A DNA stretch of 57,274 nucleotides from Phyllobates terribilis (GCF_046119375.1 NW_027367524.1:1-57274), one strand, 5' to 3'. Shown: positions 1-57,274, counted from the stretch's first letter. The notes: generated by a model from the sequence alone, not told the origin. Translations and numbers: made by a program.

Positions 1-170
1 AATAGTACTGCCTCAATCCATTTAATGAAATAGTAGATTGCTACAATAATGAAATCTAGGTGTCCTGGTGCCTTTGGTGAGAATGGACCTAATAGGTCTG
101 ATCCCCCCATCGCGAACAAGCAAGGGCATGCCGTAATCTGCATCTCCATTCCAGGTTGGTGATAGGCTGG
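1..170 (-). pseudogene. Ty3/gypsy Tat-type integrase fragment
   Basis: Minus-strand translation gives ...YHQPGMEMQITACPCLFAMGGSDLLGPFSPKAPGHLDFIIVAIYYFIKWIEAVL, resembling the Tat/Ogre integrase core (WGxDILGPFP..IVAIDYFTKWIEA) with degenerate substitutions. Runs off the window edge. Confidence 0.8.
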
Positions 171-171
171 T

Positions 172-500
172 TGACAGACGTGTTGTTAGGCTGTCTGGTC
201 AAAATAATCACTTCAAACTCCTCTACAAGAGTAGAGTGACAAGTAGGGGTCTAATCGCACAAGGAACCGAAAGCAATCAATTCTTACGATATTAATGAGA
301 CTAACTTAGAAAAGTAACAAATGGGGTATTTTTGGAAAACCAATTTGTTTGTTTTATTTAAATGGGAAGAACACTTCATATGGTTGGTCTAACCTACTAG
401 CATGATTCAATGGTCCTAGGTTCCTCTATCTTCTACCTCGGTTCCTCTATCTTCATATGGTTGGTCTTACGATAATCTTCTACCTCGGCTTCACGATCAA
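172..500 (-). mobile_element. 3' fragment of an Athila-like LTR lying between the Tat gag and integrase remnants
   Basis: The minus strand ends ...tttgaccagacagcctaacaacacgtctgtCA, similar to the Athila LTR end at 29110-29146 (tttgacaggaccaacgaccggtaaaacgcctgtCA). It has internal sub-repeats (cttcatatggttggtct x2; tcttctacctcgg x2). Right boundary is approximate. Confidence 0.45.
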
Positions 501-2007
501 TGCTTCGGTACTCGGCGGTATTATGACTGTTGATGTGGTGTCTAGCGCACCACACCCCTTGGTCCTAGGGCATCGATGGTCTGTCTCGGCCTCTATTGCC
601 CTGCACAGCAACCATCGAGAATTGTGTATGGCCCTGATTGCCTTGTGTTTGGAGGGCTGGGGTCGTCGAGGATTTTTCAGGTTGTTTCTTGGGCCCCCAC
701 GACGTATGTCCTCTGTGACTGGCACCTGATGCCTAGCCTTGCTTCCTCGAGACTTCGTGACCCTGATTCCGCCCTAAAATCTTATCCGATTCAATTTGGC
801 CATAGGCTTTTTGTAACATTTGATCGTAAGTGAGTTACTTGTGTTTTCTCCACAGCGTGTCTTTGAAATCCGGGTCATCGAATAATCCACCAAAGAATGC
901 TTGCCTTGCTCCCTGCTCGGTAAAATCATGGGCCTTGAGCGCCATTGCAGTGAACCTCCTGATATAGGATTCCAGGGTCTTGCCTATCTTTTGCTTTACC
1001 CCTTGAGTTTGTAACGTCGTCACCTTGCGCTTCTTAGAGGCGCTGAAATGGGTTACGAAGTGCCTCTAAGTCGTCAAAGTTCTGAATTGTTCTCTTAGGC
1101 AGCGAGAGCATCCATGAGAGAGTTGTTCCCGACAACGTGTTTGGGAAACCTTTGCACATAGTGGCGTCGTCCGCGTTGCAAGCCAGCTGGTATAATATGG
1201 GGTCTCCCCCTCCGGCGGGATAAAAAAAGGTTGTATTAAAGTTTTGATCATGGCATAGCGGTACCGGTTGATGTGATCTCGAGGATCCTCGGTGCCTGTA
1301 TAGTCCTTCGAGACGGGGTACTTGAAATCGTCGCACGCCAGAGCACCGACAATGTGGTCAGCGAAGATAGTGCCCCCTCTCAAGTTCGACCCCGCACTAA
1401 CTTGGTGGCCTAGGAAAGGACTTGGTTAGGTGGCGAAAAATCCGCTCAGTCGAGGTCCCATTAACTGGTCGTGGTTGGGTACTCGGGCATGGGATTGGCA
1501 TAAGGGTTGTAGTGGGGCTCGTGGAATTGTGGTGGAGGGTTCTGTGGCGCATAGGTCTCATAGAATCTCGAGGGCAGAAGTTGTGGCTCGTATGCGGGTG
1601 CGTTTGCCCGTAGAGGGGCTCGGGAGGCTCATAAGCCCTCTCATACTGACTATTCGGATACCAAGGTGCTGCAGAGTGACGTTCCGCGCCATGTGGATGG
1701 GCGTTTAGTTGAGGTTGGTTCTCCATGTGGAAGAGTCGTGCCTCTTCTTCCAACTGGGATTTCTTTAGCTCGTCTTGTTGGTGTTGCCTTTCGACGACTT
1801 CTTGTCGAAGTCGTTGATCCTCTTCTTCTTCTTCTCGTTGTTTCTTGGTTTCTCTCCAAAGTAGGTAGTTGTTGTATTCGGCGATCTCTTCGCTTGTTGC
1901 GTGGCTCCGATTCCTGATGGTATTGTTTCCAACAGAGGGGCTGGGTGCAGTAGCTGCTCGGGAACTGGACCTTGAGGTATGCTCGATGCGTTGTTAGCGT
2001 TGGCCAT
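480..2007 (-). pseudogene. Degenerate Tat/Retand-type gag
   Basis: Starts MANANN at 2007. Frameshifted pieces carry retrotransposon gag motifs (YTGTEDPRDHINRYRYAM; DDATMCKGFPNTLSGTTLSW; LESYIRRF) and a degenerate zinc knuckle (VWCARHHINSHNTAE) near 510-550. Confidence 0.8.
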
Positions 2008-2047
2008 CTTGTGTACTCTTGATTAGCTTAATTGTGTGAGGAAGAAA

Positions 2048-2062
2048 CCACGGTCGGTGCCA
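2048..2062 (-). promoter_or_regulatory. Primer-binding site of the Tat-type element
   Basis: Minus strand TGGCACCGACCGTGG, 4 nt after the LTR-terminal CA; resembles the Lys/Arg-type PBS of Tat elements. Confidence 0.65.
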
Positions 2063-2066
2063 GTAT

Positions 2067-2527
2067 TGATGCACATATTTCTCGTCGAGACAACACTTCT
2101 CGTCGAGTGGCTGAAGACCTACTGTTTTCTCTCCTTTACTGAGGGTGAGCTTGATTAAGGATGCCAAGAGTCTCGAATGGATCGTCGATCGCCTAGGGTT
2201 CCTCCTCGCTGCGGTACCTGCACGACCAAATCCAGAGGGGGTCTTCCTCTGAATTTGGCTCTCCGATGCTCAAGTCAGTCGAGGCTTAAATGAGGGATAA
2301 TAGTGCTTCAGGAGAGAAAGAGAATAAAGTAAAACAAGGCTTTATCGCTCTAAATTTTGGCAGAGTTTCAGTACGCTCCAAGTATCCTCCTCCATACTCC
2401 TGATTTGCCAGTATATATAAGGAAGCGTATTTCCTCTTTCTTTGGGCTTTTGTTTCATGGGAACTTTTCCATTTAAAAACAAGACTGACAAGGACCGAAA
2501 GTCAGGCCCACGAAATCCGCCCCAACA
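2067..2527 (-). mobile_element. 5' LTR of the Tat/Retand-type element
   Basis: TG...CA boundaries (tgatgc...cccaaca), adjacent PBS, and the motif ctccgatgctcaagtcagt common in Tat LTRs. Right end inferred. Confidence 0.65.
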
Positions 2528-3527
2528 ACGATATTATGAAAATGACAAAGTACTATTACAAATAGCACGATCCGACATCATTCATCTTTCATAATTTAGT
2601 GGAAGTATTGGAGTTTCCTTTGTCTATCAGTTTTTATCCTAGAAATAAAAAGCTTAATTAGATACGACTACATAGAACCGTACATAAATTTACTTTTACA
2701 TAGTCTTTCATTAGAGTAACCAACTATTCTTTTCCTTGCATGGTTGACTGGTGTAATCTATGCATATATCACACATCAAGAAACTTTCTAAGTTGTGAAG
2801 AAGAGATGCTAACATTTTAGATTTAGTGTTTCAAGTTTGCTTTATCAAGATTGAAGATCCTAGTGTTGATAATTCTTGTATTTTTTCAAGTCTTTCGCAA
2901 TGAATGTAATTTAGTTTGGATTATGCGTTGGTTTTCTGCACTATTTCGTAAGGCATTAAGAGTATACATGCTATCATATTTTCTCTATTTAATCATTTTA
3001 CGATGTTATTTGTTTATGTAAGGGATTATTTGCCAAATCACGAGGTTCATTTATTAAAATTCATGTTCATCTTTCATTTTTAATTTTCCATGTTTATTTT
3101 TTCCCTTCATTTTTTGAATGATTCATATTACAATTTTTGTATTGGTCATTTGGTAGTAAAAAACATCGCAAAGAAATGAAGAAAAAAATGCCATGTTGTG
3201 GGATGTGAGACATTCTCACTATTTTCGCGATAGGGCAGTGGATCCTTCCTTTAAATACTTACATTGTACATGAACATCAACAAATGTAATATTTAGTCGC
3301 AATATTAGTGAAGTAAATTTTTTGCAATATAAGATATAAATGGAGTGCTCTTCATCTCGCAGCAATGCCATCTTTACCAACCTCAACAAAAACGGATGTC
3401 AGAGAGCAAAAATTCTAGCATTCTACTCATATCAGTTTCACTCCACAATATTAGCATGAAGAACACAGAAAGCAGAAGTTACTCTACTCACTTCACTTGC
3501 ATTCATCAAAAAGGGTTTCAAGTCAAA

Positions 3528-6500
3528 TTACTTTGTTGCCTGTACGAGTCTATCACCTTCAAGAAGTTTAGCAGGAAACTCGGCTTGACAGTTTCTAATG
3601 TGTGACTTGAGCCGGGGTAAGTTAGGGTGCGCGCTTCTACACCGGTTACAGCGCAGCTCCATGGAGAGCAGGCGGTCATCGCCATTTACGGATGCTTTCC
3701 CATTCTTGCTCACCTCCTCGATCACATCTACTGAGTCGAAAAAGAAGGCGGTGTTGAATGAGTTCCAATGCTTTTTGTTTTTCAAATGTGGAGACTCAAA
3801 ATCTTGACTTATAACATGAAGGTGTAGCTGTCTCATTGATGGAACCTGCAGTATGAGACATTCTTACACTAATCATTTCAAATCCGATTGATACATGACA
3901 TTTAAATAACTTATATCAGGTATGAGTATGAGAGATAACTTTGATATACCAATTCCTTGAGTATGAGAGATAACTTTGATATACCAATTCACAAGGAGAT
4001 ATCAAAACAACACTCTAAACGTAAAAAGATACTCCCTCTATCCCATTATATAATTCATGTTTCCTTTTTAGGCGTCCCAAAAATACTTCGTACTTCAGTT
4101 TATAGAAATGTTCAACATTTTAATTTATCTTCTCCCAATACCATTTATCATCATCTCTCTCCTTTTTTTTTCCAGTTACTCCTTATTCAATCATTACTAA
4201 CATACTACCTAAAGTCTCGCGTAATTTTGGAAACGAGAACTATATTATGTAGGACGGAGGTAGTATTCTAATATCACTGATATCAATATCTGGATCCGAT
4301 ATACCAAACATGGATATGGGTATTATTGAAGTGTCACACCCATATCTGATATCCTGATATGGATACCAAACGGACCCTTATAAATTCATAACTAAATGAT
4401 AGAACGGCTGAAACACATTAGAGCTCAGATTAGAACATACCGAATGATATCCAAGACGGAAAATTAGTGACTCGTCATCCTGTAGGAACTTTTTTGCCCA
4501 TTTAATTCCCACTTCATGCATTGTCCTTAGCAAATGAAGATGCTCCTCAGATACATCTGCTAGACGATCAAGACCTTCCAGTCTTGCAAGCACAAGAACA
4601 TGTTTTTTGGCCTGGGGGAATGCATTTCTTTGCAGGCTCAGTCTGGGTTAACCGAATATAAAAAAAATTACAGAAAGGGATCATATACCTTTGGATACGC
4701 ATCATTTAAGACTACCACATCATTAGTCACCTCAAAAATATCATTTTTGTACTTCTCAGGATGTACTGCAATATTGTATAGAGCTTGAGCCCAAGAGCCC
4801 CAAGTCTTTGATGCACCCATTTTGTTCTTCTGTGGGCTCACTTTAGAATTTGCAGGATCAATGGTTTCAGAACTCTGCAACTTTTCATGCTTGTGTAAGG
4901 GTACTGTTGATTGTTCTTCAACAATAGATATAAAACTTTCGAATAGAGATGAGTAAGCATTCTGAAGGACTCTGCAACCTTCACCATAATCGCCGTTTAG
5001 ATAATTGGGTCTTTGGGGATTCATATTTGGTCCAAGAACATGAATGACATGGGTTACCCCTTCCCTACTGTATAATGGTGAGCTTGAAGGAAGTGGAACA
5101 ACAATGGCCTTTCCTGGGGAAAGATTTCCAGCTTGTTTCTTAGTTGCAGCCTCTAAAGCTGGGCCAGCAGCACTATATATGGCAGCGTTAACTCCCCCTC
5201 CTCCAGGTTTTAATCTCCTGAATACAACTTTTTCAAGGTCAGTAGTTAACTATTTTCATATCAGCTTGTGTTCAAAATGTGCTACCCTGAAGATATTCAG
5301 GTACTTGTTTGCATTCTGAGAATTACTCCTACTCTCTATTTATACAGTTAAATGAAGTGTTCATCATAATTAATCCATCATGTTTCAATTACTCCATTCT
5401 GTTATGAACCTCAGCATAGAATCTAGTCATGGGTCTCTAGGGACAGAGAACTCTTCCTAGAATCTATGGTGGATAGGTGAATGAGGATAGGAAAAGGGAC
5501 AAAGGTTAGTTCTTTCTAGACCTTCTCATACGTTTATTCTGAAACATGACTCGATTAATATTATGCTTATCAATTAACAATAATCCAACCTTTCCAATTT
5601 AGGGTCTTAACCTATGCATGAAAAAAAGTGAAAATATTCACCTAACAAAAATATTCTAGATATTCTAGCTCCTAAATGTAAGATAACTATAAACTACTAA
5701 ATTATAAGAAATAATAAACTATCCTAAGCATTTCCTCTTTCTCAGCCATGGTCTTTGGACGCATCACATTCCTACACTGTAGTTATGCATACATGAATCT
5801 AGCCCATCCATAGACACATGACAACCCATCAGTGTTCTAGAAAACGCGCCTAGGCGGGCCTAGGTGCGTGGCGGCACTCTAATGTTGCGATTAATTGCTA
5901 GGCGTTTTCAGCTAGGCAGTGGGAAAAAAATCGTCCGTCTAGGCCCGTTTTTTAGAACACTGGATGGAACAGAGGATGATGTAGAAGATAATGATGAGTT
6001 TGAGCTTGATCAATCATACATGGAGCAAGAAGTTAATGTTTAAGTTGAGGAGGATAATGAGAATGAAGAGATGGAGGATTAGAATATATTTCTATTTTAT
6101 TAAATTGAAATTTGCGTTGAAAATTATAGAGATTTTTACTTGTTGTGGTCTTGTAGATCTCTTTCAGAATAATGCTATAAAATCTATGAGTTTTGGATGA
6201 TTAATTAACAAATTATATGCTTATATTAAAATTACATAGTTAAATTATGAATTACTATGAAAATTATGAATCAATATATTTCTATTTAGCTTTACATATA
6301 AGGATATTATATTAAAATATAAAAAATAAGTGTTATAATAATGATCCGCCTAGGCTCCCGCCTAGACACTAGGCCCTCCCTTACCGCCTAGCACCCGCCT
6401 AGCGTTTTTTAAAACACTGCGTCCATAAAGTAAAAAAGGATCATATGGTAAATAGTGTTATAGAAAACCAAGCTTACCAGTTAGCAGCATTAGCTATAAC

Positions 6501-8772
6501 ATTGCAACGCAAGCCTCCAACAGAATGAAGCTGAGTAATATCTCCTACAAATGTGCAAAACCTGTTGGAATCAACTTTCTTGGCTGCAGCTTTAGCTTTC
6601 ACCAGGGACAAAATCCTTGATCTATGACTCAGATCTACCATAACCAACTTTATATTGTCATGCTTACCCAAGCACTCTTGTACTTTCTCAACAATGATTT
6701 CAGAAGCTTTCTCATAGTCAAATTGAAAATCTGCTGTCGAAATTGAAGGAAATGCAAGGGTGGGAGTATCAGGAATGTCAATTGAAGCAGCTTCAGAAGG
6801 TATACCAACCCCAACGGGCTCTGCTTCCAATACATCATCTAACCTCATCTTCTTTGGAGTAGGTGAAAGAGAATGTTTTTGCTCAACTTCATCAATGCCA
6901 ATATGCTCTTTATCTTTTACCTGATCAGGAAGTGAACTCGTTGTACCATCGGGTATAGATTTAGAAGGTTGATCAAGTTTCTTCATGAACTTCATTATAC
7001 CTACTTGGACCTTAGCAACTGGACTTTTCTGGCCAAAATAGCCAGATGGGAGGTTATCAGTCAGACCAAGTGTTGAGTATGCGTTAACAGCATCTTTCAC
7101 ATCATTCTCACTCTGACAGTAAGTGATTCTACAATATCCTTCACTAAGTTTAGGCAGTTCCTTCTTTTGTAGCATTCGATTTACAACAGCTGCAGCTTTT
7201 CCTCCTTGTAGTTTTCCTTCATGGTCTGTCCTCTTCACACATCTAGAAATGCAGAGCTTAGCAGGCAGGTCGAGCACAACAGCATGTAAATCAAATTTAG
7301 AGCTACCAAGTTTTATAAAATCTGCACGTTGTTCTCTATCCAGATTGCATCTGTCAATAAATATACTTTTCCCTTCTTTTAATGCATTAGCAGCACTGTT
7401 TAAGCATTGAGGTTTAGTACCAGATTTGCCATTATTTATTATGTCCTGCAAAATAGCACACAAAGGATGACCAAACACTGTTGTAGAAGCACTGACAGAC
7501 CACTGCAAATTTCAAAACTTAGGAGCAACATATTTATCTCTGAAGTCATGTAACATCTACATGGATGCTCAATAATTAATAAATGAGGAAATGATACAAA
7601 AGTACATCAGTCGATGCTATACTAGAGTCTAGAAGTCCTCGGTGGTCAATGGAGAGGAAATTTAATCCAGGCTTTGTGTTAAAGGAAAAGAAAACTAAAT
7701 AAACTAGATATCCAATTAATTTACTAGACCTTTGTTGATCAACAAAAAGGCCTACACTCATCCAGTAATTTGGGAAAAAAAAATACAGACAGCCAAAAGA
7801 GCAGAAGGGTCAACCCCGACTTATGTAATAGGCATGGAGAGAAACACTCGTCAAGTAGAATTTAATGATTGCCTTCATAATTTTTAAGCTTAAGGAAATG
7901 TGATTGTATATAAATGATTCCTGGTAGGCAAGCATAGTTTAGCTTCACTAAGCTTAGGTTGTCTTGTCACCTTATAGTTTCAGTTCAGTTGTTATACTGA
8001 TCACATACTTAGTCTTTGCATTCTGTGTAGAGCAGTGTTCATTGTAGTGTTTCTTGACTCACATTTAACATTCTTTTTCAGCTCACAATCTTATTCTAGA
8101 CAGTCTTCATATTTACTTTCTCCTCCCTTTCCAGGAACTAACTCTGAAGCTCAAATGAATCTCCCACTTTGTTTTTATATTTGCCAATTTATATAGAATC
8201 AGTGTTACGAACGGGAATACCAGTAGCCCAATTAAAGGTCTCTCTGGTCGACTATCCATTCCCAGACAAGCAGATACTACCAATATCACAAGACACAATA
8301 TACTTGGTTATATGCAGTGATTTTTCTTACTTGCTCAGAACAAACGTTCCTAATTATCTTATCCCCTTCATTCTATAACAAAAAAATTTAACCGGGACAG
8401 GGATCGCACAGTGCATTCATCAAACATTGAAGCACAGCTCCTTGGAAAGGAAAACCCTAACATGTAAGTAGAGACAAGAAAGACCTGGCAGATGCGCGCC
8501 CATGGGCGAGAAGAGGAACGAATGACATTATCACAGAAGGTGGACTTGCCGCTCCCAGGCGCACCAACCAGCATCACAATGATCTGCTTTCCATTATGTT
8601 CATCATTTTTGTTGCCTTCTCCTAGAATTTAGATTTTTATTCCCTTGTAAGTAATCATGGCAGAAACTGAAGGCTGGTAGTATTGTTGAAGTAAACAAAG
8701 CAAAAGTAGAGCGATTGTAGTGCGAATTCACAGATTACCTTGAATAGGCCCCGAATCGATCTCCATTTCCAT
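3528..8772 (-). CDS. APTX: Aprataxin-like multidomain protein (AAA_33/P-loop kinase, macro domain, HIT, C2H2-type Zn finger); At5g01310/bHLH140-type, about 718 aa
   Basis: Exons 8739-8772, 8485-8621, 6478-7445, 4689-5217, 4441-4611 and 3528-3845, all GT-AG and phase-compatible, sum to 2157 nt (718 aa + TAA). Motifs: Walker A GAPGSGKST, macro NAANW/RLKPGGGGVNAAI, HIT HSVPSMRQLHLHVISQD, CNRC...H Zn finger. No bHLH seen. Confidence 0.93.
4032..4263. mobile_element. Stowaway MITE in APTX intron 5
   Basis: Termini ctccctctatccc ... ggacggaggtag (one mismatch to the GAGGGAG consensus), flanked by TA on both sides. Confidence 0.75.
4270..4377. mobile_element. Partial Tourist/PIF-Harbinger MITE end
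   Basis: ccaaacggaccc followed by TTA, the reverse complement of a GGGTCCGTTTGG TIR. The partner TIR is not clearly identifiable. Confidence 0.45.
5400..5766. mobile_element. Solo LTR (367 bp) in APTX intron 3
   Basis: TGTTATGA...GCATCA termini with a perfect 5-bp TSD CATTC (5395-5399 and 5767-5771); no internal coding region. Confidence 0.8.
5830..6419. mobile_element. hAT-derived non-autonomous element(s) with CAGTGTT termini
   Basis: cagtgttcta at 5830, tagaacactg at 5953-5962 and aaaacactg at 6411-6419, with clustered (c)ctaggcg subterminal motifs. No matching TSD found. Confidence 0.55.
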
Positions 8773-8896
8773 GTTTTTTCAAGTGAGACCTTTTTCCCTC
8801 TCCTCTGCGAGGTAATGACAAGAAACAAATGCCTCAACTCGTGAAAGTCAAATGTGCGCCACCGCGCAAAAACAAAAAGAAGAAAAAGTAAAATGC

Positions 8897-8970
8897 TAGT
8901 CCCGGCGGGGCTCGAACCCGCGACCTTCGGCTCATAAGACCAACGCTCTAACCAACTGAGCTACGGGACT
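8897..8970 (-). tRNA. tRNA-Ile(UAU)
   Basis: 74-nt AGTCCCGTAGCTCAGTTGGTTAGAGCGTTGGTCTTATGAGCCGAAGGTCGCGGGTTCGAGCCCCGCCGGGACTA. 7-bp acceptor stem, intact A and B boxes, TAT anticodon at 8934-8936, upstream TATA-like/CAA elements, downstream T-runs. Confidence 0.96.
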
Positions 8971-10059
8971 TGAACGATGTTCACATTCTGTTGGTCAAAT
9001 TATACTTTAGTTAGCTCACGTCAAGTAAGTCTACTTGTAGTGTTTATTACCAAGCTGAATGAGCTGGGATAAGTCTTGAATCTTGATCAGAACGATAAAA
9101 AAAATTTGAAGCAATTTTGGACTTGGAAACACCAATACTTCACGAACGATATGGTCATTAATCGGAATTTCAATCAGTATTTTTATCATACAATTAACTA
9201 TTTTTATCATACAGTGAGTGCTATATAATTTCAATGTGTTTTCAAAAGTGTCGAAATCTGCAAATGATACGTGTAATAATAAGTAAGAAGAGATAGTTTT
9301 AAATATGCATTTTCTTGTCTCATAATAGTTTAATTATTTCACAAATTCTATTTATTTAACTTAAACTTAATATATATAATATATTTGAGAATTTTTTTTA
9401 AAAACACCATTTATATCACTAATTATTTTAAATCACCCATTATATATGTTCTGTTACCAATGCAACACCTCTTTGTTTCTGCCGTTAGAAAATCCATCCA
9501 AACATGTGATTTTACCGTTGTACCCCTGAATTTTTTTGAAAACCACATTTTTTACCAGGTTGCAAGTTAATTCAACCGGTTAAAAACACCCCCTCCTCCA
9601 TCTCCAATTGATTCCCCATTCGAGTTCGGTTTTTAGGGTTCTTCAACTAATTCCTCCAATTCGGCGTCAAATCAGCGTCAATTGGTAAGCAATTTTTAGG
9701 GTTTTTGTTTAATCTTCTCCTTCTATCAATTTCCCTCCTTCAATTCATCTTCAACTGACTGGAACGACTTGGTACGAGCGGCTGGAACAAGAGCAATCTG
9801 TGGGGGTTTGAGGTAGTTTTCTCCCAGGTTTTTGCTTGGTTAGTATAATTTTGGTATGTTGATGCTTTATTTTGTGGTTTATGTGGATGTGCTTGAGGGA
9901 TTAACAGTTTACGGTGTGGTGTGTAAATGAGATTGTTGTGAATTTTTTATGAATTTTTGGATTTCACTATGTGCTTTCAGTTTGTTCATGTAATTTAGTA
10001 TGTGCTTTTTAGTTGTGCTCTGAATCAATGATTTATGGACATATTGATCGAAGAAGGTG

Positions 10060-10470
10060 ATGTTGTCTAGATCAGGATCCTCTAATTCATACAACAGTAA
10101 TGTGGCAATTATGTGTTTTTGTAAAGTTAAGGCAAAAATGAGTAATGCACACACTATTCCAAACTATGGAAGGAGATTCTTTGGATGTGCTAACTTCAGG
10201 TCAAATAAAGGATGCAATTTTTTTTCTTGGGTTGATGATCTGTTTGAGCCACAACCAGCTAATGTCATATACAGATTGGTGAAGCAGAAGAAGGAGTTGG
10301 AAGAGATTGTGATCAAACTTGAAGAATCTTTGAGGGCTAAAGAGTTGGAGCTTGCAAGAAAATCTAGTGGGCATAGGATAGACATAGTTATTGTTGTTGG
10401 TTTTGTTTTATTGTGGTGGCGAAGATTCTGTTGGCTTAGGTGTTATATTGATCATGCTTTAGTTCTCTGA
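10060..10470 (+). CDS. GRF-type zinc finger + coiled coil + hydrophobic C-terminus, MULE accessory ORF
   Basis: CFC...NYGRRFFGCANFRSNKGCNFFSWVDD GRF motif followed by a heptad-like region (KQKKELEEIVIKLEESL) and IVIVVGFVLLWW. ORF is uninterrupted. Confidence 0.7.
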   Translation: MLSRSGSSNSYNSNVAIMCFCKVKAKMSNAHTIPNYGRRFFGCANFRSNKGCNFFSWVDDLFEPQPANVIYRLVKQKKELEEIVIKLEESLRAKELELARKSSGHRIDIVIVVGFVLLWWRRFCWLRCYIDHALVL

Positions 10471-10809
10471 TTTTCAAGTTTATGCTTTTGTAATGACGAC
10501 CTATTGTAATGGAATTTATGTGGTCTAATAAATTAGTATTTCTCAGCAAATTTTCCATCTATTTGTGTTACTTTGTTGGTGATTAGTATGTGGTTTAATA
10601 AAATATTTTCTCAGCAAATTAGTATGTGCTATAATTAATTCATACAAGCAATAAAATAAGGTAGCACTAATTAAAACATGTTGATTCATAACACAACCAA
10701 AATAGTTCAAACATGTTGATTCAACAATCATAAAAACACAGAAAAAGAAAGAAAAGCACACTCCTAAAAACACACATAAAAAGCAACAGACTGGTACTTC
10801 TTCCGTCCT

Positions 10810-11300
10810 TCAAGCTTTGAAGATGCGAACCTTGTATGAGGCACCTCCACTATGTCCATCGTCTCTTTGAAACATCACTGCATCATGCTTGACCAATCCT
10901 GTGTCTTTAACAAAATCTCTCCAACCACTTCCCAACCTATACTGGTTGTTGCTGAATTTGAGAAGACAAGTCCATTGTTTGCAGCCATACGAAAGCGTAA
11001 CCATTTGATTCTTGAAGTTGTGGAGGAACTGTTCACAATGTTCAAGTGGAAGAGGTTGCATGGGGGACACAAGTTAGTAGACAAACATGTATAGTGAAAT
11101 AACATGTGAAATAACAAGATAATACCAAGCGACAATCATTGAGGACAAAACTTCTCTTCAGGGATATAACAAAGTTGATTTCTGGCCTTGTGATGTAGTT
11201 TTTAGATCTTTTTAGAGCTCGCTTAGGATTTGTCAAGCTCAATGATGTTGATATTAGGAGCTTGTGTGGTGGGTCTTTCATCATCTGTGGTGGTGTACCC
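10810..11300 (-). pseudogene. B3 DNA-binding-domain gene fragment inside the MULE
   Basis: FVISLKRSFVLNDCRL, then a putative intron, then PLPLEHCEQFLHNFKNQMVTLSYGCKQWTCLLKFSNNQYRLGSGWRDFVKDTGLVKHDAVMF; matches the B3 pattern GWxxFVxDNxLxxGD. No start codon or 5' end. Confidence 0.65.
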
Positions 11301-11304
11301 CTCG

Positions 11305-13262
11305 TTTGGCAGATTTGGCTGCAGCCCACACTGCATCCTTGTATGTTTGTCCAGACCACTTGTCCTTAAAGTTGTTATGTAGGTGCCTAACACAAACCCT
11401 TGTGTCTGCCATAGGGGCCACAGTAGATATAGCTTCCAACAAACCCTACAACAAAAGTAAGAACTAGAGTTATAAAGGATAAAAAATAAAATGGAAGTAG
11501 ATGAAAATGTAACCTTCTTTCTGTCCGACGTAAAAGTAATAGGCTTCCCTCCAATGTCTTGCATGAGATTCTCCAAGAACCAAACCCATGTCTCTTTCCT
11601 TTCAGCTTCAACAACTGCATACTCTATTGGAAAAATATATGTTGATTTCCATCTAATGCCACTGCAGTCAACACTTGTCCTGTATAAGCCCCCTTCAAAT
11701 GACATCCATCTAACCCAACTACAAGCCTACAACCAGCTAGGAACCCCCTCTTACATGCTTGTAGACACACATACATCCTTTGAAAAATAGGCTTCTCTGG
11801 CCCTAATTTTGGCCTGATGATCATTGAACTCCCAAGGTTTCTCTTTAGAATTTCAAATGCATAATCATACACATTTGCATACTGCTTTGGGGCATAACCT
11901 TGAGTCATCACAATTGCCCTAAGTCTAGTCCTCCATGCTTTCTGGTAACTTATTACCACACTGTACTCTCTCCTTACAGTAGCTATGAAACTCTTAATCC
12001 TCCATTGAGAATCCTCTCTATAATGTTCCAAATATTTCTCAGCTAGCCACTTGGAGGTCACCTTGGTATTATTGTCTTGCCAACCACACTCATGTTTACC
12101 CACAAAAGACTTGAGTTGAAAAGTACCATCTCTTGCCATCCTCCTTCCTTTTGCCTTAAATCCACACAGTTTTTCCTTGCACCATGGCTTGCACTGTTTT
12201 CTCCTGCGTTTTAAAGGGAAATGACACTTATGTATCCAGTAGGCTGACAATCTCTTGCTATCATTGTGAAGGTAGTAATAGTCACCCCCATTCTCAACTG
12301 CAAACTGTCTTAAGGCCTTCCTAAACAACTCATTTGTGCCAAATTTCATGCCAGAAATAAGGTGAATCTTTCCTTTAGAATCGACCAAAGGGTTAAATTG
12401 TGGATACCTGACTTTTGTAGACCCCTCATCACCTGTGCTATGTCTTCCATAATCATCATCTTCTACTCTGACATTGAAGACATCGTCCTCATTTACCTGA
12501 CCATCGTCATGCACACCAGCGTCCACATGTTTATCAAAGATTTCATCATCATCACTGGCAAATGGGTCATCTAGGAACTCCTCCCCTTTATCAGATGAAT
12601 CTTAACCACACACCTCAACATCTGAATCATCTCGATTGTCTTCAACATCTACTGGATTTGTTTCATCATCTGAAGGAAATGATGGTGAAAGACTATATGG
12701 TATGAGTTCCAAATTGGAAGAAGCTGGAGGAACTTGTTGAGAAGAGTTAGATTTGGCTAGTTTTTTGGGAGGTTTTTTTTTGTAGGTTTCTTTGGAGTTC
12801 TTTTGGGTTTCTTCTTCAAAAAAAAATTTCCGGGGATGATAGAGGAGGTCGTGGAGTATTTTATGGGTTTTCTATGTGGGGAGAAGATGAACTAAGCTTC
12901 AAGGTTGTGTGAGGACTATATTGCTTGGTCTGGTCCATTACCAAAGTGATTGGACTTTGCTCATCACCTTGGACCACATAAACATTTACCATGTTTTTAT
13001 ACCCAATATTTTCACACAGCTCCAAAATATCCCTATCATATTTAACCTCTTTTAATCCATCATGCAAATCCATCCCACATTTACAAAACCACAACTCTCT
13101 CACATTGACTATGCCCTTTTCCTCTAACATACTCACTAACTCAATCCTAGACAACTTATCAGGACCTACATTTGTCACACCATACTCTAACTCCTTCTCA
13201 TATGAAACCATTTTTCTTTCCATAACAAACTGTCCACCATGCAGAAATGTTATGCTCATCAT
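11305..13262 (-). pseudogene. MuDRA-like transposase, frameshifted and 3'-truncated
   Basis: N-terminal (HGGQF...) piece at 12861-13262, MuDR domain (GMKF...FRKALRQFAV), MULE core (IFQRMYVCLQACKRGFLAGCRLVVGLDGCHLKG; WVWFLENL; FCVRHLHNNF). Ends before any SWIM finger. Confidence 0.9.
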
Positions 13263-14372
13263 CTGTCATAAAACAAACTCCTACTCAACCAACTTTATGC
13301 TACTACATTGCATGGTTAACTAGGGGAAAAAAGACAAAAACATGACATTGTTTTGTGCTACTGTATTGATGTTCACATGACCTTTTCAGATTTTTAATGG
13401 CAGTGAAGATTCCCTAATGGGACCCACCCACTACAAGCATCCGATTTCCACACTTATACTCCCATTTCAACTATGCTTCAACCATAAATACATCCATCTA
13501 ATTCAACTGTACTTCAACCACTTAACTAAACTCACTGTACTTCATCTTCTTTCATTTTACACCTCATCATTCAACTAACCAATTCAACTCACTGCATCCA
13601 TTAAATATAATCTCATCTTCAACCACTCATTTCAACTCACTCATCTTACTCAATTCATTCATCTATCCGGTTCTATGAGCTGGGAATGAAAACTTACTTT
13701 GTAGTGTTCAGCAGATAAACCCTAATTTTCCCTTCACTCGATTTCCACTCAAATCAAGTAAATCCAGACGATTTCCAACTTCCTTTACATACCCTTTCAA
13801 ATTGCCTACCTCAAACCCCCACAGATTCCTCTTGTACCGAGAGTTCCAGCCAGATTCGTCTTCACCTGCAAACAAAAAACAAGCATCGTTCCAGTCAGTT
13901 GAAGATGAATTGAAAGAGGGAAATTGATTGAAGGAGAAGATTAAACAAAAACCCTAAAAATTGCTTACCAATTGACGCTGATTTGACGCTGAATTGGAGG
14001 AATTAGTTGAAGAACCCTAAAAATCGAACTCGAATGGGAAAAGAATTGGAGATGGAGAAGGGGGTGTTTTTAACCGGTTGAATTAACTTGAAACTTGGTA
14101 AAAATTGTGGTTTTAAAAAAATTTCAGGGGTACAACGGTAAAATCACAAGTTTTGATGGATTTTCTAACGACAGAAACAAAAGGGTGTTGCATTAGTAAC
14201 GGAACATATATAAGGAATGGTTTAAAACAATTAGTAATATAAAGGGTATTTTTTGAAAAATGACCCAAATAAGGGATGATTTAAAAAAAATCTCAATATA
14301 TTTTTCGAAAATTCAGTTAATGAGTCACAAGAACTCATAACTCATATATATTGTACCAGCTAACAGTAAAAT

Positions 14373-15176
14373 TGTTAAGGGTTCCTTAGTTTTGATGTTG
14401 ACAATCACTTCCTAACTCGCTTACCTGAGTGTCATATGCAGTTGCTATTTTAGGGAAGTTTCCTTACTAGGAAACTTTCCATATCAGGGAAGCGACTTTG
14501 AAACCGAAGAGTAATCTTTCCATATTGAAGAATAGGAAACCGGTTAAGAAAGCGATATGCAATTAAAAGGATTACGAAGGATCAAATCTATCAAGACAAA
14601 CGGACTAAGACGCGTTGATATAGAATATCTTTGGAAAAGATATTCGGACGGAAAAGATATATTATATCTAAACAAACGTTAAGTGATGTAAAACAAAGAT
14701 ATTCTTGGAGAAGATACTTAGACGCAAAGAGAGAAGATCTAAGTGTTGTCCGGCTAAAAGGCTAACAAGATAGAGTATCGATACATATCTTGGTGCGTAG
14801 CTATTTAGTATAAATAGATGAAGTCATTTCTATGTATGTGCGTGTGAAACAGAGAGAAGAAAAGATAGGCTAATAGTTTAAGAGATTTATACACTTGTAA
14901 GGGTTGAGTTTGTGTACGAGATAGAGAGAAGAGTGACTTAGATTAGTCCGAGTTCTCTATTTTGTAACGAACAAGAGATCCAATAAAAAGAGTGTGTGGG
15001 TTTCAAATCCTTCTAGTGAAGAACTAGAAGGTAGTGGTTTTACTCAATACTATTTGGTGTTGAGGTTTCCACTATAAATACCGTGTTAAGCTTTTACATA
15101 AATACGTTTCCGCTGAAGCAGATTTTGGGAAGTGACACTCGCTTCCTTGAGTCGGTTACGTCACAACGATCCAACA
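14373..15176 (+). repeat. 5' LTR of SIRE element
   Basis: TGTTAAGGG...CCAACA, followed by PBS TGGTATCAGAGC at 15179-15190; direct repeat of 35021-35820. Confidence 0.95.
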
Positions 15177-15220
15177 ATTGGTATCAGAGCCTGGTGCTAA
15201 GTTGTGACCGAATTGAAAGA

Positions 15221-18200
15221 ATGGCCTCAATCACGTCAATCAATGATTCCTTCTGGAAGCCTCATGCTCTCAAAAATGGAGAATATGACTGGTGGGTAGA
15301 ACAATTCGAATCCCACGTATGTTCACTTCACGGCCAGTTATGGAAAGTTGTCGAATTTGGAGATGAGAAGATTTGGGTCAACCCAGCAACCAAACAAGAA
15401 GAAAAGGAAAGAAAAGACTACTCCGTTGCAGACTACAAGACTTTGGAACTCAACATGAGAGAAAAGAAAGTGTTATACATGGCTCTTAGTCCATCAGATC
15501 TGAGGAAGGTTCTCAGCTGCAAAACGGCGCACGAAATTTGGGAAGCACTGCAGCGAATGTACGAAGGCAATGATGATGTGAAGAAAAACAGGATTCTGGC
15601 TGTTCAAAAAGATTATGACAACGTGGCACAACAAAAGGGAGAATCGCTAGAAGACTTTAACTCCAGATTCCAGAGCTACGTCGGGCAACTAGAATTTCTT
15701 GGAGAAATCCTTCCCGATTGGAAAATCACGCATCAATTTCTACAGGCTTTAAACTCCAAATGGGACTCGATAGCTCTCGCTCTACAAGCGCAGAATGATA
15801 TCAAGTCAATCACACTGGAAGACTTAGTGGCACGTCTTCAAAGCAACGCCGGAGTCCAACTAAGAAAGAACGCTCGACGTGAAAGCGAGAAGAGCCAAAA
15901 CATAGCCCTTAAGATAGAGAAGGCTTTTGATCTAGCTCAGATGGAAGGAGAAGTGGAAGACGAAGATGAGGACATTGCCCTAATCACTAGAGCATTCAAA
16001 AAGGTATGGAAAGGGAACAAAGACTTTCAACGGCCATCGGAGGGAAGCAGCAAAGACCTCAAGGAAGTAATATGTTATCACTGCCAAAAGAAGGGACACT
16101 TTGCAAGAAATTGCTTCAAGAAGAAGGCAGGAGAACCTCCTGTACAAGCTGGAAAAGCTGCAATGGTGGCAACATGGGGAGACTCGGACTCTGACGAAGA
16201 CGCTTCCCTTGCTTCCAAAGATCTTTGCTTAATGGCAACCGCCGACACTTCGGATGATGAGGTAACTGAGTCTACTGTCGTTTCTAAACTAAGAGAAAAA
16301 ACTAAAGAGCATTTGATAGGCATTATTAGAAAACTTGGAAATGAAATTGCTAATTTAAGTGAATCTCTTGAGGAGAAGAGAGAAACTATTTCAAATCTGC
16401 TAGATGACAATAGTGGTTGGGCAGAAAAGGTAAAGAACTTAGAAAAATCTACCTTCATAACCTCAGAAGAATGCAAAGTGTGTCTTATATTAGAAAAGAA
16501 AATTGCTTCTCTAGATAAGACCATAATAATCTGAAAGACGATAGGGAAGCCACTAGGAAAGTGATAGAAGAACTAAAAAAGGATGAAAAAGAAAAGAAAG
16601 AAACATGGAGACTTGATCACACTTTAGAACAATTAAAAAAGGACTTCTCTAAAAGATTTTCTTCAAAAGATGGGATAGGATACGTCAAAGAGATGGTAGG
16701 CAAAGGTAAGGGAAGCGACTCAAACGAAGCTAACACTTCAAATCCAAAGAATCAGTGTGGTAGCTCCAGTATTGGATGCAATCACTGTAATTCTAAGGAC
16801 AAACGAGGGCTTACCTTACCTAAACCGAGCAACTGGTTTGATTGTCAAAAGGCCTTTGAAATTTGGACTAAGCATTCTACGAACAAACAACCAACTCATA
16901 TAGATTTTGAGGCAAGAAAAAATAATAAAACCATTTGGCCTGGACAGAGTAGATATGTTAATTTAAAATGCCATAGAATCTGTTGGCATTGCGGCAAAGA
17001 TGGTCACTATAAACAGAAATGCTATTCAAGGATTAAAATGTTGCAAAGAATTCACGAGGTCCCAAATGAAAATAAAGTTAGTCCTAATGGTGAGTCAAGA
17101 ATTAACAAACCTATATAAATGATCAAACATGTCTCTCCTAAACCCAGTAAGCCTAAGCTTATCTGGGTTTGTAAGAACTAACATGTCTTATACAAGGAAA
17201 AGTGAGGAAGAGTTCCTGGTACATAGATAGTGCATGCTCAGGTCATATGACGGGAAATAGGAACTGGTTCAACTCACTAAAAGAAGAATTCGGAAGCTCA
17301 ATCACGTTTGGAAATGAGCGCAAAGGGGAGGTAATTGGCACATGACAAGTAGGTATCTCAGAATATGTCACGGTGGAGAAAGTGAATCTGGTAAGCAACT
17401 TGAAATTTGATCTCTTAAGTGTCGCCCAACTCTGTCTTGGAGGGAAAAACCAGGTCACATTCACCATCAAGGACTGCATTGTCAAGGATGTGGAAACTGG
17501 GAAGGTAATATTAAAAGGACTATGTGACGGGAAAGTGTACTGAGTCGATCCTTCCTTCATCCCGGAAAGGGAAGTGTGTCTTGCTTCCCTGAAGGAAGAC
17601 TCCAATCTCTGGCACAGAAGGTTTGGACACGCAAGTCTCCGACTTCTTTCAAAACTTCATTCAAAAGGGCTAGTGGAAGGTCTACCTAGAGTTGAGGAGC
17701 AAAACGATCAGGTATGTAGTGCATGTGCAAGAGGTAAACAATCAAGGATATCCTTCAAATCCAAAACAGAGGTAAGTACTCTCAAACCTCTTGATCTAAT
17801 TCATATGGATCTATGTGGACCCATGCGCACCTTGAGCCGTGGTGGAAACAAGTATGTGTTTGTTATTGTTGATGACTTTTCTAGGTACACATGGACCATC
17901 TTTCTTTCCTCAAAAGAAGACGTCTTCTCGGAATTCGTGGTGTGGAAGAAGAAAACAGAACTCAAACTAGAAAGTAAACTGAAATCAATCCGCACTGATC
18001 ATGGAACTGAATTCGAGAACTCCTCCTTTCTCTCACTATGCAGGGAATGTGGAATTGATCACAATTTCTCGGCACCTAGAACTCCACAACATAACGGTGT
18101 AGTCGAACGTAAGAATAGAACGTTGGCAGGGATGACAAGAACACTTTTAATCGCCAGTGGAGTCCCCAGAAATTTCTGGGCTGAAGCTCTACATGCCTCG

Positions 18201-20471
18201 TGTTACATCCTAAACAGAGCCTTTTTAAGGCCTATGCTTGAAAAGACACCCTACGAGCTGCTCAAAGGAAGGAAACCAAATGTAAGTCACTTACGTGTGT
18301 TTGGGTGCAGGTGCTTTGCTCTAATAAACGGAAGGGAAAACTTGGGAAAGTTCGACGCTTGGAGTGATCCAGGCATCTTTGTAGGTTACTCCTCACATAG
18401 TTCAGCATACAAAATCTTCAATCAACGAACAAGGAAAGTAGAGGAAAACGTTCATGTCAGATTCGACGAACACAAAATGGCGGGAACTGAGATCGTCGAC
18501 ATCAATGCACCCCCACTATCCGCTGATGAAGACTTACAAATACCAGAATCTTCCGAAGAAACCATAGGTGAAGAGGGTATTGCTGGTGTTCCTCTAGCAG
18601 AAAACTCAAACTCACAGAATGAGTCCATGCCTCAAGAGAATCAAATGGAGAATGAGGTATCAACAAATATCACAAGTCATCTAGAGGACCACGGAACAAC
18701 TTCATTAGCTCCTCGAATTCGCGTACCCCCGACTCATCTCAGAGACTATGAATGTCCAACCATACGTACCCATCATACAAGCAATCAACCACGCAATCAA
18801 ACAAATCCACAAGTAGTCAACCACGTAGTGGACCAAGGAGGTGAAGAGGTAGTCGACCAAGTAAGTGACCAGGCAACCGACCAGGCTGGAGAACATGTAA
18901 ACAACTCTATCCCTAATTCCTATGCGTTTACTGCCTTTGTTTCACTTGCAGAACCAAAAACCATAAGTGAAGCACTCAAAGATCCAGATTGGATAAAAGC
19001 AATGCAAGAGGAACTTCATCAATTTGAGCGAAACAAAGTTTGGAGACTCGTCCCTAGGCTTGAAAACAGAACTATAATAGGTACGAAATGGGTATTCAGA
19101 AATAAACTCGATGACAAGGGACATGTCACAAGAAACAAGGCAAGGCTTGTCGTTAAAGGGTACAATCAACAGGAGGGAATCGATATGATGAAACTTTTGC
19201 TCCCGTAGCCAGGTTAGAAGCTATCAGACTTTTAATTGCATATTCTGCTCATTATGGATTTGTACTGAAGCAAATGGACGTGAAAACAGCCTTTCTAAAT
19301 GGTGTGCTAGAAGAAGAGGTGTACGTAAGTCAAACACCAGGGTTTGAGGACCACTCTCATCCAAACCACGTCTTCATGTTAGACAAGGCACTATATGGTC
19401 TCAAACAAGCACCTCGTGCTTGGTATGAAAGACTATCACAGTTTCTTCTCTCCCATGGATATGTGCGTGGGGAAATAGACAAAAATCTCTTCCTTCTTAA
19501 AGAAGGGAAGCACACCCTGGTCGTTCAAGTCTACGTTGATGACATTATCTTTGGCTCTACAAATGAGGCATTAGTCACCAAGTTCACTAAACTTATGAAA
19601 GTGAATTTGAGATGAGCATGGTAGGAGAATTAAGGTTCTTCTTAGGACTCCAAGTAGTCCAATCCAAGGAAGGGACAAAGGTACATCAACAAAAGTACAT
19701 CAATGAATGCATCAAGAAATTTGGTATGAATGATTCTAAACCCTTCTCGACCCCTATGTCACCAAATAATTCCTTAGGTAAAGATGAAAAAGAAAGGGAT
19801 GTGGATCAAACTTTATATAGAGGAATGATAGGGTCTTTTCTTTATCTAATGGCTAGTAGGCCAGATGTTATGTATAGTGTATGTCTATGTGCTAGATTTC
19901 AGGCTAATCCAAAAGAGACACACGTCAAGGCTGTAAAACGAATCCTTATATATCTCAATGGGTCAAATGATCTATGTCTATGGTATCCAAGGGGAGGCGA
20001 CTTGTCACTAGTTGGATACACTGGCGCTGACTTCGCAGGAGACAAGGTAGATAGAAAATCTACATCAGGAATGGCACAATTCCTTGGACCATGCCTTGTC
20101 TCATGGGGCTCTAAGAAACAAACGTCAGTTGCCATATCCACAGCAGAGGCCGAGTACATAGCTGCAGCCGCATGCTGCTCACAACTATTATGGCTTAAAC
20201 AACAGGAGACTTTGGCATTTTTCTTGATATTGTTCCTATTTTATGTGATAACACTAGTGCTATTAATATCTCTAAAAATCCTGTGCAGCACTCTAGAACA
20301 AAGCATATAGAAATCAGGCATCACTTTCTTCGTGATTGTGTGGAAAAGGGAATAGTCTCAATGAATTTCTGTAGCACAGAGAATCAAATTGCAGACATCT
20401 TCACAAAGACACTTAATAGAGAACCTTTTGAGCGACTTCATATGGAACTTGGTATGACTTCCCTCAATTAA
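15221..20471 (+). pseudogene. SIRE gag-pol, disrupted
   Basis: Gag, ICYHCQKKGHFARNC and ICWHCGKDGHYKQKC knuckles, PR WYIDSACSGHMTG (about 17217), integrase [41 protein letters not shown], RNase H with GYTGAD in place of GYxDAD. Several stops and frameshifts. Confidence 0.93.
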
Positions 20472-23400
20472 ATCTTATTCCTATATGCCTCTCTCGATGA
20501 TTGGATGAAATCATGCTTGACTTGTTGTTTGTGTGTTGCGTAATTTATGACTTGAAAAATTTGCATGTCGAAATCATACCTATTTGTCTTCCATGCACTG
20601 CACTCTTAGTCTCTTTCCTAGTCGCATACTTCATGTTTTTGGTATTTTGGATTTGCAAATCTCAACGGCCTTTCTTTCAAGCCCAAAAGATTCCTCCCGA
20701 TGATTTTTTAACCCAACATTATAAGCCCAAATGACGGAGGAAATCTACAGTGTCCCAAAGCCTTGTGTAGCATGAGAAATCCTATGAGCCCCTCTTTCGT
20801 ATATTTACTGGATTTATCATGTTACACGTAGTTAAACACTATCATCATATATATATATATATATTTTTTGTGTAATGGTCTCCTTGAGAAACCACCTTTG
20901 GTACGTATCCCCATTCATTACACACCTTCACTATCAGCATGTTTTTAAGGAAGTAAGCGACGAGGTAATCGAGTTAGCCGTCTTCTCGCACTAAACGGAC
21001 ACGTCAGACAACAAAGAAAATAAAGGGGTCAGAATGGAAAAAACGTGTACCCGTGTGAACACTCCACTGATAACTTCTGAGTATGATTAGACAGCTGAAA
21101 AGACCGCGCCACAACTTCCCATACCCATTTGAATTTACTTCTACAGGTTCATCTCTCCCTCCTTCACTTTACCGATTCATTTTCTCCCCTCTCCTTCAAA
21201 CACTCCCTTGCTTCTCTGTGTTCCTTCATCCTCATCCATGGATGAAAAACTCATCTCCTCCACCGATACCACTGAATCCCTCATGGCCAAACTTCTGGCC
21301 ATGGGACTAGACCTCTCGAAGCTCTCTACCCCACCCTTCTCTGATTCTGATCATAACGACCGCCAGAACCCTAACCACGATCCTCAAGAATCCACTTTAC
21401 CCCCTCCGATCCAGATCATCTAGCAAGCAAGAACCTTATCCCTGACCCTCAAGAATCCATACCCTGTCTCGCACTCGTTGTCTACGACCCTCCACCTTCT
21501 TGCTCGGAAAAACCCTCCGCTTCACCCGTCAAAGCTCCATCCTCACCCGCGTCTCCACAAACTACGTCTGTCAAATCTTCATCTCCACCACCAGCTCCAA
21601 AATCTCCGGTTAACAACGACCCTGCCTCCTCTCCTCCACCTCAAACCCCAACATCACCAATCGTTTCCTCTCCCATCACCATGCTTGCTACAACGAGATC
21701 CAAAGCCGCCAAAACCCTAACCAGCAAGAAACGCATAAAGATGAGTGGCCCTCCTCCTTCAAAGCGAGGGATTCTCGGCAAGAATGTCACAATCGTCAGC
21801 TCCAGTGATGACAAAGACTCCCCCAGGTCAAAACGCGTCAAAATTGAGGATCCCGTTGCCGCTCCTACCAAGCGCCAAACCCGTGCTTTTGCCAATAATC
21901 GACCTCAATCTCCTCCGATCAAGGTTCTTCGAACCACTGTCAAGGTCAAAGACTCTCTTCCTGCTGCACGCGACATGCAAGCTCGGACTATCATCAAGGA
22001 AATGGCGTTCAACACCGATTTTCTTGCCGTCAACTCTCTCAGTTCAGTTCAGGACCTCTTCGAATTCCAACAACGGGGATCCTTGTTCTCTCCACAGGTA
22101 TCCATAAATGCCAACCTTGTCCGAACTTTTTACTCCTCATTTCATCTGGTTGAAAGTGATATTGGACTGTGCTGCTACTACATGATCAATAAGCGGAAGT
22201 ACACCATTAGCAGTAGGGAATTAGGACTCATGCTGAATGTTCCTCATGATGGGGACGACAGTTATGTCAAGGGAGCATGGCCCGTGGGGTTTCCGGTCGA
22301 GTATGTGCGCTCTGTCTGCGGTGATCCCACAGTGGTCTTATCTGGTGAAATCTCGACTCAGCATATGCCTCTCGATTCTCGTGTTCTTCATCTTCTTGTG
22401 ATGTCCAATGTTATCCCTTGTGAACAGAAGAAGAATGTGTTGATCATTCAGGATGTGGTTATCCTCGACAAACTCATGCGCAAAGAGAAAATAAGTCTTC
22501 CCCGAATCATCCTCAGCATATGGCGCACATTGTCACTAGCAAGACTCACGCCCTACCTTTTCCCTCCATTGTTCGTCATATTCTACAGTATCATGAGGTC
22601 TACACTAGAGATGGAATTTTCTGAACCGGAACCGGCCTCGGTTCCATGGAACCGTGGGGGTCCCGGTCCCGGTTCCCCATTTCCCCGAACCGGGAACCGG
22701 CGGTTCCGGTTCCCAACCGCCGGTTCCGTTCAATTAATTAACAACATGTATTTTTTAAATTAAATTGAGAATATTTTGTTGAATTAAATAAAATTATTTA
22801 AGATATTTAACTTTGAATTTAAACTTATAAATTAATTTATTTAACTTTGTATTTAAACTTATATTAACTTTATAAAGTTATGAAGTTATAAGTTGTAAGT
22901 TTTATATATTCTTTATGAAGTTATACTTATGATGTTATAAAGTTGTAAGCTTATATATTTAACTTTATATATTTAAGTTTGTTTTGAATTAATCTAATAA
23001 TATATTTAACTTTAAAAACATAAAAACTTTAGTCTTTAGTTACTTGATTTATTTATATTGTTTATATATTCTTTTCAAAATATAGTGTGAATTATAATAA
23101 AAAGTTTACTTAAGTTTATTTTGAAGTTAAAAAATTAATGTTTGAATTTATATTTAACTTTATAAAAACTTTGAATTTAACGTGAATTCAACTTTGTATT
23201 TTATTTTACTTTGAATTAAAGTTTTACTTTGAATTAAAGTTTTAAAACTTCCTTGGAACATATCGGGTCTGACCAACCTCACCGCATGCGTGTTGTGCGA
23301 ATTCAGATTGGAAAGAAACCCATTTTATTCCGGAGTACGATTACGAGTGAGTTTCCAAGTTGTACTTCTCATTGTAAGTTTGTCGATTAAATGTAAAAAA

Positions 23401-23525
23401 AAAATTGTGGGGGCTTGCACTTAATATTTACTTACTTATTAAGTTGCCTACGTATCCTCTTGGATCCATTAGAGGAATCAAAGCCCAAGTAGTTCTCTTA
23501 CCTCTTAACATTTGGACTCGCTTAC

Positions 23526-25606
23526 CTACGTGTTGGTGCCGGATGAGGAGGCGTTCCCACCATCGGAAGAATCGGTGCGCACTGTTGTTGCATCTCCAGC
23601 CCATTTGTCGGTGGAGTAATCGATGTTGTCGATGTTAGCTTGATTTCTTGCAATGGCCTTCTTCCAATCACAAATGCACACTTGCGCCTCTAATGACTCT
23701 GGAGCTAATCGACTTCTCTTCTCGTTGAGGATGTGGCCTCCTTGACTAAAGGCTTGTTCTACCGCCACCGTTGAAGGGGGGGACCGCAAGTACTTGACTC
23801 GCTATCTTGTACATTGTCGGGAAAGCGCTCCTATGCTTGACCCACCAACCCAAAACATCTAGATCTTGAATGTTAGCAAATTGAAATTCCGTGTTATAAT
23901 ATAAGTCGATTTCCGCACTTGAAACCATAGTCCTTGGACTTTTTCAAAAAAATTAGATTTAAAGTTACGCAAAGATGATGTACCACTAGAACTAGAAGGA
24001 GGAGTAGGAGTAGGAGGTAGTTCCGATGATGATGAGCCCTCCACGAAATGAGAGAATAAAGACTCAACATTTTCTCTAGTCTTAGAGACTATATCGGATA
24101 CGTACCCTTCGAGATCTAATATTCCACCAACACATAAATAATAGTTCTCTAACAAAGACCTTAAACCTCCTAATTTAAACCTAGGATCCATAACACAAGC
24201 AACAAGAAAAATATCGGGGATCTCACTATAATAAATTAATCATTTGCGTTTCATTTCCGAGACGGCATAAAGTAGTGTGGGGATTTCGGCCGCCTCGGTC
24301 AACGCAACCATTACATTATTAGCTTCTATAACAAACTCATTAGCACTTGGTCTATATACATTACTAAATGTAAGAGTAGCATCGTTAAAACATTTTAAAA
24401 ATATTGCAATTTTGGAACATGAATATCAATCGTCATCGTTGAAATAATCCGACTCCGGAATGTATTGACTCGCAAAAGACGTTAAAACGTCCTTGTAGTT
24501 AACACATTCACAAAGTAATTTGTAAGTGGAGTTCCACCGAGTACCAACGTCTTTTGAAAAACGTTTGGGTGGAACTCCATTGTCTTCACAAAATTTCATC
24601 CAATCCTTTGTAACCTTACTACGGTTCCAAATATATCGGACTATGTTTTTATGGGTTCAATATGGTTTTTCATAGCCGATAAACCATCTTGAACACACAA
24701 ATTTAAAACATGACAAGCACATCGAACATGAAAAAATTTACCGCCAAAAAGAGGTTGACAAGCAAGTGACAAATCTCTCAAAGATGCGGTGTTGGCCGAT
24801 GCATTGTAAAATCCAATAGAAAAAACTCTATTGAGAAGCCGGTATTCCTCTAAAACTAGACGAATCATTTTAGCAATGTTTACGGCGGTGTGAGACTCGT
24901 TAAATTGTCTAAACGCTAAAACACGCTTTTGCATGAAAAAGTTCGAATCAAGAAAATGACATGTAATACCCATGTAAGAATTAGTTTGTTGATGATCACT
25001 CCATATATCACTACATATAGAAACATTTAAATCATTGTTTGCAAAATAACTAACTAATTCGGCTTTACGATTCCTATAACACCTAATAATGTTTTTCTTG
25101 TTTGTTTTTCTTCCTATCTTTTTATATGAAGGTTGTACTACGCTCATAATTTCATTAAATCCTAGATTCTCACTAAATTGAGATGCTAAATGATCAACAC
25201 ATGTTGCTTCGGCAATTGTGTTACTAACTAATTCATGATTATAAACGTAAAGAGGGTTGGATGAAGATGCAAACCCTTGCGAAATTTGTGCTTGCCCTCG
25301 TAGCATTCCGAGCTTATCGACGTGCTTTGTCTTCATGTGTTTAGTCAGTGTCCCGTATCCACTGCCAAGTTTTCATACATATCGCACCGGACAATGCCTG
25401 CAAAAAACATCAATTTTACCGTTAGTAGCCGTCGTTCCTTTAGTAAAATGTTAAGTAAAAATTTCGGATTTAAGTATTGTTTGTGAGGTTGTAGGTGTTG
25501 ATGATGGTGTACCATCATCATCACCAACAATATCCTCACTCGGTGCAATGTTATCAATATGTTCACTCTCTTGAGTGCTAATATCGTTAACATTTGTGGT
25601 TGCCAT
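23526..25606 (-). pseudogene. hAT transposase, inactivated
   Basis: BED finger (CRHC...HMKTKH) with in-frame TAA and TGA, SICSDIW, CACHVLNL, TRWNSTY, DPRFKL and dimerization motif VAVEQAFSQGG. Second catalytic D appears as Y (GFYNAS). Further stops and frameshifts. Confidence 0.92.
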
Positions 25607-25849
25607 AATCAAGTAATGATATATATAAAACAATATCAAGAACAATATAAGAACAAATCAACAAATGCAAGAAATTGGAAAAGAGATGATGGAGATTAGA
25701 GATTTCTTGAATGCTTGAGAGTAGGTTATAGAGAGAGAAGAGAGATGGTTTGATTGCGTGATTTGGAGTGGAGTGTTAATGGGTATTTATAGGATTTAAT
25801 TATTATTTTTTTATAAAAAAGCATTTAAAATTGGGCAAATTGGACATTT

Positions 25850-26045
25850 GGCTAGAAAACTAGCCATTGAACCGTCGGTTCGTCCTAACGGCTAGTTTTC
25901 TAGCCGTTGGGCGTGTTTTGCATGCGTTGGAACCGGCGGTTCCGCCGGTTCAACGGCTAGTTTTTTTAAAAACTAGTCGTTGGGCGTGGAACCGCCGGTT
26001 CGAACCGGCAGTTCCAACGGCTAGTTTTTTAAAAACTAGCCGTTT
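25850..26045. repeat. Array of palindromic units (AACGGCTAG-T/A tract-CTAGCCGTT and GAACCGGCGGTTC) between divergent TATA boxes
   Basis: Three hairpin-like copies, e.g. aacggctagttttttaaaaactagccgtt, interleaved with aaccgg/ccggtt motifs. TATAAATA on the minus strand at 25784-25791 and on the plus strand at 26130-26137. Confidence 0.8.
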
Positions 26046-26222
26046 TAAGCTTCGACAAATAAAAAAAATTAAATACCTTTATAGCCGTTTGGGAGTGTAA
26101 AAAAAAATTAAAAACATATTTTTTGCCTCTATAAATACTAATTCACCCATTCTCATTCTTCACATCAACTACATTCTTCATATTCCATTACAAGAATCAC
26201 ATTCTCTCTAATTTTTTTGCAA

Positions 26223-26567
26223 ATGGATAACCGTGCCCCTTGGCCCCCGTCGGAGGAGATTTTAGAGCATCGAGCTGGGATTACCCGTCGTCTTTTTGAA
26301 GTGCATTACACTAGGGGTAACCCAAACGAGTGTCGAAGAGCGGGATATGTAATTATTTCTTGTAATCGTTGTCCGTGCAAGTATGAATGGAAGCTCGGTG
26401 GCGGATTCGGAACATTAATAAAGCATTTACGGGCCCGCCACATAGACGAGTGGACTTCAACAGTACTAGGAGTACCGCCACCGCCGCCGGTCGAGCCCGA
26501 GGCCGAGGGCGAGGTCAGCGAGGAGGACGAGGAGGAGGAGGACGAGGGGGCGCCGCCAACTGAATAA
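26223..26567 (+). CDS. Stand-alone BED zinc-finger protein with Pro/acidic tail (114 aa), second ORF of the hAT element
   Basis: ATG...TAA uninterrupted; CNRC..YEWKLGGGFGTLIKHLRARH; upstream TATAAATA and a CT-rich leader; AATAAA about 75 bp downstream. Confidence 0.75.
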   Translation: MDNRAPWPPSEEILEHRAGITRRLFEVHYTRGNPNECRRAGYVIISCNRCPCKYEWKLGGGFGTLIKHLRARHIDEWTSTVLGVPPPPPVEPEAEGEVSEEDEEEEDEGAPPTE

Positions 26568-27574
26568 TTGCATATTTGCATTTTAATATATTTGCATTTC
26601 AATATTTGCATTTCAATATTATTGTACTTGTTTTTAAATTCAATAAATTATATTTGCAGTTCGCATTCTAATATTATTTTTTCCATATTATTATTGTTGT
26701 TTTGGATTGTATGAAATTATTAATTATTATTCAAAACATGATTTTAAAACAAGTACACAATAATATTATTATTAATTTTTATTCAAAAGAATCAAAACAA
26801 GTACACAACAATTTAAGAATCAAAACATTAAATTAGTTTTAAAAATGAAAATACAATTTTTTAAAAAAAAATGGAGGCGGGGCCGGTTTGGAACCGGATG
26901 TACCGCCTCAGAACCGGCAGTTCCCGGAACCGGGGGACCGGGGGTTTACCACTGTACCCGGTTCCAGTTCCGGTTCCTGCTTCTCAGGAACCGGCCCACC
27001 TCTAGTCTACACCGAGCGTCCTGGCGATATCATCTTAGCTAAGCCCTTGACTGATGAGACCCTGCGCAAAATGAAGTTCATTAAGTCTGATGCAGGATGG
27101 ATGAGAGCTCCACAGCAGAGTCCAAAACAAGGGTCCTCGACACAGCTTCGCTTGCGTACTCTCCTGACTAGCCTACTCGAAGCCGCTGATCGACTAAGTG
27201 CTGAGATTGATTCAATGGCGTCTCCGGGTGTTGAGTCGGCAGAGAACTCCGATGCTGAGTAACTTGCTATCCTGCTTTCACGCTGATCCCTCAAACACCA
27301 CTCCCAGCTGTCAATCCCTATCCTCTTTTGTTTTTGCTTCTATGCTTTTGTGATTTGCTTGTCTGATTTACCTGAAACTTGGTTGTTGTGATGGATAATT
27401 TCTGAGGGTGTGCTTTCATGAGCAAGCCATCCTGGTATGTTCTTATGCCATGTTCTTTTTCTTGTCATATTTCTGCTTTATCCTTCTCATATCTTGCCTT
27501 TTTGATGATGCCAAAAGGGGGAAGGTTTCTGGGGATACTATTTTGAGAGGGAAGTCGCCTACTAGGTAGACTTG

Positions 27575-30500
27575 TGATAGGAGCTTATTATATGATGTAA
27601 CTAGCGACTATTAGCTTAGGATTAGTGGTGTTTAGGTGCTTATTGAGTGGTATTCCCGAAATCTAGTATGATTGTTCACTTATAGATTTGTGGGATGCTC
27701 TTAAGCGTTATTATGTCGTATTGCATTATGGAGATCCTATTTGTACTCACTTTTAGTGCATTTGGGACGGAGCTAGAGAGAAGACGACCACACCTACACC
27801 CATGGAGAGCTGAGAGGGGAAGCCGAGCTGCCTCAGAAGCTAGCAGAAGACGAAGACCAGTCCGAGAGAAGGTTTCAAGACGAAGACGAGCCAATTGAAG
27901 AAGTCTCGGTCGAAAGTTTCCCTCGAAGAAGATGTAGCGGTCGTGACTATAAAGTAGCGATCGCGACTTTGGCTCGACATGGATGTAGTGATCGCGACCC
28001 AGAAGTAGCGACCGCGACTTGAGACATTCCTGAGAGATTAGTGAAAAGTAGCGACCGCGACCCTGAAGGTAGCGACCGCGACCCTGAAGGTAGCGACCGC
28101 GACTTTTGGCGGACCCGGCCCAAATTGCAGATTTAAGCCCGGGATTTATCAGATTTTATTAGTTTTCCCATTTTATTCATTTATTCATAGTTATTTTATT
28201 CCTTAGAGGTTGGACCCTATATATACCTCTAGTTTTTAGGTTAGATTAGATCTTTTTGCCACTTTACAATTAGTTCTTAGAAATTCAGCCACCAAGAGGA
28301 AAGCTGCCACCTTTCTACCATCTTCTACCTTCAATCCTGGTTAGTTTATCCATCATCATGTATAGCTTTCTCTTGGCTATGCCTGGCTAAGTTCCTACGA
28401 GTTCACTCTTAGGTTGAGGCCCTTATTCTAGGAATTGTTTGTGAGAATTCTATGTTTATGTTCTAATATAATAATTTCAGCATTGTTTTATTTTCTCTTA
28501 TGCTTATTGTCATTGATTGGTATTGATTTTATCTAGGTTCGAAACTAGGTAGATTTATATTCATTCATACTGCTAGGCTTGATAATTCGATTTGAAAAGT
28601 CTTGTCTTTTAGGTAGCAAACAGAATTAGCATAGACTATTTGCGAGTGCTTCTTTTGTAGAGATTATAAACCTGTGTCGAGTATCGGTGATTTGCCAATG
28701 GTATTGCATAGGCTTACATATCTTTGATCTTTATGCTGTTGAGTAGTTGAACCTTAGGATTTCTTTGGTTATTGCATACAACAAGGGTTTCTAGGACTAT
28801 TTGGACTAGTTGCTATTTACGAACAAAGAGTAGGACAACTAGATTATTTATTTAAAAGAACATAACTTTATTAGAATTCGATGATCAACTTTCCATAAGA
28901 ATAATGTGCTGAGACTGAAAGAGTGAGCTTTTTATTGTTATAAGTTTACAAAAAATCCAACAATTTTCGGTTACTATTGCTTTCACAAATTTACAAACCA
29001 AAACCCGCTTTGTTACTTTTGGTAACACGCTTGAAAGAAACTATCGTTGTGGCTCCCTGTGGAATCGACTCCGACTTACCTCTTAACTAGTGGATAGTAG
29101 TTGGATTTATCTTTGACAGGACCAACGACCGGTAAAACGCCTGTCAAATTTTGGCGCCGTTGCCGGGGAGCCAACTGTCATAGTTTGTTTCTTTGTGTGT
29201 TATCTTGGTGTGGACCTATCTTATGGTCCACACACGAGCCACTAATTCAAATTTATTTGATTTTATTCCAGAGATAGAGCGGGTGCATCTACGCAATCTA
29301 CGACAATCTCTACAGAATTTAGTAATCGAATCAATGGCGGCCAGAACGTTGAGAGAGCTTACAGACCCAGATCTGACGCAACAATGTCTAGGAGTGACGC
29401 CACCTGCCCTGAATAATGGCGTCACGTTCGAACTTAAGACCGGCTTCATCAACTTATTGCTGAAGTTTCATAGATCAGCTGGAGAAGACCCAATTATGCA
29501 TTTAAGCGAGTTCCACGACATCTGCAGCTGCAGCAAACCAAATAATGTCACCGACGAGCAAATCAAGATGAGAGCCTTCGGTCTTACGCTAAAAGACAGC
29601 GCACGCCAGTGGTATTACTTGCTGCCCACCGGAAGTATCGACACATGGGAGAAGCTTCACAAAGCCTTCCTCAACAAATATTTCCCGTCCAAGAAGGCGG
29701 TTGCACTAAAAAGGGCGATAGCAATGGTGGAACAGCAGGACGCTGAGACGTTATATGACTACGTGGAGAGGTTCGTAAGACTGTGTGCGAGCTGCCCATT
29801 TCATGGCTTCGAGGAGAAGGACCTGGTAACCCACCTTTATAATGGGTTGTTAGATAATGAGAGACGATTGGTGGATGTTGCGTGCAACGGGAGCGTGCTG
29901 AATTTGACTCCCGTCGAAGCCAGAGCGCGATTGAACGAGATTGTCGAGGGCACGAGGAGCTTCGGAAGGACGTATGCACGAAAGGGAGCCAATGTTGTGA
30001 GCTCCGGAAAGCCGGAATGGAAGAGCGAGATAGCTGAGCTCAAGAGTATGATAAAGAGCCTCGCCGTTGGTAATGCCAAGCCTGCGAGAGTTTGCGGTAT
30101 TTGTGCAGACGAGACCCATCCCACCGATATGTGTCCACAGCTCCAGGACCAGACTATCGCAGAGGTGCACGTTGTAGGAGGATTCGGACCTCCCCGTCCT
30201 CGCTTCGAGAACAACAATAATAATTACAACCAGCGAGAGGGAAACTACAATCCGAGGGGGAATGACCATCCCGAATTTAGGTGGGGAGATTCATCCGGGG
30301 CGCAGAACAGGCCGCTCCAATTCAACAATCAATACCGTGCGCCATACCAACCGAGGAATGAGGATCCATCGATGAGGGAGATGATCGAGTCCTTGTCCAA
30401 GCATTTCACAGCCCACGTGCAAACAACGGAGTCAAGTATAAGGAGCTTAGAGAAGCAAGCGGCGCAAATAGCGGAGGCGGTGAACAATCTTCAACAGCAG

Positions 30501-33500
30501 GGATCGGGAAAGTTACCATCTCAGGCCGTGGCAGCACCGCGAGAAAATGTAAGTGTCATCTCGACTGTAGGAGAGCTAAGGCCCGATGAAAAGGAGACGG
30601 AGGACGAATCTGTAGAAAAGTCACGACCGCTACACGAGAGTCACAACCGCAACATTCACCCCGAGAGAAACTCGCGATCGCTACACCAGATTCTCGACCG
30701 CAACATTGGCTTCGAGGAGAACTCGCGACCGCGACTCAAAAGTAGCGATCGAGAAGGCGGTGATCCAAAAATTTCCGAAAAGAGTAGCGACCGCGACATT
30801 GATTCTCGACCGCGACTTTCTGACAATGACGTTCGAGAGGACGAAGCGATCCTCAAGAGGTTCGGGAAGTGCCAGGGAAACAAATATCTACTCCAACTCG
30901 CCAAAAAGGTACCCCGCTTTGCTACGCGTTTGAAAGAGATGTGCACTAAGAAAGCAACCAAGAAGCTGCAAGGGAGGCAGCATGTCCAGGTAAGCGGAAG
31001 GGTCTCCGCAGCCATTCAACCGACAATGGCTACTAAGCGTGCGGACCCGGGAATGGTAACCATCCCGTGTACCATAGGTACAACTAAAATTGATAAAGCC
31101 ATGTTGGATTTAGGAGCCTCGATAAATGTCCTACCTTACTCAATTTATGAATTATTAAATCTAAGACGCATGAGTAAAACAGGAATAGTTTTGCAATTAG
31201 CCGATGGATCGACGATCTACCCGAGAGGATTGGTCGAAGATGTGTTGTTTCAAGTAGAAAACCTTGTATTTCCTGCAGATTTCTATGTTCTGGATGATAA
31301 ATATGAGAAGCATACCACACATGTCCTGCTAGGTAGACCGTTTATGCGGACGTCTAAGACTAAGATAGATTTAGATACCGGGGCGCTGACGCTCGGATTT
31401 AATGGGGAAGTTGTTAAATTCAATATATTTGGTACTAAGACACAACCCCTAGATGAAAGCTCTGTGTTTTGCATAAATGATGTCATAAAAATTTCCGAGC
31501 TTGGAACTAATGCTGTTTTGGGAAGTGGCCCCACCTCGATAACCAAACAGGAAAAGAAACCTGCTAAAACTGTTGCACAGGTACCCAAGAAAGCGAAAGG
31601 AAAGGCAAAAGGTCGAGCCAAGAACAAGAGTGGGGAGAAGAAAACGGAGAAGAAACCCAAACAAGTGTGGGTAGTGAAAGAGGATAATGTCTAAGGTTCA
31701 AACCTTTCCATCCATGGTTTAAGAAATTACTGCTAGACGATGCGATCCGTAAAGGATTGAAAAACGTTGAATGAGTTGTTGTATATCGTGCCGCGACATT
31801 AAATAAGGCGCTAACCGGGAGGCAACCCGGAGGATTTTTACTAACCTTAATCCCATTTGTTTGTTTTGTTTGTGTCATTAGAGAGTCTAAGGAGTCAGCA
31901 GGGAGAAGCTATTTGTGGAGTAAAACCGACTAAACCCCCAAAATCACTCAAGTCACGATCGCGACCCGATAAGTCTCGACCGCGACTTTACCCCCAAGGA
32001 GAAGTAGCGGTTGCGACCCGATAAGTCTCGACCGAGACGACGATCCCCGACTTTGCGAAAAAAAATTCCGAAAAATGTCTCGACCGCGACTCGGTTGTCT
32101 CGACCGTGATCGGAGGCGTCGACGCGGCAAAGTGATCGCGGTATTTCCCCCTTCCCTATGTTATGAGGTCCTCTTTTGCTGCATTGAGGACAATGCGTTG
32201 TTCAAGTATGGGGAGGGAATTACCGTACCGAGGAGGAGGTTTATGTGTTTTGTTTTCTATCTTTCTTACTTTTTTTCTGCTGAACTGTTTGGAGTCGTAT
32301 TTCGATCGAGTCTGTACGAACTTATTTACTTGTTTTGAACTCTTGCATCGTTTTATATTTAAAAAAACCAAAGGAGAGTAAAAAAGGAATAGATCAAAAA
32401 GGGGGGCTCCTACAAAAAAAAACGAAAAAGAGACGAAAAAAATCGAAAAAGTCACGAAAAATAAAAGAATAAAAACCAGGCAAGCAAAAAAAGGATTAAA
32501 AAGGAAAAGGTTGGTGCCTGAAAAAAATAAAGAAAAGAAAAGAATAGTTCCTCCCACTTAGATTTTGGTGAAAACCCGAAAGGGCGCCGGAATTACATTG
32601 TTTTGTGATTGATTTATTAATTGCATATCTAAATGGCACAGGAGACATAAGAAGGGAGTAAAAGGATGTCTCGGGTTTCTAGGATTCACCAAGGAGGTAT
32701 AAGGAGTTAGTTTAGCCTTTTATATCTCTTATTTATGAGCTTATTGTATCCACGCTTTGCATATCTACCATTCCATTAGTTTATTAGGATGCTTTATATA
32801 TATATTATCGGCGGTTGAGTTAGATTCTAGGATTAGTTCACTATTTCTTGGAGTTTGATGCATACTGTTGTGGTTGTATGATGCAGAATTTTAAATTAGG
32901 ATTGGTGGTTGTGATTTGTGGATTTATCATATTATCTAGTGGTTTAGGACATTACTCGAAGAGGAGGAATAAGAAGTGTATAAGCGAGTGGGAGACTCGA
33001 TTTTATTCTTATTTATGTCATATCTATGTACCCTTACCCTTAGAGGAGAATAGGATTCCACTTGTGCTTAAAAGCACATCACTTTGTTCGATTATTATTA
33101 TTGCTATGGAGTGGTGTCATATGAAGGTGGAGAGATAAGGAGGGTTTTTGGGTAGGATATCTCGGAGACATAAGGAGATAGATCGGAGTATGTTGCTTAC
33201 ATACACTTTGGAGTTTGGAGTATAGTCGCTAGCAGATTTTCTCTACATTTACTGTAGACCTTTGTGCTTTTTAGGAGGAGTGAGTTTTATTTTGCTTACT
33301 CGAGGACGAGCAAGGTTTAAGTGTGGGGAGGTTTGATAGGAGCTTATTATATGGTGTAACTAGCGACTATTAGCTTAGGATTAGTGGTGTTTAGGTGCTT
33401 ATTGAGTGGTATTCCCGGAATCTAGTATGATTGTTCACTTATAGATTTGCGGGATGCTCTTAAGCGTTATTATGTCGTATTATATTATGGAGATCCTATT

Positions 33501-34905
33501 TGTACTCACTTTTAGTGCATTTGGGACGGAGCTAGAGAGAAGACGACCACACCTACACCCATGGAGAGCTGAGAGGCGAAGCCGAGCTGCCTCGGAAGCT
33601 TGCAGAAGACGAAGACCAGTCCGAGAGAAGGTTTCAAGATGAAGACGAGCCAAGATGAAGAAGTCTCGGTCGAGACTTTGGAGTCTCGGTCGAGAATTTC
33701 CCTCAAAGAAGAAGTAGCGGTCGTGACTATAAAGTAGCGATCGCGACTTTGCCTCGACATGGATGTAGCGATCGCGACCCAGAAGTAGCGACCGCGACTT
33801 GAGACATTCCTGAGAGATTGATTAAAAGTAGCGACCGCGACCCTGAAGGTAGCGACCGCGACTTTTGGTGGACCCGGCCCAAATTGCAAATTTAAGCCCA
33901 GGATTTATCAGATTTTATTAGTTTTTCCCATTTTATTCATTTATCCTTAGTTATTTTATTCCTTAGAGGTTGGACCCTATATATACCTCTAGTTTTTAGG
34001 TTAGATTAGATCTTTTTGCCACTTTACAATTAGTTCTTAGAAATTCAGCCACCAAGAAGAAAGCTGCCACCTTTCTACCATCTTCTAACTTAATCCTGGT
34101 TAGTTTATCCATCATCATGTATAGCTTTCTCTTGCCTATGTCTGGCTAAGTTCCTACGAGTTCACTCTTAGGTTGAGGCCATTATTCTAGGAATTGTTTA
34201 TGAGAATTCTATGTTTATGTTCTAATATAATAATTTCAGCATTGTTTTATTTTCTCTTGTGCTTATTGTCATTGATTGGTATTGATTTTATCTAAGTTCG
34301 AAACTAGGTAGATTTATATTCATTCATACTGCTAGGGTTGATAATTCGATTTGAAAAGTCTTGTCTTTTAGGTAGCAAACAGAATTAACATAGACTATTT
34401 GCGAGTGCTTCTTTTGTAGAGATTATAAACCTGTGTCGAGTATCGGTGATTTGTCAATGGTATTGCATAGGCCTACATATCTTTGATCTTTATGCTGTTG
34501 AGTAGTTGAACCTTAGGATTTCTTTGGTTATTGCATACAACAAGGGTTTCTAGGATTATTTGGACTAGTTGCTATTTACGAACTAAGAGTAGGACAACTA
34601 GATTATTTATTTAAAAGAACATAACTTTATTAGAATTCGATGATCAACTTTCTATAAGAATAATGTGCTGAGACTGAAAGAGTGAGCTTTTTATTGTTAT
34701 AAATTTACAAAAAATCCAACAATTTTCGGTTACTATTGCTTTCACAAATTTACAAACCAAAACCCCCTTTGTTACTTTTGGTAACACGCTTGAAAGAAAC
34801 TATCGTTGTGGCTCCCTGTGGAATCGACTCCGACTTACCGCTTAACTAGTGGATAGTAGTTGGATTTATCTTTGACAGGACCAACGACCGGTAAAACGCC
34901 TGTCA
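27575..34905 (+). mobile_element. Ty3/gypsy Athila-type non-autonomous LTR retrotransposon (gag + protease only)
   Basis: LTRs at 27575-29146 and 33334-34905 (1572 bp each, TG...CA), 5-bp TSD ACTTG, tRNA-Asp-type PBS TGGCGCCGTTGCCGGGGA (29152-29169), PPT at 33319-33333. Confidence 0.96.
29223..31694 (+). CDS. Athila gag-aspartic protease polyprotein (823 aa), no RT/RH/INT
   Basis: Open ORF: MVHTRA...FIPEIER, gag (EDPIMHLSEF; TWEKLHKAFLNKYFP), CGIC...H..C knuckle, protease AMLDLGASIN / LLGRPFMRT, Lys-rich tail. Confidence 0.88.
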   Translation: MVHTRATNSNLFDFIPEIERVHLRNLRQSLQNLVIESMAARTLRELTDPDLTQQCLGVTPPALNNGVTFELKTGFINLLLKFHRSAGEDPIMHLSEFHDICSCSKPNNVTDEQIKMRAFGLTLKDSARQWYYLLPTGSIDTWEKLHKAFLNKYFPSKKAVALKRAIAMVEQQDAETLYDYVERFVRLCASCPFHGFEEKDLVTHLYNGLLDNERRLVDVACNGSVLNLTPVEARARLNEIVEGTRSFGRTYARKGANVVSSGKPEWKSEIAELKSMIKSLAVGNAKPARVCGICADETHPTDMCPQLQDQTIAEVHVVGGFGPPRPRFENNNNNYNQREGNYNPRGNDHPEFRWGDSSGAQNRPLQFNNQYRAPYQPRNEDPSMREMIESLSKHFTAHVQTTESSIRSLEKQAAQIAEAVNNLQQQGSGKLPSQAVAAPRENVSVISTVGELRPDEKETEDESVEKSRPLHESHNRNIHPERNSRSLHQILDRNIGFEENSRPRLKSSDREGGDPKISEKSSDRDIDSRPRLSDNDVREDEAILKRFGKCQGNKYLLQLAKKVPRFATRLKEMCTKKATKKLQGRQHVQVSGRVSAAIQPTMATKRADPGMVTIPCTIGTTKIDKAMLDLGASINVLPYSIYELLNLRRMSKTGIVLQLADGSTIYPRGLVEDVLFQVENLVFPADFYVLDDKYEKHTTHVLLGRPFMRTSKTKIDLDTGALTLGFNGEVVKFNIFGTKTQPLDESSVFCINDVIKISELGTNAVLGSGPTSITKQEKKPAKTVAQVPKKAKGKAKGRAKNKSGEKKTEKKPKQVWVVKEDNV

Positions 34906-35020
34906 ACTTGCGTAAGACGTTTAGGGGGAACTAGCTAGTATCTATATGACATCCTTTTTATTGCCTTAGCTATATTCTTAAAATGTTTAAAGTGTTTGTC
35001 ACCATCAAAAATGGGGAATT

Positions 35021-35820
35021 TGTTAAGGGTTCCTTAGTTTTGATGTTGACAATCACTTCCTAACTCCCTTACCTGAGTGTCATATGCAGTTGCAATTTTA
35101 GGGAAGTTTCCTTACTAGGAAACTTTCCATATCAGGGAAGCGACTTTGAAACCAAAGATTAATCTTTCCATATAGAATAGGAAACCGGTTAAGAAAGCGA
35201 TATGCAATTAAAAGGATTACGAAGGATCAAATCTATCAAGACAAACGGACTAAGACGCGTTGAACAAGAATATCTTTGGAAAAGATATTCGGACGGAAAA
35301 GATATATTATATCTAAACAAACGGTTAAGTGATGTAAAACAAAGATATTCTTGGAGAAGATACTCAGACGCAAAAGAGAGAAGATCTAAGTGTTGGGCCA
35401 GCTAAAAGGGTAACAAGATAGAGTATCGATACGTATCTTGGTGCGTAGCTATTTAGTATAAATAGACGAAGTCATTTCTATGTATGTGCGCGTGAAAAGA
35501 GAGAAGAAAAGATAGGCTAATAGGTTAAGAGATTTATACACTTGTAAGGGTTGAGTTTGTGTACGAGAGAGAGAAGAGTGACTTAGATTAGTCCGAGTTC
35601 TCTATTTTGTAACGAACAAGACATCTAATAAAAGAGTGTGTGTGTTTCAAATCCTTCTAGTGAAGAACTAGAATGTAGTAGTTTTACTCAATACTATTTG
35701 GTGTTGAGGTTTCCACTATAAATACCGTGTTAAGCTTTCACATAAATACGTTTCCGCTGAAACAGATTTAGGGAAGTGACAGTCGCTTCCTTGAATCGAC
35801 TACGTCACAACAATCCAAAA
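35021..35820 (+). repeat. 3' LTR of SIRE element
   Basis: Direct repeat of 14373-15176 with scattered substitutions and small indels, preceded by a PPT; terminal CA reads AA. Confidence 0.92.
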
Positions 35821-36023
35821 AAAACAATTCGATCGGTCAATCACAACACACAACCAATTTATCTTAGATACCACTGACCTAGAACGATCGGCTTTTCGAT
35901 TTTATCAATTCAATATTTCGGCCAACAAGCCTCCGAAGAATAAGACAAGTGTCAGTCATACAATTCCACAAGTTACATGAGGGTTTGTCGAAAGCACGAG
36001 ATTAGACGAGCGTGTCACTCAGC

Positions 36024-36029
36024 TATAAA
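36024..36029 (+). promoter_or_regulatory. Putative TATA box of the PEBP gene
   Basis: TATAAA about 180 bp upstream of the ATG at 36206. Confidence 0.5.
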
Positions 36030-36205
36030 CCCCGCCCCCATGCACCAATCATTTACCAACACCCGAAGTTAATGAAGTTGCAGCCAGAAATCGAATTAAT
36101 AGAGACGAATTTCCAGCAGATCAGGTGCAAGAGCAGCACAACAGTGATCAGATCATCAACTATTCCTGCAAGAACAAACAGCTAGCAACTTGAAACTCGA
36201 ATTAC

Positions 36206-39200
36206 ATGGCTGCCAGCGATGAGTTTCGGTAAACTGATTAAATTGTTTGTTAGATATCGATCTTAATTTGTATATGAATGAGTGCTAAGGATCCTTAATG
36301 ATTCGTATATTTCTATTTTAATATCCTAGATTAGCTTGCTGTTGTTTAGAGCATGCATGTGATAGTTGATCATCCTTTACGGGTTCTGGCTAGTGTCGTT
36401 TAGGATGATGTCCGGTGTAATTGTGTTACAAACAAAACTCTTCTGTCAAACAAATATAATGTGGAGGGAGTAATAATTCAGAAGCCAGCAGAAGGAATTG
36501 GGAAATCAAAAGTGAAAGAACTTTTTTGGCTGAAATTAACTCTATGTTTTGAAAAACTTTGTACATAGAAACTCTCTATTTGAATCATGAACATAGAATT
36601 TTAATATATATTAAAATAAAATTATTTTATGCGATTTAGGATGGTAATGGGGTGGGGATCCCCGCTTTTCCATGGGAAATTCCCGTGACGGATACGGGGA
36701 TGAAGATCTTTAATAGGGATGGGTGAAAAATAAATCCCATAGGGATGGGTATGGGGCGGGGAATAGTGTTCCCGTCCCGATCCCGATTCCAATGGGGAAT
36801 CCTCGGCCCCGTGAGGAATCTACGATGGGAGAATTTTTGGAGAATACTCGATGGCAATCCCATGAAAAAATATTTTTCCATGTTTCTCTGTGTTAAATTA
36901 TAGTACTTTTCTATGTACGTTAATTATATTAGACTTCATTTAAGTTCACTTTTTCAATATTCTATTCTTAACTTTTTGTTCTTGATAATTGTTAATTACC
37001 TTTATTCTATATTGGTTTTTGTTCATATTTTTAATGGATATGTAGTAAGAAATTTGAAAATATAAACTAGGTAACGGGGATGGGGAATCCTAGATGCGGA
37101 CGGGGACCCGATAGAAACGTGTATGGGAAAAATAATTAACCCCCCGACGGGGATGGGAAAGGATATTGGGACTAAAAATCTAAACAAGGATGGGGATGGA
37201 GATGGAGATAGTACGTAGTCCTCGCCCGATTCCGCCCCATTGCCATCCCTACCAACATTGCTTATGTGTCAATTTCCTATTTGTAATACTATTCTCTCTC
37301 TTTTTATTAACTTTTTTTTCTTTTTTCATTATCTATATATTAAAGTTATAATTAAATATACTATTTTTTATTAATCAAATCTTATTAAATCTTATCCTTA
37401 ATCGATTTTTTATTTAATAACATATATGATTCCTAGACTCTCTAATTATATTAATATTTATAAATAAACTCTCACATTGCAGAAATAAATTGCTAAGATA
37501 ATTTTATTTTAATCTATTTAATTATTAAATTTAAATAATTTTTCTAAAAAATAAATTAATAATTAAAATGTTGGAAAATCTATTTATAAATTTGGATTAT
37601 TTTCAAGTTAAAAATTATAGCAGATATATAGACATATATTTTAGTATATAAATATTATTATAAATTACGTTCCTTACCTAAGAACCAAACTTTCCATAGT
37701 TTTTATTTTATGTTATATAAAAAATGAATCCAATTTTTGTGAAACTTTTTTAGTAAAATAAAAGTTTTACTTATATTAATATACTCTTTTCATATTAAAT
37801 ATTTTTAGAATGATAAATATTAACTACATAAATAAGTTTATAAAAAAAATTTAAAAAACTGATCTATAAAGAAAATAATTTAATTTTTTATTCTGATTTA
37901 GCGTTATAGAAGTTGGATCTTAGTTTGTTTTATAGAAGTTAAATTTAGAATCCTTTATTTTTATCTATTATTCAGATTATAGTAGTACTTTTCACCATGC
38001 GTCATTATTTTATCTATAATAACTATCCATCATCTTATCAAATTTACAATTTAATCAGATCTCGCATCTATAATAAATAGATAAATTTTGTTGTACAAAA
38101 TATTATTTATAACACTTATATTAAAATATTCTCATGCATGGAACGAGACATACGCTAATTAATTATGAAAAAATAAATTATTATTAAAATTGTCTCTATA
38201 TTATTATTTAAAACGCAACTTTAGTTTCAGTTGAACTAATTAAAAATGTTGGAATTCGGATATATTATACTTTGCAATTTGTTTCTTCACTTGGATTAGA
38301 ATAAAATGGCTTGACGATATAGTTTGAGGAGTTCATGGCAAGTTTCTTTCTCTTATGATATATACTAGTGTTGATCTAGGCTCCGTTCGGAAACACTTAG
38401 ATGAAATTTTTTTTCATCTAGATGAAAGGTGGTAGATGACAAAAATAGATGGAATGGTAGATGGAATTTAAGGTAAATGGAATTTTTTTCCATCTAGGAA
38501 TTGAGAGATAGAAAATTTAACAAAAATTAGATGGAAGTAGATGGAATTTACAAAAGGTAGATGGAAATTTCTATAGATGGAATTTTGCTCAAAAATGGCG
38601 TTCGGCAATGACCTAGATAGAAAAAGCTGAAATTATCCCAATTTCAGCTACTTTCATCTACTTCCATCTGATTTTAGTCATTACTGAACGGACCCCTACT
38701 AAAAAAGTTTAGCAAATTAAAAACCCGAACCATGTGTCTTGTAGTACGAGCAGAAGAAGTAAAAAAAGCATTGCTAGTAGATCAAATACTACAATTTATA
38801 GATCTTTGATTTGGTGAAATCTGAATACTTGAATGTCACTCCCTCCGTCCCAAAATTTAAGACTCATTTAGGATTCGACACTATTCATTATTGAAGCTAA
38901 TTTGTTCGATTCTCCTTAATGTATAAGGAAAAACATAGTCATGTGGAATCTTGTTTAATTCGTTTCTATGAGTACTTTAATAATATCAAAATTTTATAAT
39001 TTATAGTAATACACATTTAGAGATATTAACGATACAAAACACGTCACGGCAAATGTGAAAAGGCAAATGAATCTTAAATTTAGGACGGAGGGAGTATAAT
39101 TTAATATATAGGCATACATGCTTCTTTTCTTGGCAACTCACACACGGGGCAATAAAGACCAACTAATTGGTTACTGGTACTCACATGAAGAAAAAGTTTA

Positions 39201-40064
39201 TGGTAAAGACAACCTTATTGTATGGAATGCGAGCACTACTTCAACTATGAAATCAAATTTTAGTATCTTATATATGAATCTAGGGTACTATTGTGAACCT
39301 AAGTTGTTGTACCGAGCCTATTACAGCTTACTGCAACGATTTTAAATTGCATCATTGTTTTATATTCACGACTTAATACTCTAATTAAAACGATATTTTT
39401 TTAACTCATTCTAAACAGTCCTATGAAATATACTACCTCTAGTTAGGCTTCATCTTGAACAAGTTTAAGTCCACCCTTTGGCTTGATTAACTAACCATCA
39501 AACAAACCAGGCTAGTGTCTCCTTCATTCGAGCACGAGGGACGGTTCCCAAGAAAGCACACCCAAGAAGGGCAAGGGGCACAGACCAACATCTCGCCCCC
39601 GCTGGAGTGGTACAACGTACCAGAGGGGACCAAGTCGTTGGCCCTAGTGGTCCAAGATATCGACGCCCCCTCCCTAGGAGGGGCCACTGTGCCGTGGACC
39701 CACTGGGTCGTCGAGAACATCCCTCCGACCCTCAAGGGCTTGCCGGAGGGCTACTCTTCCATGAAAGACGAACTCGGGGGAGAATTTGACGGCATAAAGG
39801 AGGGGATTAACGACTGGAAAGTGCTTGGTTGGCGTGGCGGGACGCTGCCTAGCCATGGCCATAGGATTGAGTTTAGGCTCTATGCTTTGGATGATTACAT
39901 CAATGTCGGAAACAAGGTAAGTCAAAATGATACCTCATGATATTGTCTTTGCAGATTTTATATGGAGTTTTTTCTTGGGTTTATTGCAGGTGACTAGGGA
40001 CAAGTTACTGGAAGCCATGAATGGCCATATTCTCGGAGAGGCGGTTCTCATAGCCATCTTTTGA
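36206..40064 (+). CDS. YbhB/YbcL-like PEBP family protein (At5g01300-type), 167 aa
   Basis: Exons 36206-36228 (MAASDEF-R), 39511-39916 and 39990-40064, GT-AG and phase-compatible. Gives MAASDEFRLVSPSF...ISPPLEWYNVPEGTKSLALVVQDIDAP...WTHWVV...GHRIEFRLYALD...GHILGEAVL. Confidence 0.9.
36637..37251. mobile_element. hAT-type MITE in PEBP intron 1
   Basis: Termini taggatggtaatgggg / ccccattgccatcccta with many ggggatggg subterminal motifs; TSD not conserved. Confidence 0.75.
37332..38158 (+). mobile_element. Non-autonomous Helitron (putative)
   Basis: A|TCTATATATTAAAG 5' end; degenerate hairpin ctcatgcatggaacgag followed by CTAA|T at the 3' end; very AT-rich interior. Confidence 0.5.
38379..38695. 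mobile_element. Tourist/PIF-Harbinger MITE
   Basis: TIR ggctccgttc / gaacggaccc, 3-bp TSD CTA on both sides, internal tagatggaa repeats. Confidence 0.75.
38839..39094. mobile_element. Stowaway MITE
   Basis: ctccctccgtccc ... ggacggagggag termini; right flank TA, left flank CA. Confidence 0.85.
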
Positions 40065-40225
40065 AGCTCTATACTGTTAATTTGTAGTTGATGAGAAAAA
40101 AAGAAAGTTCACTGCGGACGTTATGTTTCATTTGTACTGTATCAAAAGATGAGAATTCCGAGCTAATAATATGTCCTGAATCACATAATCTGACCTCTTC
40201 ATTGAAGTGTCATTTGGTGAGTTGT

Positions 40226-40644
40226 GGGTATTTACTATTTAGTACCTCTTATTATATATTATAAAGATTCTGTTTTTTATTTCTGACATTTAATACATAT
40301 TCTAATTTTCTTTTAGTTTTTTTATCATTTAAATTTTATATAGTTAATATATATTTACATTTTCAATCCACTTTTATATATACTATCTCCTTCTTTTCTC
40401 TATCTCCTCTAATTATTAGTCCCTTCATCTAAACAAGAAGGGTATTTACTATTTAGTACCTCTTATTATATATTATAAAGATTTTGTTTTTTATTTCTGA
40501 CATTTAATACATATTCTAATTTTTTTTTAGTTTTTTTATCATTTAAATTTTATATAGTTAATACATATTTACATTTTCAATCCACTTTTATATCCTCCTT
40601 TTCTCTATCTCCTCTAATTATTAGTCCCGTCATCTAAACAAGAA
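40226..40644. repeat. Tandem duplication of an AT-rich unit of about 210 bp
   Basis: Unit starting gggtatttactatttagtacctc at 40226 recurs at 40440 with few differences. Confidence 0.85.
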
Positions 40645-41130
40645 TACTACCAATGCACCTTTCTATTATAAATATCTTTATTTATATATTATTAAAAATT
40701 ATGAAACTTTCATATTATTATTATTAAAACACTTGTTAAAACAAATAGAACATTATCAAAATGACTTTCATATATATTAATTAAAATCAAAACAAATCCC
40801 GCATAATTTTGGATAGTTACACAAGTCGAACTCGGAAAAAAGAAAATATAATATTCACTTTATTCCCTTCTTGTCAGTTTTTTTTCTTCTTCTTAATTTT
40901 CTTCTTCTTTATAATTTGTCTTAATAATGTCAAAGGATTTTATAATATTTCATCTCTTTATTATCTTCCCACTAGCATTCCAAAATTATTTTCCAATTTC
41001 TAGATACAATTCACAACCGCATTAACAATTTTTAATACACTTTTACTCTATCTCTATCTCATTAATTATAAACTTCCTGACAAGGGTCAGGAATGCTCAG
41101 TCCAAATCCAGAAACCGCTTTTCCTATTTT

Positions 41131-44100
41131 TTTTATTTTTTTTTGAACAAGTAATACAAAGGTCAATCTTCTAGAGAAGATGACCTAAATCATCAAAGCG
41201 GATGATCTTTACAAATTCCCAAATTCGAGAGGGACACTGTTGGTGTAATGAATCTAGCCTATCACACATAATGATGGAATTATAATTCTTGACAACTTCC
41301 GAGAGGAATGGTTGTTTCCATCTGAATTTCGCTAGAAAATCTTCAGCTTGGTTGCCGGAACGTTTGATGTGATTGAACTTTATAGCCTGGATTGTTGAAC
41401 TTAACTTGTGAGTTTCTTGTATGATAGAGTTGATTTCCCAGGGCACTTTTTTGTACGCTTCAGACTGTTGATAACTGTGAGATTGTCACCTTCGACGATG
41501 ACAAAACGGAGCCCCAAGCCCACAACAGCTTTAACAGCAGCAAGCGCGGCTAAAGCTTCGGCTTGGAGAGCATTAAAGGTATAAATACCTTTAGTGTCAG
41601 CATGTATAATATCCCCAGAATGGTTTCTAATAATATAAGCGATATATCATTACTGGTCTTTATAAGAGGCATCGAAGTTGATTTTAACCCAATTACGAGG
41701 AGGTTTTTTCCAACAATGATAGAGTTAAAGAGATTGACTCTGTTGTTGTCGTTGATTCTAAAAATAATATTGTTTCTGGTTTGCCACACATTCCACCATA
41801 TGAAAAAGGCCAGAGGAAGATTGGTGTTACAGTTTCTAAAGTTATGTAGAGAGGTTAAAAAATCTCCAGAATCATTTTCTTTCCAACCAAAAGAATAAGT
41901 CTAATGTAAAGGAGCAGTTGAAGAAAATATGATTAGTAGTCTCATTCGCATTAAGACAAACCCCAAGCCCACAGATTCTCTGAAATCACAGTTTTAGTAA
42001 ACGATGCTGAAAAGGGTAGTGACACTGATCAGAGACTCGGTGAAAGAATCTATTTAGCCTTTCGGTAATAGGAAGGCAGTCAGCACATGCTTTCCAAAGA
42101 AATTTTTTAATCTTCGGAGGAAGATCAAGATTCCAATAATTAAAGGGAAGTGAAACATTTCCAAAACTACGAGAGGCTAAGAAAGCCGATTGCGAAGAGA
42201 ATTCCCCAGAATTAGATGGGGCCCAAATAATTATATCTTTTGTAGGAAAACGGGGGATATAAACAGACTTGATTTGATCCACCATATAATAAGGAAAAAT
42301 CGAATTAAGCAGATCCGTATTCCAATGTCTATCCGGGGTCAAGAAAAAATCAAGAGTAGCGTTTCTGTCATTAGAACCTAAGAATGAGGATAGGTCAAGA
42401 TTGGGATGCCAGTTATCAATCCAAAATTTAATTGAGGAACCGGTACCCACCTGCCATTTTATAAGAGATTTAAATTTATCACGAATAGAGAGAAGTCGGT
42501 TGAACTGCCAGGAATAAGAAGGCTTTTTATCAACATTAAGGATATCATTGTTGACGAGATATTTTTCATAAATTATTGAAGACCACAAAGAGTTCGGGTT
42601 TTTCAAAATATTCCAAAGAAGTTTCATCTGCAAAGTTTCATTATTTTCCTGGGCAAGACGCAGGCCAACGCCGCCTTCGTCTTTAGGTTTACAAATTTTA
42701 TCCCAACTGATCAGAGGGTGGAAATTCGCAGATTGTTTGTTCCAGAAGAATTTCTTGTGAATGCCGTCAATGTCAAGACAAAGACCTTTTGGAAGAAGAA
42801 AGCACTGCATCAAATAATTGAGTTTTGACGAGAGGTTTGTCTGAATTAATTGTATTCTGCCTGCTTGTGATAGGGTGTTAGCTTTCCATTTAGCTAATTG
42901 TTTTTTAAGATTGGTAATGTATTCTTCAAAAAGATTTTTACAAACTCTACCATTAACTATTGGGATCCCTAGGTATTTTTCTAACTTAGTGGTGATAGGA
43001 ATATTTAGATGAGATGCTAAGTTAATTTGAGAGTTACGCGGGAGACCTTTAGATAATTGGATAGAGCTTTTGTTAAAATTAATAGTTAGTCCACTTTGTC
43101 TAGAGAATTTTTGAAGGAAATTTTTAATGAATTCTAAATTTTGCATATTTGCTTCCGCAAAAATAATAGTATCATCGGCAAAACTAAGAAAAGGAATGGT
43201 ACTACCGTTAGGACAAGCCTGATTCCAATGTGACGAGCTAGTAGAGCAGCTGCAATTGTCATTGATCTAGCAAGAAATTCCATGGCCAAGATAAAGAGGA
43301 AAGGGGCAATCGGGTCTCCTTGTCGTAAACCACATGTCGGAGAAAATTCAGTACCAGGTTGGTTATTAACTAGAACGGAGATTCGAGGAGTAGTAATACA
43401 TTGTTTAATGAGTGCAATCCATTTATCTGAGAAGCCAAATTTGTTTAGAACTTTGAATAAGAAATGTCAATCTACTTTATCATAGGCTTTTTCCATATCT
43501 ATTTTGATAGTCATAAGGTTATTCTTCTTCTTATTGTGCTTGTGAAATGTGTGAAAGATTTCATGAGCAGCTAGAATGTTATCATGGATAATTCGGCCTT
43601 CCACAAAACCACTTTGGAAGGGAGAAATAATATTCGGAAGTAACGTTTTTAGTCTATTAGCAAGAATTTTTGAAATTATTTTATAAGAAGAGTTACAAAG
43701 GCCAATAGGTCTATAATCATTAATAGTAATATGAGAGTCCTTCTTAGGGATTAGAGCTATAAATGAATAATTCCAATGTGCTAGAAGATGTCCTGAATGA
43801 AAAAAGGCTTTAATAGCTTCAAAAAACGATCGATGGGTATATTTCCAGAATTTTTTATAGAAGTCAATAGGAAAACCATCAGGACCCGGAGTTTTATCTG
43901 AGGGTTGATCAAAAACTGCAGTTTTGACTTCATTTAAGGTTGGGGTTTTTGTGAGGAAAGAATTTTCTTCATCAGAAATTATAGTTGGGATAATGGATAA
44001 TTCGTCAGTGGAAATGTATGAGGTTGGGCTGGAAGTTAAACGTTTGGCTAACTCAATAGTGATAGCTTCAGAGATGTCTTCCTGAGAATAAAGAGTTCTA

Positions 44101-46667
44101 TTATCTGTAGTCTGAAAAGAGTGAATTGCTTGACGATAAGTTCTAATTTTTGCTATAGAGTGAAAGTATTTGTTATTTTGATCATTAAAAGCATGGTGTT
44201 TTAATTTAGATCTTCTTTTCCAATAATTGTTGTGAAACTTAAGAAGGGACGAATGTCGCAAAGTATGATTGTTGATTTTATTCTTAAGGTAATTATTCGA
44301 GGGATCTTGGAGGAATTGAAGATATAATTCTTGAAGTTTCTTTTCCGAGGATACGAATTGCGTAAAATTATGATTGGTATTTCTTTTAGCCCAGCATTTA
44401 GCATAGGATTTTAAGAGCCGCAACTTTTGAGAGAATTTAAACATATATGATCCTTTAATGGAGTACTTCCAAACTTTGGAGACCAGGGCTTCAAAAGATT
44501 TATAATCTGACCAATCTTGTTCATATCTAAAAGGGAGCTTAATAGTTGTGGATTTGTTACCCAACGAAAAGGTGATTAGACGGTGATCCGATGAGGAAAA
44601 CGGATGATGCTTGACCATATTATCATTAGAAAAGGAGGTAAGAGAAGCGTGAATAAGAACACGATCCAAACGTTCATATATATTGTGGTCAAGTTGTCTA
44701 GTTTTTTCTCCAGGTGAAGGGAAAACCTTCAAATTTAGTGTCAGTTAATCCAAGATCAGTAATAAGGTCATTTAAACGATTAAAGTTTCTCGAAAAAGGA
44801 TCAAAACCTCCTAATTTATCCAGAGGGGAGAGAATGTCATTGAAATCCCCCATTAACAAAGAAGGAAGGTGAAGATCCATAATTTCGTTTTGACAAAATG
44901 CCAGTAATCATTTTTTAGGTGATCTTTCGAGGGAGCATAGAGGAAAACCATAATAAAGTTAAGATTATTAAGATTGCAATGCAGGAAAATCGTATTGTTA
45001 ATCGATTTATGTTTAGTGATAGTACGAGTGGTGCAAGAGTTTTTAATAAGTACCCATAACCACCTTTGGTTCCTTCGGCAGGGCACGAAAAGCATTTATC
45101 AAAACCTAATCTCTTAATTTCATCAGTATTTGGTTTATCCATAGTTTTGGTTTCTGAAAGGCTAAGTATGTCTAGTCTATTAAGCTTTTGAATATATTTG
45201 ATTTCGAGAGCGAAAGTAGGTCGATTAATACCTCTAACATTCCAATAACCTATATTCATAAAATAATAATTGTGAAGCCTACTACAGACTTGTTAGTGTT
45301 ACACAACTTAATTTCGGGCCCAATGTCTGATATCAAAAAGAAAGCCCACCAAGGCCCTTTTGTAAGAAGAGCACAATGGACATTCAAAAATCGCGAAGTA
45401 GAGATATTTTCATACTTGAATGTCAAAATTAAATTGAGTTTTTTTAAGGTCTGAGTTTCAATAACCCCATCGTCCAAAATCAGCCAAGAAGCCCATAAAG
45501 GCCCTTCAGAAATCGGAAAATGGGGGATATTAAAATAATTTGAACTAAAATTGAATCCTGCAAAATAAATTTTGAAGCATACATTCATCTGACGGGTTCT
45601 ATAATGACAGTTAATAGTCGAGGTATATAAAAGATTGTCAAGATCAATTCTGCCAATAATTTGCAAAGAGCAAAATGAAAACACCTGCAAATTCCAAGGC
45701 GCTTCATAAGTTGTATATTTACGTTTCAAATTTTCATGGCTTTCGCCTAGTAACAATTGGCTTTCGCCTACAAACATATGGGTTTCCCCAGAAAAAGAAA
45801 GACAATAACAAAGATGAACCGACAACTGATCATAAAGCAAGAGCAAGTAGTTGGAATTAGAATGTCTAATACAATACTAATGACAACTGACAGAGCTTAT
45901 ACTAACTTCAAGGAAGTATGGAGAAGAACAAAAACAAAGGAGAGACCAACTTACCTGCGGGGTGAAACCACACTGAAGAGGAAGGCATGATAAATACTGG
46001 CTATGGGGAACGGGAGCAGGCGAGTGTCGAAAGGATCGGAACAAAAATAGAGGTTGCGCCTGAGCACCACAGAGCCCGAGCGAGGCTGGATCCGTCAGAG
46101 AAAGGGCCACCCAGAAGCAAAGGGGAACGCCACCAAGATCCGGAGAAGACCACCAGTCGCCAACGACGACGACAAGGGAGCAAACCCCGAGGGAAAACAT
46201 CCGACTGCAGCCAGGCGAAAGCGCAGACGACCACCACTGAAAACTAATCGGAGAAAGCGAGGAGGCTGGGTCAGCAAGGGAGAGGAGAGGAGGAGCTGCG
46301 CCAGGCGGAGGCCAGCTGGGACGGCACCGGAAAACAGGAGAAACGGCCAGAGAAACCGCGAGGGACGCCGTCATTGACGGAGCCGGAGAAGAGGGGGAAG
46401 GGCGCTGGAGCTGCCATCTAAAGGAGGAAACAGGGAAGGAGAACTCAATCGGACAGCAGACCGCCGGAAAATCAAGGAAGAAGGGAAGATTTGTGTGGCG
46501 ACTGATATGGGTGGTTCTGATATTAGGGTTTGGAAGGGAGAATTTCAAAGGGAGAGTTTCCATCTTCCCCTCAATGACTTAAAAGTTAAATACTTCTACA
46601 ATTGGCAAATCCGTATTTCTATAGTGACTAAATGGGTGCAATCTTGGCGACTGTGTTGACTACTATT
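41131..46667 (-). mobile_element. L1-clade LINE with ORF2 (EN-RT-RNase H) and no recognisable ORF1
   Basis: Poly(A) remnant at about 41131-41144; 17-bp TSD ACCGCTTTTCCTATTTT (41114-41130 and 46668-46684) at a TTTT/AA site. Confidence 0.92.
41171..45259 (-). pseudogene. LINE ORF2, frameshifted
   Basis: MNIGYWNVRG and LSETK (APE endonuclease), GDFN, TPGPDGF, YRPIGLCN, DMEKAYDKV, GLRQGDPIAPFLF, FADD, a zf-RVT-like region, and RNase H (WVKINFDAS; HIKRSGNQ). Multiple stops and frameshifts. Confidence 0.92.
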
Positions 46668-46974
46668 ACCGCTTTTCCTATTTTAAATGACGATTTCCCG
46701 AGGAGATTGTATGCAATGCTTTCATATATCCCACATGACGTCAAAAATAGTACCTCAACATAAAATAAAAATAAAAAAAGCAGATCGAATGAAGCAAGAT
46801 GATTATTCTGCAATAGTAAGATACTCCTTCCAGTACATACGCTGGGATACAGGTAAGTCCAGCTTCAACATAAAAACAGTCCACCTCCAACAGACATCAA
46901 GTCACGCCAATTAACCGTATCATCTCGCAAGTCAAGTTCTAGTTATAACCACCAACTATATAGCAAACACAACC

Positions 46975-49900
46975 TTACCTGAAATACACGGAAACCTGCG
47001 GAATATCAACATCCTCCCCATCATCATCTTCACAAGCCACAACCACATCGAAATGCTTCCTATACGCCGGCAAATCTGCTTTCGCCACGTCCCTAACAAG
47101 ATCCACCATCTTCCTATCCATCCTCTCCTTATGCCTGGGGAACATACTATTATACAGCAAGCAACTCCCATACGAGATGCTGTAAGCACTCAGCCCTTTA
47201 GCCTGCAGCCAATCGAGTAGCTCTCTCAAAGTGGGGTCGTCTTTGAGTATCCACCTGTCCCACACAGTCCACTTCATGTCCTGGTGCTTAGTCTCCTTCG
47301 GTGGGACCGGCTCCGCCATTGAGTAGAGAGGGAGCGCCAGGTTCACGAAGGTGTTTCTGTAGTCCTCCACCTTGTGTCCCCCGTCTACCACCTTGTACAG
47401 CTCCAGGCAGACGAGGCCCGTTGCTAAAGCCGTTGCTGTCGCGATTGCCGGGATGATTCTTCCCGCGATGAACTTCGCCTTCAGTTTGTCTACTTCTGGG
47501 ATTCCGTAGTTTCTGGCTCTCATGTTCGCTAGCCCCGCTATCATGTCCATGTGATAGTTCGTGTCATCGTCCTACACATCAATAACTAGAAACAGTTCAT
47601 ATATTGATTTGAGTTTTAGCTTTAAATATTACAGATTTTTTTACATTTCTGTTAAGCAGCTGTAAAAATACCCAAAAGGCAAACATAGTGCAATAAGAGG
47701 GTAACAAGTGGCATGAGAGAAAAGGTAGTAGATGAAAGTTTAAATTATTTTTATATTCAGCAATATTCAATAGTAAATAAAGTGAAAAATGCTAAAAAAA
47801 ACATTGAAATAAATAAAAGTAGGATGAGGTTTTTTCTGCGGATTGAAAATGAAAAAAATATTAACAAAATTGCTAAGAAACTTACCATTGCATAGCACTA
47901 GGAAAGTTGCAGGAGCACGCGCATACTCTTTTCAATTGATATTAAGAAGCTAATTTACATACTGACTCTCTACTAATACTTAAAAACTGAAATCTGAATA
48001 TAGTGGTCTTTAGCAGTAGCAATAGAATAAGGATCCAGTGAAAACAGTCCTTATGGTGTGAAGTGCGAACTTTCTCGGGTACGCATATAACACGCTAATG
48101 TTCACATCTAAAGAGATAAAAAAATCACCCAGAAAACGTAAAAGAAAATAAAAATAACAGTTCACCATTAATTACAAAAATGCCACCGCGTGGATTCATT
48201 AAAAAACCCATCTTTTAATCTCAGCCCTCCATTTTCTAATCTAATGGCTCAACATGCTTCGCACTTCACACCATAAGGATTGTTTTCACCGGAACTCACC
48301 TCGTAGCAATAACCCAATATTTCAAGACTGGTAATGGCTGCTAGAACTAAACCCATTACTCTTCTTGAAAGAAGCCAACCCGTCACTTAGATAATTAAGG
48401 TTTAAATTAATAATACTTTAGAATACTAGAAATTGTAGGGATGAGCATTGGTCCAAACCCGGACCGGACTGAATTCGCAAATTTCATGGACCGAAGACCG
48501 GACCGAAAATATTAGTCCGGTCCATGTTTGGACCGAATCAGATTGAAACTATAATTTTATTTACAATTTCTAATAAATAAATAAAATTTATTCTTTATGA
48601 TATATTTTGTTTATATATATAGAATTATATCATTCATAAGCTAATTTGAGATATTAAAAAATATTAATAACCTATATATATAACCTTATATAATTAATAT
48701 TACATATTTTTTATTTTATTCTTTAAAATATCGGCCGGTCCGGAACGGACCAAACCAATTTTTGGACCGGACCGGACCCGAAATATGTAAAATCTCGGAC
48801 CGGTCTGGTCCAGTCCATTTTTTCGGTCCGGACCGATTTATGCTCATCCTAAGAAATTGACTCCTAATTTAATTAACAGGAAATACAAAGTAAATGCCGA
48901 ATATATAAAATAGCTAAGCTGGCTTTGCTGAAATCGTATCACATTATTATGTAAATGCAGTTGCAAACGAGACTTGAGCATTTTGATTACATATCATAAG
49001 AATAAATTCAAGTAGAGGCATGGCAAATTAACTTCTCCAACCAAATAAAATGTTCGAAGCAATTTTGCATGAAGGAAAGCATATGAGAGTGAGATGACTA
49101 ACCTTTTCAAATTGGACAGGGTTCATCTTGAAACCTTGAGGCAGTTTTTTGTGACAGTCCTCCAACCTAGTAATCAACTGCTCAATAACTGCAGAATCAT
49201 CAATAGAAGCAGCTGAGAGGCTAGTTGCTTTTTCATCAGTAACAATCTTTGCATCCTTCTTTGGAACGAAATCAGGGACAATCACTTTGTTAACAGCATC
49301 AACCAACATTCGTGGAGACTTAATCCAGTCTGGCCTTGGAATACCAAATGTCTCCGCCCGCAGTATTGCTGCTGCCAAGACATACTGAAGGTGGCTGGCA
49401 TCATTAACTGAGAACTGCAGTGGACGCGGGAAAACGTTTGGGGGCAGACCAGAATGGAGCTCCAGTACTAGTCACAGCATCCTCTGGGAAGGTGAATGTC
49501 AACTGCTTTACACGATCAGCAAAGTAGTCTTCGAACCTGCATAAAAAAACAGCAACTAATTATCAGCTTAGTTACTTACTGATTGCATAAAGGGGTAGTT
49601 ATGATACTTCAGATTAATAGACTTACAACATCATTCAATAATTACTCAAAAAGAAAATATACTCCCTCCGATACTTTCAACTTGTTATTTTAGCATCATC
49701 TTTTATTATACTTTTCATCTCCCAGTTCAATTAAATAGTTATTAGGTTATCAATTTTAGTTTTACACATTTCCCATCCTTTCATGTTAGCATTAAAAGTC
49801 TAGCCCAGTGAATCTGGGCGACCCTAGGCAATGAGCCACCCTAGGTGCACCTAGGGTCGCCCAGCCTTATTTCCTGCTGACTGCAGTGATCCTTGTTTTA

Positions 49901-52900
49901 TGGATGTATAGAAATATATAGTCATATAATATAGAAAAACATCATATAGTCATAAACTATAGTTTCAAAAGTAGAACCAATTAAAAAAACATGTCTTAAA
50001 GCATCAAGACAATTAAAGCATAAAAAAGTTGGTCAACTTAAATCATAAAAAATAGAATAGGAGTAGTGCGTAGTTTTATAGGGAAAACAAAAAAACAAAA
50101 ATCTTACCAAAGAATAAGGTAGAATCAACGATTTTATTAAAAAGATAATAAAATATATTACCAAAGAAGAAAATCGAATATCATCATTAAAAACAACAAT
50201 ATCATATATATTTTTGATATTTTTTTAAATTATGGAAACTGGAAAGAGTAGGCGCCTAGGACCAACTAGGCGATGCCCTGACTCAGGCAAGACTAGGCGT
50301 CGCTTTTTATTCAGTGGTCTAGTCAATAAAACTTCATAAAATATGCAGAACTCATCGTCTTTTCCAAACTAAAGTAAATGGACATAAAATTATAGCCAAT
50401 AAAACTACATAGAATATGCATAAGTCATCATCTTTTTTGAAATTAAAGTAAATGGACAATACATGAGTTTTATGAACGAGTTTGAGGAGTAATAACCTTT
50501 TCTTGGTATGTACGATGTTTTCTAAAACGGAAATTAAATCGGATCGGAGGGAGTATGTAGTTAATACTTAGTTTGACATATCTATATATATAGAATTCTT
50601 AATACTCTGAGGAAAATTCATGTGAGGATATATGGTCAGGTAAGGACTCAAGATGCTAAAGTGGTGTGCACAAACATGATAGATTGAAACACATTGTAGC
50701 ATAAGAAAACACAGTACAAAAATGTGTGTGCATACACTACAACGTAAGTATAACACACAGCAAGTAAAGAGCATGATAAAACTAGCAGGAACTCAATCTA
50801 GATGATTACCTTAAGCGTGCCCAAGTTAAGCAATCTTGGAAGTTTTCGCATCGATCCCTATCAAGGCACTCAAGAACACGTTCCAAAGTATCCCTAGCTT
50901 GAGCATCACCAGCATTTCTCATGGAAGAAGTGTATTCACCCGGATTTTCAAGAAAAGCATTTACTTCAGTAGGCGTCTTCTCTAAAAGCCCCTCAAACTC
51001 TGACCGAGCCCACGTAAGGCAATGGTCAATGTTATGCGGGAAAGAATGAACTGTACACATTGGAGCCTGTTTTTCAGGCGGATCACGAGATGCTCCATAG
51101 TTTTCAGTCAGATGAGGTACAACCATCTGAGTGTTGCATTTCGCACCGAGAGTCCCAGATTCCAAAAGAGGCTTCTGGAAATAGAGACATCTCTGATCAA
51201 TGTAGAGCCTAGCATTGACATTGTCGAGTGCGTTTATAACTACGTCTAAATTCTCCCAGAAAGTGTCGTCGAAAACATTCTCTGTTTCAGGGCTTGCACG
51301 GTTTTGAAGAGCTTGAATGTGGAAATGTGGGTTTATTGATGTGGCGGCTGATGCAGCGACGGTTGACTTTGCCTGACCAATGTTCCAATCTCGAAATAGA
51401 AACTGTCTGCTAAGGTTGCTCTTCTCAATCACATCATCATCAGTTATTGTTAACTTTCCATTATCACCACAAGAAACTCCCATAAGAGCTAGGTTCTTAA
51501 GAAACTCACACCCGAGAGCACCAGCTCCTACCATGAATACTTTCGAATCCTGGAGTTTCTTTTGTAGCTTTGATCCAAAAACAGAGATTTGTGCATCGTA
51601 TCTACTGTTTAATGGTTTAAGGTCATCTGGATTCAGGGGTTCAGTGGGAAGTGACTCCACTGAATCGAAGTAGAAAAACTGTGCACAATCACATCGCATA
51701 AAAATGTATAATTAGGTCATAGGAAATGAAAGTCCCCAGCAAGATGAGGAAAAAATGTGGACAAAAGGAACGCATCATACTCATCATGGTAGACTGACAC
51801 TACAAAAAAAATCTGGGTTTCTGACCATGTAACAAAATATAGATGCAAACCCAGCTTCTTTCCATAAAGGTTGAAAGCTTAAATAGCCTTTTCTTGGGTC
51901 ACAATAGGTATTCTTTAACGATTTTTAGGGCATAGGGTTTAGAGTCTTGTAATAGAAAGTTGTAATTACATATGGTAATTGAGGTTTAACTATTTTGTTG
52001 TGATGGGGTAATTGATTCCCTTTCTAGGATTTAGTTTCTTTATTAAGTATGCTTATCATGTACCCTAAGAAAACCCGTTCTTTTAATTACAAAGACAAGG
52101 ACACACGGTACTGAGCTAAATTAGCTTACCTGGAACAAAGGATGGAACTTCCCAGAGCAGGCTTTCATGACTTCTTGACCAACAATTCCACCAAACATAG
52201 CAGCCATAGGACTTAAAACAGCCTTTGCACCATAAGCAAAGTGGCGAAGTATGTTTTGGTCAAGTTCTTCAATTTTCCCCTCTGCAGAGCTATCATTAAT
52301 ACGGCTGGCAATAGAAATCAATTTCTGGGCATCATCCTCTGATCCAGACACAGGGAAACGACCCAACTCTGCCTTGAAACTATCCAGTGCTTGAAAGGCC
52401 AAATGCAGCAGAGGTGGACGATCAAACTTAGAGAAGTCACTGAGAAGAAAATCACCAGGGTCATTGATTGCCTCTCTCAGTGGCTTAAAATTCAATTCTT
52501 TGGACTGCTTTACTTGGGTAACAATACCACCTCCCTCATATGCTCCATAGTTTGTCGTATCCTCATCCAAGGTGAAAGAATAGGGCCTTGCACTCTTTAT
52601 CTTCCTTGGTTTCCCATCATTTAATTCAGTCATTCCACGAACTTCAGAAAATATAACAAGATCTCCATCTTGAAACTCAATCCTCTCGTCATCCACACAC
52701 CCAATAAGAGCTGGATTGTCATTGCTGATCGATGCTACTATGCCTGTATTTGGTTCATTACCATCAACATCTATAACAGTGAACTGAGGGCCGAAATCAC
52801 AGAAGACACTGCCGAAAAGGCCACAAACTTCAGCTTTTATGAAAGCAATTGGAGGTTGGTGATAGTGACAGTATTCATCAAATTCAATTGCTTTCTCTAA

Positions 52901-54707
52901 GCTGCTATCTGTGAACACAACAGCCTGCAACGAAAATATTACAGATTACTCCACTATAATGATATGAAATTAATATAAATGAAATCTGAATATCAGTTGA
53001 ACGAAAAATTCTGATAATTCAAACATTTGAAGCAATTTGTCAGGAAACGATATCAAAGCCTCATTCACGTGATAATGACATGGAAACATGATACTCATGA
53101 AATTTTGAGCCAACGAGCAACTTGAGCACAAGCTTATAGAAAGTATGATTAAAAAATAGAACTTAAGGTTGTTTAGTAGAAATCCAGAAAGCAATAAAGA
53201 GACCATTTTAGAATGATCGAAGCTCCTGTCATAGTACCTGAAATTGTGAGAGGTTTTCTTTTGTCAATGCTGTAGTCAAGGTATCGACAATAACTGCATT
53301 GTTGAGTTCTTGCAGCTTTTGCACTGAAGCAAGGGCGCGGTTCTTTCCAACGTCATCCTCCGATAATAGGAAATTACTAGACAAGTCCCACAGCTCCACA
53401 AGTCCTTCATCATGCAACGTGACCGACTTCACACCAGCAAGTATAAGATTTTTTGCTGGAATAATATTATACGATATTAATGTAAGTAATCAAATGGCCA
53501 TTTTAACTTCAAAAATAGCTTATTAGTACACATAGGATATCATAAATGTAGTAGGAAAAAGTTTTTGTTGCAAGAGAATGACAAAACATGTTCAGCTCAG
53601 CAAACAGCAATTTAAACTGCCTCCCCTTTATTCTGCTGTCAACAAGAGAATGACAAAACATGTTCCGATCAGTCTTGTTCAAAAAAGAATAATTTCACTC
53701 AATGGCTTAGTTGAATGATCTGCCTCCCCTTTATTGTGCTGTCAACAAGAGAAATTCCTTTTGTGGTAAAAGGGGTAGAATCATCAAGTGGTACTGACAC
53801 CCTAGCTTAGATTTATGTTTATGAAGCAAGGCAGATAAATTGGGCCTCTCTAAAGTTCATAGTGTGTAGTACGAATGAAAAGCCTGGATTTATTTAGTAG
53901 CAAAACTAGCATTATAGGCTGAACTCAATGAAATATGGACGAGTGCAAGGAAGAAGACCCTAGTACTAATGAGCTGATAAGAATGTATCAACATTTCCAG
54001 CATAGAGTCATATGTAACTAGGATGTAGGAACTAATAAAATGAGTAGAAACAATGTTCTTCACAAAGTTCTGGCTGACGCTTATATTGGACAAAACGATG
54101 AATTGGCCAAACATCCAACGTTCTCTAATTGGAAGGGAAACATGCAATGTTCTGAAAAGACTCCACCAAAAAACTGCATCGCTTCTATACTTTCTCAATA
54201 GTGATCTCCAGTACAGCTTTGTAGAAAACCAAACCATGAGATATTAATTATATTACTAATACAATACACAAATCTGAATCAATTAAGAAGCGCTAACAAA
54301 ATACAAAAGAAAACATTACCGATTTCAGCACCAAGTCCTTGCAAACCAGAAACAAGAACGTTGGAAGCGAATAGCTTCCGCATAGTCTCACGACCATACA
54401 CCGCGAGCTGGCGGCTGTGAAGATCCTCATCAATATCAGCTGAACTACCGTTGGCTCCATCACAGGACCTCATGATTGGCAAATCAGATTGCGTTCCACT
54501 ACCGTTCTCCGTAGTGCTCTGCTCCTTACCAGCGCCCGTCGCAGCCGCGGTAGTAGTAGCGGTCGTCGGTGCTTCGGTTGAGGCGCAGGTAGCGGAGATC
54601 GAACGAGGCTTCTTGAAAACGGTGACGCTGTGGGAGACCTCGACTACCTCCTCCTCGTCGACTTCCTCAACGGCCTGTCCACCGATAGGTCTCTTTCTAG
54701 GAAGCAT
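46975..54707 (-). CDS. UBA1: Ubiquitin-activating enzyme E1, about 1099 aa if a 1-bp insertion in exon 5 is removed
   Basis: Exons 54320-54707, 53238-53455, 52130-52924, 50810-51678, 49103-49536 and 46975-47571. Motifs: [26 protein letters not shown], catalytic [24 protein letters not shown]-terminus. Exons sum to 3301 nt (+1), see finding. Confidence 0.92.
48436..48851. mobile_element. hAT-type MITE in UBA1 intron 5
   Basis: tagggatgagca / tgctcatccta termini, perfect 8-bp TSD AGAAATTG, ggaccgg subterminal arrays. Confidence 0.9.
49662..50553. mobile_element. Stowaway MITE (probably with a nested hAT-like piece at about 49790-50316) in UBA1 intron 4
   Basis: ctccctccgat / atcggagggag TIRs with TA flanks; unusually long, with internal ctaggcg clusters like those of the 5830-6419 element. 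Confidence 0.75.
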
Positions 54708-55687
54708 ATAGTGAACTGAGCTGCGAATTTTTAGACGAAACTCCATTAGAGGAGATCCAAAAAATAATAACGAAAAAATAACCAGAATCGAACAAAAACT
54801 TGGAAAGAAAACGAGGCGAAGAGAAACGCACCTTGTTGCTCATATATGTCGACGATCGTGGCTCGAAGATGAAGGATAAGCTTGGAGATGGAGGAAGGTA
54901 TGCTGGTTACGGAAGGGAAGAATCTGAACAAACCTGGAGCGGCAAGAGAATGAGAACGGGGGAGAGGAATTTTGTTGTGGGGGCAAGCGGCTGACGAGAT
55001 GAGTTTAGGTTTCTGCTATTTTGAGGGGGGTAAATACGTCAATCGCCACGAGAGTACATTGCACATTTCATGTAAGAAACTTGCGTTCTCGCATTTTGTT
55101 TATGCTTACATAGTGAATGCAAAACCTCACATTTTCTTGTTTTGAGATGCTGCTATACATAGTAAGGGTTTGAGTGGGTGTCGATTATGAATCAATTGAG
55201 CCAACAAAGTGATCACTGTCCGAGCCAGATTTTACCTCGGCAAAAGTTGCTTACACCGAAACTATATAAGTTTTGGGTCTTTCCTTTCTAACAAGCTTCT
55301 CATATTCATTAGTAGCTAGCGGTTTCTTCTTGCCACATGTGAGCTGTAAGACTCATTACCTACAGAAACTGGTAATCCGAGGTGTGTTACTTCCTCGGAT
55401 TATCTCTCCGACAATCTAGTCGATCAGTACTTGGCAGATTTCAAAGATATTTAAATCGATCTTAACAAGTGTAAGTTTGTATATCGTGATGGGTGTGACA
55501 TCTTATTTAAGAAGAGCAATGGGCTTACCTCTTTACATATATAACACATGATAGGGCATAGTTTGACTATTAAATAATAGACCAAAGCCTTAGATTTCCA
55601 TCTGGGTGGTTTTGAGCTTTTTGGAGGGTATTTCGGGAGGTCAACACCTCTCTCGTAGAGCAAATATCTTCCTTCAGGATTTGGATT

Positions 55688-56028
55688 TGTCGGCACGTCT
55701 CTGGGCAGTTAGGGGTGGCAGGATAATAACTATGAGTTCGCATATTGACTTCGCCTCCGTGGTGTAGTCTTGAGTTCGGGAACACCTGCAATACCGAGTT
55801 TAAAGGAGGACGTTCTTTGGATTTGGCTCTCCAATGCTTAGTTCAATAAGGCTCCAAAACAGAGGGATACAACAATACACGTAAAAATAAATGTGAGGGG
55901 AAGTGAAAACAAGAGAATAAAGGCTCGCGGGGTGCGAGTGACTTCGAGAAGGCTTGATTCGGCTCCTAGTGAGACAGAATCATATGATGTGATAAAAAGA
56001 GGGAAGAGGGCTCTTAATTTACCTAAAA
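55688..56028 (+). mobile_element. Tat-type LTR fragment
   Basis: acctgca...gagg...tttggctctccaatgcttagttca resembles the motif block of the LTR at 2215-2280; cut off on the right by the Helitron end. Confidence 0.45.
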
Positions 56029-57274
56029 CTAGCTTATTTCCCGTGCCATGCACGAGATAGTTTTATCAAATTTATATTAATTTTTATACATATCTAATGT
56101 CATTTACAATTTTATACATATCTAAGATCTTGGTAAGAATAGTAATAGTTATTCTTATCTATATTATAGATTAATTAGCTTTTATATACCAAAGCATTTT
56201 TTAAAAAGTTATCACGGACTCACCGAAACTCAAGTCACCCATGAAATTTTTCATGAAATTTGAATCTATATTGGAGACTGATTGCCCAAATTCGTCATAG
56301 GTCATAATGATATGTGCAACACAGTTACTACGTAGATCGAATTTTGATCATTTAGATTCCAAATAGATTCTTAATCACAATAATATAGTTCATTATTTAA
56401 AACCAGATCATAAAATACATATTGTATTGTTTTATTTTTAGTCAAATTCTACATTTAGAATAGTAATTAATATAAAATTAAAAAATAATCTATGTTTTGA
56501 AAAGAGATTGATTAATATTCTAATTATTAAGTAAGTTTAGAAAAATCATCTAAATTTAATGATTAATTAGATTAAATTTTAAATACCTTATCCATTTGTT
56601 CCTAAAATATGTGAGTTAATTAAAAAATAGAATAATAGAACCAATAGGAAAAGAAGAGATAATAGTAGATCAAATGAGAAAATTATACTTAAGAAAATAT
56701 TAGCTAAAATTAAGAAGAGAGTTTAAATGGGGCTAGCTTTTATACTGATTTTTATACATATCTAATGTCACTTGCAATTTTATACATATCTAAGATTTTG
56801 GTAAGAATAGTAATAGTTACTCTTATCTATATTATAGATTATTATCTTTTCTATACCAAATCATTTTTAAAAGTTTCCATGGACTCACTGAAATTCAAGT
56901 CACCAATGAAATTTTGCATGAAATTTGAATCCATATTGGAGACTGATTGCCCAAATTCGATGTAGGTCGTAATGATATGTGCAACACAATTTCTCTGTAG
57001 ATCGAATTTTGATCATTTAGATTTCGAATAGATTCTTAATCGCAATGATATATTTCATTATTTAAAAATAGGTCATAGAATACATATTGTATTGTTTTAT
57101 TTTAGTCAAAATTCTACATTTAACATAGTAATTAATTTAAAAGTAAAAAAAAATCTATGTTTTGAAAAGAGATTGATTAATCTTCTAATTATTAAGTAAG
57201 TTTAGAAGAATAATCTAAATTTAATGATTAATTAGATTAAATTTTAAATACCTTATCAATTTGTTCCTAAAATA
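56029..57274 (-). mobile_element. Non-autonomous Helitron with tandem unit duplication (period about 668 bp)
   Basis: Minus-strand 3' end: hairpin cgtgcatggcacg + about 11 nt + CTAG|T at 56029. Sequence from 56081 recurs from 56749 to the window end. Confidence 0.65.

Follow-up and report, generated by a model that had tools for sequence, protein, structure and literature searches.

Results

Organization of the hAT element

The window, i.e., the whole stretch of 57,274 nucleotides that was analysed, is transposon-rich plant DNA. At 22606-27004 it carries a hAT element, and the TSD-bounded position given for it in the earlier note is confirmed by the sequence, which shows an 8-bp duplication (TSD) next to short TIRs. 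The element holds two divergent reading frames: a broken transposase gene and ORF2, a small frame on the other strand at a distance of 617 bp from the ATG of the transposase. The features of the element are as follows (window positions; strand given where there is one):

22598-22605: left TSD GTCTACAC, with the identical 8-mer at 27005-27012 (sequence and pattern search)
22606-22614, plus strand: left TIR TAGAGATGG, on the 3' side of the transposase (sequence and pattern search)
22615-22740: left subterminal array, AACCGG/GGTTCC-type (repeat families D1, D9, I8)
23526-25606, minus strand: hAT transposase pseudogene, ATG at 25606-25604, with a Dimer_Tnp_hAT domain
25784-25792, minus strand: CTATAAATA box of the transposase (motif search)
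25850-26089: shared control region between the divergent TATA boxes (D1, D10, D15, I2, I4, I11, I12, I14 and motif searches)
26129-26137, plus strand: ORF2 CTATAAATA box, which precedes the ATG by 94 nt
26223-26567 (stop codon included), plus strand: ORF2, 114 aa, single exon, BED-only, intact frame
26361-26441, plus strand: core of the BED zinc finger, C47 and C50 to H68 and H73
26475-26564, plus strand: low-complexity tail, PPPPP followed by an acidic run (sequence)
26572-26678, plus strand: 3' UTR of ORF2, four ATATTTGCATTTC-type repeats (D7, D8), AATAAA at 26642-26647
26870-26995: right subterminal array, AACCGG/GGTTCC-type (repeat and pattern search)
26996-27004, plus strand: right TIR CCACCTCTA; the terminus of the related contig L001, ...AACCGGCCACCTCTA, is alike
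27005-27012: right TSD GTCTACAC (sequence and pattern search)

The TIRs TAGAGATGG and CCACCTCTA match at 8 of 9 positions, with one mismatch. A pattern search found 11 copies of AACCG/CGGTT clustered at 22624-22721 in the left array, and repeats of the AACCGG/GGTTCC type recur inside the element at 25866-26018 (family D1).

The element interrupts an ORF of the Transposase_32 type ("putative plant transposon protein"; Pfam E 8e-11, under the curated cut-off), whose parts flank it at 21681-22605 and from 27013 onwards. Thus, the hAT element is nested in another transposon. The Pfam-type domain search of the window also detected a copia gag with integrase/RT (15083-19208), a gypsy-type gag-protease ORF of 833 aa (29193-31694), a LINE RT with the plant zf-RVT domain (41986-44732) and exons of a ubiquitin-activating enzyme E1 gene (50806-52930).

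Transposase gene and abundance of the family

The transposase gene of the window copy has two in-frame stops within its BED finger (TAA at 25453-25451 and TGA at 25375-25373), and its frame changes near 24645 and further 3'. The BED-type CCHH motif is present. The C-terminal hAT dimerisation domain lies at 23529-23789 (Pfam Dimer_Tnp_hAT, E 1.9e-08), and the middle transposase ORF of 231 aa has many hAT relatives that bear ZBED1_RNase-like domains. The BED finger, the RNase-H-like core (via these relatives) and the dimerisation domain place the element in the hAT superfamily, with the gene broken in the window copy.

Contigs of four public runs (X1, X2, X4 and X5) were placed on the element at a likeness of at least 85%. 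It turned out that the family is very abundant in two organisms, with 2776-5562 contigs per run. The family consensus has K and W at the two transposase stops and one additional T at 24645, all of these in nearly all contigs. The proposal that a transposase stop is a former Trp is borne out by nearly all family contigs from the four runs, which have C at 25373 (TGA -> TGG). Since the family contigs keep K and W and the extra T, the window copy is a decayed member of a large family that was probably active recently. The private changes of the window copy amount to roughly 1.5-3%.

Organisms A and B both have multiple copies of the ORF2 region in their DNA. In X1 its summed depth is 486-1695, compared with about 950-4400 over the transposase body. 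Within the element interior, both X1 and X2 have their lowest summed depth at 26023-26324, around the promoter and 5' end of ORF2. Run X4, from organism C, contains low-copy transposase segments (23398-25245) about 99% identical to the window copy, e.g., with 6 differences in 597 bases. Over ORF2, X4 has a single piece (26378-26640), with an identity of about 90% and 12 gap letters, and it does not cover 26174-26324. This contrast within X4 may mean a very close relative, or separate histories of the element halves. In all of the deeper runs, a 46-bp piece of the 3' noncoding part of the hAT (23271-23316) has a summed depth several-fold above the rest of the element, and reads over it continue into other conserved sequence, ...AATAATTGGGTCAAC before it and TGACTTACTTAACCA... 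behind it. This piece is common to another, more abundant repeat.

ORF2 and its predicted protein

The earlier note described ORF2 as an intact ORF of 114 aa, divergent from the transposase and ending in a poly-Pro stretch followed by an acidic tail; the sequence confirms each of these points. The start context is caaATGG, AATAAA lies 75 nt past the stop, and the ORF2 stop and the right element end are separated by 437 bp of AT-rich sequence. We infer transcription of ORF2 from its conserved promoter and polyadenylation signals. Among the public runs, no RNA run was listed as containing ORF2; X1 and X2 plus X4 and X5 (type not given) all behaved as DNA.

ORF2 has the features of a zf-BED domain, namely the CxxC...HxxxH ligands, the usual spacing and the pre-finger aromatics. 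In an alignment of 14 BED sequences, the ligands C47, C50, H68 and H73 as well as G61 are invariant, and F25, H28 and N48 are nearly so. In the AlphaFold2 model built with the same number of BED sequences, a beta hairpin with strands at residues 42-47 and 53-57 is predicted, as is a helix at 62-72, and the mean pLDDT of 10-residue blocks over residues 21-80 is 81-92. The match of ORF2 to zf-BED (PF02892) is under the gathering threshold (13.6 bits vs 20.6, E 0.069), as are those of the transposase BED domains of the same lineage (19.8 and 15.9 bits). Features from the ESM Atlas group ORF2 with small BED proteins. For this very small domain, a Foldseek comparison of the model with the PDB gave no significant match, and a sequence-profile search of the PDB gave nothing convincing.

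Three well-supported differences separate the ORF2 of the window copy from the family consensus: H16R, R49H and one synonymous change. The element is dead, and chance may be enough to explain why so short an ORF is still open in this copy.

The shared control region

Because the same CTATAAATA box is found on either strand, ORF2 and the transposase gene are arranged divergently around a control region of 336 bp. This region contains three modules about 64 bp apart, and each of them combines a palindrome of the GGAACCGGCGGTTCC type with two inverted AACGGCTAG motifs. The subterminal arrays are of the same repeat family as the palindromes. When one mismatch is tolerated, the 57 kb contain 15 AACGGCTAG-like sites; 8 of these, among them all five exact ones, fall in the control region. 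As to the idea that the repeats of the element are the partner motif of ORF2, the AACCGG arrays are indeed present, but the motif that accompanies the ORF2 promoter across elements is AACGGCTAG and not AACCGG.

The MSA motif of plants is specific for G2/M and is bound by MYB3R, with the consensus YCYAACGGYYA (PMC5405339). Three of the motifs in the control region match this consensus exactly; they are found at 25884-26023, between the two TATA boxes, and there are no further matches in the 57 kb, where 0.19 are expected by chance; none of 100 shuffles gave three. Two matches are also found at 86-119 of L001, upstream of its first ORF2 unit. Expression of the element might be linked to dividing cells through these MSA-like motifs, unless the motif is simply what one of the BED fingers binds.

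Relation of ORF2 to the transposase BED finger

ORF2 was proposed to be a paralogue of the BED finger of its own transposase, and a tblastn comparison agrees with this, giving 32% identity over 68 aa (E 1e-10). In the core, 14 of 27 residues are identical, and nucleotide identity in a core of 33 codons is 58%. The match extends to the segment before the finger, LFEVHYTRG in ORF2 vs IFT*HFTKG in the transposase. A phmmer search of the full library with ORF2 gave BED proteins only, with E values as low as 1e-13. These were multi-BED host proteins, three small proteins and P0008, a fragment of a transposase (40%). The best relatives are hAT transposase N-termini and small element-borne BED ORFs, in line with the view of ORF2 as an internal duplicate and not a recognisable capture from the host. 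A word-indexed protein search with ORF2 alone gave no match, and exact-sequence look-ups found neither ORF2 nor P0015 on record.

A profile search with five small BED proteins also brought up P0009-P0014 from Acer. They were rejected as ORF2 homologues and taken out of the ORF2 set, because they are N-terminal pieces of ordinary transposases, with transposase sequence continuing behind the finger.

In the BED tree, the branches leading to the ORF2 fingers measure 1.0-4.2 substitutions per site, compared with a median end branch of 0.53. The data reject neither monophyly of ORF2 (p-AU 0.097) nor the grouping of ORF2 with its own transposase (p-AU 0.39), and they fit one old duplication as well as repeated duplication or gene conversion between the fingers. 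The long ORF2 branches could reflect relaxed constraint instead of an arms race.

Related loci and their distribution

L001 is a 5.1-kb contig from an unrelated assembly. It starts with a cluster of AACCGG-type repeats, like window 25866-26018, and it contains a hAT end, ...AACCGGCCACCTCTA, after 20 AACCG/CGGTT repeats. Two small BED ORFs of 82 and 80 aa lie in tandem, point to this terminus and end in a proline run. Each unit has the CTATAAATA box, AACGGCTA motifs upstream of the box, and AATAAA after the stop. L001 thus holds the end of a diverged element whose terminus and AACGGCTAG promoter motifs are as in the hAT of the window. The gene caller chose the opposite strand for L001. The tandem units (L001 130-1800) are a mosaic: the last third of the coding part and the 3' UTR are about 90% identical, and the 5' UTR and finger part about 45-50%. 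The pattern suggests that gene conversion or unequal crossing-over affected the 3' part, or else that the part for DNA binding underwent diversifying change.

L002 is a contig of 626 bp with a BED ORF of 115 aa, the same TATA box and a Gln/Glu-rich tail. Directly past its stop, at 465-520, lies a tandem repeat, TATTTCAATATTTTAGTTG, comparable to the ATATTTGCATTTC-type repeats in the 3' UTR of the window ORF2. The tails are short, of low complexity and not conserved across homologues, being Pro-rich in both ORFs of L001 and Gln/Glu-rich in L002.

Three related hATs, L004, L005 from Paulownia and L003 from Acer, have the transposase directly behind the 5' repeats and no divergent BED ORF. Transposase identity to the window is 63% for L004 (in the matched part, about half, of the 231-aa piece) and 55% for the Paulownia element. 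As ORF2 is absent from these three, it is a gain of one sublineage. L124 begins 97 bp before the transposase and hence is without an upstream region. The two-gene layout proposed in the earlier note is not a one-off, with two ORFs in L001 and another in L002, but it does not extend to these three related hATs. The full layout is known only from the window because the L001 and L002 contigs stop short of the transposase gene. A scan of metagenome contigs for the terminus AACCGGCC(N)ACCTCTA gave at least 118 matches, all apparently due to chance; the sole match near AACCG repeats was a bacterial tRNA cluster.

Probable selection on the ORF2 protein

The ORF2 set comprises four sequences on three contigs. 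Two of them were found via a protein database, and these are intact by construction. The first ORF of L001 (L001a) is intact, although it was neither found by protein search nor called as a gene. The four proteins share 25-42% pairwise identity, and their local BLOSUM62 scores are 108-137, whereas 300 codon shuffles of each pair never scored above 52. All four have retained the zinc ligands together with the pre-finger helix. Third codon positions are near random in pairs with the window ORF2 (identity 0.24-0.32). Over all six pairs dN is 0.64-0.96, and for the window pairs the NG86 dS is beyond computation. The CTATAAATA box is kept in four of four genes; apart from this TATA box and the CAAATG start context, the UTRs, including the remaining 5' UTR, cannot be aligned. 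CAAATG is followed by G in the window and in both units of L001.

The asymmetry between codon positions was dropped as a selection test, since shuffled controls aligned at the protein level show equal asymmetry. Our argument uses only the protein score set against the near-random third positions and the flanks. The protein has been kept while silent sites and flanks were randomised, which argues, indirectly and from few sequences, for selection on ORF2 at the protein level during most of that time.

Discussion

The hAT elements (Ac/Ds, Tam3, hobo and Hermes) are textbook single-gene DNA transposons. Two-gene DNA transposons are represented by PIF/Harbinger, with a Myb-like ORF1 and a transposase, and by MuDR with mudrA and mudrB. 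The MuDR genes are transcribed convergently from the ends, and the second protein of Harbinger binds DNA. Unlike in these systems, the second gene described here is paralogous to the DNA-binding domain of the transposase itself. The transposition repressors KP of the P element and InsA of IS1 are essentially the N-terminal DNA-binding domain of the transposase; they are products of the transposase gene, formed through internal deletion, through splicing or when frameshifting fails to occur. A product of this type was considered for ORF2 and rejected, since ORF2 is a separate divergent gene on the opposite strand, with its own promoter and a diverged finger. In open-access papers and preprints, we found no hAT with a second gene. 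Element proteins that consist of a DNA-binding domain only are already known in other superfamilies; hAT elements are not known to have such a layout.

On balance, it is probable that ORF2 encodes a DNA-binding regulator that acts on the element's own repeats, and that one hAT sublineage has in ORF2 a true second gene, because a related but diverged element shows this layout again. ORF2 would have arisen by copying the N-terminal DNA-binding module of the transposase, i.e., the pre-finger helix and the CCHH BED finger. It would now be a single-exon transcription unit of its own, divergent from the transposase gene and placed between the shared control region and the transposon end. The protein is predicted to fold as a zinc-bound BED finger. 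The BED domains of Hermes bind the left end of the transposon (PMC10368747); since hAT transposase BED domains bind transposon ends, the BED-only ORF2 protein would be expected to bind DNA as well. Candidate sites are the AACGGCTAG pairs and the AACCGG palindromes (GGAACCGG) between the TATA boxes, and perhaps the subterminal arrays. These own-element repeats, in the shared promoter and at the ends, would be the nearest candidates, and binding to them would regulate the element. The ORF2 of the window could at best be a stray trans-acting copy, because its element is dead.

For the direction of this regulation, we tentatively favour an activating or anti-silencing role, by analogy with Spm TnpA and VANDAL VANC. 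The short tails rich in Pro, acidic residues or Gln, and a finger that evolves several-fold faster than transposase fingers, are reasons for this preference, as are the duplication and divergence of ORF2 in L001 and the great success of the family. Spelled out, the idea is that a TnpA/VANC-like factor derived from a duplicated BED domain evolves rapidly, recognises the family repeats and activates or de-silences the shared bidirectional promoter; in this complete form we hold it more loosely still.

The explanation that comes next is a self-limiting inhibitor, in which a free BED finger would occupy the subterminal transposase sites and block assembly of the transpososome, which is how KP and InsA act. 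ORF2 keeps the DNA-binding module without the catalytic or dimerisation part, and its promoter region holds AACCGG-type repeats of the subterminal family (D1). Since engagement of the transposon end requires several BED domains in Hermes (PMC10368747), a free BED domain is a plausible competitor. We nevertheless consider an inhibitor unlikely. The finger is strongly diverged from that of the transposase (the 32% over 68 aa given above), which fits poorly with competition for identical sites, the tails resemble low-complexity segments of the activation type, the family has a very high copy number, and tandem diverged duplicates such as those of L001 are not expected of a simple competitor. A functionless relic seems to us just as unlikely. 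In this case the 5' end of the transposase gene would have been partly duplicated in inverted orientation, or the element would have fused head-to-head with a deleted sister element; the result would then have been fixed in the structure of the family, the frame being open by chance. ORF2 is short, and at about 1.5-3% private changes 114 intact codons are unremarkable; moreover, the AACCGG cluster at 25866-26018 could be an old element end, no RNA run is listed with ORF2, and related hATs manage without it. However, four copies whose third positions and flanks are randomised have kept frames of 80-115 codons, the ligands, the pre-finger helix, the TATA box and the start context, and L001a is intact although neither a protein database nor gene calling led to it. 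No transposase-like sequence follows ORF2, so a plain truncated copy of the transposase is not what is seen, which also counts against a relic.

Capture of a host BED gene fragment, i.e., Pack-type transduplication, is very improbable. Similar host BED fingers do exist, for instance in P0004, which has two fingers and 35% identity. The nearest relatives, however, are small ORFs carried by elements and N-termini of transposases from this hAT group (the transposase of the element itself, and P0008 with 40%), the homology includes the transposase-type pre-finger segment, and the gene has its own conserved promoter instead of exon/intron fragments. It also occupies the same place in the diverged element L001, and the test for a captured fragment was negative.

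Coming back to ORF2 as a putative regulator, its closest functional parallels are found in two other groups of plant transposons. Plant Spm elements encode the DNA-binding domain of the transposase separately, sometimes as a gene of its own, and this domain exerts sequence-specific regulation (bioRxiv 10.64898/2026.08.24.746577). The likeness to TnpA of Spm/CACTA is that a transposase-derived DNA-binding module is encoded apart from the catalytic transposase in the same element; in some families TnpA is a separate gene with its own start site, and it acts on repeats of its own element (bioRxiv 10.64898/2026.08.24.746577). The superfamilies differ, and TnpA has two HTH motifs where ORF2 has a BED zinc finger. 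The Spm transposase has lost the domain in a partition, whereas here the transposase keeps its BED domain and ORF2 is an extra copy. VANC of the Arabidopsis VANDAL elements, which are Mutator-like, is an element-encoded sequence-specific anti-silencing protein (PMC5735166, PMC10398659). VANC targets short noncoding motifs of its own family; like ORF2, it is a small, fast-evolving accessory protein with duplicated and diverged paralogues. In contrast to ORF2, which is known from sequence, VANC has been demonstrated to cause hypomethylation, and it shows no kinship in sequence or fold to BED. ORF2 has no homology to TnpA (tandem HTH) or to VANC, and the likeness lies in the proposed function.

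Host genes domesticated from hAT BED domains include those for CGGBP1-like proteins (PMC8097297) and the ZBED and SLEEPER genes (PMC3499209). Proteins of the CGGBP/ZBED kind are also short, with a hAT-derived BED domain and without catalysis, and the CGGBP-like group binds motifs containing CGG. Unlike the CGGBP, ZBED and SLEEPER genes, which are host loci not enclosed by transposon ends, ORF2 travels with the TSD-bounded, high-copy element that contains it. A domesticated host BED gene was rejected for this reason, the region being multi-copy in two organisms.

Small ORFs of this kind are currently missed in annotation. If ORF2 is a regulator, then hATs also separate regulation from catalysis, as Spm does with TnpA and VANDAL with VANC, and hAT would be the third superfamily of plant DNA transposons to have arrived independently at a stand-alone regulator made from the transposase DNA-binding domain. 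A protein of 114 aa, a control region of about 340 bp and two short motifs would offer a simple test system for transposon self-regulation and de-silencing. With a BED-only gene already inside the transposon, such an element would also represent an intermediate stage on the way to the BED-only transcription factors of the host that are thought to be derived from hATs.
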